The notes under the pieces: generated by a model
Database searches by the model: none
Told to the model about the DNA's origin: nothing
What the model saw: the letters and a program-made list of their open reading frames with translations, nothing else
Shown: positions 1 through 64,000 of the stretch, one piece after another
How the letters are laid out: each line of letters opens with the position of its first letter
How positions within the stretch are numbered: the stretch's first letter is position 1
IMG/VR virus record: IMGVR_UViG_3300033153_013547
Span: 1 to 64,000 of that record
Direction: 5' to 3' (one strand)
DNA: 64,000 bases
Translations under genes and position numbers: made by a program

Positions 1-579
1 TTTCATTTCGCTGTAGTTATACGTATGACGGCTTTTTTCGGATTTCGCCGCCCAGATTATCTCCTCGCTCGCGTGTGTGAAATAACGGCACGACAGATTC
101 GGTGGCGGATTGGGTTTTACCCAAGTGATGTGATTCAGTATCTTAAAACCGAGCTGTTGCATGGCAAAACCTACCGAGTAGATGACATGATTCGTTCCCG
201 ACACCCAAATCGTGCCGTTTTTCGTAAGGCAGCGCTGACATGCGGCAAGCCATTCCTTATTCCACTCATGCATTTGCTCCACGCCCGCCTTGCATGTGAT
301 GCCGCCGTTCGAGAGGAAGTAGGGCGGGTCGGCGAAGATAAGGTCGATGCTGTTTTCGGGTAGCAACACCATCCCGGCTACGCACTCGGTTTGGTAAATG
401 GCGACGCTCGTTTCACCCGACGAATCCGCAATCGAAATCATGGGCACAGCATCTATCAACTCAGGAAGATTCTTGCCTTTAACCTCGTTGCCCTCCATAT
501 CCTCTAGGAATTGTTTCTGCATTTTACTGTCCTTTTGGTCTAGCCTCAGCTCCGGTGACAATCCAGTTGGGATAGCCAT
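1..579 (-). CDS. DNA amino-methyltransferase, beta class, DpnA (M.DpnII A)-like; 3' end runs off the window
   Basis: Manual translation of the minus strand from ATG 579 is open to position 1: ...SIDLIFADPPYFLSNGGITCKAG...GTIWVSGTNHVIYSVGFAMQQLGFKILNHITWVKPNPPPNLSCRYFTHASEEIIWAAK. The DPPY motif and NLSCRYFTH segment are typical of DpnA. Not in the ORF track; 25..363(+) is its shadow. Confidence 0.92.
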   Translation of the reverse strand, partial: MAIPTGLSPELRLDQKDSKMQKQFLEDMEGNEVKGKNLPELIDAVPMISIADSSGETSVAIYQTECVAGMVLLPENSIDLIFADPPYFLSNGGITCKAGVEQMHEWNKEWLAACQRCLTKNGTIWVSGTNHVIYSVGFAMQQLGFKILNHITWVKPNPPPNLSCRYFTHASEEIIWAAKSEKSRHTYNYSEMK

Positions 580-612
580 CTGCTATTTACAACACATTTG
601 TCAACAATATTG

Positions 613-1011
613 TCACATTTCCTTACCAAATATTGTGATAAACAACTTAGCAAATGCTTCAGACAAACTATCAGCCACTGTCCATGCTATAAACTTGCCA
701 CTATTTTTAGAAGTAGCATTTACCACAATATGTGGCTTCGAACGACTGTTCCGTGGTGATTCATAAACATAATACAAACGGATTCCTCGTTGCTCAAGTG
801 CATCTTTGAGTTCATCAGAACTAGGACAAGGATACCACTCTATCTCGCCCTGACAATAATCAACATCTCCTTCAACGATCTTCTTATACTCTTGTTGATC
901 AAACAGTTCTATAAAGGGACCACTACCTTGAAAAAGATAATAACCTAACTTAGCATCACAAAATCCTGTCTTAGCCAACTGCTTACAAACATCAATTGGT
1001 AAATAACTCAT
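613..1011 (-). CDS. hypothetical phage protein
   Basis: 132-aa ORF on the coding strand, abutting its neighbours. Confidence 0.65.
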   Translation of the reverse strand: MSYLPIDVCKQLAKTGFCDAKLGYYLFQGSGPFIELFDQQEYKKIVEGDVDYCQGEIEWYPCPSSDELKDALEQRGIRLYYVYESPRNSRSKPHIVVNATSKNSGKFIAWTVADSLSEAFAKLFITIFGKEM

Positions 1012-1296
1012 TTATATCACCATTATATCACAAAAAGGGTCATTGACTTTAAAATCAATGACCATTGATAATATTATCTCTCTGACTACATTGTAATCAC
1101 ATGTTTCTAACATCAATTTGGTTACACAATGAGTTGTTTTTTTCTTAGGATCACTTCCCCAAATAGACAACATTATCATATTATCATATATTTGCCAATC
1201 AAAATGATATTGTCCCCAAGATACAAAAACAGTGTGCCCCAAGATGTCTATACCTTCCAAAAGATTACTGTCTTGCATCCAGGAAATGTTGAGCAT
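1012..1296 (-). CDS. hypothetical protein
   Basis: 94-aa ORF abutting the next gene. Confidence 0.6.
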   Translation of the reverse strand: MLNISWMQDSNLLEGIDILGHTVFVSWGQYHFDWQIYDNMIMLSIWGSDPKKKTTHCVTKLMLETCDYNVVREIILSMVIDFKVNDPFCDIMVI

Positions 1297-1421
1297 ATTG
1301 TTTGCCTTGCCACAGCTTTAGGCTACTTACTTCTTTTTAGTTGCTCCAGGACAGCCTAGGATCCTACCTCTTCTTCTAATACAGGCAAAGATCTTTGCCT
1401 TTGATACAGGACTACCCCTAC

Positions 1422-1742
1422 TTAATCTCTTTCATTTTTGACTTTCGCCTTCATCCAATCCGCACCAGCGAGAACACGCTTCGCGGCCTCAACCATTTCA
1501 ACACGAATAGGTTTATCAGCCGGTATTGCATCATCGCGCTCGAAATCTGATGAGTTCATCCAGTCCACACCGTATAACTCAGCGCAAACAGCCTGCCCAA
1601 CATCCCATGTTTTGCCGCAACGGTGATCAAAAATACTACCGCCGTGTTTATAGACTATCTGATGAATTATCTCAATCAAATCATCCAGGCTTTTATGCCT
1701 AGTCGGAAAGCTTGTAATTGCTTTATCACATATTTCGTTCAT
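1422..1742 (-). CDS. hypothetical protein (CpG-rich island)
   Basis: 106-aa ORF with AAGG upstream; higher GC and CpG than its flanks. Confidence 0.65.
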   Translation of the reverse strand: MNEICDKAITSFPTRHKSLDDLIEIIHQIVYKHGGSIFDHRCGKTWDVGQAVCAELYGVDWMNSSDFERDDAIPADKPIRVEMVEAAKRVLAGADWMKAKVKNERD

Positions 1743-1784
1743 CCTTGCATCTCCGCTAATCTAAAACACAACCAGATGAGAAAA

Positions 1785-2183
1785 CTATTTCCCTTTCTTG
1801 CCACCTATTGGACACCCAAGAGCCTTGGCTTTCCTACGTATACAGGCAGCTATTTTGGCTTTTGTCGACGGCGATCCTTTGTATCTCCCAAGTAGCCTCA
1901 TCCCTGCGACTGCGTGGGAACAGTCATTTATAGGAAAAGACCGCCCAGGCCCACAGAACACGCTGTCTGGCAAACTCTTTCTCTTCTTGGTTGTTAGCTT
2001 AGCCTCTCCTAACTCCTTAAAAGTTAGTAATCCTTCTTTATACATCCTCTCAAACTCATTATCATAGAAACCATCAAGCATAGCAATTTCTTCATCTGGC
2101 TTCACTGGATCACCATTAGTAAATCCATCAATGATCTTCTGAACTTTCTCATACAATTCAGTAATCTTTTCTAATATAGTCAT
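1785..2183 (-). CDS. small basic protein with a DUF6582-like C-terminal domain
   Basis: LTTKKRKSLPDSVFCGPGRSFPINDCSHAVAG...IRRKAKALG fits the R..LPDS.F..P.R..P..D..H pattern as I recall it. Confidence 0.6.
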   Translation of the reverse strand: MTILEKITELYEKVQKIIDGFTNGDPVKPDEEIAMLDGFYDNEFERMYKEGLLTFKELGEAKLTTKKRKSLPDSVFCGPGRSFPINDCSHAVAGMRLLGRYKGSPSTKAKIAACIRRKAKALGCPIGGKKGK

Positions 2184-2189
2184 ATTCTT

Positions 2190-2495
2190 TTAACCTCCAC
2201 AAGATATACCATGTTCTTCTAAATATCTTTCAGCATCAATCTTAGCCTTATACAAGCAAAACGCAACAACAGGTTGTTTGATCATTTGCCATTTATCATT
2301 CATGATCTCTTTATAAATCTCTTTATAAATTTTCCATCTACATTTTTTTTCACCAGCATAACTTTCTATCACTACCAATCCTCTACAATTGTCAGGCCAA
2401 ACAAAATAAAGATGACAAAATGCTTCGTCTGATTTTTCTATCCATTTACAGGATGTACGTGGCATACTAGAGGATTCCATACTTACGTGTTCCAT
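2190..2495 (-). CDS. member of the small 'C-x-Y/H-K-A-K-L' paralog family
   Basis: C-terminal CLYKAKIDAERY; see findings. Confidence 0.65.
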   Translation of the reverse strand: MEHVSMESSSMPRTSCKWIEKSDEAFCHLYFVWPDNCRGLVVIESYAGEKKCRWKIYKEIYKEIMNDKWQMIKQPVVAFCLYKAKIDAERYLEEHGISCGG

Positions 2496-2534
2496 CTTCT
2501 TCTACCTACTATTTTCCTTTGTCACAGCACACTA

Positions 2535-3326
2535 TCAATCATTACCTTCAAAAAATGGTATAGAACCAATTTCAGGAGAATACCTATCTCTAAAATATTT
2601 ATCAATAGGCATAGTCCAAGACAAATTACCATCAGAAAGATCTGTTATTTCATCAACATAGGGCAACAATCTATTTCTCAACTGATCCATTATAACAATA
2701 CCTATACCCATATATGGTCTCATTGGGAACCTGATCTTGCCATCATAGCAAGCCCTTTGAGTGGAAGACAAGTCCTTTCTTACCTGACCCAAGGTTCTAT
2801 TTACTTCTAACTTATCAGGCTTGTAAGAATAACATTTACCCTCTTTGATCCCAAAATCAGTGCCACAGGTGTATATGGTTTTATATCCCATTATGTATGC
2901 TGCATACAAAGCAAAGGTTGCCACAGAAGAACTGCCATAAAGATGACCATCATACTTTATAGGAATAGTGCTTGGTCCATCTGCCATTCTATGATTTTTG
3001 TATTTCCACGTATAATGATCAAGCCTATCATGTTTAGAAATCTTTTCTTCTACTAACCTCACAGAAGAGTTATCAACATAGAACCAGTCTCTTTTAGGAC
3101 ACTCAAAATCTAAAAACATTGAAAAAGTAGGTAAATTGATAAGATTTACAGCACCATTCAATACAATGATGTTATCAAATCTTTCTATGTAATCAATGAC
3201 ACCCAATGCACTTGGTCCACTACCTAAGATCAGGATATTTTCTTTTGGTTTGGCTGATCCTACAAGAGAATCAAATGTGTTGTTGGTTATCATAATTAAT
3301 CCATGCAAGTGATTGCTTCTGCCCAC
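2535..3326 (-). CDS. MptE/DUF115 (Maf)-like or sialyltransferase-fold nucleotide-sugar transferase
   Basis: ILILGSGPS, IIVLNG, SSSVATFALYAAYIMGYKTIYTCGTDF motifs; true start probably ATG ~3293. Confidence 0.65.
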   Translation of the reverse strand: MGRSNHLHGLIMITNNTFDSLVGSAKPKENILILGSGPSALGVIDYIERFDNIIVLNGAVNLINLPTFSMFLDFECPKRDWFYVDNSSVRLVEEKISKHDRLDHYTWKYKNHRMADGPSTIPIKYDGHLYGSSSVATFALYAAYIMGYKTIYTCGTDFGIKEGKCYSYKPDKLEVNRTLGQVRKDLSSTQRACYDGKIRFPMRPYMGIGIVIMDQLRNRLLPYVDEITDLSDGNLSWTMPIDKYFRDRYSPEIGSIPFFEGND

Positions 3327-3431
3327 ACTAATTTACAATTTGGTACGTAGAACAATTTGGAGAAAAAGAACAACATGCTCACCATCAATAAAATATTCTA
3401 CAGGCCAATATCTTTTGCCCTGTCTAATCAC
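3300..3431 (-). pseudogene. frameshifted remnant of a paralog of 3424..3810
   Basis: GTG 3431 gives MIRQGKRYWPVEYFIDGEHVVLF, then shifted frames give PNCSTYQI and WAEAIT; compare KRYWLVTYY...HIIFLTNCPTYQV...NAEAIS in the upstream gene. Confidence 0.5.
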
Positions 3432-3810
3432 CTGCTGGTTCCCACTGCCATATTATTGTTACCTTTTTCACCAAATACTCTGGTAAATCTCTTTCTATAA
3501 CACTGAGATCTACACCACTATCCATTTTAGCCTGTTGCCATGCTTCCAAAGCAATAATATCCTGACGTGTCATGTGCATAATATAATCCAGATCGGTAAA
3601 ATTCCGTGCTACCGCACAGAGACAATCTATGGTTTCCTGACTTACCCCGATCTGTAAAACAGATATAGCTTCTGCATTGTGTCCCAGAATGCCTTCCAAT
3701 TTTACTTGGTACGTGGGACAGTTTGTGAGAAAGATAATGTGCGTGTCACTGTAATCTCCAGGATAATACGTAACAAGCCAATATCTTTTACTCTTCTTGT
3801 TCCCAATCAA
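3424..3810 (-). CDS. hypothetical protein
   Basis: 128-aa ORF overlapping the upstream gene end. Confidence 0.6.
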   Translation of the reverse strand: MIGNKKSKRYWLVTYYPGDYSDTHIIFLTNCPTYQVKLEGILGHNAEAISVLQIGVSQETIDCLCAVARNFTDLDYIMHMTRQDIIALEAWQQAKMDSGVDLSVIERDLPEYLVKKVTIIWQWEPAGD

Positions 3811-4339
3811 TTATGCTACCAACCATAAAATCAGGTTTGCTAGGAAAAGCCTTACCATTGATGATCATTTTGAGCATACGTCTGTTTACATCTCTTTCAT
3901 GACCTGCAGACATTTTGTGAAATTCTGGTCTGACAAGCACTCTCATTCTACCAGAAGGATATGCCCAAACAAGACCTACACCACTTGGCAGATCCCCTAT
4001 TCTGACAACCCCTCTGGGACAAGCAAAAAAGAATAAATTGCAATAAGGCACATATTCTTGCCATTTCTTGTCAGAAAGGAAATCTTGCCTTGATACCTTG
4101 ATTTCTGCAGCAATTACTGGCCTTGAATCAGCCAACGGCAATGCCAAGAAATCCAACCTCCTACCAGAAGGTATAGTAAACTCATGTGCACATAAATAAC
4201 GATATTTTGCAATATCAGAAATATGTGCACACATCAGTGAAACATCAGCAACAGTCATCTTCTGAGCAGGTGCTATCAGTTTTACTTTCTTGATTCTCTT
4301 AGAGAATCCTGTCCTAAAGATCTTTGTTCTGTGTCCCAA
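3788..4339 (-). CDS. mmcB: MmcB-family (PD-(D/E)XK) DNA repair nuclease
   Basis: EFTIPSGRRLDFLAL...EIKVSRQDFLSDKKWQEYVPYCNLFFFACP. Confidence 0.85.
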   Translation of the reverse strand: MGHRTKIFRTGFSKRIKKVKLIAPAQKMTVADVSLMCAHISDIAKYRYLCAHEFTIPSGRRLDFLALPLADSRPVIAAEIKVSRQDFLSDKKWQEYVPYCNLFFFACPRGVVRIGDLPSGVGLVWAYPSGRMRVLVRPEFHKMSAGHERDVNRRMLKMIINGKAFPSKPDFMVGSIIDWEQEE

Positions 4340-4341
4340 CT

Positions 4342-4542
4342 CTATTCATCATCACAACTGTATAAGATCACAATACGTAGAACAGACACGGGTGATGAGC
4401 CTTCTGTTGATATATCTATGTGAGAACAAATAATATTCATAGGATCACCAATAACTTCTGACATTTCTTTCTCTACTGCCTCTATTTCGTCAGAAGTATT
4501 GGATGCTCCTAACACTACCGTGTTTGCAAATATCTTTATCAA
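4342..4542 (-). CDS. hypothetical protein
   Basis: 66-aa ORF overlapping the upstream stop codon. Confidence 0.5.
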   Translation of the reverse strand: MIKIFANTVVLGASNTSDEIEAVEKEMSEVIGDPMNIICSHIDISTEGSSPVSVLRIVILYSCDDE

Positions 4543-5306
4543 TTTTCTGCCTCCAAAAGATCAAACTTTATACCAGCCTGATCAAATAACATTCTACTCA
4601 TAGCAAAGTTGTAATCATTACGTATGTAATCCCCATCTACCTTTTGTGCCACAACTCTACATACTCCTGCTTGCACTATTGCAGTAGCACACTCTTTGCA
4701 GGGAGTGCCACAGCTTATGTACATAGTAGTACCAACAGTAGATACCCCAGTTCTTGCAGCATTATAGATAGCATTTCTTTCAGCATGAGCATCTACTATG
4801 TATTTGACACATTCACCACTTGCACAACCAAGCAAACGTCTAGGTTCTTCTGGTCTTTCTGCTAAGGACAAAGTTGCCACAGACTTCATGATTGCATCTT
4901 TTGTTGTTTCTGATATATCCAAATCACGTAGTAAGGAACTGGTATAGTTGGCAAATATGCTTGCTGGATGTAATCCTTTATCTCTAAAACTTTTAAGTAT
5001 TCCCAAAAGCTCTGCATTGTCCAAATGAAGATAGGGCAATAGCCTATCTATATTATGCTGTATACAAAACTGTTTGAGAATTTTCCAATATGTTTCTATA
5101 TCATAGTGACATAGATTATCAACCTCATTGACACCCCTTGGAATACCATTCCATCCTATACTCACAATGGTATCTGATAACTTGTTATCTTGTGTCTGAT
5201 ATCTTACCAACACAGCCCCAATGTGTCTGTTGCTAACTTTTGAATTTGCTGCTACATTAACAGCAAGCTTCATATACATCTTGTCTTTTTTTGTTGGCAC
5301 ATACAT
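4539..5306 (-). CDS. dCMP deaminase with a large helical insertion
   Basis: IGAVLV, SIGWNG.PRG, HAERNAI and PCKECA zinc motifs. Confidence 0.9.
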   Translation of the reverse strand: MYVPTKKDKMYMKLAVNVAANSKVSNRHIGAVLVRYQTQDNKLSDTIVSIGWNGIPRGVNEVDNLCHYDIETYWKILKQFCIQHNIDRLLPYLHLDNAELLGILKSFRDKGLHPASIFANYTSSLLRDLDISETTKDAIMKSVATLSLAERPEEPRRLLGCASGECVKYIVDAHAERNAIYNAARTGVSTVGTTMYISCGTPCKECATAIVQAGVCRVVAQKVDGDYIRNDYNFAMSRMLFDQAGIKFDLLEAEN

Positions 5307-5309
5307 TGA

Positions 5310-5648
5310 CTACTTACCACCAAGATTCTTCTTGATTTTATCTATATCTAGATTGACGTTTTTCCTAACGTTATCTGGATTTTTATAAGCATTAGTTGCT
5401 GAAGTACCACCATAAAAACGGAGACTACATTCTTTGATTACCGATCCATCATCTGTCAACACAACCCTTACAAGATTACCACTCTTGAGTCGTTGCAAAC
5501 GTCCAGCCACAATATTGTTAACTGTTACTCTATTATTTTCAATTAACATAGCAGCTTCTTTCTCTTCCAACCCCATTTGGATCAGAATATCAACCATTTT
5601 GTACTGCTTGTTAGGATCACCCTTAATCTGCAATATATCTGTTGCCAT
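5310..5648 (-). CDS. S4-like RNA-binding domain protein
   Basis: MVDILIQMGLEEKEAAMLIENNRVTVNN...LKSGNLVRV fits the S4 consensus. Confidence 0.6.
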   Translation of the reverse strand: MATDILQIKGDPNKQYKMVDILIQMGLEEKEAAMLIENNRVTVNNIVAGRLQRLKSGNLVRVVLTDDGSVIKECSLRFYGGTSATNAYKNPDNVRKNVNLDIDKIKKNLGGK

Positions 5649-5657
5649 AATACTCTC

Positions 5658-6725
5658 CTATAATTTATTTGAAACATAAAATAAAAAGTCTTCTGACTCT
5701 GAACAATCATCACATGGAGTAGGTAAAGAAAATGCTGGGAGAAATCTACAGACAACCATCAATACTGTTTTCATGCATGCAGGAATAGACAAACCAAGAA
5801 GTCCCCTCTCTAACATATATGAATATACAAGATGATTCTGAAATATCCTGTCTTTCATCTCAAAATGACTATCAAGTAAGGCTAATAATTGCCCTATTGT
5901 TGCAATTATCTTTTGATCAGTAATCCCAAACATATTTAGATATTTACCTAGATCAAGACTATGCAACACATAAGGACATCTATAGACAGGGGAAATCTGG
6001 ATACTGTTTGGCATGGCTGCAGCTATATGCAATAACAGATTAGACATATCAGTAGGAGCATCTGAAACAATTACAGACATATGTTGTAATATTTGATCAG
6101 CAACTCCTGTAATTTCACTCATAGGGAGCATGCATGACATAAATGCATGATCCGTATATGGTGCAACAGTAGCAGTAAACATAAAACGAGAACGTAATGG
6201 TGGCTCTATCATCAGATCTAAGGAACCATCTGCTCTTTCTCTCAACAACAAGTTATAGCAAGCATGCAATAAATGTGTATCACAATCTGATGATGAACAA
6301 GAATACACATTTCTTCCTTCTTTGTCTAATGATGTGGCAACCAATCTTGCACCACAAACACAATGATCAAGATCTAGAGGGGCTGATTTCTTAGTTTTCT
6401 TGAAGTCATACCTAACAGTATGCATTCTTGATCCAATCAAGTCTGGGAAAATATCTACACTTTTCAGTGCATCTATAGAAAAACCTATTTCGTTAGTCTT
6501 ACGACCGAATACTATTGTCTTACTTTTCAAAAAACACCTAACAGCAATAGAACCTATACTATAATAATAAACAAGTTCCCACGTGGTTCCAGTAAAACAG
6601 CCCCTTTTTTTATCTATCTCTTCAAGACTATCAATGATATCTGAGCTCATAATCCATGACACTTTTTCACCAAATATGTCAGTAAGATTAGGAGTTGTTG
6701 TGGTAGCAGGTAGTTCTTGTGTCAT
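5658..6725 (-). CDS. hypothetical Cys-rich (putative zinc-binding) protein at the end of the ubiquitin-like operon
   Basis: HCVCG...YSCSSSDC...HAC and C-terminal CM..C..PCDDC. Confidence 0.65.
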   Translation of the reverse strand: MTQELPATTTTPNLTDIFGEKVSWIMSSDIIDSLEEIDKKRGCFTGTTWELVYYYSIGSIAVRCFLKSKTIVFGRKTNEIGFSIDALKSVDIFPDLIGSRMHTVRYDFKKTKKSAPLDLDHCVCGARLVATSLDKEGRNVYSCSSSDCDTHLLHACYNLLLRERADGSLDLMIEPPLRSRFMFTATVAPYTDHAFMSCMLPMSEITGVADQILQHMSVIVSDAPTDMSNLLLHIAAAMPNSIQISPVYRCPYVLHSLDLGKYLNMFGITDQKIIATIGQLLALLDSHFEMKDRIFQNHLVYSYMLERGLLGLSIPACMKTVLMVVCRFLPAFSLPTPCDDCSESEDFLFYVSNKL

Positions 6726-6730
6726 TACTT

Positions 6731-7783
6731 CTATTTCTCAACCCCATTTTTACTGAATTTGCTAAAATTACCACGTTTCTTCAGATAATCAATACTTGCA
6801 ACTTCCTTAGAATAATTGTTTGCTACATCAAACCTCACCATCATAGTACTAAGTCCTGATGCCTTAAGATCTGCTTTGATCACAGACATTAGAAAATTCA
6901 TAATAGGTGGCACAGCAGTACTATTTACAAACAAAGACTGAGCTTCCTGGGCAGCCATGTTAGCACATGTTAAATCCTCAGTATCCTCATCTGTCATATC
7001 ACCAAATAAATCAAAAAATGTTGGTGTTCCTATGGAACAGGGAATAATAGTACCCTTTACATCAGTTAGATCAACTTCAGCTATAGGTTTATTTGGTGCA
7101 GTACATTTACCTATTACTTTCTTCAATTCACCATTCTTGGACAAAATAGTCTTGACTTCATCAAGACCATATCCTCCACCACCAACTGTTAGTATAACCT
7201 GTCCGTCAAACCTATTATTGCCAGAATCAATCCATACAGCAAATGGATTGACTTCATCAAGGTAGGATTGAATGATCTTCCTTGCACTGATCTTATCAAC
7301 ACAGCCTATTATAATAGTAGCATACTTGGGAGAGTTATTACACAATGCTTTTATATCATTAGCACTTTCTATGTATCTATCATAACTAGAAATAGAAATC
7401 CCAAGTGCTCTAGAGTATCTTGCAGCCAAAACTTGAGCCTTGTTTTTATCAACATCTGGCATGATGAAATTTTGCCGTCCAACATTCTTGGGTTCTACCA
7501 CATCTCCATCAACTAAAACCAAGTTGATTGATGCTTGATGAACACTGGAAAGAAACCCCCCTCCCTGTATCATAGAAATTAGCCTTGCAATTTCAGGTAC
7601 AAGTTTGCTACCAGTACCACCACAACCAACCACAATGATATTGGCAAAATAAAGATCATTTGTCCTGCATGAAACAGGAACAAATGGCTTTATTTTCATA
7701 GCCAACATTCCGTTATTAATATTGGTGCATAATGCATCTATAACATCATGGTTATTTTTTGGTGCTTCTTTCTTAGCAGACAA
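6731..7783 (-). CDS. PRTRC-type ThiF/E1 ubiquitin-activating-like enzyme
   Basis: VVGCGGTGS, VDGDVVEPKNVGRQNF, NKAQVLA.RY, IIGCVD..SAR, WIDSGN..FDGQV, LTCA...QSLFVN (catalytic Cys region). Confidence 0.92.
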   Translation of the reverse strand: MSAKKEAPKNNHDVIDALCTNINNGMLAMKIKPFVPVSCRTNDLYFANIIVVGCGGTGSKLVPEIARLISMIQGGGFLSSVHQASINLVLVDGDVVEPKNVGRQNFIMPDVDKNKAQVLAARYSRALGISISSYDRYIESANDIKALCNNSPKYATIIIGCVDKISARKIIQSYLDEVNPFAVWIDSGNNRFDGQVILTVGGGGYGLDEVKTILSKNGELKKVIGKCTAPNKPIAEVDLTDVKGTIIPCSIGTPTFFDLFGDMTDEDTEDLTCANMAAQEAQSLFVNSTAVPPIMNFLMSVIKADLKASGLSTMMVRFDVANNYSKEVASIDYLKKRGNFSKFSKNGVEK

Positions 7784-7801
7784 TTATGGCCTCCTTAGAC
7801 A

Positions 7802-8941
7802 CTATACCCCAGTATCTGTTACATGTAATATTTTAGACAATGCTTCTCTATCCTTTGGACTCATTTTATGCTCTAAAAGGGCAAAAGCCAATTCCATTGC
7901 TTCAGACCTTTCCATAAATTCATTAAGACTATAAGCAAACACCTTGATCTTGTCTAGATCAAGAGAAGCAACATCATGAGCCAGCAAAACAGGAGTACCT
8001 CTATTCTTGTATTTCTCAAAACTATTTTGTTGCTTCCAATATCTATCTAACAAACCAATTGCTTTATTATCTTTTGATAAACTTGTTGCTTGATCATTTG
8101 CCTTACTGTCCATCTGACGATCAAAATATCCATGGTGACCACTGACTACTGTGGCTTCGCCCTTGGTAACCCAAGCCTGAGGATAAGTGTCATCCATAGG
8201 TGGTCTATCGTCAAATATGTCCAAAAGATCCACAGATATTGCCTTACCACCTACCATAACGCGCAATCTTAGTTCGGGTTCTGGCAACATCACTCGACCT
8301 ATGACTCCATAAATTATATCATTTTTCTCGTCACTATCATCTATTCCACTCCAAAAAGCTCCCATTGAAGCAGTATGGCTATGAATTTCCATAACCTTTG
8401 GATACTTTCTGTTTAGCTCAGCCAAAGGTGGATCATCATAAACAATTGATCCACCAGATGCACTATGCTCTGGAACATGCATCATATATGATTCATTATC
8501 CTTATCATAATACACAAAAACAATAGCTTCAATGTGAGGAACAGATCTGAAATATGCTAGAGTTTTAGCTAATATTGTCTGAGGCAACTTGGGTATACAG
8601 AGCTGGAAAAACTTATCTGGCATTTCCACATCAGCAATACGAAGTGACTCACTAGGGACACCAAATATACCAATCAAATTCTTCCTAATCGTGAATATAC
8701 CATTAGCAGCAACAATGTAGCTTATTTGTTTAGTAATTTGGTCCATAGTAGGAACACCAAATATGAGATCAGTCATACCAATCTTGAATTTGGTGTTTTT
8801 GCTAATCTTTCCAAATAAGATATTGGCAAACCCACTATTATTCTGTTTCATGGGCACCTGCTTCTTTACTTTATCAGACATTAAAAATTCCTCCAACAGT
8901 ATTTTTTGCAACATAGAGATCATTATAGGGAAATGGCTCAT
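7802..8941 (-). CDS. prokaryotic JAB/MPN metallopeptidase (PRTRC protein A-like); real start probably ATG 8881
   Basis: YIVAANGIF, upstream Glu (IEA), EIHSH...AFWSGIDDSDE...IYGVIGR. Confidence 0.88.
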   Translation of the reverse strand: MSHFPIMISMLQKILLEEFLMSDKVKKQVPMKQNNSGFANILFGKISKNTKFKIGMTDLIFGVPTMDQITKQISYIVAANGIFTIRKNLIGIFGVPSESLRIADVEMPDKFFQLCIPKLPQTILAKTLAYFRSVPHIEAIVFVYYDKDNESYMMHVPEHSASGGSIVYDDPPLAELNRKYPKVMEIHSHTASMGAFWSGIDDSDEKNDIIYGVIGRVMLPEPELRLRVMVGGKAISVDLLDIFDDRPPMDDTYPQAWVTKGEATVVSGHHGYFDRQMDSKANDQATSLSKDNKAIGLLDRYWKQQNSFEKYKNRGTPVLLAHDVASLDLDKIKVFAYSLNEFMERSEAMELAFALLEHKMSPKDREALSKILHVTDTGV

Positions 8942-9659
8942 CTGTCACTTTAGCCATATCTTTAAACACATGCTGAATATTAGATGGATCAGTATATGAA
9001 GTAGTGATATCTTTATAATGAAGCGTAAGCCTATTATAGACCAAGTCACAGTTAAAAGCACTTGTTATAAACGATATCAACCTATCACCCACTTCGTATA
9101 GTTCGTAAGTAGTTTTAGGTATCTTAACACTACCCCAACATATACCACCATGATTAAATACATTGCCAAAAGGAAACATATACATCTTAGATTCTGGAGT
9201 AATTGGTTGTTTAGTTACATAGATTGACTCTTTTATGATCGTCTTTGTAGCAATATTATACTCTACTATGTAAAGCAAACTTGGCCACCTAATAACATAA
9301 GATTGAATATTATTGTAGTTCTGAAAAGTAATAGGCATCACTGTCTCTGGTCGGACTATACCAATCTTAGTACTTGATGCCCCTACAGCCACAAACTTGC
9401 AACCAGAGGGCAACAAAGGAAGGCTATAAGTATGAAACTTACCAAAAAATTCTAACAGAGCAGAAGTATAAACTACCTTGGTTGTTGACTTACCTGCCCT
9501 ATCCTTGAGGAGCAAACTGGCAATCCCTGGGTTTTTAGAATTCATTCCAATAATTATATCATAATCAGGGCTAAGTGTTCCTAAATGATCATGGACAGTC
9601 AACTTTCCCATCAAGGACTCTATTTCTTTATCCATTGCTTCATTTGTTTTTCTTGTCAT
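8874..9659 (-). CDS. prokaryotic E2 family D (PRTRC protein B-like)
   Basis: LPLLP..C, WPSLLY, PFGNVFNHGGICWGS (catalytic Cys), S.FN.DL. Confidence 0.85.
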   Translation of the reverse strand: MTRKTNEAMDKEIESLMGKLTVHDHLGTLSPDYDIIIGMNSKNPGIASLLLKDRAGKSTTKVVYTSALLEFFGKFHTYSLPLLPSGCKFVAVGASSTKIGIVRPETVMPITFQNYNNIQSYVIRWPSLLYIVEYNIATKTIIKESIYVTKQPITPESKMYMFPFGNVFNHGGICWGSVKIPKTTYELYEVGDRLISFITSAFNCDLVYNRLTLHYKDITTSYTDPSNIQHVFKDMAKVTDEPFPYNDLYVAKNTVGGIFNV

Positions 9660-10245
9660 GTTTCCTGTTACCTTTTAACATACGTAATAACGTAGATAAG
9701 ATTGTTACAAACATCATAAACATAGGCCAAATATTATCAGATTTAGACACAGTCAATGTTATAATAACCTTAGGATATGCTGAGCCAATGAAATAATGAC
9801 ATATTTCTCCTCCCTCTCTCCACAACTTTATGGTGGTGCCACTATACACTCTTGTATCTTTACTCAACTTAGAATACCACCATCTTTTTACCAGTTCAGC
9901 ATCCTCAGTAGCATGAAATGCAAAAGACACCACCAATCTCTGTGATCTATTACCAAACACATTTGCTGTAATAGAATCCTCAGGCAAAATACTATCATAT
10001 TTGGAAGATGATACAACACTCTTGACAGACCCAATGAGAATATTTATAACTGAGATTATATTATTTGCAAAATCAGATCCCTCAAAGATTGCATTGCCTC
10101 CACGTACTAATTCATCAGCAATGACAGAATCATCAATATCAAGATCATTTTTCATATAATACAAACAAGTTGATAACAATAATAACGAACGAATTGCATA
10201 AGACCGCTGATCCCTTGAAGTTTCCATGATATTACTAAACGACAT
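9640..10245 (-). CDS. hypothetical protein within the ubiquitin-like operon
   Basis: 201-aa ORF with GGAGG RBS. Confidence 0.7.
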   Translation of the reverse strand: MSFSNIMETSRDQRSYAIRSLLLLSTCLYYMKNDLDIDDSVIADELVRGGNAIFEGSDFANNIISVINILIGSVKSVVSSSKYDSILPEDSITANVFGNRSQRLVVSFAFHATEDAELVKRWWYSKLSKDTRVYSGTTIKLWREGGEICHYFIGSAYPKVIITLTVSKSDNIWPMFMMFVTILSTLLRMLKGNRKHDKKNK

Positions 10246-10263
10246 AGATAAACTTCCTCCTAA

Positions 10264-10587
10264 CTAAAAATAATCTGGACATAATATAGGATCAGATGCA
10301 AGAGTAGTAGATAGTCTTTTAAACAAAGACGGATTGTCTAGGGGCTCAGTATCTAAGAACTGATCTATTACTGAATAGTCTGAAGAGGAAGCAACAAATT
10401 TCCACAACCATTCATTATTATCTCTTCCCAACCTTGTTGCAAGATTAATCAAACGATTGATAATATTAGGATTTGCTGGGAAATGCTCAATATAAGGAAT
10501 TAGGGTAATTAGCATTACAATCTCAGGGGCTATTGATGGCATAGCCTCAAGCATAGACAACTTATCTGAGATATCATTGTTATTCAT
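10264..10587 (-). CDS. hypothetical helical protein within the ubiquitin-like operon
   Basis: 107-aa ORF. Confidence 0.65.
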   Translation of the reverse strand: MNNNDISDKLSMLEAMPSIAPEIVMLITLIPYIEHFPANPNIINRLINLATRLGRDNNEWLWKFVASSSDYSVIDQFLDTEPLDNPSLFKRLSTTLASDPILCPDYF

Positions 10588-10592
10588 GACAA

Positions 10593-10895
10593 TTACCCTT
10601 TTGTCCCTGCAGTTTGATCAGCAGCCCATATATTGGCTCCTTCCTCTGTCTTTGTAAGCCTACTGTTACTAACACCAGGGAAATCTTCCTTAAAATAATC
10701 ACGTATTTCCTGCTCTGTTTTCAAATCTGCTGGAAAATAATGTTTCTCTGCATTGATATAGCAAACACCAACATCCATTTTTGGTGCACCTGCCTGAACA
10801 AAGGTATCATCAGCATCAGTACTTGCATCAGTACTTACATTATTACCCAAACTGATGCTGGGTATGTCAGAATCTCTTTCTCTTTTCTCATTCAT
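10593..10895 (-). CDS. prokaryotic ubiquitin-like protein (PRTRC protein C / Prok_Ub-like)
   Basis: EQEIRDYFKEDFPGVSN...AGTKG-COOH; the terminal GTKG is the PRTRC-C signature; GGAGG RBS; first gene of the E2/JAB/E1 cluster. Confidence 0.8.
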   Translation of the reverse strand: MNEKRERDSDIPSISLGNNVSTDASTDADDTFVQAGAPKMDVGVCYINAEKHYFPADLKTEQEIRDYFKEDFPGVSNSRLTKTEEGANIWAADQTAGTKG

Positions 10896-10920
10896 TTTTA
10901 ACCTCCAAGTGAATTATACA

Positions 10921-11616
10921 CTATACAGGCCACTGTCCTGTTTCACTATCACTTAGGCACTTAATACGCAATGCATCTTCTGTACCTGTACCATAAGCAC
11001 AAGGTACAAGCTCATCAAAAGGGTTAGTCTTTTCTGCCACCACTTTTTGCCCTGTCTCTTCATCAAATGATGGATCAGAATGCTGAGATGATTCTTCAGA
11101 TATAGATATTGTATAAAAATCCTCTACATTAGAATAACATATTGTATTACCTGAATTCCAATCATGCAGCACAAGATTATCACCTGGGCATAATTCTTGA
11201 TTATTACACAAGGAAACAAATAAACTAAGTCGTGGGTTACTACTGGTTGTATGATGACGTCTACTATATTCATGACACATATCAAACAAGTGATGAGAGA
11301 ACATGTGCTTAGTCTTCTCATAGAAAACAACTTCCATTACTGATTCTTCTATTTTAGGAACAAGAACATCAAGATCCTTACGAATATCTCGTAATCTAAC
11401 AGTCCTTACTGACTTGGGTTTATAAAAACACCCAGTGTCTATGCTTTCATCTTTTGCAGCAATAGCACAAAATAACATAGTATTTTTGTCTACAAGCTTG
11501 AGTTGATTACCAGGATGCACTTCTACTTCAATTGTAGTATTCATATGCAAAGAAGCATTACCAAAGAAACTGGCAGGAAATGGAACAGAAAAAACTATAT
11601 TCTCCATGACTAACAC
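10921..11616 (-). CDS. hypothetical protein
   Basis: 231-aa ORF. Confidence 0.65.
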   Translation of the reverse strand: MLVMENIVFSVPFPASFFGNASLHMNTTIEVEVHPGNQLKLVDKNTMLFCAIAAKDESIDTGCFYKPKSVRTVRLRDIRKDLDVLVPKIEESVMEVVFYEKTKHMFSHHLFDMCHEYSRRHHTTSSNPRLSLFVSLCNNQELCPGDNLVLHDWNSGNTICYSNVEDFYTISISEESSQHSDPSFDEETGQKVVAEKTNPFDELVPCAYGTGTEDALRIKCLSDSETGQWPV

Positions 11617-13367
11617 CTTTCAAATCTGATAGTGCTAACAGCACCACCATCTTGCCTCAGTTTTATAACACCATCAGCCAAAGCCAAATCTCTCATAGTA
11701 TGAGAAATAAAGATTACTTGATCAAACCCATCTTCTTCTGATATATGCTTAATTAGCTTCATCATCATATCAGACTTTTGATCATCAAGTTTGTCAAATG
11801 TCTCGTCTAAAACTAACATTCCAGCATCAATGCCTAGACTCATCATATATTTACAAAGTCCATATCTTATAGCCAATTGAAATGCACGAGATTCTCCACC
11901 AGAAAGATTTCTATACTCTATGACTTTACCCATATGAGAAGCCATAATAGCAATAGTTTCTTTCTTGCCACCAGTAGACAAAGGTTTTAGTGTCTCTATG
12001 GATACAGACATAGGCATATCTAACATAGACAACACATTGTTGGCATAGCCAGCAACAATAGAAATCATTTCATGTATAATATGAGCCTGGGCTCCATGCT
12101 TGCCCCAAGCCTCAACAAGCATAGTAAATAGTCTTTTAGACTCATTCAATTCTATCAGCTTAGGCTCAATAGCATGTAATTCAGCAGTAGATTTAGAAAC
12201 CTCTTTTATTGTAGCCTCAATGGATGCAATTCTCTTTATGATATCATCTCGTTTAACTGACCTGAACCCTGACAGATCATCAAGTTCTTTCTCAATTAGG
12301 CTGATCTTGTCTTCATAATTCTTGCATTCATTCACCTTACCAAGCCTTTGAGACATGCTAGTAAGAGACTTGAATTCTGCAATAGTTTTCTTATCTACAA
12401 ATTTCTCAAGTCTTTTGATTTCTTTGCTAATTCTCTCTTGCTTTAAATAATCAACAGCCAAGGGACATTGTTTAATTAAATCTTTTGACACTGCCAGACA
12501 AGGAATGGCATCATTATACTTAGTAGATTCTAAAAGATTATACAAATCAGCCAACTGCTTAGCCATTACCATTGGCTTGCTAGATAGTGATTTTTCTATT
12601 TCACTAAACTTAACAAATCTTTCATACTGCTCCTGCAGTTTGGTAAATTTAGACAAATCTGATCTCAACTTCTTCTGTTTGCTCTCTCTAAGTGAATCTA
12701 CTGCATTAGCATCAGACAAGTCTGACTGCAAAAGCAACAATTCTTCATTCAATTGACTGACATTAGCACTGATTATTTTTCTGCTGAGATATTCCTTTAG
12801 TTTTTCTTGTTCTTTAATCTCTTCATCTAACTTGGCTACTCTCACAGCAGCCAAATCAGATGCCATCTGTTGTTTGTCAAGATCTGCTATAGATGCTAGA
12901 AGATCTCTACGAGATTCTGGTCTTTCTTCACAAAGATCAAATTCTGTTCTCTGTGAGCTAAAAACACTGGCAATAAATGTCTTGTATGGCATTAGAATGG
13001 TAGATATTAGATTAGTTGCTTCGGAGGACTTGCTGCTTGTTAGTATTTCACCTGTGTCTATATCAGAGATGGAAACTTCTGATTCTTTGGTCTTTTTTAC
13101 TTTGCTAACTCTACGAGTAATCAATAAATTTCTTCCAGAGATGGTAAAACTTCCCTGGATAACAGATTGATCAGCACTCATAAAGTCATATAAAGAACCA
13201 AATCTTGAGGGAAACTTTCCATACAAGCAAGCTGCTATGCTTTCTGCTAAAAATGTCTTGCCAGAACCATTAGGTCCCAAGATGCAAAGACAATTACTAT
13301 CTGATAAATCAAGGTTTGCTTCCTTGAGCTTACCAAACTCTTTAAGAACAAGTTTATTGATTCTCAA
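11610..13367 (-). CDS. sbcC: SbcC/Rad50/gp46-like ABC-ATPase
   Basis: Walker A GPNGSGKT, Q-loop, coiled coil with a C..C hook-like centre, LSGGE signature, LVLDE, ISH. Confidence 0.92.
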   Translation of the reverse strand: MRINKLVLKEFGKLKEANLDLSDSNCLCILGPNGSGKTFLAESIAACLYGKFPSRFGSLYDFMSADQSVIQGSFTISGRNLLITRRVSKVKKTKESEVSISDIDTGEILTSSKSSEATNLISTILMPYKTFIASVFSSQRTEFDLCEERPESRRDLLASIADLDKQQMASDLAAVRVAKLDEEIKEQEKLKEYLSRKIISANVSQLNEELLLLQSDLSDANAVDSLRESKQKKLRSDLSKFTKLQEQYERFVKFSEIEKSLSSKPMVMAKQLADLYNLLESTKYNDAIPCLAVSKDLIKQCPLAVDYLKQERISKEIKRLEKFVDKKTIAEFKSLTSMSQRLGKVNECKNYEDKISLIEKELDDLSGFRSVKRDDIIKRIASIEATIKEVSKSTAELHAIEPKLIELNESKRLFTMLVEAWGKHGAQAHIIHEMISIVAGYANNVLSMLDMPMSVSIETLKPLSTGGKKETIAIMASHMGKVIEYRNLSGGESRAFQLAIRYGLCKYMMSLGIDAGMLVLDETFDKLDDQKSDMMMKLIKHISEEDGFDQVIFISHTMRDLALADGVIKLRQDGGAVSTIRFERC

Positions 13368-13559
13368 TTATCTACCCTCATAGAACTCATCCAGCTCAAG
13401 ATAATCTTCTAACTCTTTCATAGCCTTGAGATAGGCTTTACGTAACTTGTGAAACCTTGGATCGTCTATGTCATCAAACTCACTCCAACTTACAAAACAT
13501 CCTTCAAGACCTTTGCGTTCTATAATTTCACACACAGCTTGTCTATCTTCTTTTGTCAT
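13368..13559 (-). CDS. small hypothetical protein inserted between sbcD and sbcC
   Basis: 63 aa with GAGG RBS. Confidence 0.6.
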   Translation of the reverse strand: MTKEDRQAVCEIIERKGLEGCFVSWSEFDDIDDPRFHKLRKAYLKAMKELEDYLELDEFYEGR

Positions 13560-13601
13560 GCTAATTACCTCTTCTTTCTATCTGTGCCCAGAACTTTTAC
13601 T

Positions 13602-14729
13602 CTATTGCTCCATCTCAGCCACAATTTCAGCAGCCATATTACTTAGCTTCTTCTTCTCAGACTTAGATATTTCATATTTGTCTTCCAAGACAGACAATGC
13701 TTGTTGTTCAAGTGACATAGATGTGAGACTCAATCTCTTCGATACTATAATCGTATCTTTGTTCAGCCTGATCTCAACAGCATCACCATATCTATCAGCC
13801 ACTTTCTTCCACTGCTCATTAGAATCTACATATACAATAAACCTATTATACCCTTCAGGAGGTATGTCAATCTTCTCATCAGATGACAATATTTTGACTT
13901 TACTTGTCTCTACTTCAACAAATCTTCTAACAATATTTTTCTTACTACTCACTCTAATCAGAACAAATCCAGTAGGCTTTCCTGAATCTGCTACAGAGTG
14001 ATGATACATTGCTCCAGAATAATAATCATCAGGAGTATGAATATGATTCATCATAATAATATGAGGATCAAAGGCAGCATTGATTTCATCAACAGACAAA
14101 ACCATTTTGTCTCTACTAACAATTTTACTGCCAACACTTGATCCTTCAAGTGTAAAATGTCCTATAAACATTTTGATGATATTAGATGAAGCATTGATAT
14201 GAACATCATTAGCAGCCAGCCCCATCCATTCTACCAGACTTTGCCTGGATCTTTTGTTCAGTTCTTCTTGTGTAATATCAGGCTCTATCTGGGCTATCCT
14301 ATCTCTAGCCAGGGTATTCCAGGGCATTGCCATAATAGCAATCTTTCTCTTGAAACCAAAATCTACATCATAAATAACAGAAGGTAAAGAAATCTTGAGT
14401 ATTCGAGGATGATTTGGTATAATATCTAACACTGAAAGATTGAAATCAGGATCAACATCATGGTTACCTGGCATCATAACACACCAGGCATCAGGATGAC
14501 TATCTAAGTAAGAAAACAAAGGACCATAAACACCATGGATCACCCTAAACGTAGATGTTTGCTTATCCCCAATATTAGTTGAATCAACAATATCTCCACC
14601 AATAACAATCAGATTACAATCAAACTCAGCAGCCTTCATCAATAGAAGTTCCCATGAATTTCTGCACATGTCTAGTCTCCTAGCAGTAAAATGAAGATCA
14701 GGCATGTGTGCTATTCTTAGAAACTCCAT
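13602..14729 (-). CDS. sbcD: SbcD/Mre11/gp47-like nuclease
   Basis: DLH, GGDIVD, PGNHD, GHF and NHIH metallophosphoesterase motifs; upstream of sbcC. Confidence 0.9.
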   Translation of the reverse strand: MEFLRIAHMPDLHFTARRLDMCRNSWELLLMKAAEFDCNLIVIGGDIVDSTNIGDKQTSTFRVIHGVYGPLFSYLDSHPDAWCVMMPGNHDVDPDFNLSVLDIIPNHPRILKISLPSVIYDVDFGFKRKIAIMAMPWNTLARDRIAQIEPDITQEELNKRSRQSLVEWMGLAANDVHINASSNIIKMFIGHFTLEGSSVGSKIVSRDKMVLSVDEINAAFDPHIIMMNHIHTPDDYYSGAMYHHSVADSGKPTGFVLIRVSSKKNIVRRFVEVETSKVKILSSDEKIDIPPEGYNRFIVYVDSNEQWKKVADRYGDAVEIRLNKDTIIVSKRLSLTSMSLEQQALSVLEDKYEISKSEKKKLSNMAAEIVAEMEQ

Positions 14730-14763
14730 AAGCCAAGATTACTCCTTGAGCATTTTAGAAATA

Positions 14764-14964
14764 TCATCTAGACAACTTTGTGACATGAGGGTATCGAACT
14801 AAACACTCACTACAATAACCACTTTTACCTATGAGAGTACTCCAACCAACAGGACTACCACAAAGTCTACAACATATTTTAGCACAATCAAGCACATCTT
14901 CTAACTCATCAATGCGTTGCTGCAGTTCCACTAAACGTTGCTCCAGTTCAATACTCATGACCAT
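14764..14964 (-). CDS. small zinc-finger protein
   Basis: CRLCG...YCSEC. Confidence 0.55.
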   Translation of the reverse strand: MVMSIELEQRLVELQQRIDELEDVLDCAKICCRLCGSPVGWSTLIGKSGYCSECLVRYPHVTKLSR

Positions 14965-15009
14965 ACCTCCGATACGTAGATAAAAGACATTACAATATCC
15001 CTAACCCAC

Positions 15010-15339
15010 TCACGCATTACTACTCTCTTTTGTTATATCACGCTTAAATGCCTCAATTTCGCGCACCGCAGTCCGCTTACCGTGTTCCGCATCACGACAG
15101 TATTTCCAATGCGCGTGGCATAGTTTATTGTCATATATCAGAGTGGGCCAAGTAAAATACATCATTACCCCTGGCTCGTCAGCAGAATCAAAATGCCAAG
15201 CGAGCGTCATTCGTAGTTCCCAATTACAAACATCACCTTTTCGTTCATAAACCGTCGCTTCAATGATCGCCCCGCCAACGTGCGTACAATAAGTATAAGT
15301 ACCGCGATCTTCTGTCCACTCATCAAAGACTGTCACCAC
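15010..15339 (-). CDS. hypothetical protein, tandem paralog of 15323..15682
   Basis: Shares VGGAIIEATVY.RKGD, LRMTLAW and EIEAFKRDITKE with the next ORF. Confidence 0.75.
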   Translation of the reverse strand: MVTVFDEWTEDRGTYTYCTHVGGAIIEATVYERKGDVCNWELRMTLAWHFDSADEPGVMMYFTWPTLIYDNKLCHAHWKYCRDAEHGKRTAVREIEAFKRDITKESSNA

Positions 15340-15682
15340 CGTTCTCCTTTGTTATATCACGTTTGAATGCCTCAATTTCATGCATTGCAATCAGCTTGCC
15401 GTGTTTTACATCACGACAACATTTCCAGTGCGCGTAGTACATTTCATTGTCATGTACCGGAGTAGGCCAAATAAAGCTTGTCATTGCTCTTGGTTCACCG
15501 GTAAGATCAAAATACCAGGCAAGCGTCATTCGTAGTTTCCAACCATGGGAATCACCTTTTCGCTTGTAGACTGTTGCTTCAATGATCGCACCACCAACAC
15601 GCGTACGATAGGTGTGGGTGCCACGATTTTCTGCCCACTCATTGAAAACCGTCATCGCTTCCTCCTCTCCAGTCTCACCCAA
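15323..15682 (-). CDS. hypothetical protein, tandem paralog of 15010..15339 (start probably ~15655)
   Basis: High similarity to the preceding ORF; GGAGG RBS. Confidence 0.75.
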   Translation of the reverse strand: MGETGEEEAMTVFNEWAENRGTHTYRTRVGGAIIEATVYKRKGDSHGWKLRMTLAWYFDLTGEPRAMTSFIWPTPVHDNEMYYAHWKCCRDVKHGKLIAMHEIEAFKRDITKENGGDSL

Positions 15683-15842
15683 AAACTAAAAATGTTTTTT
15701 ACTTTCTAAATCGCCTAAAATATTTTTTGAAATTTTGCTCTATAAAGGGATTTATTGAAAACTATTAGTTCGTCAAGCTGTCTGTCTAATCTGGTAATAA
15801 TCCAACATCGTGATACCTCTTTGTCCCTTGCTTTATTCTCAT

Positions 15843-16277
15843 TCATCCTCGCACCTCCAGCAATTCGGGATTATCGTGGATGTTGCCGATGATTTTCCAC
15901 CAGTTCTGACGCTTTATCATGTCGGTCTCGTCCCAATCGGCAAAAGCCATAGTGTCAAAGTATTTATGGTCATCAACACACTCAAGGGCAAATTGGGCAT
16001 TGCGATACACGACCACCAAGCATGGACGCTTTAGGTCTGTTTCGAGCATATCCCCCTCCCATATTTCGCTGCCGTCTCGGTCGCAGAGTCCGGTGTATTG
16101 GCCGACGGTTTCGGAGTCTACGGGAGTAAAATACCCCTTCATTATGTGCCAGACAACAGGCGGGGATTGAGATGGCCGAGTGCGACATATCAAATGTTCT
16201 CCGCCAAGTTCAACATAAAACCCATAAATCCACTCGCCATTATCAACGCGCTTACCTCTAAACTCACGCCTATCCAT
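15843..16277 (-). CDS. YopX-family protein
   Basis: REFRGKRVDNGEWIYG, TVGQYTGL.D..G.EIWEGD, IIGNIHDNPELLE. Confidence 0.92.
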   Translation of the reverse strand: MDRREFRGKRVDNGEWIYGFYVELGGEHLICRTRPSQSPPVVWHIMKGYFTPVDSETVGQYTGLCDRDGSEIWEGDMLETDLKRPCLVVVYRNAQFALECVDDHKYFDTMAFADWDETDMIKRQNWWKIIGNIHDNPELLEVRG

Positions 16278-18607
16278 TACATACCTCTCTTGCCTAGTGG
16301 CACAGTAGTAAACTTGTTTCCATCCATATAACCACGAGATATAGAGAATTTGTTTCCATTTTTGCTTCTACCCCTGAAATCTACTGTTACTATGTCTCCT
16401 TCCACAATATCGTTAGAAACTATTGCTCCGGCGACAACGTTAGTTATATCTTTCTGGATCGTTCTCCGCAAAGGACGAGCACCGAATGCTGCATCGTATC
16501 CCCTTTCTGCTAACTCCCTGCAAGCATTGTCAGTAACAACAAGCTTAATTTCTTGTTCAGCCAATCTCTCTACAAGTTTATCAACTTGCAAACAAGTAAT
16601 ATCAATAGCATGTTCCCTTGTCAATGGGTGAAAAACAATGACCTCATCAATCCTATTCAGGAACTCAGGTCTTAGTATTGTTTTCAACCTATTTTTGACT
16701 TTGTTCACCATGATAGGATAACCATCAGCCAATTGCCTATCATTTTTGCCCATTGAAAACTCAGCAATTTCACTAGAAGCAATGTTACTGGTCATAACCA
16801 TTACTACATTTCTAAAATTAACTGTTACACCATGAGAATCAGTAAGCCTACCATCATCTAATACCTGTAATAATACATTCCAGACATCAGGGTGTGCTTT
16901 TTCTATTTCATCAAATAACACAATGCTGTATGGCTTCCTTCTAACTGCTTCTGTTAGTTGCCCACCATTATCATATCCAACATAACCTGGGGGTGATCCA
17001 ACAAGCCTTGTTGCAGAAAACCTTTCTCCATACTCACTCATATCTATTCTAACAACAGCGTCCCTGTTGTTGAATAGAAAGCCTGCTAAAACCTTTACAA
17101 GTTCAGTTTTCCCTACACCTGTTGGTCCACAGAACAGAAAACTACCAAGAGGTCTATCAGGATCTGACAATTTTGCTTTTGCCCTACGAATAGTCTCTGA
17201 CACAGCAGAAACTGCTTGAACCTGTCCAATCAGTTCTTTGTGTAACTCATCTTCCATGTGGATATATTTGTCACTTTCCTCAACAGAAAGGTTGGTCAAA
17301 GGAATTCCAGTCCACATGGAAACAACTTCTGCTATATCTTCTATACCAACAATGCTATCTTCTCTTATGTTTTCAGAATGATCAATCTTGACTCTCGAAC
17401 AAGCCTCATCAAGCAGATCAATAGCCTTATCTGGCAAAAATCTGCCCGTTACATAACGAGCTGATAGCTCTGCTGCTGCCTTTATTGCCTGAGAATCTAC
17501 TACTACTCCATGGTGATTTTCATACTTAGACACTATTCCATTTAATATTTCTTCTGTCTGTTCAATGCTTGGTTCATCTACAGAAATAGGTTGAAACCTT
17601 CTCTCCAGAGCAGCATCCTTTTCTATATGCTTTCTATACTCGTCAGCAGTAGTAGCACCAATACATTGTAACTCACCACGAGCAAGCACTGGTTTCAACA
17701 TGCTTGCAGCATCAACACCACCATCGCCAGCACCCATGGAAGCCAGGCTGTGTATTTCATCTATAAATAAAATAATTTGACGATTTTTGGATCTAATTTC
17801 ACTGATAATAACCTTGAGTCTCCTCTCAAGTTCTCCTCTCATAGAACTTCCAGCCATCAATCCCCCAAGATCAAGAGATAGAATCTTCTTGTTAGCCAAC
17901 ATGGGTGCTGTACCTTCAGCTATTCTTATAGCAAGTCCTTCAACTATTGCTGTTTTGCCTGTACCAGGCTTGCCAATCAAAACAGGGTTATTTTTGAATC
18001 TTCTAACCAATATTTGTATAGCCCTGTCCATTTCTTGTGTTCTACCAATGATAGGATCTATCTCTCCTCTTAGAGCCTTATCAGTAAGATCTGTTGTAAA
18101 TATTTCAAGCAGATTATCCTGATCATCATCCTTATTCACATCTTTTGTAACAGCAAACCTGTTTTGCATTTTAGCAAAAGATTTTTCTACCTGTGCTTTG
18201 CTAATTCCCAAGGTATTTCTGAATGATGCTCCATGAGTACGATCCATAAGTAGAGCCAAAAATACGTGATCAACTCGAATATTGTTGCTGTGGTTATTGT
18301 TCATGTATTTTTCTGCACGCTTGAAAATACTTACCACTTTTGGAGAAAAGAACACATCACTTGGGGCAAAAGATTCATCAGTACCCTCATTATCAATAAG
18401 TGTAGATGCAACTTCTATTACATCTTTAGCATTTACACCCATTTCACGAAGCATTGCCATAGCTTCTGAATCTTCCACAGATATGAGTCCATACAATAAG
18501 TCTTTTGGGAACATCTGATTCAAGCCTAACTCAGCAAGTTGAGTCTTGCTGATTCCTATGGCTTTGACAAGTTTGTCAGCAAACAATTGCCAATCAAGTT
18601 TGTACAT
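16277..18607 (-). CDS. Clp/Hsp100 AAA+ ATPase (ClpB/ClpC-like, no middle domain)
   Basis: Clp-N repeats; NBD1 GKPGTGKT and LFIDEIH; RFLPDKAIDLLDEA; NBD2 GPTGVGKT; GYVGY pore loop; GARPLRR. Confidence 0.96.
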   Translation of the reverse strand: MYKLDWQLFADKLVKAIGISKTQLAELGLNQMFPKDLLYGLISVEDSEAMAMLREMGVNAKDVIEVASTLIDNEGTDESFAPSDVFFSPKVVSIFKRAEKYMNNNHSNNIRVDHVFLALLMDRTHGASFRNTLGISKAQVEKSFAKMQNRFAVTKDVNKDDDQDNLLEIFTTDLTDKALRGEIDPIIGRTQEMDRAIQILVRRFKNNPVLIGKPGTGKTAIVEGLAIRIAEGTAPMLANKKILSLDLGGLMAGSSMRGELERRLKVIISEIRSKNRQIILFIDEIHSLASMGAGDGGVDAASMLKPVLARGELQCIGATTADEYRKHIEKDAALERRFQPISVDEPSIEQTEEILNGIVSKYENHHGVVVDSQAIKAAAELSARYVTGRFLPDKAIDLLDEACSRVKIDHSENIREDSIVGIEDIAEVVSMWTGIPLTNLSVEESDKYIHMEDELHKELIGQVQAVSAVSETIRRAKAKLSDPDRPLGSFLFCGPTGVGKTELVKVLAGFLFNNRDAVVRIDMSEYGERFSATRLVGSPPGYVGYDNGGQLTEAVRRKPYSIVLFDEIEKAHPDVWNVLLQVLDDGRLTDSHGVTVNFRNVVMVMTSNIASSEIAEFSMGKNDRQLADGYPIMVNKVKNRLKTILRPEFLNRIDEVIVFHPLTREHAIDITCLQVDKLVERLAEQEIKLVVTDNACRELAERGYDAAFGARPLRRTIQKDITNVVAGAIVSNDIVEGDIVTVDFRGRSKNGNKFSISRGYMDGNKFTTVPLGKRGM

Positions 18608-18665
18608 TTCTTACTCCTGTACTTAGTCATTCAACAATAACATTTATCTCGTTACTCATGTCTTA

Positions 18666-19238
18666 CTACTTCTTCCTGCTGTCAATTGCCTTGACATCTT
18701 TTTGAGAATACAAGCTTCTAAAGATTTGTCCATCAATATAGAGAGATATAGTGTATAGACCCTCAGCATCTTGTGTAAGAGTTGCAATAAACTCTGCTTT
18801 TCCTTTTGGCAAAGGAGCATGAACATTTGTCCAGCCCAGGGTAAGATCATAATAGCCTTTTTGTGCCTCACATTCAGCCTCACTGATGCTGAATCTTCTG
18901 TCTGTCATATCAGCTATTTTTCTTTGCCCAGTTTTAGGGTCTTTTACTGCAATCCAAGCCTCCAGCCCTACTATTTTTGCTTTACCAGTATTTGCATCAT
19001 ACTGGTAACATAGCACAGGTTTTGTGTCTTGAGAAAACTCACTCAGAAGACCTATTGCAACTCTACAAACTCTATCACCTCTCTGAGAAAGAGTATATTG
19101 ATCTACAATCTTTAGCAAAACTTCTAGCTCAGGAAATATCTCTAGCCACATTACCATGTATCTATTGTGCTGTCTAAACTCAGTCCCAAACTTAACCCTA
19201 AAGTCAGTAAAATCAGACTTCTTCGTTATTTTCATCAT
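18666..19238 (-). CDS. hypothetical protein
   Basis: 190-aa ORF. Confidence 0.65.
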   Translation of the reverse strand: MMKITKKSDFTDFRVKFGTEFRQHNRYMVMWLEIFPELEVLLKIVDQYTLSQRGDRVCRVAIGLLSEFSQDTKPVLCYQYDANTGKAKIVGLEAWIAVKDPKTGQRKIADMTDRRFSISEAECEAQKGYYDLTLGWTNVHAPLPKGKAEFIATLTQDAEGLYTISLYIDGQIFRSLYSQKDVKAIDSRKK

Positions 19239-19509
19239 CTAGATCCACCTGGCTTTCTAAAACTATTTCTGGATCGGCAAACATCCTGGCTAACTCATCG
19301 CCAAAGAATCCATTTTCTATACATTTTTGCTTTTCTTTTGCCTCACAGGACTCACAATCAATACCTTTACACTTAGCAGCCAATATGCTATGAAACTTAG
19401 CATTTTTCCTAAAAATTCTGATTTCTTCTTCTGTTGGTTCTGGTATTTCTACATCTTCATCTATTGAAGCATCAGTCATAACAGCAACCCACTGTTGATC
19501 ATCAGTCAT
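19213..19509 (-). CDS. acidic Cys-containing hypothetical protein
   Basis: CKGIDCESC...KC; AGGAG RBS. Confidence 0.65.
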   Translation of the reverse strand: MTDDQQWVAVMTDASIDEDVEIPEPTEEEIRIFRKNAKFHSILAAKCKGIDCESCEAKEKQKCIENGFFGDELARMFADPEIVLESQVDLDDENNEEV

Positions 19510-19622
19510 GAGGCTTCTCCTTATTTATTTGTGGATTTGTCTATGATCATAGACTAAGGTGTAAAAAGATGTGCTTCACTTACAAAACGAAGTTCTATTT
19601 GTCCGCTACTATTATCGTTTTG

Positions 19623-20384
19623 TTATATGAGCCTACATAGAGGAGCATATTTGCAAGATTGGCAGTGATGACTATGTCTGCAATAAATGATATTTTGAGA
19701 CATACCACGTATAATATTGACAAGCCTTGATCTGGCTCGTTCTAGACAAGCCTTGAATTCCTCAGCTCTTGGCATTGTCATTGTCATTGGTCTAACATTG
19801 CCTGTTTTACTTATAGGAAAATAAGTATAATCTCTTTCAGGTGGTTCACCCTTTGCCATAGACCATATTCTCCTAAACTCTGCCACATCAAATATGGCTT
19901 TCATTTCCATAAAAGGATCATAGAGATTGTTATAGAATCCTACTATATGAAAGTGTTTAGCAGTAGCACCAACACCACCATCTACAAACACAAGGTTTGT
20001 AGCAGAACCAACAGAGATGGTATTACCATCAACTGCTATAGAGATCTTGTAAGGATTATTTACATGTTTAATTTGATTACTATTTAGACGACCAAACTTA
20101 TTGTAAAACCTTTCAAGATCACCTATGGCTCTTTTAGCAAGTTTATCTACCTGATCAGCAGATAAACTTACTTCAGAAATATATCTACTAAAAGCAGCAT
20201 TAAACAAATCTCTCAGATCATTGTGGTTAGGAGACTTATCATGACCTACAAGTAAAAGATATTGAGTATATGAGTTTGACAAACATGTGTTGTAACTCAT
20301 ATGTGATCTTTCTCCTGTGCTGTAATAATAATACATAGGACAGGAGACATACTTTTCAATCTCAAAAAGACTTAGATCTGCCAT
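19623..20384 (-). CDS. Cas4/AddB-like PD-(D/E)XK fold protein with Fe-S cysteines, probably catalytically degenerate
   Basis: N-terminal YVSCPMYYYY and C-terminal C....HCQSCKY..LC; no clear D...D/E-x-K. Confidence 0.65.
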   Translation of the reverse strand: MADLSLFEIEKYVSCPMYYYYSTGERSHMSYNTCLSNSYTQYLLLVGHDKSPNHNDLRDLFNAAFSRYISEVSLSADQVDKLAKRAIGDLERFYNKFGRLNSNQIKHVNNPYKISIAVDGNTISVGSATNLVFVDGGVGATAKHFHIVGFYNNLYDPFMEMKAIFDVAEFRRIWSMAKGEPPERDYTYFPISKTGNVRPMTMTMPRAEEFKACLERARSRLVNIIRGMSQNIIYCRHSHHCQSCKYAPLCRLI

Positions 20385-20429
20385 CTACGCAAATATTAGT
20401 CGACTTAGAAGCAGTTGAAGGAAATTTAC

Positions 20430-20726
20430 CTAATTAGTAACTAGGTAACCCCTTTTCCTAGCATAACTGGGATTTCTTTCAATTATGTCTAAGTAGTGCT
20501 TCAGATGATCAGGATGCATATTTTCATCAGCTTCCCACTTCCTCATGGCATACAACTTATACCTAGATGTTGCAACATTGGTCTTACGTCTGTAAGAAAC
20601 AGTGATCCTGCAACCATCAGGTAACTCATAAGTTGAATGATTCCATTCCCACTTAGACCTAGGGCTTCTCTTAGTGTCAATCAGATTTAACTGGTTCAAT
20701 GGAGTTGAAAATACTCTCTTACTCAT
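20430..20726 (-). CDS. hypothetical basic protein
   Basis: 98 aa, GGAGG RBS. Confidence 0.65.
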   Translation of the reverse strand: MSKRVFSTPLNQLNLIDTKRSPRSKWEWNHSTYELPDGCRITVSYRRKTNVATSRYKLYAMRKWEADENMHPDHLKHYLDIIERNPSYARKRGYLVTN

Positions 20727-20749
20727 TTTAGACCTCCAAAATACAAATA

Positions 20750-21061
20750 CTACTCATTCTCAACACATGTAGGATCCAAACAATCAAACAGATCATTTGC
20801 ATCCATCATAAACAATGATTTTTCACCCATAACAACACAGAATATAGAGTCATTATGCAATGTAGTTATAACTTTTTCTATTCTGAATCTAAATCCAGGG
20901 GGTAGATACACCTTGTTATGCACTTCAAAGGATTCGTCATATGAACTGATCATATAACCACGATCTTGATTGACCATGAGATCACGATCCAATCGAACTC
21001 TTTGCCCACTTCCATTAGTGCCCAGCACTAAATAACCTTCAATTCTATACTTGTTAGTCAT
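20750..21061 (-). CDS. hypothetical protein
   Basis: 103 aa, GAGG RBS. Confidence 0.6.
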   Translation of the reverse strand: MTNKYRIEGYLVLGTNGSGQRVRLDRDLMVNQDRGYMISSYDESFEVHNKVYLPPGFRFRIEKVITTLHNDSIFCVVMGEKSLFMMDANDLFDCLDPTCVENE

Positions 21062-21079
21062 GATAATTCCTCAAAATAA

Positions 21080-21403
21080 CTAAGTATCACTTGATATTGA
21101 CAAATAGCTAACACCAAAAATCAATATCAAACTCATGCCAAGAGTTACAAGATAGGTTAGCAAAAACATTGCTATAGTATCACATGAAAACACAGGAAAA
21201 CAAGACACAAACAACATAACAAAGATGCAAATATAGTGTGAAAGACAATATGGACAATTAATAAGCTTATTTGATGTCACATATTGACTGAACATTGGTA
21301 GATCCCTCAACCATTGAAATGCTGTTGATTGTGAAATTAACCATGATAGCTCTGTTGTTATTAAAGCACAAACAAAGCTAAACAATAACATCTGAGACAG
21401 CAT
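21080..21403 (-). CDS. DUF1360-like membrane protein
   Basis: Three hydrophobic segments; FQWLR and LINCPYCLS motifs. Confidence 0.7.
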   Translation of the reverse strand: MLSQMLLFSFVCALITTELSWLISQSTAFQWLRDLPMFSQYVTSNKLINCPYCLSHYICIFVMLFVSCFPVFSCDTIAMFLLTYLVTLGMSLILIFGVSYLSISSDT

Positions 21404-21984
21404 TATAACCCCTCCATTGGTTTATTCCATAGTATTGCTTGTTCCTTAATCTTCTCATCTAAATAACGAACATTGGACAATTTAGATGAACAATTGTTAG
21501 AAAAGGCATAAAATATTACTTCTTTCCCTAATTGTTTTAGTTTTTTACCTACATAGGCAAAATCACTATCTCCACTAGCTATCATGATTACATCTACATC
21601 ACTGGACATGATCATGGCATCCACAGCTATCTCAACATCAAAATTGCATTTACGTCCTTCTCTTGCTGGTTTAGTTACCGTTTTTACGCCATTATCTCTC
21701 AAAACCTTCAAGAACTTGACATTATCTTTGTGTTTGCCACCATAAGCAATAACATGATTACTGGACACCCACAAACCTTTGATCATAGACTGAATCATAA
21801 GAATGTGATCTATGGCTTTGTATCCCATAGCATTATAGCCACAGTAGAGATTAGAAAGATCAAGTAATAACAAACCTCTCTTTTGTAAGCAATCACCTTT
21901 GTTGTTACAATGATTAACAGATGCTAATTGATGTAAAATCATGCAAACCTCTTTTTCATTGTGGCAACCTTTTACCATGATCAC
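21403..21984 (-). CDS. NYN (LabA/DUF88) PIN-like nuclease
   Basis: LLDLSNL, KCNFDVEIAVDAM, IASGDSDFAY...GKEV. Confidence 0.88.
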   Translation of the reverse strand: MIMVKGCHNEKEVCMILHQLASVNHCNNKGDCLQKRGLLLLDLSNLYCGYNAMGYKAIDHILMIQSMIKGLWVSSNHVIAYGGKHKDNVKFLKVLRDNGVKTVTKPAREGRKCNFDVEIAVDAMIMSSDVDVIMIASGDSDFAYVGKKLKQLGKEVIFYAFSNNCSSKLSNVRYLDEKIKEQAILWNKPMEGL

Positions 21985-22423
21985 TAATCATTATGCCACG
22001 AAGATGATCCATTTCATGCTGAACCACAAAGGCATCACCATCATAAAACCATGTATTTATTTCCTGACCCTCAGAGTTATATCCCTTGATCTTAACTTTA
22101 GTATGTCTATTAACTACATAATACCTGTGTGGTAAAGACAAACAACCTTCAGTATTTTCAATCTCTTTGCCACCAAACTCAATGATTTCAGGATTCAAAA
22201 TACCTAAATATTCTCCATCTTCATCACAAACCATAACAAAAAACATTTCTTCTATCCCAACTTGATTGGCTGCTAACCCCTTACCACCTACTCTATACAT
22301 AGTTTGGATCATAGAAGAAATCAGACTGGCATAGTGTCCTTGCTTAATTTCATCAACAACAATTTCCTTGCACTTGTTTTTCAAACAAGATTTAGGATAT
22401 CTAACGATGTCTAATATTGCCAT
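21956..22423 (-). CDS. def: peptide deformylase
   Basis: GKGLAANQVG, EGCLSLP, QHEMDHLRG. Confidence 0.96.
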   Translation of the reverse strand: MAILDIVRYPKSCLKNKCKEIVVDEIKQGHYASLISSMIQTMYRVGGKGLAANQVGIEEMFFVMVCDEDGEYLGILNPEIIEFGGKEIENTEGCLSLPHRYYVVNRHTKVKIKGYNSEGQEINTWFYDGDAFVVQHEMDHLRGIMISDHGKRLPQ

Positions 22424-22432
22424 ATTGCTCCT

Positions 22433-24094
22433 CTAATAATCAAGATCAACTACTATATCATCCTTCTCTGACTCTAACATTTTCTTTACATGTCGATCAA
22501 TAAGATCTTCACTAAATTTTTCTTTTTCTTCCAGAACATTATACACATGATGTTCTATGCTTTCCTGACCATCTTGGAGAACTGTTTTCAACATATAATA
22601 ACTAACTCTGTTGAGCTGTCCTGGTCTATGAAATCTTGCCAAAAATTGGGACCAACTTCCCATTCTAAAATTAGCACCATAGATCACAACAGTATTACAA
22701 CAAACAAGATTGATACTCTCACCAGCATCTATTTGCATTACCAGAAACTGATTGCCATTAGGATCTTGAAAATCAGATATAACATTTGTTGCTTCTTGTG
22801 CTGTAAGACCACCATATAATTTGTTGCAGTTTAGTTTATCAGCCAATTCTTCCACTGTTTTTCTAAAGTGAGCTGCCACAACAACTTTGTTGCCAGATTC
22901 TTTAGCAGAATCCACAATATCCAGCAGAAATTCTAACTTGGCAGAATCCTCTATGCTTTGTCCAGCAGCAATACCATCACATATTTGCATAAGATCCATA
23001 TTATTTGATGGTTTGTGTTCAGCAGCAAGCACAGCACACTTAGTTACATAAAGATCATTAAGCCTTTTGCTTGCCATACAATCAATAGGAATAAATAATT
23101 GTTCAGGTAAATCCAAGCACTGATCTTTTGTAAATCTGATACCATAATCAAATAATATAGATCTTAGCTCTGGTATGTTTTTGAACCCTACCAGAACTTT
23201 ATGCCTATGAGGTCTATACCTTTGGACCATAACACAATATTTTTGGGTAAATTGCCAATAACTTTTACCTAATATATTTTTGTCAAGAAATGACAACTGA
23301 CCATACAGATCCATATACTTACTTACAACAGGAGTGCCTGTCATAAGCATTTTATATGGAGCCTTTAGTCTTCTGATAGTTTCAGCATAACTTAGCTTCT
23401 TACCTTTGGTTCTAATTTTGTAATTCTTGATATGATGAGCTTCATCTATTATAATCATATCAAAAGTGTCAAATGCACCAAAACCTATACCATCAGCAGG
23501 AACATAACCTGCTGATTCATAGTTAGTAATATAAAACAATGCATCTTTTTTGAAGGCTGCTTGTTTTTGCTGTGGAGAACCAGATGCTATAGAATAACTA
23601 TGAAACCTTTCAGGCAACCACTTCTCAATTTCTTTTACCCAGGTCTCAATCATTGCTTTTTTGGGTGAGAAGATCAATACTTTATGGACAGCACCTTGCT
23701 CTACCCTATATTTTACAATTTCAAGAACAACCCTTGTTTTTGCAGTGCCTTGTTCAGCAAAAATAGCACTCTTGCTTTTTAGCAAGCAAAACTGATACAT
23801 AATATTCTGATGATCAAAAGCAGGAGGATCACCTTCAATCACTGGCTTATTGTGATCTAAGTGATATGTGATTTCAAAAAGATCTTCATCAAGGTAATTT
23901 GCTAATTTTTCTTTTGCCCATTCACATTTAGCAATAGGAAGATACCAATATTTACCAACAGGCTCATATCTGGCTTTTATGGACTTCATAACTGAAATAT
24001 ACTCATCAGCCCAGGGAAAATACATGACACATCTATCTTCATCTGGAACAATTGTAAGTCCAAACCTGTCCTTAGGCAGGGGAATGCTAATCAT
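22433..24094 (-). CDS. SNF2-family helicase with an N-terminal HARP-like domain
   Basis: AEQGTAKT, NYE, IIIDEAH.IKN, MTGTP, ESINL, QFLARFHRPGQ. Confidence 0.9.
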   Translation of the reverse strand: MISIPLPKDRFGLTIVPDEDRCVMYFPWADEYISVMKSIKARYEPVGKYWYLPIAKCEWAKEKLANYLDEDLFEITYHLDHNKPVIEGDPPAFDHQNIMYQFCLLKSKSAIFAEQGTAKTRVVLEIVKYRVEQGAVHKVLIFSPKKAMIETWVKEIEKWLPERFHSYSIASGSPQQKQAAFKKDALFYITNYESAGYVPADGIGFGAFDTFDMIIIDEAHHIKNYKIRTKGKKLSYAETIRRLKAPYKMLMTGTPVVSKYMDLYGQLSFLDKNILGKSYWQFTQKYCVMVQRYRPHRHKVLVGFKNIPELRSILFDYGIRFTKDQCLDLPEQLFIPIDCMASKRLNDLYVTKCAVLAAEHKPSNNMDLMQICDGIAAGQSIEDSAKLEFLLDIVDSAKESGNKVVVAAHFRKTVEELADKLNCNKLYGGLTAQEATNVISDFQDPNGNQFLVMQIDAGESINLVCCNTVVIYGANFRMGSWSQFLARFHRPGQLNRVSYYMLKTVLQDGQESIEHHVYNVLEEKEKFSEDLIDRHVKKMLESEKDDIVVDLDY

Positions 24095-25763
24095 TGATCT
24101 GATTCCTTGCTATAGCAGCCTCTTTATACTTAGGAGGCAATATTTTTGCATATTCTGATAGTGCTTCTAATCCTGTTACATATTTAGACATATACATCAA
24201 GACATCTGGCACATCATATAACGTTGATAGAATCATTATATCTGCTAATCCTAATCTTACACCACTCATCTCTCTAAGATCAGGAGACATAACTCTAGCA
24301 GGACCTGTGGCTGACAAACTATCAACAGCATGATTGTTTTGCCTAGTCATGAACACAAGACCATTGATACAATCAATTTCTTGCCCTTTATGAAATACCT
24401 TAGGACAATCTATTTCAGCAATCTTGCTTATACTATACTCACCAGTAAATTGCCTCACAAATAACCTTTTACCTGGGGCAATTCTATGAGATAGGACAGC
24501 TTCTATGAGCTGTCCATAATTTCTTCTGCCCTTATCTGGACCCTTGTAGATGGAAAATGGGTTGATGATCATGTCAATTCTCCTGCCCAGATCATCCACA
24601 GGCATCCAGTCATCAGGCATGATCTTCACAGTGCCTTTTTGACCACTTCTGTTAGACAATTTATCTCCATCTTCTAACTTGTAAGCAATAAATAGTTCAA
24701 TAGAAACAACCTTATGAATAGAATTCATATATGGTTTTTCTATTTCACTCACTTTATCAACAAATGCAAATGTATTAGCATCATAAAAATGTGCTTTGCA
24801 TTCGTTTTCACTATATGCACCTGCATAGGTGCATAATTGCTGACCATGTTCTACTATTTCTCCAGGTTTTACTAAGGAACTTGTGTTATGCCACATAAGA
24901 GACTTTCTCTTGAAACAACAAAATTTACCAGCAACTGATCTTGATACAACAATAGTGTCTTCAAATGTTTCTGCTATTGAAAAGAATGCTACTCTAACAT
25001 TCAGTCCAGGTGGATCAGGTATATGTCCTGTATCTGCTGTGGTAATTAAGGGTAACTCACTATGAACCAAATCAGTAGCATGTAACATGTTAGAAACAAT
25101 TATTGGTATTCTTCCTAAATTTGTATGTTCTATAAAGGGAATTTTCCTACTAACCTTAGAAAGCCTTCTACTATTAGATGGATCATTATTGTTATCCACC
25201 AAGAAATTAACTAGTCCTATCTTGTCTCCCATACTTGTAGCCAGAGTGTCTAAAATCTTTATAGATTGTATCCCTACTCTAAAATCATAATCTTGTGAAG
25301 GAGCAAGATTCTTTTCAGAATGAACCAAGACTCTATCCTTCATAACTGCTCTGTACAAAGCATTACCATAACCAAGAGGCTCAGTATTGATAGACATGTC
25401 TAGCATTGATTGAAACATGGATGGCCTTATGTCATATCCAAATTTGAGCCTATTCATGTTAAAATCTCCTACAGCTCTTGCCAATCTCATTTCTGCATAT
25501 TGTACTGGATCTACTAATATTCCTCCTATAAAATGAAACATAGGAATTCTAGACACACCATTATGTACTATATGTCCATCATCATACAATCTTGGTATGA
25601 TCAAAGTAACATTTAGTTCTGCATAATTAAATGATGCTAACGCTTTATCTTCTTCTTCCAGAATCTTGATATCAGATGAGCCAACAAAAATTTTGGGCAG
25701 AGAATATGGATTTACCAGGTATCTATGTTTTATACTCATATGCCCCTCCCCTGGTTTTGCCAT
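24087..25763 (-). CDS. RNA polymerase beta-like subunit (highly reduced)
   Basis: IPRLYDDGHIVHNG, IPFIEH, FEDTIVVS, GDKLSNRSGQKGTV, MP...GRRIDMIINP, GVRLG. Confidence 0.9.
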   Translation of the reverse strand: MAKPGEGHMSIKHRYLVNPYSLPKIFVGSSDIKILEEEDKALASFNYAELNVTLIIPRLYDDGHIVHNGVSRIPMFHFIGGILVDPVQYAEMRLARAVGDFNMNRLKFGYDIRPSMFQSMLDMSINTEPLGYGNALYRAVMKDRVLVHSEKNLAPSQDYDFRVGIQSIKILDTLATSMGDKIGLVNFLVDNNNDPSNSRRLSKVSRKIPFIEHTNLGRIPIIVSNMLHATDLVHSELPLITTADTGHIPDPPGLNVRVAFFSIAETFEDTIVVSRSVAGKFCCFKRKSLMWHNTSSLVKPGEIVEHGQQLCTYAGAYSENECKAHFYDANTFAFVDKVSEIEKPYMNSIHKVVSIELFIAYKLEDGDKLSNRSGQKGTVKIMPDDWMPVDDLGRRIDMIINPFSIYKGPDKGRRNYGQLIEAVLSHRIAPGKRLFVRQFTGEYSISKIAEIDCPKVFHKGQEIDCINGLVFMTRQNNHAVDSLSATGPARVMSPDLREMSGVRLGLADIMILSTLYDVPDVLMYMSKYVTGLEALSEYAKILPPKYKEAAIARNQIND

Positions 25764-27390
25764 TTTCTGCCAAAAATTCTTCTGTTAGGCATCTGCAGAA
25801 AACATTTTTTCCATTGATTGATACAGGCCATGCATTATAATCACATCCTACACATAGATCAGGCATCCATGCTTTTCCAAAGCATGGTGGGACATCTTCA
25901 GACAATTCAGGGAAAAATGCAAACTCAGGATCAATTACTCTGGCAAATTCAAGTGTTTCTGGACAACATCCTGAGTTATTGATCATAACGAGTGTGAAAA
26001 AGAGACCAAGTGCTGATGCAGGATTAGTTGAAGCATACAAATCATAGATTTCCTCAGGATTTCCTCCTGCCATGCAGAAAGGACGTATAGTTCCCACACC
26101 ATCCTTTACATCTTTCTGTCTAGCTGTTAATATTAAATCACAGAATGTACTAACTTCTTTTCTTGTAAGACTATCAGAAAATGCTTGCATTAGCAAATTT
26201 ATTGTCTCATCTTTGGTGTCTGCACACAATTTACGTACAGCAGAACAAATATTGAATATGTTTATTAATCTGCCATGCTTGCTGTGTAAATTAGTCTGTG
26301 AAATAGTTTCACAGACTTTTGCAACTTGACTTGCTCTTGTATCATTTATTTCAAGCAAATTCATGGTGTCTAGCCACAATTGTCCTGCTGATCCCATACC
26401 TATCTTCAATTGTATATTGGCAGACTGAACTGATGTTCTTTCTGCATAGAATTTTTCAATATTCAAAACCCCATCTTTATACAAAGAATCCTGTATATCT
26501 GATAGTTTTAGTGATCTACCATGAAAACTATCTGCCATTTCTATAAACTGATCCTTCATAGACTTATCTACGGGAGGATTTACCTCAGAAAACTCATTGA
26601 TATACAATACATGGGTATCCAAATAGTTTTCGTATAGCAATTCTTCTTTTGTACGTTTATGAAGGTTCTGTGGTAGACGAATTATACATAATCCATCACC
26701 ATCAAAATCACAAGCCAAGCCATTATTAATTGCAGGATGGATCTTAATACATCTTCCTTCCACTGGAATCATCCTGCAACCTATGATGCTGTCCCTATGC
26801 AAGACTGGATTCCTCAATAGGAGACCTATATCCCCCTCTTTAGCATCAATCTTTTTCATCAGTCCTATAGGAACACCAACTTCAGATTTCTCAGGATCAA
26901 GATCTAATGAAGTGGCAGCTATAGCTCTTCCACTAAATGGCATTCTTAGCCCCATAATATATCTGGCAAATATACCAGATTTTCCTACAATTGCTTCTGT
27001 TAATTTCTTTTGTAATCTAGTAACTGCTCTTTGCATAGAGTCACTGGTAAAATTCTTGTAAACAATAAGTTTTACAATCCCATCATAAGCTGCTGTCACA
27101 CCATTTATTATGTAATACAATCCTGTAATATCCACTGTACTTGGTCTAAGGTGTATAGGTATGACATATATTCTATCTACCACTGATCCAAAAAATCTGC
27201 AGAATATTTGATGATCATCACTATCCTTAGGCAACATAATATAACGACCCTTAGTAAATAAATCCGGGTCCATTACTGTACCAGTCGGATCGTACTCATG
27301 AAATGGAACAATAGATGAATAACCGCCAACTAATTCACGCATTATTACCTTCTTTACCAAAAATAACATGAAGATATTCACATGGCACAA
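25723..27390 (-). CDS. RNA polymerase beta'-like subunit (highly reduced); start probably ATG 27342
   Basis: VIPIHLRP, GKSGIFA..IMGLRMPFSGRAI, LLRNPVLHR.SI, catalytic ACDFDGD, trigger-loop-like ETISQTNLHSKHG. Confidence 0.92.
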   Translation of the reverse strand: MCHVNIFMLFLVKKVIMRELVGGYSSIVPFHEYDPTGTVMDPDLFTKGRYIMLPKDSDDHQIFCRFFGSVVDRIYVIPIHLRPSTVDITGLYYIINGVTAAYDGIVKLIVYKNFTSDSMQRAVTRLQKKLTEAIVGKSGIFARYIMGLRMPFSGRAIAATSLDLDPEKSEVGVPIGLMKKIDAKEGDIGLLLRNPVLHRDSIIGCRMIPVEGRCIKIHPAINNGLACDFDGDGLCIIRLPQNLHKRTKEELLYENYLDTHVLYINEFSEVNPPVDKSMKDQFIEMADSFHGRSLKLSDIQDSLYKDGVLNIEKFYAERTSVQSANIQLKIGMGSAGQLWLDTMNLLEINDTRASQVAKVCETISQTNLHSKHGRLINIFNICSAVRKLCADTKDETINLLMQAFSDSLTRKEVSTFCDLILTARQKDVKDGVGTIRPFCMAGGNPEEIYDLYASTNPASALGLFFTLVMINNSGCCPETLEFARVIDPEFAFFPELSEDVPPCFGKAWMPDLCVGCDYNAWPVSINGKNVFCRCLTEEFLAENGKTRGGAYEYKT

Positions 27391-28072
27391 TAATGTTTGT
27401 ATCTTTCATGTTTCGTCTAGTAATATGTTCACCAGCACCAGACAAATCAATTTGATTATGTGTCTTCACAATATAGGCACTCTTATCACCAAGGTGTGCT
27501 GTAGCCTTGATTTCGGGCGTAACCCCCTCATGAACGATCAATCTCTTCATTTCTTTTCTGATAGACTCGTATATCCTCGTCCAGGAGACAAAGCCCGAAT
27601 ACTCAAATTTATTGTTCACCTCAAATACATAAAACCTCTCCTGTCCTGTGTCTAGCCAATAAGCATCCCTATGTAGCCATGTTAGCCTTTCTCCTGTTAA
27701 ATGCCCCCTAGCATTTATAATAGAACCAGTTGGCCATAATTTGCCACTGTTACTAATTACTTGTTGCACAGACAGACCACGAAAACATCCTTGCTCTACA
27801 CGCACAATGAATGATTCTAACTTGTGATCTTGTAATACTACGGGTTGTGGAATAAATGAGAATTTAGGCTTTAATCCTTCAAAATCTCTGTCTAATATAG
27901 CATACTTAAGATATGATGGTAAATAAGCATGCCTAATATGGTTGGCTAATCCACCAGGACTTACAAAAAAAGATATGAGAATATCTGTTAAATCATCCCT
28001 AACATCTGCTATACATGCTGCCTTACCATAACCTTGGTATGCTTTTACTAAAACTTCCATACTTGTCTCCAA
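27335..28072 (-). CDS. hypothetical protein co-transcribed with the RNAP genes (start probably ~28060)
   Basis: ORF whose stop overlaps the beta' start; GGAG RBS. Confidence 0.7.
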   Translation of the reverse strand: METSMEVLVKAYQGYGKAACIADVRDDLTDILISFFVSPGGLANHIRHAYLPSYLKYAILDRDFEGLKPKFSFIPQPVVLQDHKLESFIVRVEQGCFRGLSVQQVISNSGKLWPTGSIINARGHLTGERLTWLHRDAYWLDTGQERFYVFEVNNKFEYSGFVSWTRIYESIRKEMKRLIVHEGVTPEIKATAHLGDKSAYIVKTHNQIDLSGAGEHITRRNMKDTNIIVPCEYLHVIFGKEGNNA

Positions 28073-28086
28073 TGGTTATGCAATAA

Positions 28087-28133
28087 AATAGCTCTGATCA
28101 TACCATTTACACAATGGTACAATCAGAGCTATT
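28087..28133 (-). terminator. strong hairpin / intrinsic terminator
   Basis: aatagctctgat...atcagagctatt (12 bp) enclosing taccatt/aatggta, between two genes; U-rich 3' side on the minus strand. Confidence 0.65.
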
Positions 28134-28149
28134 ATTCAATTTGTGAATT

Positions 28150-28695
28150 CTATTTGATAAAGCTGGACAAGTCAATCTCTTTATCCACAGCAGCAGACCG
28201 ACCAAGCTGTTTTGTAGCAAGCCTAATGGCCTGGAAAAGATTTTCAGTCATTTCAGGATCAACTGACTTATCTTTACTACGATGAACTCGAAGAGAAGGC
28301 AGATGTAACTTGGCACCACTAAGATCAATCACTAATGGCTTTCTCCTTAACGAACCGTCCCTGTGCATTCTTGTATGCACACGGATACCCGCAGATGGCG
28401 TGATATAATAATCATCACCAAGCTTGATCTCAAAAACTGTTACTTCTGGCACAATAGTGCAGTCAAAATTTGATGCGCCAATCTCAGTAACAAATTTACC
28501 TGCTTCAAACTGTGCACGGATCCTATCAAGCTGAGAATCCTCAAGACTAGTTAGTGCCGTAACCATTGTTTGGACAATTCGGTTTGTAAGCTCGCTAACA
28601 GGCCTCATTCCAGTAGATTTCACTGCTTCAGCAGATATCACAGTGGAACCTGGTTTATCGACAAGATCAACATTTTCATCAATTCTTTCACTCAT
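28150..28695 (-). CDS. hypothetical protein (start MSERIDE)
   Basis: GAGGAGG RBS before ATG 28695; the ORF-track extension to 28830 runs through low-complexity DNA. Confidence 0.7.
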   Translation of the reverse strand: MSERIDENVDLVDKPGSTVISAEAVKSTGMRPVSELTNRIVQTMVTALTSLEDSQLDRIRAQFEAGKFVTEIGASNFDCTIVPEVTVFEIKLGDDYYITPSAGIRVHTRMHRDGSLRRKPLVIDLSGAKLHLPSLRVHRSKDKSVDPEMTENLFQAIRLATKQLGRSAAVDKEIDLSSFIK

Positions 28696-28882
28696 AATGT
28701 CCTCCTCTAAACAACAAAGTATGTAATCGTCGAGCACTACGATACATCGGTGTAAACGATACTCTAAGCGTTTACATATCATACAATACAATATTACACA
28801 ACACAACACAGCATAAACCCCCCCCCACACTCCCTAACCCCCCTTTGGGGTTTTCGTCTTACGAAAATAGTGAAATTGTTGC

Positions 28883-29395
28883 TTACACAGGTTTCTCAAA
28901 CACCGTGTGAGTTACGATTTCACCTGTTGCTTCATCAATATAGGAAAAGGAAGAACTAAGAAATTTTAATCCTTTTACTGGGGGTGCTTTTATGCAATAA
29001 GGCATGCACTTAGTTTCCCAAGATTCTAATCCAGATGAATCTAGGAATTTTGGAAGTCGCTTAAGATAGCCATTTTTCTCCATAATAGTATGCTTATAAG
29101 CAGCCTTTTCTGCATACCACCAGTGATCTGCAGGCCCAACCGTGTAAAATGCTTTTTGGCTCTCACCATCATAACCAAGAAACATAGTTTCATTCTCAAA
29201 TTCTAATATCCACACAGGCATTCCTACTGACCAGGGAAATGCTGTTACACTTATGCTTTCTAGTGTTTTAGAACTAATCATGTTAGATTCATAATCATAT
29301 GAATATCGTGGCCCCCTAAGTCGTTGCCTTCTTGTTGTCTTACGAATAGTAGATTTCTTTTTCCTCATAATAATAGCCCCTTGATTCTTAACCAT
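28883..29395 (-). CDS. hypothetical protein with a basic N-terminus
   Basis: 170-aa ORF. Confidence 0.6.
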   Translation of the reverse strand: MVKNQGAIIMRKKKSTIRKTTRRQRLRGPRYSYDYESNMISSKTLESISVTAFPWSVGMPVWILEFENETMFLGYDGESQKAFYTVGPADHWWYAEKAAYKHTIMEKNGYLKRLPKFLDSSGLESWETKCMPYCIKAPPVKGLKFLSSSFSYIDEATGEIVTHTVFEKPV

Positions 29396-29409
29396 GAATG
29401 ATAGATGTT

Positions 29410-29712
29410 TTAGTCTACATAGTGATTTTTGTCCTTTTTACGTTTTGCAATCATTTTGTTCAATCTAACTAACTTTAGTGTATCTTCATCTCTAGTTATT
29501 ATGCCATAGAAGGTTCTAAGTCTGTTCCTAACTATGTAAAACCACCTGATCATGGTGCATAATATTCTGTCATACAGATTATTATACATAACAACTGGTG
29601 ACTCTTTAGTTGTCTCTCGTTCTACAAAAAAAGTATCAGAATTTACTGGCAGGATTCTTATTACTTCATCATCATCTATGTTCACATCAATTTGATTTTT
29701 TTCCTCATTCAT
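29410..29712 (-). CDS. hypothetical protein
   Basis: 100 aa, GAGGTG RBS. Confidence 0.6.
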   Translation of the reverse strand: MNEEKNQIDVNIDDDEVIRILPVNSDTFFVERETTKESPVVMYNNLYDRILCTMIRWFYIVRNRLRTFYGIITRDEDTLKLVRLNKMIAKRKKDKNHYVD

Positions 29713-29839
29713 GTTACCACCTCAGAGGTAATCTATTTCATCTATTATATCTTCAAAATTATCTTTTAACTCTACTTCCTGATCATCAGAAGAATTGTTA
29801 AAGATCAATATTTGGGACATAACAGAAAAACTTGTGATA

Positions 29840-30547
29840 CTAATCATTAGTATCAATATCAGTAATATTGTGTTCAACATTATTTATTGACCTCCTAGTC
29901 ATGTTATGCATAAGTCTATCTAAACCAATGGATACTTCAAATAATATACCATGTTTCCAATCATGTCTAATACTACAACTTGCTATTTCTATTCCATCAA
30001 TTTCCCAGTCTATAGTTTTACTACTATAATGAGGAATATTATCCAAAATTACTGAAGAACCACCAAATCTACTACATAGTTGATCAAGAGCAAGGTTGAG
30101 ATAATCTGTCATAGTACCATCAGCAGTAAATAATTGATATTCTTGCTGCCAAAACTCAAGCAAACGTAATTTACTTGCTTTCATGCCTCCATGTGTTTCT
30201 TGTCTAAATGATTTTCCTACTTGCCACACACAGAAAGGTAATACTTTTTTCAACTGAGCTTCCTGAGGAAACATATCATGCAGGACATCTATAGATCCAC
30301 TTGTAGTTTCTGGCCTTAGAGCAAAATCTTTGGTTTTGTGTGGAAACAATCCTGAAGCCATATGACCTGCCCACATGTCTTGAGGAGTAAGAATAGGAGT
30401 TTCTACTCGTAAATATCTGATAGCAGGATTTAGTGACCATGCCTTGATAATTTGTTGATGACAAATTTGAATAAGTGTTTCCCTTTCAACTATCTCATTT
30501 TCTGTCCAATACACTAATGCTTTGTTGTAAATACTTTTCAAGATCAT
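29840..30547 (-). CDS. glycyl-tRNA synthetase (homodimeric class II type) catalytic core only
   Basis: ETPILTP..W.GH, LRPETT, LPF...QVGKSFRQE (motif 2), RLLEFWQ.EYQ.F, HYS..T.D, EIAS..R.D, EVSIGLDRL (motif 3); only 235 aa. Confidence 0.88.
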   Translation of the reverse strand: MILKSIYNKALVYWTENEIVERETLIQICHQQIIKAWSLNPAIRYLRVETPILTPQDMWAGHMASGLFPHKTKDFALRPETTSGSIDVLHDMFPQEAQLKKVLPFCVWQVGKSFRQETHGGMKASKLRLLEFWQQEYQLFTADGTMTDYLNLALDQLCSRFGGSSVILDNIPHYSSKTIDWEIDGIEIASCSIRHDWKHGILFEVSIGLDRLMHNMTRRSINNVEHNITDIDTND

Positions 30548-30571
30548 CCTCCAGAAAGATTGCTAAATCAC

Positions 30572-30901
30572 TCAGTCCTTTCTTGCATTTATGAATTGAC
30601 AAAGTGTACGACCTTCTTCCATCCTTTTATGTGCCATATCCCTAATCATATCCAAAATGATTGGTTCAAGATCAGCAAGAGGTAGGTACTGGTCTTCGTA
30701 ACATTTGTTCAAACTCGTGAGATTTACCCAATAGGGATTTTGTTTATTATGACGTTCTAACTTTTGAAGAAGAATATCTATTTCTGTATCATTGCTCTCG
30801 TTGACATCATATCCAACGGAAATAACAAGCCTCATTGCTTCTGCCACACCAACGATACTCTCCCAAAAATATTCATCGCCATCCCAGTCAAAACTCACCA
30901 T
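30572..30901 (-). CDS. hypothetical protein, paralog of 30911..31285
   Basis: Shares the S..AE.M.L.V.V.Y...I..Q...YW...LPL..L pattern. Confidence 0.65.
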   Translation of the reverse strand: MVSFDWDGDEYFWESIVGVAEAMRLVISVGYDVNESNDTEIDILLQKLERHNKQNPYWVNLTSLNKCYEDQYLPLADLEPIILDMIRDMAHKRMEEGRTLCQFINARKD

Positions 30902-30910
30902 ATTTATGCC

Positions 30911-31285
30911 TCAATTTTCGTGCGAATTCAAAACTTGGCAGGCATGTCGCCCAAAGTCCTTTATAATGTTTACTATTTCTCTAGCTTCACTCAAGCAATA
31001 AGAAGTAAGGCTATCTAAGGGTAGGTGTCCTCCATAGAATTTGCCTCTTGTTGCAATATCTTTCCAATAACCTGAATAAGACAGGCATTGGAAAATAATT
31101 TGCACCAAGGTCTCAGGTCCATCATAATCTTGATAGGTAACAACAACAATCAGTGCCATCCTTTCAGCAGCAAAAATTGTAGACTGATATTCATTGTCAC
31201 CTGTTTTTTCCCACTCCAATTGATTAGACTTCTTCACCATAAAAGACTTTCCTTCTGTCTTTCTCTTCTTGAAACTCAAGAACAA
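30911..31285 (-). CDS. hypothetical protein, paralog of 30572..30901
   Basis: As above; start probably ~31240. Confidence 0.65.
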   Translation of the reverse strand: MFLSFKKRKTEGKSFMVKKSNQLEWEKTGDNEYQSTIFAAERMALIVVVTYQDYDGPETLVQIIFQCLSYSGYWKDIATRGKFYGGHLPLDSLTSYCLSEAREIVNIIKDFGRHACQVLNSHEN

Positions 31286-32372
31286 TATCTATAAGATCAT
31301 TGGTCTCAATTAGACCTATGACATGTTTAATTTTACATGCTCTTATCCATTCATAAGCAGATGATATTTGTTCCTTACGCAAACAAAACAAAGCACCAGA
31401 ATAGGGGTAATTCATTGCCTCAAAAGCAAATTCCTTATCTTCTTTTATCATTTCAATAGAATGATAAGTTTCTTCTATATCTGCTACTAAATCTGCTATT
31501 CTTTGTCTTACAAGATCAAAGGCTACTGCCAATCCAGGAAAAAACAAGGCAAGATCATCACTATTTCCCTTGATCACTAAATCTATGATATCTTTTAAGG
31601 ACAAATTGTTCTTAATCCTTGTACCTCTTATGTAGCTTAGTGTTTTGAATTTCAGCCTGTTGAAGTTTTTATCTACAGCAACAAATCCTTCTGCCTGAGT
31701 TCCCATGATATTTTCACAGGCTGTTATTACACCTTCAGTAGTTCTAATATTCTTGTGTAATTTGACACATTCCCAACCAAATGTATTGGCAGCAGTATCA
31801 GGTAATTGTTCTAAATAAGGGTAGCCATGAGACATTTTTCTCACCCCATGAAGAACTATACGTGATCCTTTGTGCCTTACAAGCACTATATTAGCTGGAG
31901 TCATCAATTCAAACATGTAAGTAAATCCAGGCACAGGTAGTTTGTAACCAAGAGTTTTCCATGTTTCCCAGAACAATTCTTCAAAAGTTATTTCCCAACC
32001 TAAAACTCTTCCTCGTGCATCAGCCATACCTAAAGTGCTAACATTCCATTGATCATTGTAATACCACAAGCAAACCATTGATCCATCTACTTTTTCATAG
32101 ATGGAAACATTATTCCAGTCTAGTGCAACAGCATTAGGTTCCCCATAATTGAAGAATTTTCTGTAAGGAAAACAAACAGGCAACCAATCATTGTCTGCAT
32201 CTAACACTATACCTCTGGCATCTTGAACTACAGGATTTTCCATTGGGGAGTGAAGCGTATGATATTTAAACAAATACAGATTAGGAAATATAGAGTGTAT
32301 ATTATGCATTATTCCTAACTCATCAAGTTTATCTAAACCATGATGTCTAATAAAATTGACTATTTCTATCAT
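31224..32372 (-). CDS. T4 Rnl1-like RNA ligase
   Basis: ARGIVLD, PYRKFFNYGE, EKVDGS, TYMFEL, EGFV, RLKFK. Confidence 0.92.
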   Translation of the reverse strand: MIEIVNFIRHHGLDKLDELGIMHNIHSIFPNLYLFKYHTLHSPMENPVVQDARGIVLDADNDWLPVCFPYRKFFNYGEPNAVALDWNNVSIYEKVDGSMVCLWYYNDQWNVSTLGMADARGRVLGWEITFEELFWETWKTLGYKLPVPGFTYMFELMTPANIVLVRHKGSRIVLHGVRKMSHGYPYLEQLPDTAANTFGWECVKLHKNIRTTEGVITACENIMGTQAEGFVAVDKNFNRLKFKTLSYIRGTRIKNNLSLKDIIDLVIKGNSDDLALFFPGLAVAFDLVRQRIADLVADIEETYHSIEMIKEDKEFAFEAMNYPYSGALFCLRKEQISSAYEWIRACKIKHVIGLIETNDLIDIVLEFQEEKDRRKVFYGEEV

Positions 32373-32905
32373 TTCTTTGTCTTTTTCTCATCATCATTCT
32401 TCTTCTTCTTAGTCCTTTTAGTCTTTTTAGTCTTTTTCTTAGACTTAGGTTTCTCTTCAGATTCTGGTTCGTTAGGCTTAGAAGGAATGATGCCCTTTTT
32501 CGTAAGTTTAGACTTGAAATTCAGCATATCTTCTTCTGCTTGTTTCATACTATATTCAGAATAATCCATTAGATTATTATCAGAATTAGCATTTCTAGAA
32601 ACACCAAATTTTCCTTTGGATCTATCTTGCAAACTTGATTTTTCAAGTGGAACACAAATTAGTGCTAGAAATCCTATGGACAGAGAAAACAAATGATCAC
32701 TAAGTTCTTCAATTACCATATAATAATCTGTCCCATCATGCTGGTCCAGTAATTGCTGTGCTAATTCTCCTGCTAGTTTAAGTCTAACAAGTATATCTTC
32801 TGCTACTTCCATTTTTTTGTGTTTATCAAGCTGCGTGATTTTTGCATACATATCTCGTATGTATTGTTCGACAATGTCTAATAGTCTGTTTTGATTTTCG
32901 TTCAT
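32369..32905 (-). CDS. hypothetical protein with a Lys-rich tail
   Basis: 178-aa ORF. Confidence 0.65.
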   Translation of the reverse strand: MNENQNRLLDIVEQYIRDMYAKITQLDKHKKMEVAEDILVRLKLAGELAQQLLDQHDGTDYYMVIEELSDHLFSLSIGFLALICVPLEKSSLQDRSKGKFGVSRNANSDNNLMDYSEYSMKQAEEDMLNFKSKLTKKGIIPSKPNEPESEEKPKSKKKTKKTKRTKKKKNDDEKKTKK

Positions 32906-32915
32906 AGTATCCCTC

Positions 32916-33626
32916 TCAAACTACTAATTCTAATATTTTAGACACAGCAAGACTGCCAATATCAAACTGAGCATTAAATATTTGTATTGCATCTATGTCT
33001 ATTGTGTCATTTGTTTTAGTTGTATTGTCAAGTGATACATAGAGATCTGTAACATGTATCTTAGCCAATCTGGCTATCAATAACTTTATGATATGTGGAG
33101 TAATTCTTTCACCTGTCAATTGGCTTACATAGTTAGATATTATCAATAGTTTTGTTTCCTCTAAAACTATTGGCAACACTGCATCAAACAATACCAATGC
33201 CATATCATGTATTTGTCCTGCTAACATCTTGAAGATTGATCTTATCTTCATATGATCAGGCAGCTGTTTCCATGTATGTGAGTCATATTCTATAACAGCT
33301 TTTAGTAGAAGTGTACGTAAAGGCACTCCATTATGTCCAAATATCACTTTGGCTGGCATCCATTCATCCCATTTATCACATGTAGAGATGATAACATTTG
33401 CATCAATCTTTCCACTTTTTGTGCCAAAATCCATTCCAAAAATGTTTGTGGGCACATTTAGATGCATCATATGTGCTTCTATATTATCTTTTGAAAACAA
33501 ATTCTTTTCACTCATCAGTGAAAGCAAATAATATATGTAACTTATTATTTGTTTTGCTGTGAGACTAACTATCATAGTTATGCCAAATGATACTAAGATC
33601 ATTGCTATCCAAATTGTCTCTGTCAT
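32916..33626 (-). CDS. hypothetical membrane-anchored protein
   Basis: N-terminal TM segment. Confidence 0.65.
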   Translation of the reverse strand: MTETIWIAMILVSFGITMIVSLTAKQIISYIYYLLSLMSEKNLFSKDNIEAHMMHLNVPTNIFGMDFGTKSGKIDANVIISTCDKWDEWMPAKVIFGHNGVPLRTLLLKAVIEYDSHTWKQLPDHMKIRSIFKMLAGQIHDMALVLFDAVLPIVLEETKLLIISNYVSQLTGERITPHIIKLLIARLAKIHVTDLYVSLDNTTKTNDTIDIDAIQIFNAQFDIGSLAVSKILELVV

Positions 33627-33725
33627 TTTACATCCTTGTTTTTAGGTTTGGCAACCAAAATATCAGACAATATGTCTTTTTCTATAGTAGCAGTTATAGA
33701 TTGTGTAACTACAGAATTGTCTAAC

Positions 33726-34295
33726 TCATTGATCAATATTTCTTTCATTATGTTTTTTACTAACTTTTGTAGCCAAAATCTTGAATGGTGGTTTTACAGA
33801 ACCAGAAAAATGAGTAGCAGCTTTTAGTGCTGTTTTGATTCGAGTTTTAGGTGACTGAGAGAATGTACTATAAAGTGATCCAAGAGCAAAATTCTCCCCA
33901 GAACCACAAGCTGCATAATCTTCACGAAAATGGGCATATTGATAATCATTATCTATACTATAAAGATGATGTGTCCAGGCAATCAAGAATGTTCCACATT
34001 CTTTTATACCATAGCTAGTTTTCCCAAAGTTATACTCTACAAATAGATCTCTAATTTGCTTGATCAATTGAAAAATATGTTCATCAGGAGAACTTTCTTC
34101 CGGTGGTTTTAGCTTGTTGTGCCGGAGGATTTGGATCATACGATAACTACTTGTGCAACCGATCACATAGATTCCATTACGGAATACTTTGGGATCAGTC
34201 CGTGCAATAACCTGATTTCGATTATCATCACAGGCAGCACTATCAGCACCAATATACACTTGGTTTCTATCACGTAATCCCACAATACATGTCAT
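33726..34295 (-). CDS. HslV/proteasome-beta-like Ntn threonine peptidase
   Basis: (M)TCIVG...IGADS, PKVF, ACGSG..FALGSL...A. Confidence 0.82.
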   Translation of the reverse strand: MTCIVGLRDRNQVYIGADSAACDDNRNQVIARTDPKVFRNGIYVIGCTSSYRMIQILRHNKLKPPEESSPDEHIFQLIKQIRDLFVEYNFGKTSYGIKECGTFLIAWTHHLYSIDNDYQYAHFREDYAACGSGENFALGSLYSTFSQSPKTRIKTALKAATHFSGSVKPPFKILATKVSKKHNERNIDQ

Positions 34296-34747
34296 AATAA
34301 ATCTCCATCATATCCGGTATTTGTTTCATCCAAAAAGTTTATGTCTTGCCAGAAATTGGTTATGCTGAAGGCATCATAAATACTGCCTATGACTTTGAAC
34401 CCATAGAAGTCTGCCAATGAATAAATGGGATATCTATCATAATGGTTAGTTCTTACTCCCCATTGTCCTCGTCTCTCACTCCAAAACACTTCGTTAGGAC
34501 ATGAAAAAATATTTGTAATATCACCTTCATAAATTTTTTGTCCATTAATATCCAAGAATCCAGTAAATTGTCTAATAGTTATAGGAACGATAGGTAGCCA
34601 CCGATAATATGGCTGATTGGTAGCATCATGGATAAAAGTATCTAGTGCGAATATGAAGTGTCCAAGACTCGTAATTGCTAAACTACCCTCAACTAAGTAA
34701 CCATTATCTTTACGATTACCACGGAAGATGACTTCCCTATTGATCAT
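34292..34747 (-). CDS. YopX-family protein
   Basis: REVIFRG, QFTGFLDINGQKIYEGDI, VIGSIYD. Confidence 0.85.
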   Translation of the reverse strand: MINREVIFRGNRKDNGYLVEGSLAITSLGHFIFALDTFIHDATNQPYYRWLPIVPITIRQFTGFLDINGQKIYEGDITNIFSCPNEVFWSERRGQWGVRTNHYDRYPIYSLADFYGFKVIGSIYDAFSITNFWQDINFLDETNTGYDGDLL

Positions 34748-34766
34748 TACAAATGTTTCTCCTTAC

Positions 34767-35411
34767 CTAATTTCCTACATCCAAATTTATACGTGTGAAA
34801 TCACAAACCTGTGAGGACACATTATACACCTTTGTGTTCTCATATGCCCTGTTTTGTCCTTTTTGTTCATGAACATGACCACATATGATCAGTTTATAGT
34901 CTTGAACATTCACCCCAGGAATGCCTATGGCAGTTTGCCAATTAACATAATCTACAGTATGTTTAGGTGGGCTATGAGAGAGCAAAATATCAGTAGGCAA
35001 TAATTTATTTGTCATAGACTTTATAGCAGCATCAGTATCCATAAATGCCCATTGATCAATCATAGCAGGAATATCTTCTGCTGATGACCACCAAAATCCC
35101 TGAATGCTTAAATTTCCAATATGAACTACTTCTAAATGTCCAAGCAAATATTTATTTACATATTCATATTTACTTGTAATTTCTTTATGCTTGAAAACAA
35201 GATCATGATTGCCAGGTATGAACAAAAGATGATCAACTTTCTTGGCAACATGCTTAAGAAAATCATTGAACAATGCTAAATCATTTTCTGTATGTAATTC
35301 ATAGTCACCTGCTAACAAAAGCAAATTACAGGCTGGTACAATAATAGGCAAGGGAAGCACCCCATGCCAATCTGATGAAGCAGCAATTGATATAGTCATA
35401 GATCTGTCCAT
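34767..35411 (-). CDS. calcineurin-like metallophosphoesterase
   Basis: SDWHG, LAGD, PGNHD, SHSPP, CGHVHE. Confidence 0.9.
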   Translation of the reverse strand: MDRSMTISIAASSDWHGVLPLPIIVPACNLLLLAGDYELHTENDLALFNDFLKHVAKKVDHLLFIPGNHDLVFKHKEITSKYEYVNKYLLGHLEVVHIGNLSIQGFWWSSAEDIPAMIDQWAFMDTDAAIKSMTNKLLPTDILLSHSPPKHTVDYVNWQTAIGIPGVNVQDYKLIICGHVHEQKGQNRAYENTKVYNVSSQVCDFTRINLDVGN

Positions 35412-35722
35412 GTTATTACATACTTATTACGTTCTGCATAATCTTTTACTTTCTGTTCAGCAATGAGTTTGGCTCTGTATATGCATGGTTGTGTACCACT
35501 GCCTTGGTACATGTCTTGATATGTACCAGAACCAATAAACACAGACCAGCATACTGAATTCATGTAGGTAGAAGCGTGAATATAACAAGTTCCATTTTCT
35601 TCTCCAACTGCTATAAATGGTGCTGAACATGAGAGTAGGAAGATTGCACGCATTGATTTACCATCTTCAACCCATTTACCTTCAAGTTTATTGCTTGCTA
35701 GCAAAGTTGGCATATCAATCAA
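35396..35722 (-). CDS. 'C-x-Y/H-K-A-K-L' paralog family member
   Basis: NKLEGKW ... CWSVFIG ... GTQPCIYRAKLIAE. Confidence 0.7.
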   Translation of the reverse strand: MIDMPTLLASNKLEGKWVEDGKSMRAIFLLSCSAPFIAVGEENGTCYIHASTYMNSVCWSVFIGSGTYQDMYQGSGTQPCIYRAKLIAEQKVKDYAERNKYVITWTDL

Positions 35723-36024
35723 AGTCCTTTACTACCTATTGCTATAGTACACTGATGAGACTTCGTATAATTTTTCAAATGCTCTTCTACAACTAATTTA
35801 GCTTTATGTACACACGGTTGTGTACCATTTCTTGAATATGCAGATGGACCTATAAATATAAGCCAACATATCTGATCTGAGTAGAGAGATGGAAAAACAT
35901 GACCATATCCTTTACGTCCATTAGATAATTCGAAATACCAAAATATAGAGCCTGATTCATTAGTGGTTTCCCTCCATTCGCCCATGAGCTCGTTATTTAT
36001 CAATTTGTTTGTTGTATTAGTCAT
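35719..36024 (-). CDS. 'C-x-Y/H-K-A-K-L' paralog family member
   Basis: NELMGEW ... CWLIFIG ... GTQPCVHKAKLVVE. Confidence 0.7.
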   Translation of the reverse strand: MTNTTNKLINNELMGEWRETTNESGSIFWYFELSNGRKGYGHVFPSLYSDQICWLIFIGPSAYSRNGTQPCVHKAKLVVEEHLKNYTKSHQCTIAIGSKGL

Positions 36025-36346
36025 AGCTTTTTACTGCCCTAAATGCTTTGATCCATACTTCAGCAGCCAACTTTGCTTTATGAAGACATAACTCAGAATC
36101 ATTATGTACAAATGCCCATCTATGATAATGTAAGCCAGGTGGTGACTTGCCAAAAAGGTCATAATAATATTCTCGTGATATGTATACTCTCCATACATAT
36201 GATGATAAAATAACCATAGGTCGAATTACAATCTTTCCTTTTATATTAGGAACCCAAGTAAAACTCATAACACTATCAAAAAAGGAACCCTCGGTCCACT
36301 TACCCATAAATTTGTTATTTGTTAGTTTGCTTGCCATATCAATCAT
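36017..36346 (-). CDS. 'C-x-Y/H-K-A-K-L' paralog family member
   Basis: NKFMGKW ... WRVYI ... ELCLHKAKLAAE. Confidence 0.7.
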   Translation of the reverse strand: MIDMASKLTNNKFMGKWTEGSFFDSVMSFTWVPNIKGKIVIRPMVILSSYVWRVYISREYYYDLFGKSPPGLHYHRWAFVHNDSELCLHKAKLAAEVWIKAFRAVKSYD

Positions 36347-36773
36347 TCCTCATTTTCTCACCTATTCTTTTGCCTATCTCAAGAGCTTCATCTGCCGTGG
36401 GAAATACTCTGCCGAAAATTGGATGGATAGCACCAAATAACTTCTGCATCTTTATTCTTGTATCATTATCATAATACCCAGCATAATAACCAATATTTAA
36501 CAATTCATTTTTCGTGGCTTCTTCTACGGAAATTGAATGTATTGTCACAGCATAATTGACCAAGAGATCAAAATACTTTTTTGCTTGTTCTTCTGTCTCA
36601 ACAAAAGAACAAGCAGGATCATATACCTGTCCTATAGTCAAAGTGGCTTTTTGTTCTGTTGCAAGTTCAACAAGTTGGCAAGCTTCACTAAAGTTTTTTG
36701 CTTTTTCAGATAATGTCATAGCAACTTCCTTATCATCCAAGTAAAAAATAGGTAAGCCTCTAGTCAGAATCAA
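36339..36773 (-). CDS. hypothetical phage protein (start probably ~36719)
   Basis: NIGYYAGYY...HPIFG. Confidence 0.65.
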   Translation of the reverse strand: MILTRGLPIFYLDDKEVAMTLSEKAKNFSEACQLVELATEQKATLTIGQVYDPACSFVETEEQAKKYFDLLVNYAVTIHSISVEEATKNELLNIGYYAGYYDNDTRIKMQKLFGAIHPIFGRVFPTADEALEIGKRIGEKMRND

Positions 36774-37016
36774 ACTGACGACGGTAGTTTACAAGACTAC
36801 TGCTTTATCAACTAAGCTATAGAGGCATAAAAGCAAAGTTATTATATTCCTATTGGCAAAAAGACATGATCAACTTCTATTTCGGACACCTCATGTCCGA
36901 ATTATTCAATTCATCTTTTATAGTCCAAGTTGCTTTCTTAGCAAGTTCTGCAGTTCTCTTATACCTTAGCAGCCAGCATGGCTTTATATTTACAAGACAT
37001 AAGATCATGTACAAGA

Positions 37017-37253
37017 CTATATTTCTTTATTCTCATTTGGCTTCACACCATATTTAGCCAGACACTCCTCTGCTGCTAATTTTGCTCTGTATAAACAGGG
37101 TTCTTCACCAGACCCCTTCTTTTTGCCATCAAAATATATGTTCCAATATGCTGGACTTATTTGGCTAGAACAAGTTTTTTCATTGTAACTATCCCAACAA
37201 GCATAGAAGTTTATGAATATGTATCCACATAATGATAATTCCACTAACAACAA
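37017..37253 (-). CDS. 'C-x-Y/H-K-A-K-L' paralog, possibly frameshifted at its 5' end
   Basis: YWNIYFDG...GEEPCLYRAKLAAE; a family-like N-terminus (MLRNKPHLTEGIW) lies in another frame. Confidence 0.55.
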   Translation of the reverse strand: MLLVELSLCGYIFINFYACWDSYNEKTCSSQISPAYWNIYFDGKKKGSGEEPCLYRAKLAAEECLAKYGVKPNENKEI

Positions 37254-37467
37254 GCCATATTCCTTCTGTCAAGTGTGGCTTATTTCTCAACATTTTTGGT
37301 TCATTTAGATCTAAAATATAATTGATCAAAAATGACGAGCCACATATTACAATGAAAAGACCAAAGACAATAGGCACCCATACTAAAACAAGGGAGCAAA
37401 TATACCATACAATTTGTAAATTGATTACCATGTAAATACTTCCAGATATGTTTATTTAGTTTTTAGC

Positions 37468-37749
37468 TCAAGAAATATTCTTAGACTTTTTTCTCAAGAT
37501 ACAAACCATTTCTTCATCAATTTTATCCTGATACTTCAAAATGGTTTTAGCACCATGGGAAGAAATACAGAACTTGTCATTCCCCATGTCTGTCAATATG
37601 TTTTTATAGCATAACTTTCTCAAAGGAGATGAATCTGCCATTGTCATTCCAGAAGCATCAAGAATAATTTCATTGTTCTTGATCAATGCTGTCCTTCTAT
37701 CATTCAGTAGTAAGATCATAAGTTTAGTTTGTGATTTAGTAAGAGTCAT
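37468..37749 (-). CDS. hypothetical protein (possible winged helix)
   Basis: 93 aa; LRKL..KNIL...FCIS..G. Confidence 0.55.
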   Translation of the reverse strand: MTLTKSQTKLMILLLNDRRTALIKNNEIILDASGMTMADSSPLRKLCYKNILTDMGNDKFCISSHGAKTILKYQDKIDEEMVCILRKKSKNIS

Positions 37750-37758
37750 TTATACCCT

Positions 37759-38307
37759 CTACGATAATTGTCCTGATTTTATGAAAGCAGAAATGGCTTT
37801 CATACTAACTTCTGTCTTTACAACAGGATCAAGAGTGTGCAAAAGCCTGCCAAGAGAATTTCTAACACTATTAGTTTGATCTTTTGAAATACTAAGAGCA
37901 TTGATTGCAGTAATTCTACCAGCAGCATCTAGCATTCTACAATATACTGTTGGTAAAGCATAAGGAGTATTTTCATGTTTTCCAGCATACATTGTATTAG
38001 TTCTGTTGTCATAGATAAAATCTACAAAGTAATCTTCTACTTTTTTAGTGTCCCTATTCCACAAAACTATAATTGCTACCATGGTGCTAAGGCTTACTGG
38101 TAACCCAGAAATATTCCAGTTACCATCAGAACGAAATATATTGACAAATGCCCTGGCTTCTTTTATGACAAGAGGACCATTAGCCATTTTGCTCATTCTT
38201 TTTCTGGCATTTCTAATAGAGGTACCATCAACAATGGTAGTTAGCTTACTAATCCTGGTTGGATCAGTAAGTTTGGAGATGGAAAACTTTATATTGCTAA
38301 AATCCAT
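37759..38307 (-). CDS. hypothetical protein
   Basis: 182 aa, GGAGG RBS. Confidence 0.65.
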   Translation of the reverse strand: MDFSNIKFSISKLTDPTRISKLTTIVDGTSIRNARKRMSKMANGPLVIKEARAFVNIFRSDGNWNISGLPVSLSTMVAIIVLWNRDTKKVEDYFVDFIYDNRTNTMYAGKHENTPYALPTVYCRMLDAAGRITAINALSISKDQTNSVRNSLGRLLHTLDPVVKTEVSMKAISAFIKSGQLS

Positions 38308-38316
38308 GGAAGCCTC

Positions 38317-38676
38317 CTAATAAAAACCAAAATCAGCATCTAGCTTTTCATCTATAAATTGTGCATAATTTCTAAGAAGAGAAACATATCTTATATCAGA
38401 CAAGAATCCTGCCATCATATATTTTATATTATCTATGTTAGTTTCAGACAAGACAGATGTGCGTAATAACATTGTGGCAATTCTCAAGTCTTCCAGTTCT
38501 CGTATTATGTTTACCCAGAAATCTACTTTTTCTTGATCTGAAGGGAGTGTTTCTGCAGCAGCACAAAGGTCTCTTGTCATAGAAATCATTTCTTCTGAGG
38601 GTCGTTCAGCTTCTTTAATACTAGTCATCATTTCAATGAATGTCATAACTAAAGCATCACTTGGCAACTGAACCAT
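38317..38676 (-). CDS. hypothetical helical protein
   Basis: 119 aa, AGGAG RBS. Confidence 0.65.
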   Translation of the reverse strand: MVQLPSDALVMTFIEMMTSIKEAERPSEEMISMTRDLCAAAETLPSDQEKVDFWVNIIRELEDLRIATMLLRTSVLSETNIDNIKYMMAGFLSDIRYVSLLRNYAQFIDEKLDADFGFY

Positions 38677-38687
38677 TTATTTACTCC

Positions 38688-39191
38688 TTAGGCATCAAAC
38701 TTTTTCTTTTTCCATACATTTTTTACGTGACGATCATACATAATAGTTGATCCTGCTATTGCTACATTCATACAATATTGGGTATTTATTCTTAACACAT
38801 AATGACACCGATCTAAAACAGAAGGTGGTAATGTCTGATCTTCACCACCTAATATGTATATTGCTCGTTGAGGATGTTGAAATGTTTCAAGGGGCAAAGC
38901 TTGGTCAACTATTTCTACAGCAATAAAGGGACAATTGTATGGACAAAGACTCCAGAATGAATCATCACTTGGTTGCAACAAAGGAATATGTCTGTACATT
39001 TTGCAAGTATCAGTAGGTTGTTGCGTATAACGCCCACCGATCAATGCTATAAATGCGGCATCAAAGTTATATGCAGCTCGCATTAGCATTCCAACATTAG
39101 TAGTAATTTTGCCATGCCAAATAGCAATACCAAGCCAGCCTCTATCATTATAAACATTTCTATTTAACTTACGCACTTTACGACTAGACAT
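38688..39191 (-). CDS. SpoU/TrmH-family SPOUT RNA methyltransferase
   Basis: NVGMLMRAA..F, YILGGED..L, CMNVAIAG...MYD. Confidence 0.9.
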   Translation of the reverse strand: MSSRKVRKLNRNVYNDRGWLGIAIWHGKITTNVGMLMRAAYNFDAAFIALIGGRYTQQPTDTCKMYRHIPLLQPSDDSFWSLCPYNCPFIAVEIVDQALPLETFQHPQRAIYILGGEDQTLPPSVLDRCHYVLRINTQYCMNVAIAGSTIMYDRHVKNVWKKKKFDA

Positions 39192-39203
39192 GATATCCCT
39201 TTA

Positions 39204-39800
39204 CTATCTGTTTTTCTCACACAAGGATTCACGATATTTTGCTTCTCTATCAAGCCAAAAATAAGCAGGAACATTTAGTGCTTGTTCTAATGCCACAGCA
39301 ATATGTGTAGTGATTTCTAGTTTTCCATCAAGAAGACTGGTAATACGTTCCATAGACATGTTGGTAAGTTTAGATAGTCTAGTAATAGACATACCCTTTT
39401 CCCTAAGTGTATCTCTAATTGTTTCTCCAGGTGAGGAGACATAGTCTGGTTTATATTCACCTACTTTTTTGCCTGTTTTGTCATCTTCTATAGGCCAAAA
39501 AGCTTCAAGCAGATCAAGTGTTTGCTGTGGATTGTTTATGTCTAAATCCTGACTTTTACTCACATCAGGATTAGATACATCATCCATCATCCAAAGATAG
39601 GAATAACCATCTGGCTTGAGAGCAACATGTGCTTTTACTTCTTTATTATCATCTTCCCAATAGATATCAAGGTAAAAGTCACCAGCCACTAACCTTGGAT
39701 GTGGATGTGGGCATAAAGTATCCCAACGAAAACTAAATATCTGGCATAGCCAATTACACAAATTGTCTGGCATAATATCCTCCCGTATATTCTTGATCAT
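39204..39800 (-). CDS. fusion of an unknown N-terminal domain to a HigA-like HTH
   Basis: SPGETIRDTL...GMS...IT..IA..LE..L.VPA.FWL.REA.Y. Confidence 0.8.
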   Translation of the reverse strand: MIKNIREDIMPDNLCNWLCQIFSFRWDTLCPHPHPRLVAGDFYLDIYWEDDNKEVKAHVALKPDGYSYLWMMDDVSNPDVSKSQDLDINNPQQTLDLLEAFWPIEDDKTGKKVGEYKPDYVSSPGETIRDTLREKGMSITRLSKLTNMSMERITSLLDGKLEITTHIAVALEQALNVPAYFWLDREAKYRESLCEKNR

Positions 39801-39867
39801 TTTGCTATCAGCATAAAAAACAGGTCATAGCGAATAGGCAAGAGAAAGACATAATACTCTGGCTATT

Positions 39868-40695
39868 CTAAACAAGTTTTTTCATCACTTTTTTTGCTGA
39901 TTTATCTAATGGCACCAGAACATTCTTATACTTCCAGCCTTTTAAAGGCATATCATTGAAAGCCTTGAAGTGGAAGTCAAAAGAAGTGCCATCAGACAAA
40001 ACCCTAACAACAATTAATTTGTCATATTCTGACAAATCAAAAACAAGAATTCTGTAACCATTTTCTCCATATAATTCTGCCAGCACTGATTTTACTGATG
40101 ATTCTGTAGAATATGAGAATGATAGGAAATTTGCAGTAACCTTGAGTTTCATCCATTTATCTACTCTCATTCTCATTTCTTCAACAGAAATCAGGTCAAT
40201 CATAGTATCTTGCTGAACATAGAGAACAACCTCAGTGCCATATGGAATTGTAATTTTCTCGCCTTTTACTCCACCAGCAAGAAATAAGCCACACAAAGCA
40301 TAAGTCGTAATTACTTTCCCAGTTTTGGGCGATGCTGATTCTCCGTATACACCCGTAACGGGAACTGGTCTAGAATATGGTAAGTTCACAGCAACAATTT
40401 CTATTTCTATCTTACCACTTCTTCCCCATCCTTTGGCAGCCTTCTGTCTGGAAACTCGTCCAAGCACTGGAGTCCCTTGAACAAGAACAATTTGATTACC
40501 AACATATACATCATTGGCTAAAACAAACAGGACTTCGTCACCAGGCTTGTTTCTCTGGGAATACAATTCTTCTTGCAAGACAGCAGTCAATTGTAACCCA
40601 GCAGGCAAAACATAGTCTTCAGCAAACACTTCACTAGTTATTGCCAACAAAACGACAACTACAAATACAAACAAAAATTTCCTCAATTTCCTCAA
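39868..40695 (-). CDS. exported protein with a VirB10/TrbI-like beta-barrel domain
   Basis: Signal peptide; LPAG..L...L...LYS.....GD.V.F.L..DV......V...GT...G.V......KGWGRSGKI. Confidence 0.55.
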   Translation of the reverse strand: MRKLRKFLFVFVVVVLLAITSEVFAEDYVLPAGLQLTAVLQEELYSQRNKPGDEVLFVLANDVYVGNQIVLVQGTPVLGRVSRQKAAKGWGRSGKIEIEIVAVNLPYSRPVPVTGVYGESASPKTGKVITTYALCGLFLAGGVKGEKITIPYGTEVVLYVQQDTMIDLISVEEMRMRVDKWMKLKVTANFLSFSYSTESSVKSVLAELYGENGYRILVFDLSEYDKLIVVRVLSDGTSFDFHFKAFNDMPLKGWKYKNVLVPLDKSAKKVMKKLV

Positions 40696-40749
40696 CTTAT
40701 TTTCTCCTTATTGATATATTTTATGTCCTTACTAAATCCTACTTTTTCC

Positions 40750-42576
40750 TCACAGAACAATATTATATTTATCCTCAAATTCATCATATGTCATGATTGG
40801 AATTCCTGTTTCCATTGCTATAGCCATTTTAGATGATGTAGAATTTTTATCAGCACATATCAATATTTCAACTGGTTTTTTCCAAGTGTCAGAAACTATA
40901 AAGCCACGACTGACTAAAATATCCCTATATTCATATCTATACAGAGTGGGATGTTTGCCAGTACAGCAGACAACAATTGGAGATGCTTCAGTGCTAAGTA
41001 TTTCTGCATCCAGATCAACAAAAAGATCAAGACAATCCCTGACTTTGTCAATACCTTCAGAGATCAGGGCTTTGTGAGTATCATCAAACCCTTTGATATC
41101 ATCAAGACCATTTGCCTGCACTTCTGATATGAAATTCTCAATATTACCATAGTGTTCTATGAGTTTCTTGCCCTGTTTTCTGTCAATATTTGGCAAATCA
41201 GCACATTCAATAATTGCTTCTTCACTAAGTTCCAGATTTCTTAATTGTCTGTGCAGGTATTCTGCTGCCTCATCACTAAAACCATCAATTGCTGATAACT
41301 CATCAACAGAGAGATCATAAATGTCTCTTAGATTTTGATATCCAGCATTGAACAGCATTTCAACTGTTGCATCTGATATGTTATCTATTTCAAGGACAGA
41401 AAAAAGATGTTGAAGCTTAGAGAGCCTTTCTTTTGCACAATCTGTATTATTGCAACAAGCATGATATTTTCTCAATACGCTTGTGGTATTGCACAACGAA
41501 CAAACAGGTAGTTTTAGTCCCGTAGTAGATGATTCGTAAATATCCGAAATATATGGTGGAGAATCATAGACATGGGACTTAGCAACACCTACACGCGCAC
41601 CTATACCAAGCTTCAAGTTCTTAAGAATAGAGTAATTACTTACATTAACACGTTGTATATTAATACCATTAATAATTACTGGATTCTCAAGAACCAGAAC
41701 TGGGGCTAAATGTCCCTGGAACCCCATATTCCATTCAATTGATCCAATAATAGCTTCAGCAGAGTCATCAAACTTGACAGCTACAGTATTACCTGTAGTA
41801 ACTGCTTCTAATACCAACCCATTTGTACGATATGATTTAAGAGAATGATGAACAAATCGTCGTCTTAAATATTCATACAAAGACAAAGGGGTATTTATAT
41901 TATCTGATGCTGGAATATATTGCTCTGCAGGCCCAAGATAGAAATAAGAAAGAATTTGTTTCTTTGTTTCATAACTATCAATACATTCTCCTAAAACATC
42001 AAAGCTAACAATATTGATACTGTTATTCAACTTGGCTAATGAGGAAGGTTCAGCACTTAACAATTTAGAAGTAATACTCTGTGATTTTTCCAGTAATTCC
42101 CAAATAAAAGTAACAACTTCTGCCCTAACAACAATAAGATCATAAGGAAGATTTACATTAGTGTATATGTTCAAATATCTAGCCTTGTCTGTTATATCAT
42201 AACCAACAAGTCCATTGCCTCTTGTAGAAATAGATCTAAGATTCCCTTTATAATAAACAATTTCTAATGAAATACCATCAAGTTTTGGAGAATAAACTAT
42301 AGGACTATTCTGTACTCTTATCCACTCAGCCAGTTCTATTGGATCTTTTATTTTTCTTAGTCCCTTTATAGGAAAAACATGAGTCACTTTCTTTCTAAAC
42401 TTACTGACATCAACATCAAGACTTGCATCTGGATCCATATCTGTTAGCAGATCATATTCAGCATCTGTCAAAATAGGCTTATTTCCATTGTAATAAGCCT
42501 CATTAGCGTTTTTGACCAATGCTTTTTTGTCTGATTTTGTCATGAAACAACCCCTTAAAAACATTTTCCATACCAA
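40750..42576 (-). CDS. ligA: NAD+-dependent DNA ligase-like protein (atypical motifs); start probably ~42543
   Basis: AYYN..P.LTDAEYD (Ia), PKLDG, STRGNG..G.DIT, AVKF, OB fold, C4 zinc finger, HhH, BRCT. Confidence 0.88.
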   Translation of the reverse strand: MVWKMFLRGCFMTKSDKKALVKNANEAYYNGNKPILTDAEYDLLTDMDPDASLDVDVSKFRKKVTHVFPIKGLRKIKDPIELAEWIRVQNSPIVYSPKLDGISLEIVYYKGNLRSISTRGNGLVGYDITDKARYLNIYTNVNLPYDLIVVRAEVVTFIWELLEKSQSITSKLLSAEPSSLAKLNNSINIVSFDVLGECIDSYETKKQILSYFYLGPAEQYIPASDNINTPLSLYEYLRRRFVHHSLKSYRTNGLVLEAVTTGNTVAVKFDDSAEAIIGSIEWNMGFQGHLAPVLVLENPVIINGINIQRVNVSNYSILKNLKLGIGARVGVAKSHVYDSPPYISDIYESSTTGLKLPVCSLCNTTSVLRKYHACCNNTDCAKERLSKLQHLFSVLEIDNISDATVEMLFNAGYQNLRDIYDLSVDELSAIDGFSDEAAEYLHRQLRNLELSEEAIIECADLPNIDRKQGKKLIEHYGNIENFISEVQANGLDDIKGFDDTHKALISEGIDKVRDCLDLFVDLDAEILSTEASPIVVCCTGKHPTLYRYEYRDILVSRGFIVSDTWKKPVEILICADKNSTSSKMAIAMETGIPIMTYDEFEDKYNIVL

Positions 42577-43435
42577 ATAAAATGTTATCTAACAGTATTC
42601 TACAAAACTCCAAGATCCTGCTAAATTTTGTTATGCTAAGATTTTGTTGGAACTTATTGTGTATAAATGGCTTTTTATAGACATAAAACTTGCCATTTAT
42701 ATCACCATAAAGTCCATATCCTTTTTGCCAAACTTTCCAACGTCTTCTAGCATATCTCAGAATTTTCCTATCTAATTTATCTGATACACAGAAACACTGC
42801 AACAAAAGAAGCAGGTCTTTTGTCATATCCTTACGTATATAGTCAAGCTTTGATTGATGTAATACATCTGGGAACAATTCGTGAACAAATTTAAATACAC
42901 CGTATGTCGTATATGATACTGCCTTGCGCAATGCAACGCTAATTGTCTTCTGCGATATGTCATAGGCAAAGTTATAAGAAAAATCCCTAGAGATTGTTGC
43001 ATTTTTTGCGTCGTCTCGTGTTTCAAACAATAACCATTTTCTATTAGGCAAATTGTCATTTTGCAAGCACAAAGTATTACCAACAGATGCCATTAGCTCA
43101 CGTGTTTTTCGGAACCATTTAGGTACACACAGCGGACGTAATAAACGTGCTTTACGCACGAAAACACGATTACGTTCTTTAGCAATAACTTCTTTATATT
43201 CAGCAACATATATTTGAAAATTTGTGAGAGAACTTGCTACCCAATGAGGCCATGATTGATATGGCTCAGTAATCAGACAAATTCCTTTATAATGTTTATA
43301 AAGGGATTGACTGATTTCATACCATTCACCAGGAATCCATTGACCATATACAAATTTAGGCAATGACCATTTTCCAAAACGATCTTCATAAGATTTGTTA
43401 TTAATCAAGACCTTGTATAATTTATTGTTCATCAC
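42503..43435 (-). CDS. hypothetical protein
   Basis: 310-aa ORF, partly CpG-rich. Confidence 0.65.
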   Translation of the reverse strand: MMNNKLYKVLINNKSYEDRFGKWSLPKFVYGQWIPGEWYEISQSLYKHYKGICLITEPYQSWPHWVASSLTNFQIYVAEYKEVIAKERNRVFVRKARLLRPLCVPKWFRKTRELMASVGNTLCLQNDNLPNRKWLLFETRDDAKNATISRDFSYNFAYDISQKTISVALRKAVSYTTYGVFKFVHELFPDVLHQSKLDYIRKDMTKDLLLLLQCFCVSDKLDRKILRYARRRWKVWQKGYGLYGDINGKFYVYKKPFIHNKFQQNLSITKFSRILEFCRILLDNILFGMENVFKGLFHDKIRQKSIGQKR

Positions 43436-43998
43436 AAAATAATTCCTTCATGATTATTACCAATGACTTCCAAATTTGAACCATCTATTCCTATAGAAGG
43501 ATGTCCTAAACTAATCAATTGCTCATTAGGCTGAAATCGTTTTTCTGTCTTGTCTAATTCAAAATATTCAAAGATAGCCTCCAAATAAAATCCTATTCCA
43601 GACACATGATCATTATTAAATTTACCTAATTTGACTTGATAATATGTATATCCTACAGGAGTTTTACTTGTTTCCACAAAAGGAAGAGAGATTTTATCTG
43701 CATGAGTAACAATTTTGTGATGAGCAAATTCAACAATATCTCCTTCAAATATCTTAATGTTGTTCATATCATGTAAGTTAGTATATTGCTGCAATTTGAA
43801 TCGACAACTACATTGATCTAAGTGCATTGAATATATAGACTCCTGTCCTCGAATAGAACCTTTACGCGTCATGAATAACAGATTATGAGAATTTGGATCT
43901 AACAATAGATCAGAAGGATTACCTTCATAAACTTCTGAATTCCACCATTGCTCCAAATATTTATCCCAAACACGAAAGTCAGTTATCCAGTTACTCAT
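43432..43998 (-). CDS. YopX-family protein
   Basis: FRVWDK, QQYTNLHDMNNIKIFEGDIV, LEVIGN. Confidence 0.85.
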   Translation of the reverse strand: MSNWITDFRVWDKYLEQWWNSEVYEGNPSDLLLDPNSHNLLFMTRKGSIRGQESIYSMHLDQCSCRFKLQQYTNLHDMNNIKIFEGDIVEFAHHKIVTHADKISLPFVETSKTPVGYTYYQVKLGKFNNDHVSGIGFYLEAIFEYFELDKTEKRFQPNEQLISLGHPSIGIDGSNLEVIGNNHEGIIL

Positions 43999-44029
43999 AA
44001 ATCTATCTCCTCAAAAATAAACAAGAAAA

Positions 44030-44383
44030 TTACCACCAGGACTCATAATAAACATCAAAACCTTCATCAATTGCTTGTCTGGCTTTTTCTATTGCTTCAA
44101 GATCATGAGCATAATAATGAGCACAAAAATCATCACCAAAGAGAAATCCACTTGTAGGAGAAAGAGTGCCAGATTTCACCACTCTTTCTAATTCATCCAG
44201 ATCTTCTTTACTAAGAAATACTTTTGTAAGGTTAAATTCACCTATGTGATCCTTACTCCATAATTCTTTCATCCAACCCTGCAGGTTTGGATGTTTATGC
44301 CAATAAGCAATTTCTTCTTCAACATCACCCTTTCGTTTCTTCATCCATTGATCAAGTCCCATAATATTCACCCCACCTAACAA
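44030..44383 (-). CDS. conserved phage protein (start MGLD ~44362)
   Basis: MGLDQ...EIAYWHKHPNLQGWM...L....GFLFG...YYESWW. Confidence 0.7.
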   Translation of the reverse strand: MLGGVNIMGLDQWMKKRKGDVEEEIAYWHKHPNLQGWMKELWSKDHIGEFNLTKVFLSKEDLDELERVVKSGTLSPTSGFLFGDDFCAHYYAHDLEAIEKARQAIDEGFDVYYESWW

Positions 44384-44530
44384 AAAAATTACACTTTTTC
44401 TGGTTCATCTCGTTTTCTATACCAATCAGCCAAAGAATAAACATTTACATGATAACATGGTTGTGAATAAATATGTAGAATTGGGAAATTAGTCATGGTT
44501 ATCTCCTAAATTATATTACAAAGTAAAATA

Positions 44531-44570
44531 GATCCAGGTAGAAATCAAACCCACATCAGCGGTTTTGGAC
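44531..44570 (-). pseudogene. 3'-half remnant of a tRNA (Trp-like)
   Basis: Minus strand TCCAAAACCGCTGATGTGGGTTTGATTTCTACC: CCA anticodon loop remnant, variable loop and degenerate T arm; no 5' half. Confidence 0.35.
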
Positions 44571-44757
44571 ATTTTTTAGCCTGACGTTGTTGCTCACAAT
44601 GATAGATGAATCTAAGAGCCATGTGCTCAGCACAATATTCGGGTGTCTTACAAATTTCTTCAGCATCCATGACTAATTTTCATTATCAATTTATTTTTAC
44701 CTTTCTCTATTTTACATGTCTTGAGTAGATGATTAACTCTCATGATATTTTCCTTTA

Positions 44758-45045
44758 TCATCCCAACACCTCAACCAGTCGATCAACAAACATATCGCAA
44801 TTCTCTTGTGCTTTCCCTTCTGACGTGAAAGTAAGGGGACTGCTATCATGGTTTATAGCCAAAGTGTCTTCTCCAATGCCGAACATTATCGTTACATAAT
44901 AATACCAAATTGGATTGCCGTCACTATCCGAAGCACGAACGATCTGAGCACTTATGTGATTAATTTTTCCTAACGGAATTGTTTCAGAGTCGTAATATAT
45001 TATGTCACACTTTGTCCATTCTTTACTCAAAGTCTTGTTATCCAT
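44758..45045 (-). CDS. hypothetical protein (CpG-rich island)
   Basis: 95 aa, AGGAG RBS. Confidence 0.65.
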   Translation of the reverse strand: MDNKTLSKEWTKCDIIYYDSETIPLGKINHISAQIVRASDSDGNPIWYYYVTIMFGIGEDTLAINHDSSPLTFTSEGKAQENCDMFVDRLVEVLG

Positions 45046-45070
45046 GGCATTCTCCTTTTATGCTTATGTT

Positions 45071-45865
45071 CTAACTACACAACCCAACAATATATTCTTC
45101 CATTTCCTGATGTGTAACCTCACCAGCAACAATAGCATCATAGCCAAACCTGTCTAACAAAACAAGATTTACCCAAGTTTGCCAATCATATACTGCTTCA
45201 ATTTTCTTTATATGGTTGGCATATCTATTATACGTATAAAAATTGTATTTAGGTCTGCCACTATTGTAAGCAGTCACTCCAAGGAGATAGGTATAAAACA
45301 TGTCCCCTTGTTTAGAGTGGTTATCTCTCTTTAGCCTTTTCACAGCAGCAAGCATTGATCCTCTAAATTCCCATGCTCCAACAGCATAGGCATACCTTGG
45401 ATCACTAACTAAATGCCATTTATCTATTCTATCAATTTCAATAGGATTATATGTTCCAAAGGTAATAGAAGGATCAAGCCTTTTGCCCCACCAACAACGA
45501 TTGATCTGAAGTGGTCCCCAATCATTGCCTGTTTTGTCATACCAATTATGATGAGATTCCACTTGACCCATAACATCAAGCATTATAGGGTAAATCAAAA
45601 ATTGCCCCGTGGTTCCATTTATAAACGCTTGACCTTCATGAGTCAAATAAGCCACATAAATGGCATCTTCAATAGTCAAGTTTTTATTGACAGAAACACA
45701 TCTAATAGACCAATCTCCATCCTTTGGAACACAATATTCATTACTTGGGATCAATCTTACAGCAACTGCTCTTGTAGCTTCTGGATAGTTGTCTCTCCAC
45801 TGAGCATAGGCTGTGTTAGCCAACAAAATAAAGCACACTAATACTAACATAGAAATCTTTTTCAT
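45071..45865 (-). CDS. exported lytic transglycosylase (SLT-like)
   Basis: Signal peptide; VES catalytic motif, GPLQIN, AYNSG. Confidence 0.75.
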   Translation of the reverse strand: MKKISMLVLVCFILLANTAYAQWRDNYPEATRAVAVRLIPSNEYCVPKDGDWSIRCVSVNKNLTIEDAIYVAYLTHEGQAFINGTTGQFLIYPIMLDVMGQVESHHNWYDKTGNDWGPLQINRCWWGKRLDPSITFGTYNPIEIDRIDKWHLVSDPRYAYAVGAWEFRGSMLAAVKRLKRDNHSKQGDMFYTYLLGVTAYNSGRPKYNFYTYNRYANHIKKIEAVYDWQTWVNLVLLDRFGYDAIVAGEVTHQEMEEYIVGLCS

Positions 45866-46123
45866 GTTACCTCACTTTTTACTAACAATATTTATTCCAA
45901 AGAAATATACAAATATATTGATCTTTTACTTAGACAATATCCTTCTCAGCCTAAATTGCTTACATATAACACATACATCTGTGTATGAATCCCATTTGAT
46001 CCATATATGCCAGCCAAAGAAGCACAAAATTTTCCACCACATTATCTTCCACTTCATTGATTTTCTTCTTTACTCCATTTTCTTGCCAAATCAAGCCAGT
46101 CCATGTATTATCCTTTTCCTTCA

Positions 46124-48070
46124 TTACTCCCTAGAAAGTAGTAGCTTGACAAAAGTGTCTCTTTCTATGTTCTCAAGTGATAGATCTATATCTGCATCAT
46201 CTGGGCTATCCAGCAAAATTGCACCTGCCTTGACAAACAAATCATTAAATGTTATAGCATTCATGCGAGAATACATCAAATACTGCCTGACATGTTCAAT
46301 TATTGCAGTATGGCGCATAGAAATTCCATTACCAACATGTATTCCACCAAGGTAAATGGCTAGATCATTGCTTCTAGTTGTCAGCAATCCAACCACCTGT
46401 TGTTTTTCTACAACTAGTGGAATGCTTGCTACTACTAAATTTGGATCCACTATGTGATCTAGCAAACATGCTTTGTTTTCTTCATTATTATTTCCAGCAG
46501 TCATTGAATTACTTCTAGCAATAATCAAGTTGAAGGGAACATTAGATATTCTTCTGGTATAATCATTGACATTTACTAGGTAGTCTTTCATAACTCCCAA
46601 ACTTATTCTAATTACTTCTGTTGCACCATCAGGTGGTGGTGCATCTATCACATCTCCTGAAAATAGAATGTCTGAACCTGAGCTTCTGTAATCACCATCC
46701 CATCCTATTTTCTGACCCAATGATGTTATAGATAGATCAAGATCTATTCTTGTATCTGATGAATTCTTCCAATGAATACCAATCAGCATATCCATTGGCA
46801 CAGCAATAGAAGTGCCAAATGGAAATCCATGTAAAAATTGTTTCTCAGATGCTGGAACACCATAACAAACAAAATCAGGTATGTAAATTTTCTTGTTTGC
46901 AACAGCAGGTGCAATACTGGAAGCTATTTCATTTACTACCATATCTAAAACGGATTGTGCTTTTTGCCGTTGTTCGTAACTAAACGGCTTGATCTCTGTA
47001 GCAAATCCTTTTCCATTACGAATACGATATAATATTGAATAACTATTTGACATTCTATATTGCAGTGCATGCATCAATCGTATTTGACGGAAGACATTTA
47101 CTCTCTTCAACTCTGCACGTATCTTATCTTCCTGTAAATCAATGCCCATTGTAATATACTTAGTTATAGAATTGAGATAATCTTCTTGCATAGGCTTGTG
47201 ATGTTTCTTAGCCATTCTCCTGATGTAATTGACCATAGAACGACAATCATCATGAAGTTTTCTTATTGCCAGAAAGATTGGCTTAAATCTATAGAAAATT
47301 TCTCCCAGCCTATGCAAACCATAGGTTTCATCATATTTTTTCAAAAGCCTAGCAATAGACTTTCCTTTTTGTGAGCAACGAATCTCTGTGATCATATCTT
47401 TGCTCTTAATAAGCAAGGTTTTACCTGTAAGTTTATACACAAGAAGTCTAAGAAATTCCACTGGATCATGAGGCAACAACCCAATTTTATCACAGAAAAT
47501 AGCCATAGCCTCTTTATTTCTTATAGACTCTATATCTTCTGAGGTTACATTCACCACATCAGCTATAGTGATTATGTCTTCTAATGTGTTTTCCTTAAGT
47601 GCAATACCTGAAGAAAGAAGAGTAAGAATTTTAGACTTGAGTTCATCAATAGTATATCCATGAATAATTGTTATGCTCAATTTATCAGTTATTTCAGGAA
47701 TATCTAGTGCTTCACTTGGAATGTATATGCAATCTGAGTTGTATGCTTCAGAATGTTCTGATTCATATACAGAAATATAATGAAGGATTTGTTCAACCAC
47801 AAGTCGTTCAGCAGAAGCAGTAACCACTTTGTTCCATGATTTATGAAAAGTGGAGTTTAGTTGCTGTGGAGATACTGCAAGTTCAGTAGCTATGCTTGTT
47901 ATGATTTCTTCTATAGCAGAATCTGTATAATGATCTATAACCTCAGAGGACAAAATAAATCCAAGAGGGATTGTTTTAGACAGAAATTTATCTGAACATT
48001 TACGTTTAGGTTTGTCACCTATAGGTAATCCATGAAATAGGCGCAATGTAGCATTTATTATAGCAATCAT
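46124..48070 (-). CDS. 648-aa protein: long helical N-terminal region plus C-terminal TerD-like domain
   Basis: GGAGG RBS at 48076-48080; GIHW...RIDLDLS, IGWDG.YR, FSGDVIDAP...GATE are TerD-like. The ORF-track start at 48202 lies inside the RNA repeats. Confidence 0.75.
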   Translation of the reverse strand: MIAIINATLRLFHGLPIGDKPKRKCSDKFLSKTIPLGFILSSEVIDHYTDSAIEEIITSIATELAVSPQQLNSTFHKSWNKVVTASAERLVVEQILHYISVYESEHSEAYNSDCIYIPSEALDIPEITDKLSITIIHGYTIDELKSKILTLLSSGIALKENTLEDIITIADVVNVTSEDIESIRNKEAMAIFCDKIGLLPHDPVEFLRLLVYKLTGKTLLIKSKDMITEIRCSQKGKSIARLLKKYDETYGLHRLGEIFYRFKPIFLAIRKLHDDCRSMVNYIRRMAKKHHKPMQEDYLNSITKYITMGIDLQEDKIRAELKRVNVFRQIRLMHALQYRMSNSYSILYRIRNGKGFATEIKPFSYEQRQKAQSVLDMVVNEIASSIAPAVANKKIYIPDFVCYGVPASEKQFLHGFPFGTSIAVPMDMLIGIHWKNSSDTRIDLDLSITSLGQKIGWDGDYRSSGSDILFSGDVIDAPPPDGATEVIRISLGVMKDYLVNVNDYTRRISNVPFNLIIARSNSMTAGNNNEENKACLLDHIVDPNLVVASIPLVVEKQQVVGLLTTRSNDLAIYLGGIHVGNGISMRHTAIIEHVRQYLMYSRMNAITFNDLFVKAGAILLDSPDDADIDLSLENIERDTFVKLLLSRE

Positions 48071-48090
48071 TTGTACCTCCATACAAGAAT

Positions 48091-48308
48091 GTTCTGGTGG
48101 CGAGAAGTAAGACTTAATACTACGATTAAATAGGAACTTCTTATGCCACCAGAACTGGTTGCATAAGTAAAAATACCTAGCGGCGGAGAGTAAGTTATCC
48201 ATTTTATAGGAACTATCTATGCCGCTAGGATCAATACATGATAGCGAGAAGTAAAGCTAAGCGCCATGTTGCCATGGCAGTATAAATAGGAACTTCTTAT
48301 GCTATCAT
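48091..48308 (-). ncRNA. three tandem structured RNA-like elements (48091-48155, 48176-48229, 48238-48308)
   Basis: Each has a different perfect closing stem, a conserved GC-AUA-(AGAAGU/GAUAGU)-UCCUAU ... UUACU(U)CUC(C)-GC core and a variable interior. Confidence 0.75.
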
Positions 48309-48501
48309 TACAATTCACTAATTTACCTTTTTTACACGGCATCAGCCATTTTTCCAGTCTCCAAGTGGTGGTACATATGGTGGCTCGACGGGATATTTCT
48401 CCAACAACTTTTTGACACGTTTGTAATTTGCTAAGGCATCCTTGACCCTATCATAATCTACACTTGCCATTATCAGATCATTAGCAATTCTGCCTAATTT
48501 A

Positions 48502-49113
48502 TCAGTCATCAAAATAATTAGGTCTGTTCAAGAACTTCTCTGTGCTATCAGCTAGTTGATCTATTGTATTGGCAATAATATCAGCCTTATACATTTGATG
48601 TTTACGCTTGAATCTACGCCAGAATATTAGTAAGATAATACCAACGGGCAATAGTAAAAACCAAAGCACCCAAAGTTTTGGTAGAGTTGGTTGATCAGTA
48701 ATTTCTGTTGTTACAGACTTAGATATTATAGACTCAGTAATCATAGGTTCTGGACCAGGTTCTTTTACTGGATTTGCAACAAGTCTAGTTATTATAGCAC
48801 GTTCTTCACCATTAGAATAATAGACAATCCATTGGTTATCTGATTTTTGCTGCAAAAACATTCCCTTACCTCTCCAACCAGCTCCCATTTGGTGGAGAAT
48901 AGCAGAAAAAGCATCATTCACTGACATTGCACTCACACGATGATCTGAGGCACCTAAATAAAGTCCAGAAGACTTCCAAAGATAATAATCATAACCCATC
49001 GCGAGTTTTGGCAATTTACTTACATCAGTTTCTAGACTAAAACTACAACTCATGTAAGCAACCAAACCTATACAAATACAAATGATGGTAAACAATCTTA
49101 TGCAAACATGCAT
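48502..49113 (-). CDS. exported protein with a C-terminal TM anchor
   Basis: N-terminal hydrophobic segment, C-terminal TM followed by RRFKRK. Confidence 0.65.
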   Translation of the reverse strand: MHVCIRLFTIICICIGLVAYMSCSFSLETDVSKLPKLAMGYDYYLWKSSGLYLGASDHRVSAMSVNDAFSAILHQMGAGWRGKGMFLQQKSDNQWIVYYSNGEERAIITRLVANPVKEPGPEPMITESIISKSVTTEITDQPTLPKLWVLWFLLLPVGIILLIFWRRFKRKHQMYKADIIANTIDQLADSTEKFLNRPNYFDD

Positions 49114-49139
49114 TGTTACTATCCTTTAGAAAACAAAAA

Positions 49140-49221
49140 TGCCCGAGGTAGGATTCAAACCTACACGCCCGAAAGCCTAGCATTTTAAGTGCTATATGTC
49201 TATCTATTCCATCACTCGGGC
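49140..49221 (-). tRNA. tRNA-Leu(TAA), with non-canonical D and T loops, no encoded CCA
   Basis: GCCCGAG acceptor stem, TAGCA-CTTAAAA-TGCTA anticodon arm, long variable arm, GTAGG-TTTGAAT-CCTAC T arm, discriminator A. Confidence 0.88.
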
Positions 49222-49258
49222 ATGTTATTATGTCTTTACTAACAGAAGAATATCTCTT

Positions 49259-49621
49259 TTATCTTACTACTTTATTCTTCCTATTATTCCAGAACTCAAT
49301 TAGTTGCTCAACATTATTTACTTCTGTATCAGGATTTCTGTCTTCCAATGTAGCAAGATCAAGCATAAGCCCACATTGTGTGCATGCTATCTCAATATCT
49401 CCATATTTTTCATACACACGTATCTCAGGCAAACCCTTACAAATAGGGCAGGGTTTTATGACTATTCCTTCATATACAATATCAACAGGATGAGCTCTAA
49501 GATCTTCTGGATCACCCAAAGATTCTAGATTTGTCTTCTTCAAGACAGACGACTTATGTTCTAGGTCCAAATTATTTTCACACATCATTATTGCCATCCT
49601 TTTACTAAATTTTTGGCACAT
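49259..49621 (-). CDS. Lar (restriction alleviation)-like zinc-ribbon protein
   Basis: IKPCPICKG...IACTQCG...IEFWNNR. Confidence 0.7.
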   Translation of the reverse strand: MCQKFSKRMAIMMCENNLDLEHKSSVLKKTNLESLGDPEDLRAHPVDIVYEGIVIKPCPICKGLPEIRVYEKYGDIEIACTQCGLMLDLATLEDRNPDTEVNNVEQLIEFWNNRKNKVVR

Positions 49622-49739
49622 TTTTCAGCCCTATACTTGGCTTGTAACGGACGATTTGCATTGTAAAATTCTCCAGAAAGGACTGGTAGTGTTATGATAA
49701 AATGTCCAACCAACAAAATATTCACCAAGTTGTGAAAAA

Positions 49740-50249
49740 CTAAGATGACTGGTCATATTCTTCTTGATCACCACTATTACTCTGAATCTCCCTGTTTTTG
49801 CTAACCATGTTGTCAAAAGTTGTCAAGACATTGATTACTTCCTGAATAGCATCTGCTGGAATAACAAATGTTCTGGAATCAGTTACTTCATGTAGTTCTA
49901 AGCCATCTATAACAATAGGCATGACCACAACATATTGCTCAACATTTTCATCAGTCCCTAAATTGACCAGAGAGAATTGTATTCTATCTTCTAAACTGGA
50001 AATGAACTGGTTGTCTTCACTAATACGTGCTGGGTATTTAAGTTCAAATATAGGACTAATAAAACCTGCATTGACCAGAACTTCTGCATTACCATAAGGT
50101 TCTTGAACAGCTTCAGTAGGTTTTGTTGCACTATGTGTTCCCCACCACATACCAACAAAAAATATAGCAACAAAAACAAACACAAGAAAGAGTAAAAAGA
50201 ACTGAATTCTTTGTTGTTCCTCATCCATGTTATCTCCTCTACCTGACAA
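49740..50249 (-). CDS. membrane-anchored hypothetical protein
   Basis: Single N-terminal TM. Confidence 0.65.
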   Translation of the reverse strand: MSGRGDNMDEEQQRIQFFLLFLVFVFVAIFFVGMWWGTHSATKPTEAVQEPYGNAEVLVNAGFISPIFELKYPARISEDNQFISSLEDRIQFSLVNLGTDENVEQYVVVMPIVIDGLELHEVTDSRTFVIPADAIQEVINVLTTFDNMVSKNREIQSNSGDQEEYDQSS

Positions 50250-50763
50250 ATATTTTGATCTTAGTATAGCCTTGATAGGCTAACTTGATCCTTACCTCAT
50301 TGATCCCAATAGATTTGACTATTACTGCAACACCAGATGGTGTTATATGCATATCTCCAGGAGAAAGGTTAGTTGTTGTGTTGTCTATAGTTGCTATCAT
50401 GTAATAGTTATTTCCTACTGCCCACACTTCGTAAATAATAATCACAACAGAGTTGATCTTTATACGTGCTTTATCAGCAAATGTCAATTCTTTAGTGTGA
50501 GGCTCAACAATAGAATTAGATGATACAAATGGATCACGACTACTATTGTCTCCAACAAGATTAGAAACAATACGATATTTTGTATCAACAATACGATCTA
50601 TGTTGAGATCAATATCTATGACATCAGGAACCTGCTGATCTTCTTCAAATGAAGAAGGCAAAGTAGGAACAGGACTTGTGTAATAATTAGAGTAAAGACT
50701 TAGTGAAGCAAATATTGCTATAACTAATATTGCACCTGCAAAAATTTTAGCATCATATTTCAT
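50239..50763 (-). CDS. membrane-anchored PilP/GspC-like protein
   Basis: N-terminal TM, Pro-rich linker, RDPF motif, then a beta-rich domain (A.I......L.PGD......VKSI..NEV.I). Confidence 0.5.
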   Translation of the reverse strand: MKYDAKIFAGAILVIAIFASLSLYSNYYTSPVPTLPSSFEEDQQVPDVIDIDLNIDRIVDTKYRIVSNLVGDNSSRDPFVSSNSIVEPHTKELTFADKARIKINSVVIIIYEVWAVGNNYYMIATIDNTTTNLSPGDMHITPSGVAVIVKSIGINEVRIKLAYQGYTKIKIFVR

Positions 50764-50775
50764 TACAAAATCTCC

Positions 50776-51195
50776 CTATCCTGCTGGTTCCCAAGTATGA
50801 CAAACAAATATGTCTATTCTTTGATGAGGAACAACAAAGAATCCATTTCTTTTTACTCTTTTGCCTTCATCATCAAGAAACAAGTATTCTATGTCAATAG
50901 GAGGTCCTTCATTCTCTAAATAGACATAAGAGAACTTCTTGAAGTTAGCCAATGAAATAACATTGTTATTTCTTGGACCAACAACAAGAAGTCTATAAGA
51001 ACTACCAGCATAATCTTTGCCAACAAGATATATGGTTTGTAGGCTATCATTTTCTATGATAAGTAAGGGTGAAGTATAACTAAACCCATTACTATTTGCT
51101 GGTGACTGGAAATTCCTACTAGCACAACTTGCTAACAAAACAACTACAATGATCATTGTAACAATAATAATTCTTCTCATAGTAAATACCTCCAA
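50776..51195 (-). CDS. putative lipoprotein
   Basis: MRR, hydrophobic stretch, LASC lipobox. Confidence 0.7.
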   Translation of the reverse strand: MEVFTMRRIIIVTMIIVVVLLASCASRNFQSPANSNGFSYTSPLLIIENDSLQTIYLVGKDYAGSSYRLLVVGPRNNNVISLANFKKFSYVYLENEGPPIDIEYLFLDDEGKRVKRNGFFVVPHQRIDIFVCHTWEPAG

Positions 51196-51341
51196 CTACC
51201 AATATTCATGTTTGTCAGTTTTGTCAGTATTTTTCCAAAATAGAAACATGAATATGCCTGATAAACAGAAACCACACCAAAACAGGAATTTCATAACTTC
51301 TCCATTAAGTAACTAAGAATATATCTTGATCATGATGAATC

Positions 51342-51854
51342 CTAAGCAAGAATAGTTATTTGTGATGAAATATGATAATCGCTAGCGTCCCAACCCTCAA
51401 GTCTTACAACCTTGGTTCCCGTTTCTTCATATTGTCTAGCATACCAATAATTTGTCTTTGATATAGATCCAATAGCTGATAACTGCATTTGTCCTATTAC
51501 TACACGATCATATTTCATAAGGCTAAGTTTCCCAAGTCTTATAGAAAACTTTGTAATAGCATCTTTAGCAGCATAATGATCAAGCACATATTTATATGGA
51601 ACAACCATACCTTTACTATCTAATTCCTGTCCTTGTAAAACTACCGAATGTAATGGTTCCTGTGTCTTATTGCACACAAATAGGGATAAGTATAGGTAGT
51701 AACCCCAGCCTTTTTTAGCAGATACTGATTCTACATAAGAACAAAAGTTATGTATTTTCACTGGATACTCAGTACCAGTTGATAGATCATCAATGGAAAT
51801 TAAGGGTACAGTGTCAATCATAGTTCTATCCTCAACAGTTGTTGCAAATGTCAA
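51342..51854 (-). CDS. hypothetical protein
   Basis: 170-aa ORF. Confidence 0.6.
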   Translation of the reverse strand: MTFATTVEDRTMIDTVPLISIDDLSTGTEYPVKIHNFCSYVESVSAKKGWGYYLYLSLFVCNKTQEPLHSVVLQGQELDSKGMVVPYKYVLDHYAAKDAITKFSIRLGKLSLMKYDRVVIGQMQLSAIGSISKTNYWYARQYEETGTKVVRLEGWDASDYHISSQITILA

Positions 51855-52094
51855 TTGATTTCACATCAATTGAAGGAACAAAGTCCTCCAAAATATTAGT
51901 CTCACACTAAAACAGGAATTTTTTCATCATTTCTCCAGATGCTTGAGAATTGTATCACTCCAAAGAATACTTTTCTTCACCTTCTCTAAGGCTTCCTCAA
52001 GAACATCTCTGGGAAGTGTTGCTTCTTGTTGCTTTTGAAGATCAAAAATATCATCTTCTGGTCTTTCAATTCCTCTAGATAAAACAAATAAATT

Positions 52095-52361
52095 TTACTC
52101 TCCTTCAAATTCTGAGTCTATATCAGAGTTTTCATCTAAGTGCTCAATACCCATAGCATCATACATATCTTTACCAACAACTTTCCAGTCCTTTTCTAAG
52201 GCTTGTTGATCAATCACATGTCCAGGAAGGTTTCTATATTTCCAGAGAGTATTAGACAAACCAAAGGGATTGAATGCATCACCCATACCTAACAAAAAGG
52301 GCTTGATCCACTTACCAAATTGTTTGAGCCATTTTTTGATCATGATGAATCCTAATAACAT
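52095..52361 (-). CDS. hypothetical protein
   Basis: FLLGMG...D..AL..DW..VG.D. Confidence 0.6.
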   Translation of the reverse strand: MLLGFIMIKKWLKQFGKWIKPFLLGMGDAFNPFGLSNTLWKYRNLPGHVIDQQALEKDWKVVGKDMYDAMGIEHLDENSDIDSEFEGE

Positions 52362-52363
52362 TG

Positions 52364-52798
52364 TTAATTAATTTCTACACCAACACGTATAGTATTCATT
52401 TTTCGTAATGTTCTACGTGACGTTGAATGTGGCCAAAGAACATAACGTTCTGAGTGACACATCTTACGCAAGTCAGCTCGTATTGATTCTAATACCTTCA
52501 GTCTTGCTCGTAATGCGTCAAGTTCTCGTCGTTTGTTATTAGCCTTGGCTTCAACAATTGCAGCCAATGTTGCTTTAACATCTAATTTCATCAATGATTT
52601 ATAGGCAATTAGATCACGTCGCACCTTGAGCCACTTATTGATTCCACGTGCCAACAAAATATTACGCAGTATATCAATTTGTTGGTCATCAAGACCCAAA
52701 TACTTACGTGCATCAGCAATAACTAATTCTGGATTATTTTGCCGAAAATTCCAGATATTTGCTTTGGTTACTTCTAAACACGTGACTAATTCGTCCAT
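52364..52798 (-). CDS. hypothetical basic helical protein (CpG-rich)
   Basis: 144-aa ORF. Confidence 0.65.
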   Translation of the reverse strand: MDELVTCLEVTKANIWNFRQNNPELVIADARKYLGLDDQQIDILRNILLARGINKWLKVRRDLIAYKSLMKLDVKATLAAIVEAKANNKRRELDALRARLKVLESIRADLRKMCHSERYVLWPHSTSRRTLRKMNTIRVGVEIN

Positions 52799-52803
52799 CT
52801 CAA

Positions 52804-53148
52804 TTAATCTCCCTCTAGTGTCTCACTGATCTCAAGATCTGCCCAAGGAATTAGCATTGTGTCAGGTAAATTAGACCATCGTGGATGATCAAACAATAGA
52901 ATTCCACCCTTACGGGTATAATATCTAAGCCTACCTATTTTACCCTTGAATACACCAGAAGTAACAACAACATTGCTACCTACATCAATTGGAGGAACAA
53001 AGTCCTCCAAATTGTTTTCAAAATAGTCTTTTACAATTTTGTTTTCTACCATTTTTTTTCCAACCTTTTTTAATTGCCCAAGATTATTTTTGCCTAAAAC
53101 TTCACAATTGTGCCTTTTTAGGCAAAGGACAACCCTGGGCAATTGCAT
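52804..53148 (-). CDS. KOW-motif protein
   Basis: IDVGSNVVVTSGVFKGKIG. Confidence 0.6.
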   Translation of the reverse strand: MQLPRVVLCLKRHNCEVLGKNNLGQLKKVGKKMVENKIVKDYFENNLEDFVPPIDVGSNVVVTSGVFKGKIGRLRYYTRKGGILLFDHPRWSNLPDTMLIPWADLEISETLEGD

Positions 53149-53308
53149 CAGGATTAGTAATCAACGGATTTGTTTTACGATCAGCGTGTGGATTTTGGCA
53201 ACTATAAATCTCCCCATGTTTGCCATCGAGCTGAAAATACTTACAATCTCGGCATCTACTAATTTCACAATACGTTTTTTGGATGAATATTCTTACATCT
53301 TCACTCAT
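53102..53308 (-). CDS. small Cys-rich protein
   Basis: CRDCKYF...C...CPLP; GAGGAGG RBS. Confidence 0.6.
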   Translation of the reverse strand: MSEDVRIFIQKTYCEISRCRDCKYFQLDGKHGEIYSCQNPHADRKTNPLITNPDAIAQGCPLPKKAQL

Positions 53309-53641
53309 TTCTTCCTCCTCAAACTATACATCATAGTTTCAGAATCTACTAGATCCAAATAAGAAAACGATTCTTCTCTTCTATCTTCTCAGAACTAAGA
53401 TAGCTTGTCATCATGTTTTCCATATTCTTTGATCAATTTTGCAAGATGATTACGCACAATATTGTGATCACGCGCTAACATTGATATACCAAATATCAAA
53501 ACAATTAGAACTATAATATCAATCATTCTCTTTCTCCTTTTGTTTATCATCGTTCTTTTCTTCGTAAGCAATAACTTTTGGGACACTTTCTTCTTAGTCT
53601 CAAGAGTGACAACGAAGGAAATGCCTCAAACTCATTTTTTA

Positions 53642-55312
53642 TCACTTCTTCCTCCAACCAACAGCAGATTTCAACCTATACATCATAGTCTCAGGTTCTG
53701 TTGAATCCAAACCAGTAGCATAATCTAACAGATCTGACTCATCTTTGCCAAGATTTTTGTCAAGATGTTTAGAAATAATTCTAGGCTTCATAACTGATTT
53801 CTCAGTTTCCTCTTCAAATCCTATTTCTATAATTTTACCTATGTAATGATCAGGATGTAAATAAGCATCTCTTCTTACTTCATCTGTCAATCCAGTTCCT
53901 GCTTTGAATTGTTTTGTGCCATTTTGATTCTGAACAATAAACCCACCAATCATTTTACCTTTTAGTTTGTTTTGTCCAGGGAAGGTGTCTATAATTTCAC
54001 AATCTTCTGTGCTGAGAGCTTTCCATTTGACCATCTGAGAATTGAAATCACCTGTGGTATCCTTTCCCACTACTCCTTCACCATTAGCACTAACCACTTT
54101 TTCAAATAAGGTTTTGCCATCATCTGAGGAAATAGGGACACTAACAAAATTTGACTTCTGAGATCTAACCCAGTTCTCATATATTGCCCTTCTGTCAATA
54201 TATGGCAACTTATCTACTTTTTTACCATCAAATTGATAGACATCAAATATAACAAGTTTAGCCTTACCAGGCAGAATAGCCTGATTTTCTCTACTTTTGA
54301 CAGGCAAAGCATTAGACAATCCTGCAATTATTTGTTCTCTTTCTTGTCCTGATTCAACATAAACCAACTCTGCCTTGAAAATAGTCTTACCATCAGGAAA
54401 TTTCAGTGTTTGCAACTCAGGATAATAATTATAAGTTCTATCAATTGTTTTACCATCCACTGAAATTCTATGGCTGGTAAGGGTAACAGATTTACCTTTA
54501 CTGCCAGAGATATTTACATGTGCTCCCTTGTGTTTTTGTTCCCAAATAATCTTTGGATCACTAAGAGCAGCTGTTACCAAATGTTTTGCAGAAGAATAGA
54601 TTCCTTTGTCTAATCTAACAGCCTTGGAATCTTTCAAGTCACTTTTTGTATAAAGCCATTTACCATTTTTGTTAGTAAGTGTAACCTTTTCATTAGACTC
54701 AGTAATAAACTGAATCTGATCTTCATTACATTTAGTGACTAGAATTTTACCATCATAGACATTTCTAACTTTGCCTTTGCCATAACCTTCTGGTATCTCA
54801 AACCATTTCTTGCTTATTTGATCAGACCAGTTGATTGTATGATCATTAGTCCTAATCATTTGTAATTTCTTGTCAGGTAAAACACCCTTCCTGGTTACAA
54901 ATGACATAGCAAACTTATTACCATACCTATTGACCAAGTGAATTCTATAATCATAGTGCAATCCTGCTTTGTCTGCTACATGTTCTTGAATAACAAGTCT
55001 GGTAAGTTTGCCTTCGTTAGTTTTGCTAGGAACATCAAGTAAGACAGAAGGAAAAATTCTCTTTACAAGGAAATTTGATTTCTCAACACCATATGAATTC
55101 TTGTGTTGAGAAATAGTTTGTTTGATCAATGGATTCACAAGATGATTGAGAAAAGAAATGATGTCTCTTTTGAATTCACAAACAAGATCAGTTAGAGCAT
55201 TAGCAAGACAATTCAAAGCCAAACTCCTTGTAAGATTATTATCTTCTGTCATAATCTCTAGATTGTTATGCATATTGCCAGTGACAACAAGTCTAATATT
55301 TTCATAAATCAA
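53642..55312 (-). CDS. LigD-type 3'-phosphoesterase fused to an ATP-dependent DNA ligase
   Basis: PE domain: VIQEH.A...LHYDYR, TNDH, IPEGYGKG.V..YD.G. Ligase: EQKHKG, AEL, IFDV, EGVVGK, VKWK, OB fold GTGLTD..R. Confidence 0.85.
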   Translation of the reverse strand: MIYENIRLVVTGNMHNNLEIMTEDNNLTRSLALNCLANALTDLVCEFKRDIISFLNHLVNPLIKQTISQHKNSYGVEKSNFLVKRIFPSVLLDVPSKTNEGKLTRLVIQEHVADKAGLHYDYRIHLVNRYGNKFAMSFVTRKGVLPDKKLQMIRTNDHTINWSDQISKKWFEIPEGYGKGKVRNVYDGKILVTKCNEDQIQFITESNEKVTLTNKNGKWLYTKSDLKDSKAVRLDKGIYSSAKHLVTAALSDPKIIWEQKHKGAHVNISGSKGKSVTLTSHRISVDGKTIDRTYNYYPELQTLKFPDGKTIFKAELVYVESGQEREQIIAGLSNALPVKSRENQAILPGKAKLVIFDVYQFDGKKVDKLPYIDRRAIYENWVRSQKSNFVSVPISSDDGKTLFEKVVSANGEGVVGKDTTGDFNSQMVKWKALSTEDCEIIDTFPGQNKLKGKMIGGFIVQNQNGTKQFKAGTGLTDEVRRDAYLHPDHYIGKIIEIGFEEETEKSVMKPRIISKHLDKNLGKDESDLLDYATGLDSTEPETMMYRLKSAVGWRKK

Positions 55313-55372
55313 TACTCATAGCATCATGCATATCTTTACAAATGAATCCTCGAAATCAGGATTTGAGACAAA

Positions 55373-55636
55373 TTATAGCAAGTCATGTTCTTCTACATAC
55401 TTTTGAACAGCCAACTTACATTTGTAAATGCATGGCTCAGAACCTTTTGCGAGCAAACCAAATCGAGAGCTAGATACTCTCCACTCTGGAGCCAATATAC
55501 TAATGGGATGACCCACAAATGTGATAATACGACCTATGGGTGACAGAAAATCAGCAAAGAAAAGAGGTGTGCCATTCAAGCCAAGCCTGCTTTCCCACAC
55601 AAGTGTTATCTCCATTTCACTATCTATCTTACTCAT
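55373..55636 (-). CDS. 'C-x-Y/H-K-A-K-L' paralog family member
   Basis: WRVS...GSEPCIYKCKLAVQ. Confidence 0.65.
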   Translation of the reverse strand: MSKIDSEMEITLVWESRLGLNGTPLFFADFLSPIGRIITFVGHPISILAPEWRVSSSRFGLLAKGSEPCIYKCKLAVQKYVEEHDLL

Positions 55637-55667
55637 ACTTTGCAGACAAGCAATTCTCCCATCATTA

Positions 55668-57318
55668 CTAACTAAGATTTTTGGCTGAACTATAAAATTT
55701 TAGTCTTCTCATAAAGAAGGTTACATATCTACATAATCTAACAACCACCATGATCAGCACTACTTCAATTGCTAATTCCCACAAGGCTGTTAGAATAGCA
55801 GAAACCAAGACTGCCCAAAGAATATGCCAAACAACATTTTTAGGCTTGATCCACTCAGATATTTCTCCAGAAGCCAGAGAAATGGCTGCTGCTGAAAATA
55901 TTCTGGATAGAGATAGTTTGGATATAACTTGTATAAAAATTCTAAGTATTGTTAGCACAATTTCTCCTTGTTATGCTGCTTTATGGGAATCAAAATAGTC
56001 TGTCTCATCTTCCTTGTTGTTTGACTCAACAAGAGTCAAGTATTCACGATTTAGTTTCACAGCAAAATCCACAGATGCCTGGAATGCTCCAGAAATGGTT
56101 AGCAAAAGACTAAATCCAAAAACTGCAGCACACACAATGCTCAGCCAAAGCAAATCAGTAAAAGCACAGAAAAACAGACTGGTAGAGCAAATAATTGCTG
56201 ACAAAATGGTAGATAAAGAATTCTGATTCATGTTATTCCTCCTGATCCTCCTCAAACTCATGATCAATTTCAGATTGCATGTCTGAAGCCAGATTATTGA
56301 TGTAAAACAACATTAGCATTACATAGCAAACACAACAAAAAATAGTAAGCCACACATGTATATTGACTACTGCTACAAACAATAAACCAGTGGCAAGTAT
56401 AACGATTATTATATTGATCATGGACATAATTTTACCTTTTTGACAGCCCTTTTGGCAAAACCTTTTGCAACAGGATCAGTAGAACAATTGTCAATTTCCC
56501 TAAGAACATCAGACAAGACCACTGGCAAATCATCTACAATACTAAAAACTAAATCTATAGCCTTAGATGATGCTTTTTTGGACAAAGCAATAATGATCAG
56601 AGCTATTTTGATCTTTATCACAGCAAGTTTGATATTGTTCTTGATCTTATGTGGAATCAGGGATAGTTTCTCCTTCATACGGAGCATTTTCAACTGGGTC
56701 ATAGTTATTCTCAGGTTCGAAACGAATTCCATGATACATTTCCTCATTGACTTCATCTATCAATTTTGCAGGATCTTTGAGAAAACCCCAGAATCCAGTG
56801 ATGAAATCAACTATTTCACCTATTTCTCCACATTTGTTTAGTGCCTGTTGTTCATACAGAAAATGGTCCAGGAAGAACCATATTCCTATTGTGGATATAG
56901 CAAGCATAATGATCAATCCTACAAGAGTAGGTGTCCATAGGATAAGTGCATGAAGTATTCCATATGTAACAGCAGAGGAAACCACAACACGCAATACCCA
57001 ATGATCAAGCTTTAGAGCCACAAGTGAATCTATAAATAGAAACAATGCATGACCACTAAACAAGAAAAAGGCATTGTTAATTGTTACAAGAGCAAAGAAA
57101 AGAATAAAGGCTAAAATAGGTGCTGATGAGGTAGCAAGCAATGCAGCAATCATACCATATATCATGGTGCAAATACCAAATAGTGTAGTTGCAATTACCA
57201 ACTTAGATACCTTGTGGTTTTTCATCTTACGAGCAAGATGAAACAAACCATAGAGAATTGCTGCACCTGTTGCTATTCCAGAAATTACAGCAGCAATACT
57301 AATAATAGCAGAAGTCAT
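55668..57318 (-). CDS. run of five small membrane/hypothetical genes (55668-55958, 55971-56267, 56233-56427, 56418-56756, 56647-57318)
   Basis: Tightly packed ORFs with predicted TM helices; 56647..57318 is polytopic with a GGAGG RBS. Confidence 0.6.
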
Positions 57319-57344
57319 GATTCCTCCAAGACTTGAAATATTAC

Positions 57345-57956
57345 CTATTTGTTACTCCGTGAGAGCTTTTTGAGAGCTCTGCTGAAACGACGAGGCATGA
57401 TATAACGAAATTCGTATAGAAAGTTCTGAACAATTATAGCAAACTTATTCCATTGCCACTTAGACTTATCAATAGATAGATAGAGCTTACAGCCATCTAT
57501 TTCTATGATCTTGGTAGCAATATCAGGTTTGTTAGAGTCAGAATATACAACAATCTTGCTAGCTAAAACCTCGTTGCATATATGATTTTTGTGTTCCAAG
57601 ATTGCCTGTTGAATTTCTAAGCATGTACTTATGTCAGGATCATTTGGGACAAAACCAATACCAAGCAATATTTTGTCTGCATATTTCAAATTGAGTTCTT
57701 TTCTGTAATGCTGAACATGGCTAACCAATTCACGAGCCTTACCTTCAACGACAAGATCAGATACAAGCGTTGTATCAAGGACAGCCATGAGATTATTGCT
57801 ACTACGAGAAGTATAACCTTCTTTCTCGGCAATGATGACTTCAATCTCATCTCTGAACATTTCAACCCACTTGTCATCAATCTTGACAAAAAACTGACCA
57901 TTGTCTTCAAAACGCCATCTGCCATTTTCAAGGTGTGTTGTCATAATACTTACCAA
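57345..57956 (-). CDS. stand-alone IleRS C-terminal (DUF5915-like) domain protein
   Basis: VLDTTL..DLV.EG.ARELV..VQ..RKE.NL...DKI...I..EVLA. Confidence 0.8.
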   Translation of the reverse strand: MVSIMTTHLENGRWRFEDNGQFFVKIDDKWVEMFRDEIEVIIAEKEGYTSRSSNNLMAVLDTTLVSDLVVEGKARELVSHVQHYRKELNLKYADKILLGIGFVPNDPDISTCLEIQQAILEHKNHICNEVLASKIVVYSDSNKPDIATKIIEIDGCKLYLSIDKSKWQWNKFAIIVQNFLYEFRYIMPRRFSRALKKLSRSNK

Positions 57957-58486
57957 GGAAGAACATATTCCAATATGTCTTCTACTTTTTCAGCAGGAAT
58001 AATGTTCAGATCATATTTTAGCAAGTCTTGGGAATAGTTTGAAGCAGGTAAAACCACTGCTTTCAAACCATTTTCTTTTGCTGCAAACAATTTAGCAGGA
58101 AGACTGCCAACAGAGGATATAAAACCATCAGATGATATTTCACCCATTATACCAATATCTGGATCAACAGATTTCATGGTTACCAGGCTTATTATAGCAA
58201 CAGCAATGGCTACTCCTGCACTGGATCCATCAAGAGGAATGGGAGAAGAAAACAAAAAATTGCGTAGAAAAAAAACCTCTGGATCAATATTTATGTCCAT
58301 ACTTTTGACTGCCATAAAGGCTGTCCTACAACTTTTACAAAATGAATTGCACAAACCATTGGCAAACAAAAGTTTTCCTTGACCAGCATCCAATTCAACC
58401 TTTATGGTTATCAATTTCCCTCGTATTGCCAAGCAACCATTCTTGGAACCAAGGGTTATTCCAAGACCAGTAGATACACCTATCAT
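57950..58486 (-). CDS. stand-alone Lon protease (S16) proteolytic domain
   Basis: PLDGSSAGVAIA, GEIS.DG.I..VG.L.AK..AA...G...V.LP..N (Ser-Lys dyad). Confidence 0.9.
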   Translation of the reverse strand: MIGVSTGLGITLGSKNGCLAIRGKLITIKVELDAGQGKLLFANGLCNSFCKSCRTAFMAVKSMDINIDPEVFFLRNFLFSSPIPLDGSSAGVAIAVAIISLVTMKSVDPDIGIMGEISSDGFISSVGSLPAKLFAAKENGLKAVVLPASNYSQDLLKYDLNIIPAEKVEDILEYVLPW

Positions 58487-58683
58487 CAGTTTTCTTCTTC
58501 TAATAGGTCTTCTTTGTGTCTTCTTTTTCTTGTATATTTTGTCTTGTCTCTATGTGGTCCTCTACCAGATCTCAAGAGAAATGGCAGAAGATCCTTTTTT
58601 TCTATTTTGGTTAGTAAATCCTTCTGTTTTTTCTTCTTGTTGCGCCGCCTCCGGCGGCGCCTGGCCTTTGTGTCAGTTTCCAT
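58486..58683 (-). CDS. small basic protein, ArfA-like C-terminal motif
   Basis: HRDKTKYTRKRRHK resembles the ArfA Y.RK.KH end. Confidence 0.45.
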   Translation of the reverse strand: METDTKARRRRRRRNKKKKQKDLLTKIEKKDLLPFLLRSGRGPHRDKTKYTRKRRHKEDLLEEEN

Positions 58684-58849
58684 CGTTATTTTTCAGTCCT
58701 TTTTCTGATGAAGCAAGAAATGGCATAATACAAAAAAGGAAGCAAAAGCCAAATTAGATTGAATTCTCCTCCAATCATGACACCCTCCTTTTCCCCTGAC
58801 GTGCCCATTACTTCGACGCGTGATGGGCACTGTATGGGTCGTGGTTAGG

Positions 58850-59164
58850 CTATTCCGCTCCAGAACAACAATATGCATATGTTCCTTTGGGCAACCGCGC
58901 AATAGCATCTGCGCCTTCCGGCCAGTGCCCCTGAACAACGTCGAGTTCGTATTGGCACGCGCAACTTGGGTCTTTAATAATAATTGCCTCTCCCTCTGGA
59001 AAGCGGCCTTGAATGACATGTTCAGCGTACCAGTAGCACCAATCCGGCGCGTCTTCGTGTTGAGTAAACTCCTTCCACGTGGCGGGTAATTGCTTTAGTG
59101 TGCCTTTACACGCGCCTGCCTTACGTGCCTTCTCGATACAATGCCTGTAATCTCTAGTTCTCAT
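58850..59164 (-). CDS. short helical-repeat protein (GC-rich island)
   Basis: Two repeats YA..VI.GRFPEGE..I / YE..VV.G.WPEG...I; AGGAGG RBS. Confidence 0.65.
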   Translation of the reverse strand: MRTRDYRHCIEKARKAGACKGTLKQLPATWKEFTQHEDAPDWCYWYAEHVIQGRFPEGEAIIIKDPSCACQYELDVVQGHWPEGADAIARLPKGTYAYCCSGAE

Positions 59165-59402
59165 TTACGTCCTCCTGTTTTATAGCTAATATCTGACCTA
59201 GCTCTTCATCAGACCACATAGACTTGTGAAGAGTTTCCAGAGCATTGGAAGGTTTGGTCTCTATTTTGAAGAAAGATGACAGATGTCTTGAAAAGATTGT
59301 TCCTATGGTAACTCCATAGATAAATACAACAATGAATGAGAGACTAAATGTAATAACTGCCATAGAAACTTCTAATCCCATAAAAAGGTATAGTAAGACC
59401 AA
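59154..59402 (-). CDS. small membrane protein
   Basis: One TM. Confidence 0.55.
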   Translation of the reverse strand: MVLLYLFMGLEVSMAVITFSLSFIVVFIYGVTIGTIFSRHLSSFFKIETKPSNALETLHKSMWSDEELGQILAIKQEDVNEN

Positions 59403-60094
59403 AAATCATCAAGATCAGCAATAGCCTGTTCCATTACTTGAGTATAGTCTTTGAGAGGACAATCTTCAATTGTAGCAATAGTAACAAGAGCTGCTTGCCA
59501 TTTTTTCAATTGATCAACAGAAAGTTCAGGAAAACAATCTTTCTCATCCTTGCCTTCTCTTTCTTTGTCAATCATTTCTTGAGTTGGTAAATGAGCATGA
59601 TCAATAAGTTTTTGGAGATTATGATATATGTTCCAACCAAGAAAATCACAATAATTCCAATGATCAGGATCAGCATATCCTCTGGTGGCTCTTTGCCAAG
59701 CCCACAAAAAGGGCATAAATGGATACCAGAGAAAGTCAAATATGTCTGTGGCAGACATCCAACTAAGAGGATGGTTGTCAGCAAATTTTGAACGCAAAAT
59801 TAGTCTAAACCATATAAAGGCAAATACCAGTTGCCAGTTAGCAGAATTGAACCAAGTTCTCCTAAAACTTGTTTCACCCATAGTAAAAACGTTAGCTAAA
59901 TGTGTTTTAGGCATGGCAACTTTCTTAGTATCATTTGATGTCTTCATTTGTTCTCCATATTTTAGGCCAATTGCTGTATATTCCATCATCAGATAACTTA
60001 GGCAGTGGGCAGTCAGGTAAAATGCCTTGTTCAAGTGCATCCTGATACCTCTGGAAGGAAGCCAAAGTATATGGCTTAGGATAAGCATCATCAA
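59372..60094 (-). CDS. hypothetical protein (start probably ~59947)
   Basis: WAWQRA.RGY.D.D.WN...LWD, a common phage pattern. Confidence 0.65.
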   Translation of the reverse strand: MMMLILSHILWLPSRGIRMHLNKAFYLTAHCLSYLMMEYTAIGLKYGEQMKTSNDTKKVAMPKTHLANVFTMGETSFRRTWFNSANWQLVFAFIWFRLILRSKFADNHPLSWMSATDIFDFLWYPFMPFLWAWQRATRGYADPDHWNYCDFLGWNIYHNLQKLIDHAHLPTQEMIDKEREGKDEKDCFPELSVDQLKKWQAALVTIATIEDCPLKDYTQVMEQAIADLDDFWSYYTFLWD

Positions 60095-60464
60095 CCACAG
60101 GACAAATATTTACTGGACAATCAGCACAGCAAAACACTAATTCTACTTGAACTGAGGGTGAAGGAATAGTTTTTACCCGGATTGCTACACGAATACCTTT
60201 TTTGTCAGTCATGTTGATCCTCAACAAACATATATGAGAAAATTTTTCTACAAGTTGTTCAATAAATAACTTGACTTTATAGGGACAGAGTAAAGAATCA
60301 CCAAGCTCAATGCATTTGCCATTCACATCTATATGCCAATATGTTTTTGTTGCATCAATAAGGATATAGGCATGTCCTGATGATTTATCAGGTAATGTAA
60401 AATCCCAGTAAAAATCTCCAGAACCAGATTGCTTCCAATTACCTTTTAGTTTGGTGTTCATCAA
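59931..60464 (-). CDS. 'C-x-Y/H-K-A-K-L' paralog fused to a Cys-rich C-terminal domain
   Basis: KLKGNW...YWHI...CPYKVKLFIE, then CADCP..C...PDCPLP. Confidence 0.65.
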   Translation of the reverse strand: MMNTKLKGNWKQSGSGDFYWDFTLPDKSSGHAYILIDATKTYWHIDVNGKCIELGDSLLCPYKVKLFIEQLVEKFSHICLLRINMTDKKGIRVAIRVKTIPSPSVQVELVFCCADCPVNICPVVDDAYPKPYTLASFQRYQDALEQGILPDCPLPKLSDDGIYSNWPKIWRTNEDIK

Positions 60465-60482
60465 TAATTCCTCTAAGCAGTT

Positions 60483-60800
60483 CTAATCAAATTCTTCATA
60501 CAACCACTCAGATTCTTTAGCCCTATCAACATGATTAATTATCATATTGTTGTTATTGTAAGATACTTTGAACAACTGCCAAGATTGATTGCTATCTCGT
60601 GGTATGTACCAATAAAGAGGGTTGTAGCCAAATTTTTCAATGAAACGACGAGAATATGCTGCATATCGTGAATTTTTAGATGTATTTTGCTCAAAGACAG
60701 CACCAAATTGATTATGAAATTGTTTGAGTGCTCCCCCAGACATAGGAGCACTCTGAATTGCTTTCCTAACCATATTGATCATCATAGATATAGAAATCAT
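60483..60800 (-). CDS. hypothetical protein
   Basis: 105 aa, GAGG RBS. Confidence 0.6.
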   Translation of the reverse strand: MISISMMINMVRKAIQSAPMSGGALKQFHNQFGAVFEQNTSKNSRYAAYSRRFIEKFGYNPLYWYIPRDSNQSWQLFKVSYNNNNMIINHVDRAKESEWLYEEFD

Positions 60801-61297
60801 GATTGTTCCTCCTGTTGCATTCCTCTCATTTCTATAGATCTATTGTTCCTTTCTTGTTCATTCCTATCAGCCAGGTAATCCCTGGCTTCATATGCTTCCT
60901 GAGCCAATTCTGGTATTTCCTGACTAAACTCTGACTGAACAGCACTACCACCTTTTGGTGGATTTGTTGGTTTCTTGTTATCATTTGGTTGATAACCTTG
61001 AAAATTGTTCTGTCGAGGAACAACAACACTACCTGACTCATTAAGTTCAGAAATATACAGATGACCCACCAGAGGTTGTAACGGAGAATTGTTGTTACCT
61101 ATAGACTTATCAGATTCAGGAACATATGAGTGATCTACCAGAGATTGTGATGAGGAATTGTTGTTACCTATAGACACATGAATCTCAAGTCCTGCAAGTT
61201 CTTTGACATCAGAAATCAAATTCCTGATTTCCCTAATGATGACAATAGCATCTTTAGGTTTATCCAACACTTCTTTTACCAATGTAATCCAGTCCAT
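60797..61297 (-). CDS. hypothetical low-complexity protein with an internal 21-aa tandem duplication
   Basis: SIGNNNS..Q.LV.H.Y..E occurs twice. Confidence 0.65.
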   Translation of the reverse strand: MDWITLVKEVLDKPKDAIVIIREIRNLISDVKELAGLEIHVSIGNNNSSSQSLVDHSYVPESDKSIGNNNSPLQPLVGHLYISELNESGSVVVPRQNNFQGYQPNDNKKPTNPPKGGSAVQSEFSQEIPELAQEAYEARDYLADRNEQERNNRSIEMRGMQQEEQS

Positions 61298-61306
61298 AAT
61301 AACTCC

Positions 61307-61534
61307 TTATCCATTTTTTCCCACATCAAGTGGAACAAATCCCAACTTTTTCCTAACCAGTTTCTCACTATCTTTCTCGTCATACAACACAAAATCTTTA
61401 TCCTTAGAACAAATGGAACAAATCCTACTAATTTGAAGAGTTTTGCTGTGAATAACCCAGACGAGATCTAAATACTTTCCACACAATTGACATTTACCCT
61501 GTCTAATCATGATCCTCCTGGGAAAGTAAATCAT
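61307..61534 (-). CDS. small zinc-finger protein
   Basis: CQLCG...ICSIC. Confidence 0.55.
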   Translation of the reverse strand: MIYFPRRIMIRQGKCQLCGKYLDLVWVIHSKTLQISRICSICSKDKDFVLYDEKDSEKLVRKKLGFVPLDVGKNG

Positions 61535-61772
61535 TCCATTCGTCTATAGTAGCACCTGACATAAGAAATTCCCTCTGATCATTGGTATATTCTGGGAAAA
61601 TCTGCTGAACAGATTTTTCTAAGTCATAGACAAGATCATGATACTGATCAGAAGTCATGATAAACTCTTGGGAGTGTAACTTTCCTGTAAGTAAAGACCT
61701 TACAACAATATTCATTTTCAAGAGTCCAGAGGGAAGTGTTGTCAAATTCTCAATTCTTCTTAGTGCTAACAA
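61503..61772 (-). CDS. conserved small phage protein
   Basis: S.LTG...VQ.IFP....DQREFLMSG.T..EW. Confidence 0.7.
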   Translation of the reverse strand: MLALRRIENLTTLPSGLLKMNIVVRSLLTGKLHSQEFIMTSDQYHDLVYDLEKSVQQIFPEYTNDQREFLMSGATIDEWNDLLSQEDHD

Positions 61773-61815
61773 TATTCTACTCCTTTCAACCTTTTTATAA
61801 AGTTCCTAATAGACC

Positions 61816-62064
61816 TTAGACAGAATGGCTGTTGAAATATCGAGTAACATTGTGCTTTGCTTCATGTGCTGTTGCAAATGGGAATACTATCTCGTAATCA
61901 CCATTCTTATGGTCAAATTCCCAGCTCCATACTGATGGTTTGCATATGGAGTCTTCTACAATCACAGCACGTCCTGCTGGGAAAAGACGCTCATACTTTT
62001 CGCGTACATTGGGTGTAAATGGATTACGACCGATGCGATCAATCTTTTTCCATCTTCTGTCCAT
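61816..62064 (-). CDS. hypothetical protein (start MDRRW)
   Basis: AGGAGG RBS before ATG 62064. Confidence 0.65.
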   Translation of the reverse strand: MDRRWKKIDRIGRNPFTPNVREKYERLFPAGRAVIVEDSICKPSVWSWEFDHKNGDYEIVFPFATAHEAKHNVTRYFNSHSV

Positions 62065-62125
62065 CCGCTTTCCTCCTAAACTTATGGTTTTTGTTTGTTT
62101 GACCAATACAAGAACAAAAACCATA

Positions 62126-62570
62126 ATCAGTCAAGAATGACTGATAGATGTAATTCCCATTTGACAAATATTAGAGTCAAATAGTGACTTACCCTTGTTC
62201 ACCCAGCCATCTTTTTATTCAAAAGGGAGCCCAATGCAAGCATTCAGGCAAAGATGGATCAGTCAAGGTGTCTTAATACTAAAAATAAGCAGCCAAGCAA
62301 ACAGGGCTGTAATCAAAAGCATTTCTATAAATGCTCCTTTTGCAACCCAGCATTTGTGGAATGCTTTGTTTGCTTGACCAATACCTATGGCAGAGCTAAA
62401 ACTTCAGTCAATAAACCAGCCTACCTTTTGACTGATCTTTGACATGATCAGTCAATGTCATAGTAAGCCAATTCCAGCATCTACAAGCTGCCAAAGATGC
62501 TTTATTGAGATAGAAGCAATCCTTGGGACCCAACTTACCACATATTGGGTAGAGGATTCTTCTACTCTTC
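62126..62570. ncRNA. candidate large structured non-coding element
   Basis: Longest gap in minus-strand coding, packed with inverted repeats; see findings. Confidence 0.5.
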
Positions 62571-62586
62571 AACCAACATATTCCCA

Positions 62587-62982
62587 TTAGTTGGTTGTTG
62601 AGGTCTTTTCCCTAATAGACAAAAACTGAATGTCTGGAAGATGTTCTGCTAAGCAACCCACTTCCAAATAAACCTTAGTGTCTTCTGCAGGAATGCCACT
62701 ATTTACTACAGAAATTTCAATAAATAGTGGCACTTGGGGATATTTCTTTATATCATCATGTAACAGAAATATCCCAGTATTCCTGCTATGTTTCCCCATA
62801 TCTATATGCAATTGGTAACCAATATACCTCATAGAAGCATCTGAGCAATGAAGACGCATAGTAAGTAGAAGATAACTGCTTGGAAGATTCATGTCTTCAG
62901 ACAAATTTTCCAACTGCACATGATTATAGATCCAATGAGGTAAGAATTCTAACAGAGTAGCAATCCTTTCTTCAGAAAGCAT
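62587..62982 (-). CDS. hypothetical protein
   Basis: 131 aa, AGGAGG RBS. Confidence 0.65.
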   Translation of the reverse strand: MLSEERIATLLEFLPHWIYNHVQLENLSEDMNLPSSYLLLTMRLHCSDASMRYIGYQLHIDMGKHSRNTGIFLLHDDIKKYPQVPLFIEISVVNSGIPAEDTKVYLEVGCLAEHLPDIQFLSIREKTSTTN

Positions 62983-63224
62983 TGTTATCCTCCTGTTTTT
63001 GTATTTTGTGAAGACAACACTTATATTATTCCTAATAATAGAAAATTATAGGAAAATGTGAAATATTTGCTGATCAGTCAGCATCACAAAAAAACAGAGT
63101 TGCAACTATGGTTTGTTGTGGTTTCTGTCTTTCCTACAATTTTTTAGGAATTTGATTGCAAGAAAATTACTGGTCCTTCCAACTCATGCAGTCTTCATGA
63201 AATTGCGTAAGATTATGATAAGCA

Positions 63225-63545
63225 TCAATAATCATGATTATCCTCTATTTGTTGTTTCCATCTGAGCATGGCTTTTTCTGCAGCCAACTTTGCCTTGTAA
63301 ATACAAGGTTCAAAACCATGGAATGCAGGATCATCTACAGTTCCTAAGGGTATAGACCAAAGAGTTGTCTTAGTTCTACAAAATGATCGTTTGCTGAATA
63401 GTCGCCATGCCCAATTACTATCATGAGATAGGCCTCTCCAAACAATAGCAGCAACTTTTGATCCATCAGGCAAAGAAGTTACCCATTGCCATTCAAGCAA
63501 TACTGGTTTCCAATTACCTACTAATGATTTTGCTTTCTCAATCAT
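63225..63545 (-). CDS. 'C-x-Y/H-K-A-K-L' paralog family member
   Basis: SLVGNW...WAWRLF...GFEPCIYKAKLAAE. Confidence 0.7.
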   Translation of the reverse strand: MIEKAKSLVGNWKPVLLEWQWVTSLPDGSKVAAIVWRGLSHDSNWAWRLFSKRSFCRTKTTLWSIPLGTVDDPAFHGFEPCIYKAKLAAEKAMLRWKQQIEDNHDY

Positions 63546-63549
63546 CTTG

Positions 63550-63807
63550 TCAGTCAGTGAGCAAACATCTTTGATCTTCTGGTCCTACTACAATGAATGT
63601 CTTCAGTGTTAGTGGTTTAGATTGTTCTTTTACCACAGGGGTTTCCACTTGTTCTAATTTCAGTTGTTGTTCAGATATACCAATAGTAAAGATCAAAGCA
63701 AGTATAATAATTCCAATTACTATATTGCTAACAACAACAATCATAGGAGAGCAGTTTGGATTGTTGATATAACATCCACTGCTACAAGCATCTCTCAATT
63801 CTTTCAT
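63550..63807 (-). CDS. small membrane protein
   Basis: One TM; AAGGA RBS. Confidence 0.55.
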   Translation of the reverse strand: MKELRDACSSGCYINNPNCSPMIVVVSNIVIGIIILALIFTIGISEQQLKLEQVETPVVKEQSKPLTLKTFIVVGPEDQRCLLTD

Positions 63808-64000
63808 GATTTCTTCCTTTTACACATTTTTCTACTGCAATGAAGACAAAACTATGTTCTATGGCATGAAGGAAAGGCTACCCATCACTGGCACAAAACA
63901 ACAAGAAATAGAGAGTAACAAGAGTAACAATAGTCCTGCTGAAATCAAGTAATTTATGAGTAAATCAGTTTGTGAATCAATGGATGAATTCTTGGATAAA

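What the first reader, a model, noticed from the sequence alone, without database searches (positions are those of the whole stretch)
5658..10895. Complete phage-encoded ubiquitin-like conjugation operon (Ub, ?, ?, E2, JAB, E1, Zn protein)
Seen: a contiguous operon with a Ub-like protein ending in AGTKG (C-terminal Gly already exposed, preceded by a ~40-aa acidic disordered extension), E2-D with GGICWG, JAB with HSH...S..D, and E1 with an intact nucleotide-binding loop and LTC catalytic Cys. Established: these correspond to PRTRC proteins C, B, A and ThiF, normally found on plasmids or ICEs beside ParB, with unknown substrates. Here there is no ParB. Two unassigned ORFs (9640-10245, 10264-10587) sit between Ub and E2, and a 355-aa Cys-rich protein follows E1. 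Inference: these are candidate substrate adaptors, E3-like factors or targets in a phage-specific variant.
Basis: partly seen in the sequence, partly recalled or inferred. Interest (0 to 1): 0.75.

Follow-up and report, generated by a model that had tools for sequence, protein, structure and literature searches.

The report
Jumbo-phage ubiquitin-like conjugation operon
An uncultured 261-kb tailed phage carries a real but very divergent copy of a bacterial ubiquitin-like tagging gene set (small tag, E2, removing protease, E1) that is common in large phages and has never been studied at the bench, so it is a good lead rather than a new kind of system.

Summary
On the minus strand, 6731-10895 encodes a ubiquitin-like protein (Ubl) ending in Lys-Gly, two unassigned proteins, a Prok-E2_D E2, a JAB metalloprotease and a ThiF-type E1. 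Catalytic residues are intact in all three enzymes. The Ubl models as a beta-grasp.

It belongs to the "6d"/PRTRC operon kind predicted in 2006, but it is not a canonical member. All three enzyme genes score below the curated PRTRC cut-offs. PRTRC E, F and ParB are absent. The family's E2 histidine motif FTHPN is replaced by FNxDL.

It is not a one-off. At least 109 IMG/VR contigs and 12 isolated phages encode relatives of the E1, and the sampled loci keep the E2-JAB-E1 order. Ralstonia phage Dina is already annotated with a ParB-less PRTRC set.

- **ORF after the Ubl (X, 107 aa):** it fills a conserved slot. Proteins in that slot end in aromatic + aliphatic residues (here PDYF), which is strongly enriched.
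- **Next ORF (Y, 201 aa):** it fills a positional slot but has no detectable relative anywhere.
- **355-aa Cys-rich protein:** it is also an ORFan. No related locus has it, so nothing ties it to the system.

Most likely mechanism: an E1-to-E2 thioester relay that attaches the Ubl to protein lysines, with JAB as trimming and removing enzyme. Targets are unknown. This is a new variant of a known kind, of moderate interest.

The parts
10593..10895 (-). Ubiquitin-like modifier, 100 aa. A disordered acidic N-terminal extension (residues 1-40) is followed by a beta-grasp domain (41-93) and a flexible tail ending AGTKG-stop, so the C-terminal Gly is already exposed. GGAGG lies 7 nt upstream of the ATG.
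10264..10587 (-). Protein X, 107 aa, ends PDYF. It occupies the slot of small proteins that, in related phage operons, end in aromatic + aliphatic residues, often preceded by Asp.
   Evidence: Enrichment: 26 of 44 against 17 of 597, Fisher p 2e-23, 18 BLAST-unlinked groups. A leave-one-out profile does not find it, so the assignment rests on position and motif.
9640..10245 (-). Protein Y, 201 aa (a gene caller starts it at residue 7, coordinate 10227). It is the positional counterpart of the variable 130-560-aa protein between the Ubl and E2 in relatives, and of PRTRC protein F. It is an ORFan with a hydrophobic C-terminal helix followed by a basic tail.
   Evidence: no homologue by BLAST, HMM, HHalign or a search of 1.84 billion representatives.
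8874..9659 (-). E2-like conjugating enzyme, 261 aa. An extra N-terminal beta/alpha module precedes a UBC-like domain (residues 76-250). Catalytic Cys174 lies in GGICWG. The downstream motif is FNCDL.
7802..8941 (-). JAB/MPN+ metalloprotease with the family's N-terminal alpha+beta domain and a C-terminal extension of about 140 aa. The likely true start is the Met at 8881, which overlaps the E2 stop by 8 nt.
6731..7783 (-). ThiF-type E1 adenylating enzyme, 350 aa. It has the GCGGTG nucleotide loop, the Mg/ATP residues and Cys273 (LTC). An insertion of about 50 aa (residues about 205-255) is absent from relatives.
5658..6725 (-). Adjacent 355-aa Cys-rich ORFan (13 Cys; CxC-x18-Cx4C at residues 122-148), starting 5 nt after the E1 stop. 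It is listed because the finding includes it. It is not shown to belong to the system.

Best explanation
The operon is a divergent, phage-borne version of the prokaryotic '6d'/PRTRC ubiquitin-like system. It most likely works as a protein-tagging cascade, in these steps.

1. The E1 (6731-7783) binds ATP and adenylates the free C-terminal Gly100 of the Ubl, then takes it as a thioester on Cys273.
2. The Ubl passes to Cys174 of the E2 (8874-9659).
3. The E2 transfers it to a lysine on a target protein.
4. The JAB metalloprotease (7802-8941) cuts after the Lys-Gly end. It removes the tag from targets, and in relatives whose Ubl is made as a tandem repeat or with a tail, it matures the precursor.

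X and Y fill a fast-evolving two-gene slot between the Ubl and E2. They are the best candidates for specificity factors or first substrates. X probably docks through its C-terminal Asp-aromatic-aliphatic end. The target and the benefit to the phage are unknown.

Shown: gene content, fold models, intact catalytic residues and conservation across many phages. Inferred: every chemical step, the roles of X and Y, and the existence of protein targets.
For: Family assignment and intact active sites are given. The Ubl models as a beta-grasp and the E2 as a UBC-like fold.

The invariant exposed Lys-Gly end argues that a free Gly carboxylate is what the system uses. Isolated phages also encode head-to-tail poly-Ubl precursors, each unit ending in Lys-Gly: Bacillus phage vB_BauM_KLEB27-3 has 4 units and Vibrio phage D69 has 3, and IMG/VR contigs L037 and L082 have 5 each. 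This also argues that a protease cuts exactly there.

A separate E2 with an invariant Cys is retained in 81 ORFs across the sampled loci. That is not needed for sulfur transfer.

The order Ubl, two variable genes, E2, JAB, E1 recurs in unrelated phages.

The operon type was predicted to conjugate a Ubl by Iyer et al. 2006 (PMC1779556).

In Salmonella phage Arash, virion-prep mass spectrometry re-annotated the E1 and E2 homologues as detected proteins. The numbering in the paper and in GenBank may differ.

A 2026 preprint reports a diversity-generating retroelement aimed at PRTRC protein B in a prophage. That fits the E2 acting as a recognition surface.
Against: - No biochemical evidence exists for any member of this operon kind. 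A 2026 paper says the cassette's function has not been studied.
- The 'absolutely conserved' E2 histidine described for type 6d is missing here (FNCDL).
- There is no solved structure of any family member.
- Structural matches are only Z 5-6.
- X is not recognised by a profile of the other X proteins, and Y has no relatives. Their membership is positional.
- In a jumbo phage almost all genes are co-directional and tightly packed, so adjacency is weak evidence. The promoter/terminator scan was no better than shuffles.
Confidence: 0.6

Rival explanations
1. It is a sulfur-carrier module. The E1 adenylates the Ubl, which is converted to a thiocarboxylate and donates sulfur to a cofactor or to a modified nucleotide of the phage. 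JAB only trims the carrier, as in the CysO/Mec+ and ThiS/MoaD systems, and no protein is tagged.
For: The E1 also matches the ThiF and MoeB families. The Ubl model also resembles MoaD (6jc0). The neighbours are nucleotide-metabolism genes: dCMP deaminase, SbcCD and ligases.
Against: No rhodanese domain is fused to the E1, and the Pfam/NCBIfam scans of the operon and its immediate neighbours found no desulfurase. A separate E2 with an invariant Cys is kept throughout the family. Poly-Ubl precursors and a dedicated JAB with extra domains look like a tagging system.
Confidence: 0.12
2. Its main job is counter-defence. The JAB strips host ubiquitin-like tags (Bil-type or CBASS Cap2-type) from phage or host proteins, or the cascade tags and disables host defence proteins. 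The rapidly changing X, Y and E2 surfaces would then reflect an arms race.
For: X and Y diverge extremely fast beside conserved enzymes. A retroelement diversifies PRTRC protein B in a prophage. Host Ubl-based defences exist. The E1 shows weak similarity to CBASS E1-E2 and BilD models.
Against: No experiment supports it and no known anti-defence family matches. The same kind of operon sits on plasmids and ICEs beside ParB, where a phage-versus-host role is less obvious. This rival concerns the biological role and is compatible with the conjugation mechanism above.
Confidence: 0.15
3. It is a partition or maintenance cassette, as the name ParB-related ThiF-related cassette and some genome papers assume.
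For: Canonical loci sit beside ParB on plasmids. One paper calls it a partitioning cassette.
Against: No ParB_N is found anywhere in this genome. None of the 80 viral loci analysed needed ParB to keep the operon. Nothing in E1/E2/JAB chemistry suggests DNA segregation.
Confidence: 0.04
4. The 355-aa Cys-rich protein is the E3-like or zinc-binding specificity factor of the operon.
For: It starts 5 nt after the E1 stop. It has a CxC...Cx4C cluster that could bind zinc.
Against: It has no homologue in 5.8 billion proteins, in 80 related loci or in its own genome. The gene after E1 differs in every relative: a 460-aa basic protein, a 61-aa protein, a reverse transcriptase and others. The language-model structure is unconfident, pLDDT 0.32.
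Confidence: 0.1

Closest known systems
PRTRC cassette (TIGR03734-03742), which is operon type '6d' of Iyer, Burroughs and Aravind 2006 (PMC1779556)
   Same: The same four core families occur in the same order (Ubl, E2 of Pfam Prok-E2_D, JAB with an N-terminal alpha+beta domain, ThiF-type E1). The Ubl has the same xGxKG end. A variable protein sits between the Ubl and E2.
   Different: It scores below all curated cut-offs. Proteins E and F and ParB are absent. The E2 motif FTHPN is replaced by FNxDL. There is an extra small protein X with a conserved C-terminal end. JAB and E1 are larger. It lies outside the canonical clade in the E1 tree. The carrier is a jumbo phage rather than a plasmid or ICE.
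PRTRC-like operons of isolated phages: Ralstonia phage Dina, Bacillus phages vB_BauM_KLEB27-3, Edson and vB_BceM_WH1, Vibrio phages D69, D181 and D148, Salmonella phage Arash, Acinetobacter phage ME3
   Same: They are phage-borne, have no ParB beside the operon in the stretches read, and keep the E2-JAB-E1 core. KLEB27-3 has the same Ubl-X-Y-E2-JAB-E1 order as the window.
   Different: E1 identity is only 23-40%. Dina is canonical (E-C-F-B-A-ThiF). D69 and Arash have the order Ubl-Y-X. KLEB27-3 and D69 make poly-Ubl precursors, whereas the window makes a single Ubl with an acidic N-terminal extension.
Bil (BilABCD) anti-phage ubiquitin-like system
   Same: It has the same four roles (Ubl, E2, JAB-type deubiquitinase, E1). 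The BilA Ubl is among the structural matches (8tyz_B).
   Different: It is host-encoded defence and uses different E1 and E2 families. Only a weak BilD hit was found, E 0.001. Bil E1 carries an N-terminal Pfam14459 domain.
Type II CBASS Cap2/Cap3 and the Bub operons
   Same: They use an E1-E2 thioester relay with a JAB or other protease. Cap2, CdnG-E2 and BubB are among the E2 fold matches. CBASS E1-E2 models give weak E1 hits.
   Different: In CBASS the E1 and E2 are fused and the 'tag' is the C-terminus of the cyclase, with no free Ubl. Bub uses other E2 and protease families.
ThiF-ThiS and MoeB-MoaD sulfur-carrier pairs
   Same: They share the E1 adenylation fold and residues, and a beta-grasp carrier with a C-terminal Gly.
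   Different: Those pairs have no E2 and no dedicated JAB. Here an E2 with an invariant Cys is always present.

Membership tests
PRTRC / operon type 6d | ThiF-family E1 that meets the PRTRC_ThiF model (TIGR03736) | tested here: not met
   It is the best hit, but at 109.7 bits against a cut-off of 144.75. A metagenomic relative, L007, does pass at 155.7 bits.
PRTRC / operon type 6d | E2-like protein of Pfam Prok-E2_D with a conserved catalytic Cys | tested here: met
   PF14460 scores 35.6 bits against a cut-off of 25. Cys174 is invariant. The model has a UBC-like fold. The narrower PRTRC_B model is not met: 32.8 against 131.45.
PRTRC / operon type 6d | Conserved His downstream of the E2 Cys (FTHPN), described as absolutely conserved in 6d | tested here: not met
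   The window has FNCDL. The phage clades share FNxDL, with N203, D205 and L206 nearly invariant.
PRTRC / operon type 6d | JAB metalloprotease with Glu, HxH, Ser and Asp, plus the JAB-N domain | tested here: met
   E...HSH...S..D are conserved. The N-terminal NG.F...R block aligns with canonical PRTRC_A. The PRTRC_A model scores 48.8 against a cut-off of 101.8, so it is not an equivalog.
PRTRC / operon type 6d | Small beta-grasp protein with a conserved C-terminal Gly (PRTRC_C) | tested here: met
   It aligns with the annotated PRTRC_C of a Paraburkholderia plasmid and of phage Dina, sharing xGxKG. The model is a beta-grasp. No library model hits it.
PRTRC / operon type 6d | Alpha-helical protein F between the Ubl and E2 | tested here: inconclusive
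   A protein (Y) sits in that position, but HHalign, HMM and BLAST show no similarity to F. No confident structure is available.
PRTRC / operon type 6d | PRTRC protein E and the ParB-family protein next to the cassette | tested here: not met
   The operon proteins give no NCBIfam hits to E or ParB. No ParB_N is found in the whole genome.
Bil / CBASS Cap2-Cap3 defence systems | Match to the PADLOC models of the system's proteins | tested here: not met
   Only weak E1-domain hits were found (best 7.2e-8; BilD 0.001). The E2, JAB and Ubl give no hits.
Functional Ubl conjugation cascade | E1~Ubl and E2~Ubl thioesters and Ubl-lysine isopeptides are formed | not testable with these tools
   This needs biochemistry. 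Only the catalytic residues and fold models were checked.

The most novel reading that the evidence does not exclude
Large phages carry a eukaryote-like ubiquitin toolkit of their own. It would consist of a polyubiquitin-style precursor or a ready-made Ubl, a conserved E1-E2-JAB engine, and a hypervariable pair of cassette proteins (X and Y). X and Y would plug into the engine through X's conserved Asp-aromatic-aliphatic C-terminus and choose which host or phage proteins get tagged during infection. That would be a phage-side counterpart of the host's Bil and CBASS ubiquitin-like defences.
Probability: 0.25. Interest if true: 0.8.

Novelty: new variant of a known kind. Interest (0 to 1): 0.55.

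Why it matters
Ubiquitin-like conjugation in bacteria has recently become an active field through host defence systems (Bil, Bub, CBASS Cap2/3). The 6d/PRTRC operon predicted in 2006 still has no known function.

This work shows that a distinct, ParB-less version is widespread in large phages. It has intact catalytic sites, polyubiquitin-like precursors in some cultured phages, and a fast-evolving accessory slot.

The question therefore becomes directly testable in cultured phages: Salmonella phage Arash, Vibrio phage D69 and Bacillus phage vB_BauM_KLEB27-3. If the system tags host or phage proteins, it would be the first virus-of-bacteria ubiquitin-like conjugation pathway.

The window's own copy is one more very divergent member, not a new kind.

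Tried and rejected
- **Complex prediction.** E1 + E2 + JAB(1-250) + X, with X as the partner, gave 'no answer' (ipSAE 0.00). This is no evidence either way.
- **DNA and single-protein searches.** A DNA search of the operon against isolated phages found nothing. A single-protein scan of viral contigs with the E1 found nothing. A 14-sequence alignment was too diverse to scan with. A 6-sequence alignment worked.
- **PHROGs.** There were no hits for any of the seven proteins.
- **Single-sequence word search with the Ubl.** It found only itself.
- **Y.** The language-model atlas gave no usable feature hit and a low-confidence model. The exhaustive HMMER search found only itself. BLAST clustering, iterated HMMs and HHalign against PRTRC_F and against the Y proteins of other classes were all negative.
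- **355-aa protein.** The atlas gave nothing. The word search found only itself. There is no paralogue and no homologue in the related loci. The weak Pfam hit to ElaD/SseL_N (E 0.089) was dismissed as noise.
- **X.** A leave-one-out profile does not recover the window's X.
- **Foldseek against the PDB.** It gave no significant hits for either model. The exhaustive aligner gave consistent but modest matches.
- **Promoter/terminator scan.** It was no better than shuffled sequence.
- **Conserved neighbours.** An AAA+ protease 5 kb away was considered as a possible 'proteasome' partner. Neither it nor any other neighbour is conserved in related loci.
- **Terminase models.** PF03237, PF17289 and phrog_2 found nothing in the genome. 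Phage identity was instead confirmed by a tail sheath.
- **Read laying.** It showed only short, low-depth fragments in two metagenomes and gave no expression data.

Full report
**What is there**

The window is the first 64 kb of a 261,124-bp IMG/VR virus record with direct terminal repeats. It encodes SbcCD, a split RNA polymerase beta subunit, several ligases and helicases, two tRNAs and, outside the window, a tail sheath (E 1.5e-47). It is therefore a contractile-tailed jumbo phage. It is remote from every isolated phage: the operon DNA finds nothing, and the polymerase subunit has one weak hit. Near-identical short fragments occur in hydrothermal-vent and sediment metagenomes.

All genes in the region lie on the minus strand with gaps or overlaps of a few bases. 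In order of transcription they are:
- Ubl, 10593-10895
- X, 10264-10587
- Y, 9640-10245
- E2, 8874-9659
- JAB, 7802-8941
- E1, 6731-7783
- a 355-aa Cys-rich protein, 5658-6725

**The four core genes are real**

- **E2.** It passes Pfam's threshold for Prok-E2_D (35.6 bits against 25).
- **E1.** It passes the ThiF threshold and is best matched by PRTRC_ThiF (E 1.4e-31).
- **JAB.** It is best matched by PRTRC_A (E 5.9e-13).
- **Leave-one-out test.** Profiles built from phage relatives without the window's sequences each pick out the window's gene as the only hit among 1501 ORFs of the genome. The E-values are 1e-7 for the Ubl, 1e-28 for the E2 and 1e-51 for the JAB.

The catalytic residues are intact:
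- E1 has GCGGTG, D92, D94, N100, R103, Q104, K115, D163 and Cys273.
- E2 has Cys174 in GGICWG.
- JAB has Glu, His-Ser-His, Ser and Asp.

With a 26-sequence alignment, AlphaFold2 gives beta-beta-alpha-beta-beta for residues 41-93 at pLDDT 83-88. The first 40 residues are disordered. An exhaustive structural comparison returns ubiquitin, ISG15, Fubi, SUMO, FAT10, MoaD and the bacterial BilA Ubl as almost all of the top 50 matches (Z 4.5-5.8). The terminal Lys-Gly is invariant.

The E2 model (pLDDT 82) has a UBC/UEV/RWD-like domain at residues 76-250. Its matches include the bacterial BubB, CdnG-E2 and Cap2. These Z-scores are modest. The weight comes from the uniformity of the matches and from the sequence evidence.

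**What it belongs to**

The gene set is the operon type that Iyer, Burroughs and Aravind predicted in 2006 as type '6d'. That type comprises a Ubl with a C-terminal Gly, an E2-like protein, a JAB with an extra N-terminal domain, an E1-like protein and a rapidly diverging helical protein (PMC1779556). It was later named PRTRC.

A canonical plasmid locus reads ParB-E-C-F-B-A-ThiF. The window differs in several ways:
- Every curated PRTRC model is missed by a wide margin.
- Proteins E and F are not detectable.
- ParB is absent from the whole genome.
- The E2 motif FTHPN is replaced by FNxDL in the window and its phage relatives. The histidine in FTHPN was described as absolutely conserved.
- In an E1 tree the window sits on a long, unresolved branch, outside the well-supported canonical clade (99/97).

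No member of the family has a solved structure detectable by sequence. No known defence-system model matches beyond weak E1 similarity.

**It is common in phages**

Twelve distinct isolated phages (14 records, two of them duplicate accessions) encode relatives of the E1. They are:
- Ralstonia phages Dina and YO105_4
- Burkholderia phage BgVeeders33
- three Bacillus jumbo phages
- three Vibrio phages
- Salmonella phage Arash
- Acinetobacter phage ME3
- one unnamed phage from a human faecal sample

RefSeq already annotates a ParB-less E-C-F-B-A-ThiF set in Dina.

A scan of IMG/VR found 109 contigs with relatives, many of 100-350 kb. In the 80 loci fetched, three main layouts recur:
- **Class A:** Ubl-X-Y-E2-JAB-E1. 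This includes the window, Bacillus phage vB_BauM_KLEB27-3, L016, L017 and L024.
- **Class B:** Ubl-Y-X-E2-JAB-E1. This includes Vibrio phage D69, Salmonella phage Arash and many contigs. It forms a supported clade.
- **Class C:** the canonical Ubl-F-E2-(JAB)-E1.

[quoted passage not shown] No paper in the library deals with the jumbo-phage versions.

**The two unknown ORFs**

A small protein (X) and a larger one (Y) fill the space between the Ubl and E2 in classes A and B.

- **The X motif.** X proteins are too diverse to align well, and they fall into 18 BLAST-unlinked groups. They nevertheless share an extreme C-terminus of aromatic then aliphatic residue, preceded by Asp in 14 of 29 cases. 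Among small ORFs in the three positions before E2, 26 of 44 end this way. Only 17 of 597 small ORFs elsewhere in the same loci do (Fisher p 2e-23).
- **The window's X.** It ends PDYF. A profile of the other X proteins does not detect it, so its assignment rests on position and motif.
- **Y.** It has no detectable relative: not among 1.84 billion representatives, not in the related loci, and not by profile-profile comparison with PRTRC_F or other Y groups. It is a positional counterpart only.
- **Reading.** The combination of conserved enzymes and hypervariable accessory genes suggests specificity factors or substrates under diversifying pressure. A report that a diversity-generating retroelement targets PRTRC protein B in a prophage points the same way. 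This is inference.

**The 355-aa protein**

It has 13 cysteines and a possible zinc-ribbon-like CxC...Cx4C cluster. However:
- It has no homologue in 5.8 billion proteins.
- It has no homologue in any related locus or in its own genome.
- Its model is not confident.
- The gene after E1 differs in every relative.

Tight spacing means little in a genome where everything is tightly spaced. It should not be counted as part of the system.

**Mechanism**

The most likely mechanism is the classical relay: adenylation of Gly100 by the E1, thioester on Cys273, transfer to E2 Cys174, then transfer to a lysine, with JAB reversing the modification.

The strongest comparative argument comes from the relatives. 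Several isolated phages encode the Ubl as head-to-tail repeats, each ending in Lys-Gly, as eukaryotes do with polyubiquitin. Others carry C-terminal extensions after Lys-Gly. A protease must therefore cut precisely there, and the free Gly is what matters.

The main rival is a sulfur-carrier role. It is disfavoured by the universally retained E2 and by the lack of rhodanese or desulfurase partners, but only biochemistry can exclude it. What is tagged, and why a phage needs it, are unknown. Counter-defence and remodelling of phage or host proteins are both open.

A complex prediction aimed at finding X's docking partner gave no answer.

**Verdict**

This is a new, very divergent variant of a known but uncharacterised kind of system. 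The class is more widespread in large phages than the literature records. Interest is moderate. The value lies in the class and its testability in cultured phages, not in this single copy.

Noticed in passing
L013 754-1503 (Bacillus phage vB_BauM_KLEB27-3); L010 2412-3203 (Vibrio phage D69); L037 3619-4725; L082 3262-4353: These are polyubiquitin-like genes with 4, 3, 5 and 5 head-to-tail Ubl units, each ending in Lys-Gly. Locus L024 instead has two separate Ubl genes (4425-4616 and 4690-4875). I found no paper describing this in the library searched.
   Followed up: partly
L014 107-307 (Salmonella phage Arash, OQ632216): A 66-aa Ubl ORF ending RTGTKG is not annotated. The record instead annotates a 72-aa ORF in another frame (gp251c, 102-320). 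In Vibrio phage D69 the E1 gene is annotated only from its middle (L010 6214-6969), with a spurious 90-nt reverse ORF over its start.
   Followed up: partly
L005 8885-9688: A reverse transcriptase (RVT_1) gene overlaps the end of the E1 gene in one metagenomic relative. This is interesting beside the 2026 report of a diversity-generating retroelement aimed at PRTRC protein B.
   Followed up: no
L011 3662-4150; L012 2398-2988; class C loci: Canonical PRTRC protein E, and its positional counterparts upstream of the Ubl, also end in hydrophobic or aromatic residues (SLLS, DLPI, SFFN, TSLF, GWTF, VIEL). Protein E might be the counterpart of X.
   Followed up: no
L007 3808-4305; L012 3001-3390: In one metagenomic locus and in phage Dina, the Ubl continues for 60-90 residues past the Lys-Gly. 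This may be a fused X-like segment that JAB would have to cut off.
   Followed up: no
window 16277-18607 (-): A 776-aa AAA+ 'ATP-dependent protease' (phrog_4871, E 6e-238) lies 5 kb upstream of the operon. It is not a conserved neighbour of the operon in related loci.
   Followed up: partly
window 4539-5306 (-): This is a 255-aa dCMP/cytidine deaminase. Its best NCBIfam hit is 'anti-phage dCTP deaminase' (E 5e-16, far below the cut-off). It has a long insertion between the N-terminal part and the zinc-binding region.
   Followed up: no
window 6731-7783 (-), E1 residues about 205-255: An insertion of about 50 residues (GGGGYGLDEVK...IIPCSI) lies between the adenylation core and the catalytic Cys. 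It is absent from all aligned relatives.
   Followed up: no
window 22433-27390 (-) and 40750-42576, 53642-55312, 31224-32372 (-): This stretch holds split RNA polymerase beta-like genes, a helicase, and both an NAD-dependent and an ATP-dependent DNA ligase plus an RNA ligase in one 64-kb window. GC skew is strongly and uniformly negative across the window, with nearly all genes on the minus strand.
   Followed up: no

What the first reader, a model, noticed from the sequence alone, without database searches (positions are those of the whole stretch)
24087..28072. Miniaturised two-subunit RNA polymerase (~560 + ~540 aa) with an ACDFDGD active site
Seen: each subunit holds both N- and C-terminal conserved motifs in one short chain. 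Beta runs from IPRLYDDGHIVHNG to GDKLSNRSGQKG and GVRLG. Beta' runs from VIPIHLRP through DFDGD to a bridge-helix-like LKIGMGSAGQL and a trigger-loop-like SQTNLHSKHG. They therefore look internally deleted rather than split as in phiKZ-type enzymes, at under half the size of cellular beta and beta'. NADFDGD is changed to ACDFDGD, the N-terminal beta' zinc ribbon appears absent, and a new Cys cluster (CFG...C..C...CRC) is at the C-terminus. The coupled upstream ORF (27335-28072) and downstream SNF2 helicase are candidate specificity or accessory factors (inference).
Basis: partly seen in the sequence, partly recalled or inferred. Interest (0 to 1): 0.7.

Follow-up and report, generated by a model that had tools for sequence, protein, structure and literature searches.

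The report
Half-size two-subunit phage RNA polymerase
A 261-kb phage genome carries two adjacent genes for relatives of the two large subunits of cellular RNA polymerase, each about 40% of normal size yet keeping the catalytic parts; they belong to a widespread, apparently undescribed group of uncultured phage enzymes that could serve as a minimal model of the cell's transcription machine.

Summary
Window 25723-27342 (-) encodes a 539-aa beta'-like protein. Window 24087-25763 (-) encodes a 558-aa beta-like protein.

AlphaFold models built on family alignments align along the whole span of Rpb1 (Z 18.9) and Rpb2 (Z 25.9). The chains are therefore internally shortened full-span subunits, not phiKZ-type halves. 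The rest of the complete genome gave no other Pfam RNAP domain, and no sigma, alpha or omega.

The pair is not unique. A full HMMER search found about 60 cluster representatives of 430-620 aa with DxDGD at residues ~200-235. In all 18 contigs I fetched that extend past the beta'-like gene (17 distinct; L003 and L004 are near-identical), a ~550-720-aa beta-like gene follows it.

A complex prediction supports the heterodimer (score 0.68; best control 0.00).

- ACDFDGD lies within the family's normal variation.
- The C-terminal Cys cluster is lineage-specific and poorly modelled.
- The SNF2 helicase and the upstream ORF have no support as accessory factors beyond overlapping reading frames.

Outside the window, an 1858-aa ORF in the structural block carries NADYDGD, trigger-loop-like and GDK..KG motifs. 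It may be a virion RNA polymerase.

I found no paper describing this compact family. Activity is untested.

The parts
25723..27342 (-). beta'-like subunit gene, 539 aa (P0001). It holds the switch-2-like GKSGIFARYIMGLRMPFSGRA (120-140), a double-psi barrel with RNPVLHRDS (177-185) and ACDFDGD (210-216), a bridge helix (295-329), trigger helices (336-370, His356), and a poorly modelled tail (425-539).
   Evidence: Pfam Rpb1_2 E 4.6e-8. Family alignment A1 has invariant R133, R177, P179, D212, D214, G215 and D216. AF2 model pLDDT is 72 overall and high over residues 1-420. Foldseek matches beta'/gamma at E 4e-10. VIA-align gives Z 18.9 to Rpb1. Atlas TMq is 0.63 to an 888-aa viral Rpb1-like protein.
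26695..26715 (-). ACDFDGD metal-binding motif of beta' (residues 210-216)
   Evidence: D212, D214 and D216 are invariant in 59 family sequences.
26356..26460 (-). Predicted bridge helix of beta' (residues 295-329, includes LKIGMGSAGQL)
   Evidence: A 35-residue helix at pLDDT ~80-89. K313, G317 and G320 are at least 90% conserved. Residues 295-318 are in the predicted interface with beta.
26233..26337 (-). Predicted trigger helices and loop of beta' (residues 336-370, CETISQTNLHSKHG)
   Evidence: Helices 336-356 and 362-370 at pLDDT ~76-92. E345, Q349 and K355 are at least 90% conserved, with His at Q+7 as in the bacterial GEPGTQLTMRTFH (the bacterial motif is from my own knowledge).
25789..25884 (-). 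Lineage-specific Cys cluster in the beta' tail (C487, C497, C500, C516, C518)
   Evidence: Present in the sequence. Not conserved in the family. pLDDT 33-52. Zinc binding is only a guess.
24087..25763 (-). beta-like subunit gene, 558 aa (P0003; alternative start at 25739). Motifs: IPRLYDDGHIVHNG (56-69), LDTLATSMGDKIGLVNFL (171-188), IPFIEHTNLGRIP (208-220), TFEDT (266-270), GDKLSNRSGQKG (366-377), GVRLG (501-505).
   Evidence: Pfam Rpb2_6 E 1.9e-14. Alignment A4 has invariant P57, D172, R218, D269, G366, K368, K376 and P388. AF2 pLDDT 70. Foldseek matches bacterial beta at E 2e-22. VIA-align gives Z 25.9 to Rpb2. The family profile matches E. coli beta 1031-1300 at E 5.5e-31. Atlas TMq is 0.67 to a 989-aa phage beta.
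24633..24668 (-). GDKLSNRSGQKG, the two-lysine motif of the beta barrel (K368, K376)
   Evidence: In the predicted complex, G366, K368 and K376 touch beta' residues 141-143 and 197-198, beside the Asp triad.
27335..28060 (-). Upstream ORF of 241 aa (the TTG-extended reading reaches 28072). Its stop overlaps the beta' start by 8 nt. Function unknown.
   Evidence: No Pfam or PHROG hit. Atlas gave nothing usable. No similarity to ORFs of related loci or to the conserved small upstream ORF family A5.
22433..24094 (-). SNF2-family helicase of 553 aa. Its start overlaps the beta stop by 8 nt.
   Evidence: Pfam SNF2-rel_dom 3e-21 and Helicase_C 9e-16. PHROG_62 2e-89. Relatives occur in 1443 phage records.
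28089..28131 (-). Long hairpin (~20-bp stem, 5-nt loop) followed by ATTTTATT, lying between the preceding gene's stop (28150) and the cluster. It is terminator-like.
   Evidence: It is not part of a repeated family in the genome.

Best explanation
The two genes encode the catalytic core of a phage-made, DNA-dependent RNA polymerase of the two-barrel (multisubunit) type, reduced to about 125 kDa in two chains.

Shown by computation: each chain keeps the universally conserved core of its cellular counterpart.
- beta' keeps switch 2, the Asp-triad barrel, the bridge helix and the trigger loop.
- beta keeps the N-terminal protrusion base, the fork/ETPEG-like segment, the FED segment, the two-lysine barrel and the C-terminal GxRxG segment.
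- The peripheral domains are lost: the beta' N-terminal zinc ribbon and clamp head, the funnel and jaw, most of the beta lobes and external domains, and a shortened flap.
- The two barrels are predicted to face each other and form one active site.

Inferred: the enzyme works without alpha, omega or sigma homologues, as phiKZ and AR9 polymerases do. It transcribes part of the phage genome (most likely middle or late genes) independently of the host enzyme. Promoter specificity would come from an unidentified phage factor or from the core itself.

It is a very divergent member (at most 27% identity) of a family of such gene pairs that is common in uncultured large phages.
For: - Homology is above Pfam's curated thresholds for both barrels. 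PHROG families of phage RNAP beta subunits also match.
- Family profiles match bacterial beta' at E 8e-36 and bacterial beta at E 7e-32 among solved structures.
- The catalytic residues are invariant across the family: beta' D212, D214, D216, R133, R177 and P179; beta K368, K376, D269 and R218.
- Structure models align over the whole span of Rpb1 and Rpb2, with about 400 and 450 residues aligned.
- They also align to 888- and 989-aa viral subunits that carry Rpb1_5 and Rpb2_7 domains.
- The bridge helix and trigger helices are modelled with high confidence and carry the most conserved post-barrel columns.
- The complex prediction scored 0.68 against a best control of 0.00. That mark was reached by 58 of 80 solved complexes and 2 of 110 mismatched pairs. 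The runs agree in at least 65% of contacts and the partner's pLDDT is at least 70. The interface joins the Asp-triad region to the beta GDK/KG residues.
- The beta'-then-beta gene pair is conserved in all 18 fetched loci that extend past the beta'-like gene (17 distinct contigs).
- The complete genome (direct terminal repeats, 100% by CheckV) has one hit each for PF00562 and PF00623. It has none for Rpb1_1, Rpb1_5, Rpb2_3, Rpb2_7, Sigma70_r2 or RNA_pol_L, and only a sub-threshold Rpb6 hit inside a structural ORF.
Against: - No activity or expression data exist. No sequencing run holding the locus was listed.
- The models rest on thin alignments: 59 and 18 sequences, at most 27-28% identical to the window's proteins.
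- About 115 C-terminal residues of beta' and about 75 of beta are poorly modelled.
- Profile-profile alignment to bacterial beta' is confident only for residues ~111-222. The bridge-helix and trigger-loop assignment therefore rests on the fold model and on motif resemblance.
- The complex score may partly reflect the predictor's memory of solved RNAP structures.
- Highly diverged extra subunits would escape Pfam.
- No promoter motif was found among intergenic 9-mers.
Confidence: 0.72

Rival explanations
1. The two chains are only part of a larger enzyme. As in phiKZ/AR9, further phage polypeptides encoded elsewhere and too diverged to recognise, or host alpha/omega/sigma, are obligatory for assembly or initiation.
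For: - phiKZ-type enzymes need a fifth, unrelated subunit for promoter use (PMC7598289, PMC7824862).
- The C-terminal tails of both chains are poorly modelled on their own.
- Many relatives have a conserved ~130-aa ORF just upstream of beta'.
- Here a 241-aa ORF overlaps the beta' start by 8 nt.
- Three large proteins in the non-structural blocks have no PHROG family match: 46124-48202, 69556-72315 and 206011-210705.
Against: - The chains already span the N-to-C extent of the cellular subunits, so no 'missing half' is required.
- No RNAP, sigma, alpha or omega domain occurs elsewhere in the genome.
- The small upstream ORF of relatives has no counterpart in this genome.
- Genes flanking the pair differ from locus to locus.
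Confidence: 0.45
2. The pair is a decayed or repurposed remnant, not a working transcriptase. It could be an inactive relic, or a primase-like or RNA-templated polymerase.
For: - It is extremely divergent, at most 27% identical to any relative.
- The N of NADFDGD is lost.
- Other two-barrel enzymes have evolved different template or product use (PolD and eukaryotic RdRPs: PMC7708050, PMC2919709).
Against: - Both reading frames are intact and the genes overlap as translationally coupled genes do.
- Every catalytic residue invariant in the family is kept.
- The trigger-loop His and the bridge-helix glycines are kept.
- Sequence and fold matches are to DNA-dependent beta/beta' rather than to PolD or RdRP.
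- The N/A positions of the motif vary in the whole family.
Confidence: 0.07
3. These are ordinary phiKZ-type split subunits (N-beta' and C-beta) that were misread as complete chains.
For: - The best PHROG hits are to phage RNAP 'beta subunit' families of 478 and 698 positions that look like split subunits.
- An SNF2 helicase next to the beta barrel gene recalls the phiKZ-group neighbourhood (PMC7824862).
Against: - In PHROG_2987 the barrel lies at positions 372-445 of 478, near the C-terminus. Here it lies at residues 186-255 of the 555-aa reading and is followed by about 300 residues.
- Those residues include a modelled bridge helix and trigger helices.
- The fold alignments reach Rpb1 residue ~1432 and cover Rpb2 from ~122.
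- There is no second set and no other fragments in the genome.
Confidence: 0.05

Closest known systems
phiKZ / AR9 non-virion RNA polymerases of jumbo phages (PMC7598289, PMC7824862, PMC8287921)
   Same: Both are phage-encoded relatives of bacterial beta/beta'. Neither has alpha, omega or sigma homologues. Both occur in genomes over 200 kb. An SNF2-type helicase gene lies beside the beta barrel gene.
   Different: In phiKZ and AR9, beta and beta' are each split into two or more polypeptides of near-cellular total size, and a fifth subunit is needed. Those phages carry two paralogous sets. Here each subunit is a single chain of about 550 aa and the genome has only one set. The window's proteins gave no tblastn match in cultured phages.
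mReC: metagenomic Caudovirales with unsplit beta and beta' (Weinheimer & Aylward 2020, PMC7481178)
   Same: Both are uncultured tailed phages with separate, unsplit beta and beta' genes that can be aligned with cellular enzymes. The best shape match of the beta model is a 989-aa cluster, mostly from tailed phages (Uroviricota), with Rpb2_3/6/7 domains.
   Different: That study required each subunit to be at least 800 aa with NADxDGD, so the ~550-aa family was excluded by design. The window's chains are roughly half that size. They lack Pfam-detectable Rpb1_1/3/4/5 and Rpb2_3/7 domains.
YonO (SPbeta prophage) and its relatives; crAss-like gp66; P23-45 gp64 (PMC5467207, PMC10770324)
   Same: All are small or unusual phage two-barrel RNA polymerases that work without the cellular accessory subunits.
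   Different: Those are single chains with homology limited to a few active-site residues, and YonO has no detectable trigger loop (PMC5467207). The window's enzyme has two chains, passes Pfam thresholds for both barrels, and keeps bridge-helix and trigger-loop-like elements.
Yeast killer-plasmid pGKL2 Orf6 Rpb2::Rpb1 fusion (PMC2919709)
   Same: Both are drastically simplified enzymes that keep both barrels, the bridge helix and the protrusion, fork and hybrid-binding parts.
   Different: Orf6 is one fused chain (beta part first) on a eukaryotic cytoplasmic plasmid, with no detectable trigger, switch 1/5, rudder or lid (PMC2919709). Here there are two chains in the order beta' then beta, from a phage, and the trigger-like element is kept.
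Bacterial RNA polymerase core (E. coli, T. thermophilus structures)
   Same: The active-site architecture is the same. The family profiles score best against bacterial and plastid chains.
   Different: The window's chains are about 40% of the bacterial size. They have no zinc ribbon, no alpha2/omega platform and no sigma.

Membership tests
Two-barrel (multisubunit-type) RNA polymerase catalytic core | beta'-type double-psi barrel with a DxDGD Asp triad | tested here: met
   Pfam Rpb1_2 is above its cut-off. D212, D214 and D216 are invariant in the family. The fold matches beta'/Rpb1.
Two-barrel (multisubunit-type) RNA polymerase catalytic core | beta-type double-psi barrel with two conserved lysines (GDK...KG) | tested here: met
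   Pfam Rpb2_6 is above its cut-off. K368 and K376 are invariant. The fold matches beta/Rpb2.
Two-barrel (multisubunit-type) RNA polymerase catalytic core | The two barrels face each other to form one active site | tested here: inconclusive
   The predicted complex passes (0.68 against 0.00). It places beta' 141-143, 197-198 and 211-215 against beta 364-368 and 376-380. This is a prediction only and may draw on memory of solved RNAPs.
Two-barrel (multisubunit-type) RNA polymerase catalytic core | Bridge helix and trigger loop following the beta' barrel | tested here: inconclusive
   The model has a 35-residue helix and a helical hairpin with conserved K313, G317, G320, E345, Q349 and K355 plus His356. 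The archaeal A' alignment ends at model residue ~335. The sequence profile alignment is not significant there.
Two-barrel (multisubunit-type) RNA polymerase catalytic core | DNA-templated RNA synthesis | not testable with these tools
   Needs a biochemical assay.
phiKZ/AR9-type split jumbo-phage RNAP | beta and beta' each split into N- and C-terminal polypeptides | tested here: not met
   Single chains span the whole of Rpb1 and Rpb2. No other fragments are in the genome.
phiKZ/AR9-type split jumbo-phage RNAP | Two paralogous sets (virion and non-virion) | tested here: not met
   There is one hit each for PF00562 and PF00623. The family profiles find no second copy. The only other candidate is a single giant ORF supported by motifs alone.
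phiKZ/AR9-type split jumbo-phage RNAP | No alpha, omega or sigma homologues | tested here: met
   There is no Sigma70_r2 or RNA_pol_L hit. The one Rpb6 hit is below threshold (11.7 bits, E 0.08) and lies inside a 974-aa ORF.
mReC phage RNAP (Weinheimer & Aylward 2020) | Unsplit beta and beta' of at least 800 aa matching COG0085/COG0086, with NADxDGD | tested here: not met
   The subunits are 558 and 539 aa and the motif is ACDFDGD. The criteria are quoted from PMC7481178.
Compact beta'/beta gene-pair family of uncultured phages (defined here) | beta'-like protein of ~430-620 aa with DxDGD at residue ~200-235 | tested here: met
   The window's protein is 539 aa with the motif at 212-216. About 60 cluster representatives share this layout.
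Compact beta'/beta gene-pair family of uncultured phages (defined here) | A beta-like gene of ~550-720 aa immediately downstream on the same strand | tested here: met
   This holds here, with a 41-nt overlap. It also holds in L003-L007, L009-L011, L013-L016 and L025-L030. In L029 only the 5' end of the downstream gene lies on the contig, so it is unconfirmed there. In L031 one AAA gene lies between the two.
Compact beta'/beta gene-pair family of uncultured phages (defined here) | One evolutionary lineage (a single clade) | tested here: inconclusive
   On a 144-column barrel tree the compact layout is clustered (10 changes against 46.7 when shuffled). Strict monophyly of my length-based label is rejected (AU p 2e-6). 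The labels are crude and include gene fragments.

The most novel reading that the evidence does not exclude
The beta'/beta pair is a self-sufficient two-chain RNA polymerase of ~125 kDa. It would be the smallest enzyme known to keep the canonical multisubunit layout, with bridge helix and trigger loop, and it would represent a large unstudied family of phage transcriptases. In this phage it would act as the non-virion enzyme of a two-polymerase programme. The injected enzyme would be the 1858-aa single-chain protein encoded in the structural block.
Probability: 0.3. Interest if true: 0.82.

Novelty: new variant of a known kind. Interest (0 to 1): 0.64.

Why it matters
Cellular RNA polymerases are about 400 kDa. 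How much of that mass is needed for templated, processive, accurate RNA synthesis is an old question. The known minimal relatives (YonO, crAss gp66, killer-plasmid Orf6) have diverged so far that most functional elements cannot be mapped.

A two-chain enzyme of about 1100 residues that still aligns with beta and beta', and appears to keep switch 2, both barrels, the bridge helix and the trigger loop, would be a tractable minimal model. It could be used to study the nucleotide-addition cycle, subunit assembly without alpha and omega, and initiation without sigma.

The family's abundance in metagenomes also implies that many uncultured large phages transcribe independently of the host. That bears on phage host-takeover biology and on rifampicin-type inhibition. 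Such small orthogonal polymerases may also be useful tools.

Tried and rejected
- Cultured phages: blastn and tblastn of the locus and of beta' against 50,697 phage records gave no match. Family member P0009 gave none. P0022 hit only an 1127-aa beta' of Rhizobium phages, which has a different layout.
- Word-indexed protein searches: these found only self plus weak hits. The exhaustive HMMER search was needed to find the family.
- The search for related loci: single proteins found nothing in IMG/VR. Alignment A1 was too diverse to use. Sub-alignment A3 gave 2 viral and 16 metagenome loci.
- Upstream ORF: no Pfam, PHROG or Atlas lead. No similarity to ORFs of related loci. hhalign against the conserved small upstream ORF family gave probability 0.3%.
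- Small upstream ORF family in relatives: no Pfam family and no homologue in this genome.
- Profile-profile alignment of A1 to bacterial beta': confident only over the switch-2 and barrel region, so bridge-helix and trigger-loop homology could not be shown by sequence.
- The 1858-aa ORF: no Pfam, PHROG, PDB-sequence, phage tblastn or Atlas support. hhalign was weak (E 0.01 and 0.08). There was no homologue in two related virus records.
- Promoter search: enrichment of intergenic 9-mers gave only Shine-Dalgarno-like words.
- Hairpins: a genome-wide scan found no family related to the hairpin at 28089-28131.
- Phylogeny: the barrel-region tree did not resolve one clade for the compact layout.
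- Sequencing runs: none was listed for the locus, so there is no expression evidence.
- BFVD: no viral predicted structure covered the whole beta' model (best TMq 0.27 among RNAP hits).

Full report
**Setting**

The window is the first 64 kb of a 261,124-bp virus record with direct terminal repeats, judged complete. GC content is about 36%, and nearly all genes in the window lie on the minus strand.

The genome encodes the replication set of a large phage: a DnaE-like polymerase, a DnaB-like helicase, NAD- and ATP-dependent ligases, an SbcC-like protein and a Lon-like protease. A long plus-strand block at about 103-201 kb holds very large, presumably structural, proteins.

**The observation**

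Four minus-strand ORFs overlap one another:
- 27335-28060: 241 aa, starting at an ATG behind GGAG.
- 25723-27342: 539 aa, beta'-like.
- 24087-25763: 558 aa, beta-like. A second possible start at 25739 lies behind GGAGG.
- 22433-24094: 553 aa, SNF2 helicase.

The overlaps are 8 nt, 41 (or 17) nt and 8 nt.

Pfam places the beta-like protein in Rpb2_6 (E 1.9e-14) and the beta'-like protein in Rpb1_2 (E 4.6e-8). Both scores are above the curated cut-offs, and no other RNAP domain is detected in either protein.

**Not a singleton**

Word-indexed searches saw only the proteins themselves. An exhaustive HMMER search of 1.84 billion representatives with the beta' protein gave 354 hits at E <= 1e-3.

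Among the best 150 hits, about 60 are proteins of 430-620 aa with DxDGD at residues ~200-235, the same layout as here. The residues before the triad vary (GADCDGD, GADFDGD, NADFDGD, ACDHDGD and others), so ACDFDGD is ordinary within this family.

All listed members come from metagenomes and none carries an informative name (the two that are named at all are called 'hypothetical protein').

In all 18 contigs I fetched that extend past the beta'-like gene (17 distinct; L003 and L004 are near-identical), it is followed on the same strand by a ~550-720-aa gene that aligns end to end with the window's beta-like protein. On L012, L017 and L029 the contig ends too early to confirm the partner. In L031 one AAA gene lies between the two.

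The contigs range from a few kb to 181 kb. They carry phage-type genes such as RNA ligase, RtcB, a Ro60-like protein, Cpn60 and a PolIII-alpha-type polymerase.

The window's pair is the most divergent member seen. It is at most 27% (beta') and 28% (beta) identical to any relative.

**What the chains contain**

In the 59-sequence beta' alignment the conserved columns are as follows:
- Invariant: R133, R177, P179, D212, D214, G215 and D216.
- At least 90% conserved: G120, G123 and V141 in the switch-2-like GKxGxxxRxxxGxRxxxSGRA segment.
- At least 90% conserved after the barrel: K313, G317, G320, E345, Q349 and K355.

The AlphaFold model has pLDDT 72 overall and is high for residues 1-420. It shows the barrel, a 35-residue helix (295-329) that carries K313, G317 and G320, and a helical hairpin (336-356 and 362-370) that carries E345, Q349 and K355. 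His356 sits at Q+7, the spacing of the bacterial trigger-loop motif GEPGTQLTMRTFH (that motif is from my own knowledge).

Fold comparisons for the beta' model:
- Foldseek matches bacterial beta' and cyanobacterial gamma at E 4e-10.
- VIA-align gives Z 18.9, with model residues 15-522 aligned across Rpb1 44-1432.
- The alignment to archaeal subunit A', which ends with the bridge helix, stops at model residue ~335.
- A shape search of the ESM Atlas gives TM 0.63 by query over residues 20-519 to an 888-aa viral protein that carries Rpb1_2, Rpb1_3 and Rpb1_5.

For beta, the invariant columns are P57, D172, R218, D269, G366, K368, K376 and P388. By my reading these correspond to the bacterial segments around ETPEG, the R678 region, E813/D814 and K1065/K1073. 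The E. coli numbers are from memory.

Fold and profile comparisons for beta:
- The family profile aligns positions 351-554 with E. coli beta 1031-1300 at E 5.5e-31.
- The model (pLDDT 70) gives Foldseek E 2e-22 to bacterial beta.
- VIA-align gives Z 25.9 to Rpb2, with model 43-483 aligned on Rpb2 122-1059.
- The Atlas search gives TM 0.67 by query to a 989-aa phage beta with Rpb2_3, Rpb2_6 and Rpb2_7.

Both chains are therefore shortened along their whole length, not cut in half.

What is missing, by difference:
- The first ~240 residues of bacterial beta', including the zinc ribbon. The N-terminal 120 residues here hold one Cys.
- Most of the segment between the barrel and the bridge helix.
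- Everything that follows the trigger loop in cellular enzymes, apart from a short tail.
- Most of the beta lobes and external domains. Only about 97 residues lie between the FED and GDK motifs, where the flap sits.

**Do they form one enzyme?**

A complex prediction of beta' 1-430 with beta 35-558 scored 0.68 (runs 0.70, 0.68, 0.64), against 0.00 for all three controls. In the tool's calibration that mark was reached by 58 of 80 solved complexes and by 2 of 110 mismatched pairs. The runs share at least 65% of contacts and the partner's pLDDT is at least 70.

The interface places beta' 137-144, 197-198 and 211-215 against beta 364-368 and 376-380, that is, barrel against barrel. It also packs the otherwise disordered beta tail (482-543) on beta'. 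Because solved RNAPs resemble this pair, the pass shows likeness to them rather than proof of binding.

**Are the missing parts elsewhere?**

Searches of the whole genome gave:
- One hit each for PF00562 and PF00623.
- None for Rpb1_1, Rpb1_5, Rpb2_3 or Rpb2_7.
- None for Sigma70_r2 or RNA_pol_L, and only an 11.7-bit Rpb6 match inside a 974-aa ORF.
- No second copy when searched with the family profiles.

Very diverged partners cannot be excluded. Three large proteins in the non-structural blocks (692, 919 and 1564 aa) have no PHROG family match.

**The neighbours**

The SNF2 protein is a member of PHROG_62 (E 2e-89), with relatives in 1443 phage records. The best-listed records are 42-179-kb phages that annotate it simply as a DNA helicase. 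I did not check those phages for RNAP genes.

The SNF2 gene is not adjacent to the pair in the relatives I fetched. L006 has a different DEAD-type helicase 1.2 kb upstream.

Iyer et al. noted a Rad25-like SNF2 helicase linked to RNAP genes in phiKZ-group phages (PMC7824862). The adjacency here is therefore suggestive, but the only evidence for it is the 8-nt overlap.

The 241-aa upstream ORF has no detectable relative. Many relatives have a conserved ~130-aa ORF in that position. It matches no Pfam family, is unrelated to the 241-aa ORF and is absent from this genome. A role as a specificity factor is a guess for either protein.

A ~20-bp hairpin followed by ATTTTATT (28089-28131) separates the cluster from the preceding gene. 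It looks like a terminator and is not repeated elsewhere in the genome.

**A second polymerase?**

Outside the window, ORF 150756-156332 (1858 aa, plus-strand structural block) contains three RNAP-like motifs:
- INADYDGDT at 405-413.
- FEVMAQIPLEAKHKTGG at 720-736.
- GDKYAMVQWKG at 1315-1325.

Across all ORFs of at least 80 aa in the genome (100,135 aa), three patterns each match only the compact RNAP genes and this ORF. The patterns are [NGA][ACLMG]D.DGD, GDK.{5,9}[KR]G and E...Q.....KH. I chose these patterns after seeing the compact genes.

The beta' family profile hits this ORF at E 0.0024 among 473 ORFs. hhalign is weak, at E 0.01 and 0.08. Pfam, PHROGs, PDB sequences, cultured phages and the Atlas give nothing.

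It is a candidate single-chain virion polymerase with the beta'-like part first. It is not established, and I could not fold it.

**Comparison with what is known**

- Published phage two-barrel enzymes are of three kinds. There are the split phiKZ/AR9 enzymes (PMC7598289, PMC7824862) and the single-chain, barely alignable YonO, gp66 and P23-45 enzymes (PMC5467207, PMC10770324). There is also the mReC group, whose definition required subunits of at least 800 aa (PMC7481178).
- The killer-plasmid Orf6 is a comparably reduced enzyme, but it is fused and lacks a detectable trigger element (PMC2919709).
- A 2026 review of jumbo phages mentions no compact two-subunit form (PMC13282480).
- Four full-text searches found no description of a ~550 + ~560-aa family. 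The library is incomplete, so this is absence of evidence only.

**Verdict**

The feature is real. It is best described as a very divergent member of an apparently undescribed family of compact two-subunit phage RNA polymerases. The catalytic core is retained and the periphery is lost.

The side claims (a special ACDFDGD, a Cys-cluster function, and SNF2 or the upstream ORF as accessory factors) are not supported.

Function as an autonomous transcriptase is inferred, not shown.

Noticed in passing
Same genome, outside the window: G000:C1:150756-156332 (+), = L032:10757-16333: An 1858-aa ORF in the structural gene block carries NADYDGD (406-412), a trigger-loop-like EVMAQIPLEAKHKTGG (721-736) and GDKYAMVQWKG (1315-1325). 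In the whole genome these three RNAP patterns co-occur only here and in the compact RNAP genes. It may be a single-chain virion RNA polymerase. It has no database family.
   Followed up: partly
Related loci L006, L007, L009-L017, L029, L030 (for example L006:9610-10020): A conserved ORF of ~125-135 aa lies directly upstream of the beta'-like gene in many relatives (alignment A5). It has no Pfam family and no counterpart in this genome. It is a candidate third subunit or specificity factor of the compact polymerase family.
   Followed up: partly
window 28089-28131 (-): A hairpin with a ~20-bp stem and 5-nt loop, followed by ATTTTATT, lies in the 90-nt gap before the four-gene cluster. A sigma70-like TTGACT-17-TAGAAT lies just upstream (28175-28147). 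It may be a terminator of the preceding unit or a 5'-UTR element. It is not repeated elsewhere in the genome.
   Followed up: partly
window 21956-22423 (-), 29840-30547 (-), 31224-32372 (-): Going by their translations only, the genes around the cluster include a peptide-deformylase-like protein (EGCLS...HEMDH motifs), a ~235-aa protein resembling a class II aminoacyl-tRNA-synthetase core fragment, and an RNA-ligase-like protein. RNA ligase genes also lie near the RNAP pair in relatives (L004, L030).
   Followed up: no
window 36755-36826 (-) and 49139-49222 (-): Two tRNA genes, tRNA-Thr (TGT) and tRNA-Leu (TAA), lie in the window.
   Followed up: no
L032:544-6465 (G000:C1:140543-146464, +): A 1973-aa protein in the structural block has an embedded PD-(D/E)XK / Cas4-like nuclease domain (PHROG_1706 E 8e-13, residues ~1265-1403). 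Two further proteins of 1428 and 2641 aa next to it have no family match.
   Followed up: no
Hits (for example P0032, P0040, P0063, P0083): A set of 1500-1800-aa metagenomic proteins carries AGDFDGD at residues ~1100-1350. This suggests another group of fused or giant RNAP-like proteins. One hit (P0039) has three NADFDGD copies 89 residues apart.
   Followed up: no
L003:11794-13446 and L026:2-703: Ro60/TROVE plus vWA genes lie within a few kb of the compact RNAP pair in two unrelated contigs. RtcB and RNA ligase genes occur in others. RNA-repair genes may travel with this polymerase.
   Followed up: no

What the first reader, a model, noticed from the sequence alone, without database searches (positions are those of the whole stretch)
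46124..48308. Array of three covarying structured RNAs directly upstream of a large helical + TerD-like protein: candidate new ribonucleoprotein system
Seen in the sequence, read as the minus-strand transcript. Copy A (48308-48238): AUGAUAGC-AUA-AGAAGU-UCCUAU-[UUAUACU GCCAUG GCAA CAUGGC GCUUAGCU]-UU-ACUUCU-C-GCUAUCAU. Copy B (48229-48176): CCUAGCGGC-AUA-GAUAGU-UCCUAU-[AAAAUGGAUAAC]-UU-ACUCUCC-GCCGCUAGG. Copy C (48155-48091): GUUCUGGUGGC-AUA-AGAAGU-UCCUAU-[UUAAU CGUAGU AUUAA GUC]-UU-ACUUCU-C-GCCACCAGAAC. The closing stems (8, 9 and 11 bp) differ in sequence but are all perfectly paired, which amounts to covariation within one genome. The AUA/C asymmetric loop, the adjacent helix, the unpaired UCCUAU and UUAC are conserved, while the apical segment varies in length and sequence. 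The array ends about 10 nt before the GGAGG RBS of a 648-aa gene with a TerD-like C-terminus. It is not CRISPR-like (conserved flanks enclose the variable part inside one hairpin) and not tRNA-like. Inference: these are protein-binding RNA modules, either processed small RNAs or a multi-site autoregulatory leader, for the downstream protein. The logic resembles Ro60/TROVE with Y RNAs (bulged-helix binding site plus variable loop) or type III antitoxin arrays. The variable loops could act as adaptors or guides.
Basis: partly seen in the sequence, partly recalled or inferred. Interest (0 to 1): 0.9.

Follow-up and report, generated by a model that had tools for sequence, protein, structure and literature searches.

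The report
Hairpin RNA array with partner protein
Three small structured RNAs sit in front of a large uncharacterised phage protein, and the same RNA-plus-protein pair recurs in about a hundred other phage and bacterial genomes, often beside tRNA genes and RNA-repair enzymes, so it is probably an undescribed RNA-protein machine.

Summary
Three about 55-70 nt hairpin modules lie at 48308-48091 (minus strand), ending 10 nt before the GGAGG of a 648-aa gene.

A covariance model built only from other contigs finds exactly these three and nothing else in 64 kb. None of 4227 Rfam families matches, and they are not tRNAs.

The pairing is general. Modules lie on the gene strand next to homologs of the protein in 75 of 79 viral loci and about 24 of 27 genome loci. 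That is 213 hits in the viral loci, none antisense. No protein-coding neighbour is conserved.

Stems covary: 11 of 12 pairs show compensatory changes and G-U is tolerated. C-A-N-A, GUUCCUA, UAC and C-G are invariant, and the apical loops evolve freely.

The protein has a helical-repeat N-domain with no significant structural match and a TerD-like beta-sandwich. It has no Pfam, PHROG or PADLOC hit, and the family holds at least 1,100 clusters at 50% identity.

The gene sits inside tRNA arrays in cultured cyanophages and next to RtcB (with RlaP in one species) in Chryseobacterium.

The best reading is a new RNA-protein pair that works like Ro60/Y RNA but is not homologous to it, with a role in tRNA or RNA repair. 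Binding and function are inferred. The guide-RNA idea is not supported.

The parts
48238..48308 (-). Hairpin module A: P1 8 bp (AUGAUAGC/GCUAUCAU), AUA bulge, P2 AGAAGU/ACUUCU, loop starting UCCUAU, with an apical GCCAUG-GCAA-CAUGGC hairpin
   Evidence: Sequence; structural parse; fold; R1 51.9 bits; independent model R2 49.3 bits, E 5e-11
48176..48229 (-). Hairpin module B: P1 9 bp (CCUAGCGGC/GCCGCUAGG), AUA bulge, P2 GAUAGU/ACUCUC with one U-C mismatch, short unstructured loop
   Evidence: R1 56.6 bits; R2 41.5 bits, E 7e-9
48091..48155 (-). Hairpin module C: P1 11 bp (GUUCUGGUGGC/GCCACCAGAAC), AUA bulge, P2 AGAAGU/ACUUCU, loop with a small UUAAU/AUUAA stem
   Evidence: R1 57.6 bits; R2 52.4 bits, E 8e-12
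48076..48080 (-). GGAGG ribosome-binding site, 10 nt after module C and 5 nt before the ATG at 48070
   Evidence: Read from the sequence
46886..48070 (-). N-terminal about 395 residues of the 648-aa protein: alpha-helical repeat domain with invariant polar residues N72, Q94, Y98, Y102, E187, R208, R261, N281, H291, R351 and N352. Candidate RNA-binding part (inferred)
   Evidence: AF2 full-length model, pLDDT 85.2; invariant columns across 18 sequences down to 25% identity; Foldseek against PDB gives only weak TPR/PPR/designed-repeat hits, best E 0.04; no Pfam, PHROG or PADLOC hit; NCBIfam gives only a sub-cutoff chance-level hit here (E 0.056)
46316..46885 (-). Residues about 396-585: TerD-like beta-sandwich with conserved DxD (D443, D445), GW(D/N) (G456, W457), SGD (471-473) and GAxE (482-485)
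   Evidence: Foldseek BFVD: TerD-like protein of Rhizobium phage RHph_Y65 (prob 1.0, TM 0.55) and full-length matches including 'putative tellurium resistant like protein'; PDB top hit 9a6r_B, E 6e-5; NCBIfam partial hit to the SCO0854 family at residues 415-495, E 3e-7; invariant columns
46124..46315 (-). C-terminal helical tail (residues 586-648) and stop codon
   Evidence: AF2 secondary structure; ORF end

Best explanation
The three hairpins are copies of an undescribed structured-RNA family, and the downstream 648-aa protein is their dedicated partner.

Shown:
- The RNA fold is under selection.
- RNA and protein are inherited together, on one strand and adjacent, across phages and some bacteria.

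Inferred:
- The array is transcribed with or just ahead of the gene.
- The invariant internal-loop core (C-A-N-A/C at the P1-P2 junction, and GUUCCUA...UAC at the top of P2) is the docking site for the helical-repeat domain.
- P1, the outer part of P2 and the apical loop only need to hold the shape.
- The resulting RNA-protein particle acts in tRNA or RNA repair or quality control. It occupies the genomic niche that Ro60/Y RNA occupies next to RtcB, without being homologous to it.
- The module nearest the start codon (median about 28 nt away) may also let the protein repress its own translation.
For: RNA is real:
- On 132 distinct modules, 96.6% of cells pair, 11 of 12 pairs show compensatory changes, and 0 of 500 shuffles reach this. 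Slid registers pair only 36-52%.
- G-U is tolerated in interior pairs, while other mismatches are almost absent there. Two orthologous substitutions in P1 create wobble pairs. This points to RNA on this strand.
- An independent model re-finds the three window copies.

Linkage:
- R1 gives 213 hits, all on the gene strand, in 75 of 79 viral loci with the protein. Two of the other four loci have no upstream DNA.
- About 24 of 27 genome loci have hits at E below 0.01.
- A strict structural parse finds 169 modules on the gene strand and 0 antisense, usually 2-3 per locus.
- Starting from the RNA side, 11 of 12 true tandem arrays carry the gene in the same locus.
- No protein-coding neighbour is conserved: the next most common family is in 7 of 79 loci.

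Partner is phage-encoded rather than host: the RNA core is invariant from cyanophages to gut code-15 phages to Flavobacteriia, while the protein falls to 25-30% identity with about 35 invariant residues.

Trans-acting rather than only a leader: modules also lie downstream of the gene (L191, L143, L159, L135 and L144; S-CRM01 and Phass-1), or kilobases away inside tRNA arrays, starting 1 nt after a tRNA (L081 and S-CRM01).

RNA-repair theme:
- The gene is embedded in the tRNA arrays of S-CRM01 and S-CBWM1.
- tRNAs lie within 3 kb in 21 of 79 loci, all co-oriented.
- The order is RtcB - modules - protein in three Chryseobacterium species; RlaP directly follows the protein in C. defluvii.
- Bona fide RtcB and QueC occur in viral L155.
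- RNA ligase (3 loci) and CCA-adding enzyme (2 loci) are among the nearest neighbours.
Against: - No binding, processing or expression data exist. All function is guilt by association.
- RNA-repair neighbours are present in a minority of loci (roughly a dozen of 94), and tRNAs in about a quarter.
- The protein has no recognisable RNA-binding or catalytic domain, and TerD domains are not known RNA binders.
- The tight, co-oriented position just before the start codon fits a purely cis-regulatory leader equally well.
- One short contig (L312) has two strong modules followed by an unrelated small gene.
- Covariation counts come from alignments fitted to the model, and my first set of instances was selected for pairing.
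Confidence: 0.55

Rival explanations
1. Purely cis-acting autoregulatory leader. The modules are operator sites in the 5' UTR; the protein binds them and blocks its own ribosome-binding site. No free small RNA or separate particle exists.
For: The modules are always on the gene strand. The last one ends a median 28 nt before the start, and 10 nt before GGAGG in the window. Arrays of 2-3 sites would give cooperative repression. A promoter-like site lies directly before the first module in L312.
Against: Modules occur downstream of the gene (L191/L203, L143, L159, L135, L144, S-CRM01, Phass-1). They also occur far from it inside tRNA arrays, abutting tRNA 3' ends (L081, S-CBWM1). L312 has modules before an unrelated gene. 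Up to 7-8 copies is more than an operator needs.
Confidence: 0.2
2. Processing or neutralisation system of the type III toxin-antitoxin or Cas6 style. The protein is an endoribonuclease that cuts the array into units, and these units then bind and inhibit or load it.
For: The layout is the same: tandem RNA units directly upstream of, and co-oriented with, the protein gene. Short linkers (median 11 nt) would suit unit-wise cleavage.
Against: The units are not near-identical direct repeats. They differ in sequence and length (34-133 nt) and keep only structure. No ToxN/Abi-type or defence-system (PADLOC) model matches. No conserved nuclease motif was recognised: R284 of a possible Rx6H is not conserved. 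The cassette is carried by lytic phages inside tRNA arrays.
Confidence: 0.1
3. tRNA anticodon-arm mimics. Each module reads as a 5-bp stem plus U32-U33-C-C-U-A37, an insertion, then A38. The modules would act as decoys or competitive substrates for host anticodon nucleases or tRNA-modifying enzymes, or as substrates of RtcB, with the protein presenting or protecting them.
For: The consensus fits a canonical anticodon stem and loop with the insertion at the 37/38 position. The location in tRNA arrays and next to RtcB, RlaP, CCA-adding enzymes and RNA ligases fits. A tRNA in L004 carries the module core inside its anticodon arm.
Against: The same loop sequence is invariant in phages of very different hosts and in bacterial chromosomes, which is unexpected for decoys tuned to host nucleases. 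P1 is 3-13 bp, not a 7-bp acceptor stem. There is no D or T arm, and ARAGORN and the Rfam tRNA model reject the modules. The reading is pattern-matching, not a test.
Confidence: 0.1
4. DNA-level element: REP/MITE-like palindromes, recombinase or homing-endonuclease sites that spread near this gene.
For: The units are palindromic, multi-copy and sometimes dispersed, and include an insertion-like copy of the core inside a tRNA gene. Homing endonucleases are frequent neighbours (NUMOD3 in 3 loci). From memory, GAAGTTCCTATT resembles an FRT half-site.
Against: The strand bias is absolute (213 and 169 to 0). G-U wobble is tolerated where the other strand would have A-C. No recombinase or transposase is conserved nearby. 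Linkage to one protein family holds across 25-45% identity. Copies within an array are old and divergent, not recent transpositions.
Confidence: 0.03

Closest known systems
Ro60 (Rsr) with Y RNAs (YrlA/YrlB), as in the Salmonella rsr-yrlBA-rtcBA operon
   Same: A large protein built from helical repeats plus a C-terminal cation-binding domain is encoded next to one or more small structured RNAs. The conserved part of each RNA is a stem with an asymmetric bulge, and the rest is variable. It is found in bacteria and phages, adjacent to RtcB in some genomes, and linked to tRNA biology (Chen et al. 2014, PMC4201824, read; the operon structure is from my own knowledge).
   Different: No TROVE or vWA domain (Foldseek to Rsr 2nvo E = 0.3). 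The C-terminal domain is TerD-like. The RNA lacks the GNCGAAN0-1G / GGUCCGA Ro-binding motif and any D/T-arm tRNA-like domain, and matches no Rfam family. Modules are shorter (about 57 nt against 80-130 nt) and come in tandem arrays of 2-8.
Type III toxin-antitoxin systems (ToxIN, CptIN, TenpIN)
   Same: Tandem RNA units lie directly upstream of, and co-oriented with, the protein that is expected to bind them.
   Different: ToxI-type units are near-identical direct repeats of about 34-36 nt that form pseudoknots, and the toxin is a small endoRNase (my knowledge). Here the units are divergent hairpins of 34-133 nt. The protein is about 630 aa with no matching toxin-family or defence-system model.
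TerD family (tellurite-resistance / stress proteins, e.g. B. subtilis YceC/SCP2)
   Same: The C-terminal about 190 residues share the beta-sandwich fold and the acidic DxD / SGD / GAxE motifs typical of the calcium sites.
   Different: Classical TerD proteins are stand-alone, about 190 aa, and sit in ter operons with no RNA partner. Here the domain is fused to a 395-residue helical domain, Pfam's TerD model does not score, and no ter genes are nearby.
CsrB/RsmZ-type sponge RNAs
   Same: Multiple hairpins each present the same short motif, which would allow several copies of one protein to bind.
   Different: Those RNAs present GGA motifs for CsrA/RsmA and are not encoded next to the protein gene (my knowledge). 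Here the motif is GUUCCUA in an internal loop, and linkage to the protein gene is nearly obligate.

Membership tests
Ro60 / Y RNA ribonucleoprotein | Protein has a TROVE (HEAT-repeat ring) domain | tested here: not met
   Pfam at E up to 1 finds no TROVE in any of 34 family members. Foldseek of the full model to D. radiodurans Rsr (2nvo) gives E 0.3, prob 0.15. The N-domain alone gives no Ro hit in the top 50.
Ro60 / Y RNA ribonucleoprotein | C-terminal vWA domain with a MIDAS site | tested here: not met
   The C-terminal domain matches TerD-like beta-sandwiches, not vWA.
Ro60 / Y RNA ribonucleoprotein | RNA carries the Ro-binding motif (GNCGAAN0-1G or GGUCCGA) or matches a described Rfam family (Rfam 15 should hold the Y RNA models) | tested here: not met
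   No Rfam family at E up to 10 on the region, and none at gathering score in four related loci. The module consensus has no such motif. The motif definition is from PMC4201824.
Ro60 / Y RNA ribonucleoprotein | Genomic association with RtcB-type RNA repair genes | tested here: met
   RtcB is directly upstream in three Chryseobacterium genomes, with RlaP directly downstream of the protein in C. defluvii, and RtcB occurs in viral L155. This holds in a minority of loci only.
Type III toxin-antitoxin | Near-identical tandem direct repeats of fixed length | tested here: not met
   Units differ in sequence and length. Mean column identity is 45% and only the core is invariant.
Type III toxin-antitoxin | Protein belongs to a ToxN/Abi-type endoRNase family or to a known defence system | tested here: not met
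   No PADLOC, Pfam or PHROG match.
TerD domain family | TerD beta-sandwich fold with conserved acidic calcium-binding motifs | tested here: met
   Foldseek prob 1.0 to phage TerD-like proteins (TM 0.55-0.57) and to PDB 9a6r_B. D443, D445, S471-G472-D473, G482-A483 and E485 are invariant. The sequence-level Pfam model does not score.
tRNA / tRNA-like | Cloverleaf with D and T arms, recognised by tRNA models | tested here: not met
   ARAGORN and Rfam RF00005 call only the true tRNAs at 36755-36826 and 49139-49222.
CRISPR array | Identical repeats separated by unique spacers, with spacers matching foreign DNA | tested here: not met
   Conserved segments enclose the variable part within one hairpin and the flanking stems differ between units. 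Variable loops have no match in the window beyond chance.

The most novel reading that the evidence does not exclude
This is a previously unrecognised, widespread ribonucleoprotein of large phages and some bacteria. It is non-homologous to Ro60/Y RNA but fills the same niche. A helical-repeat/TerD protein would be loaded with small hairpin RNAs made from tRNA-type arrays, and would work with RtcB, RlaP, RNA ligases and CCA-adding enzymes to protect or repair tRNAs during phage-host conflict. A bolder version is a protein-dependent RNA cutting-and-rejoining system acting at the anticodon-arm-like loop, as the interrupted tRNA in L004 hints.
Probability: 0.4. Interest if true: 0.9.

Novelty: categorically new. 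Interest (0 to 1): 0.82.

Why it matters
If the inference holds, a large protein family with no annotation acquires a defined RNA partner. The family has 1,718 clusters at 50% identity with E up to 0.001 and 1,142 at E up to 1e-30.

It also acquires a biological setting: tRNA arrays and RtcB operons. That would give a second, independently evolved example of the Ro60/Y-RNA logic and a new handle on why phages carry tRNA clusters and RNA-repair genes.

It would also add a new structured-RNA family for Rfam and for phage annotation. For example, it explains an intergenic stretch in the published S-CRM01 genome that is currently annotated with a probably spurious ORF.

The question is directly testable in culturable systems: cyanophage S-CRM01 with Synechococcus LC16, Chryseobacterium defluvii DSM 14219, and heterologous expression in E. 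coli.

Tried and rejected
- **Rfam.** Gathering score on the whole window and E up to 10 on the region gave only two tRNAs and a chance snoRNA hit.
- **Megablast of the locus against 50,697 phage records.** No match.
- **Pfam, PHROGs, NCBIfam and PADLOC on the protein.** Nothing except a partial NCBIfam hit to the SCO0854 RING family over the TerD-like part.
- **Sequence search of the PDB with the protein and with a profile.** Only an eL8/L7Ae hit at E about 1, which I treat as chance. It lies in the beta-sandwich, and the RNA is not a K-turn because it has no tandem G-A.
- **First collection scan with a loose 14-base pattern.** Mostly chance matches, which had to be filtered by structure.
- **Guide hypothesis.** Loops B and C have no targets in the window beyond chance, and loops are not conserved between orthologous arrays.
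- **Anti-Shine-Dalgarno pairing by UCCU.** Rejected because the motif is equally invariant in Bacteroidota and cyanophage loci, whose hosts make little use of SD sequences (my knowledge), and start regions differ.
- **HEPN-like Rx6H (R284...H291).** R284 is not conserved in distant members.
- **Terminator or sigma-70 promoter reading of the array.** Scans were at or below shuffle expectation.
- **FRT-like half-site.** A resemblance from memory only; no recombinase is nearby.
- **Burroughs and Aravind 2016 (NAR 44:8525).** The paper most likely to have mentioned this protein could not be read because it is not held.
- **Diverse alignment A5 for the representative search.** A1 was used instead.
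Full report
**1. What is in the window**

The window is part of a 261-kb viral contig, IMGVR_UViG_3300033153_013547. It has about 36% G+C and almost all long ORFs are on the minus strand. It carries jumbo-phage-type genes:
- split RNA polymerase beta-like genes, a ClpB-like ATPase, SbcC, and NAD- and ATP-type DNA ligases;
- an Rnl-type RNA ligase, a SpoU-type methylase and two tRNAs.

Their closing stems are 8, 9 and 11 perfect pairs of unrelated sequence. The only blemish is one U-C mismatch in the inner helix of copy B.

The stretch folds into the three hairpins with z = -6.8. Module C ends 10 nt before GGAGG (48080-48076), and the ATG at 48070 opens a 648-aa ORF ending at 46124. Homolog alignments support this start over the ATGs at 48202 and 48082.

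**2. Is it a known RNA?**

No. None of 4227 Rfam families matches, even at E up to 10. The same holds in four related loci, apart from their tRNAs. ARAGORN calls only tRNA-Thr and tRNA-Leu.

**3. The RNA family**

Homologs of the protein at 33-40% identity in other viral contigs have the same motif directly upstream.

I collected 21 modules from 9 contigs by a pattern scan plus a structural filter. I aligned them as A2 and built model R1.

In 79 further viral loci fetched through the protein, R1 found 213 hits. All were on the gene strand and almost all lay in the 700 nt before the gene.

On the 132 distinct sequences among the best 150 hits, the consensus has these parts:
- P1, mostly 4-7 bp and G-C rich at its inner end;
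- an invariant C, then A-N-A;
- P2 of 6 bp ending in G-U;
- a loop that opens with an invariant UCCUA followed by U-W-A-A, and closes with A-W-U-U;
- the A-C-U... strand of P2, a single C, then G and the other strand of P1.

The median module is 57 nt. Loops are about 12 to about 90 nt and only 37 of 132 fold stably.

Covariation is strong. 96.6% of cells pair, 11 of 12 pairs have compensatory changes (409 cells), no shuffle reaches this, and slid registers pair 36-52%. That alignment is fitted to the model, and my seed set was selected for pairing, so the counts lean towards the structure. The extension of P1 well beyond the 3-4 pairs I required was not imposed.

G-U pairs are tolerated where the opposite strand would have A-C. 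Two substitutions between orthologous arrays make wobble pairs. The structure therefore belongs to RNA of this strand.

Model R2, built only from those other contigs, re-finds exactly the three window modules and nothing else in 64 kb. This removes the circularity of R1.

**4. Linkage to the protein**

- Viral loci: 75 of 79 have modules. Two of the four exceptions have no upstream DNA, and the other two are one sequence with weak hits.
- Genome assemblies, including isolate Chryseobacterium and Mesonia genomes: about 24 of 27 loci have hits at E below 0.01, all upstream and co-oriented.
- A strict structural parse finds 169 modules on the gene strand and none antisense, usually 2-3 per locus. 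Linkers have a median of 11 nt, and the last module ends a median 28 nt before the gene.
- From the RNA side, a two-motif pattern scan gave 12 loci with true tandem arrays, and 11 of these encode the protein.
- The exception, L312, is a 4.3-kb contig in which two strong modules follow a promoter-like site and precede an unrelated small gene.
- No other protein family is shared by more than 7 of the 79 loci.

The conserved unit is therefore RNA array plus protein.

**5. Not only a leader**

Modules also occur:
- directly after the gene (L191/L203, L143, L159, L135, L144, and one copy in S-CRM01);
- 1.3-1.7 kb downstream of it (Phass-1);
- inside tRNA arrays kilobases away from it.

One contig has modules both next to the gene (L269) and within a 22-tRNA array (L081). 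In L081 the first module starts one nucleotide after tRNA-Lys. In S-CRM01 the array fills the gap between tRNA-Glu and the gene. This suggests tRNA-style processing into separate small RNAs, but that is an inference.

**6. The protein**

The family is large. It has 525 hits in the word-indexed search, none with a Pfam domain. The exhaustive profile search gives 1,718 50%-identity clusters at E up to 0.001 and 1,142 at E up to 1e-30, nearly all 600-690 aa.

AlphaFold2 gives a confident model, pLDDT 85 and pTM 0.83. It has three parts:
- about 395 residues of helical repeats;
- a beta-sandwich;
- a short helical tail.

Foldseek matches full-length uncharacterised proteins of Campylobacter phages, Lactobacillus phage LpeD and a 'putative tellurium resistant like protein'. 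It matches the beta-sandwich to TerD-like phage proteins. The PDB top hit is 9a6r_B, which to my knowledge is the B. subtilis TerD-family protein SCP2/YceC.

The acidic motifs DxD, SGD and GAxE are invariant. The helical domain alone has no significant structural neighbour; the best hits are designed, TPR and PPR repeats at E of 0.04 or more.

TROVE, vWA, HEPN and ToxN-like features were not found.

**7. Context**

Cultured phages with the gene are Synechococcus phages S-CRM01 and S-CBWM1 and the gut phage Phass-1. In the two cyanophages the gene lies in the middle of the tRNA arrays.

tRNAs or tmRNA lie within 3 kb in 21 of 79 viral loci, always co-oriented.

In three Chryseobacterium species the order is RtcB, modules, protein, in otherwise housekeeping surroundings. 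In C. defluvii RlaP directly follows the protein; in C. pennae an RlaP fragment lies about 2.8 kb further on, beyond unrelated genes. RlaP is an RNA 3'-end nucleotidyltransferase tied to RNA repair (bioRxiv 10.64898/2025.12.29.696909).

Viral L155 has a bona fide RtcB upstream and QueC downstream. Among 76 nearest neighbours there are three RNA ligases and two CCA-adding enzymes.

These associations are a minority of loci and I did not test them against a background. They all point to tRNA or RNA repair, the niche of Ro60/Y RNA (PMC4201824; PMC7824862).

**8. Mechanism**

Shown: a selected RNA fold, and obligate co-oriented linkage to one protein family.

Inferred: the invariant junction and loop nucleotides are the protein's docking site. 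The argument is that they stay fixed across hosts as different as cyanobacteria, Bacteroidota and gut bacteria while the protein co-varies, so the constant partner must be the co-encoded protein rather than a host factor.

Further inferences are that the variable loops are spacers or optional hairpins, because they drift with indels between orthologs. They also include that the particle acts with RNA-repair enzymes and that the proximal module may give autoregulation.

The module can also be read as an anticodon arm: a 5-bp stem, then U-U-CCU-A, an insertion, then A. A tRNA in L004 carries the module core inside a 47-nt insertion in its anticodon arm. I record this as a lead, not a finding.

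**9. Novelty and verdict**

Neither part belongs to a described family in Rfam 15, Pfam, PHROGs or PADLOC. NCBIfam gives only a partial hit over the TerD-like part. Full-text searches found no description. One relevant paper could not be read.

The system works like Ro60/Y RNA on present evidence but fails every homology-based membership test. I rate it as a new RNA-protein system: real with high confidence, function inferred with moderate confidence.

Noticed in passing
L004:4658-4776 (same in L005 about 467-585): A 119-nt match to the Rfam tRNA model (52.8 bits) has normal acceptor, D and T arms. It also has an insertion of about 47 nt in the anticodon arm containing UGUUCCUAUUAAA, the 5' core of the hairpin module. 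It lies between two modules upstream of the protein gene. ARAGORN does not call it.
   Followed up: partly
L204:3791-3937 (S-CRM01 record 132391-132537, ORF g173c): This annotated hypothetical ORF on the opposite strand lies on top of the module array that fills the gap between tRNA-Glu and g174. It is probably a spurious gene call.
   Followed up: partly
L312:3128-3300: Two strong modules (about 51 bits) follow directly after a TTGACA-17-TAATAT promoter-like site and precede an unrelated small ORF. No homolog of the 648-aa protein lies in this 4.3-kb contig. This is the only true array found without the gene.
   Followed up: partly
L081:8324-8463 and L269:12146-12262 (one contig, IMGVR_UViG_3300017963_000316): The same phage contig has modules at two places: next to the protein gene, and inside a 22-tRNA array. 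In the tRNA array the first module starts one nucleotide after tRNA-Lys.
   Followed up: yes
L173:2850-2925 (also L182, L189): An extra conserved hairpin (CTCCTAAACC ... GGTTTAGGAG) lies between two modules, and the first module sits inside a much longer outer stem. These features are not part of the common model.
   Followed up: no
window 48070-48202: There are three possible starts for the gene: ATG 48202 (692 aa, would overlap modules B and C), ATG 48082 (652 aa, apparently the database gene call P0001) and ATG 48070 (648 aa, with GGAGG upstream). Homolog alignments favour 48070.
   Followed up: yes
window 31227-32372, 34770-35411, 38691-39191, 36755-36826, 49139-49222: The wider region has an RNA-handling theme: an Rnl-type RNA ligase, a metallophosphoesterase, a SpoU-type RNA methylase, tRNA-Thr(UGU) and tRNA-Leu(UAA). 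tRNA-Leu lies about 830 nt upstream of the array.
   Followed up: partly
window 24090-27390, 16280-18607, 40753-42576, 53645-55312: Jumbo-phage hallmarks are present: two adjacent ORFs with weak RNA polymerase beta-subunit matches, a ClpB-like ATPase (phrog_4871), and both an NAD-dependent and an ATP-dependent DNA ligase in one 64-kb stretch.
   Followed up: no
No recombinase is nearby, and I treat it as coincidence.
   Followed up: no
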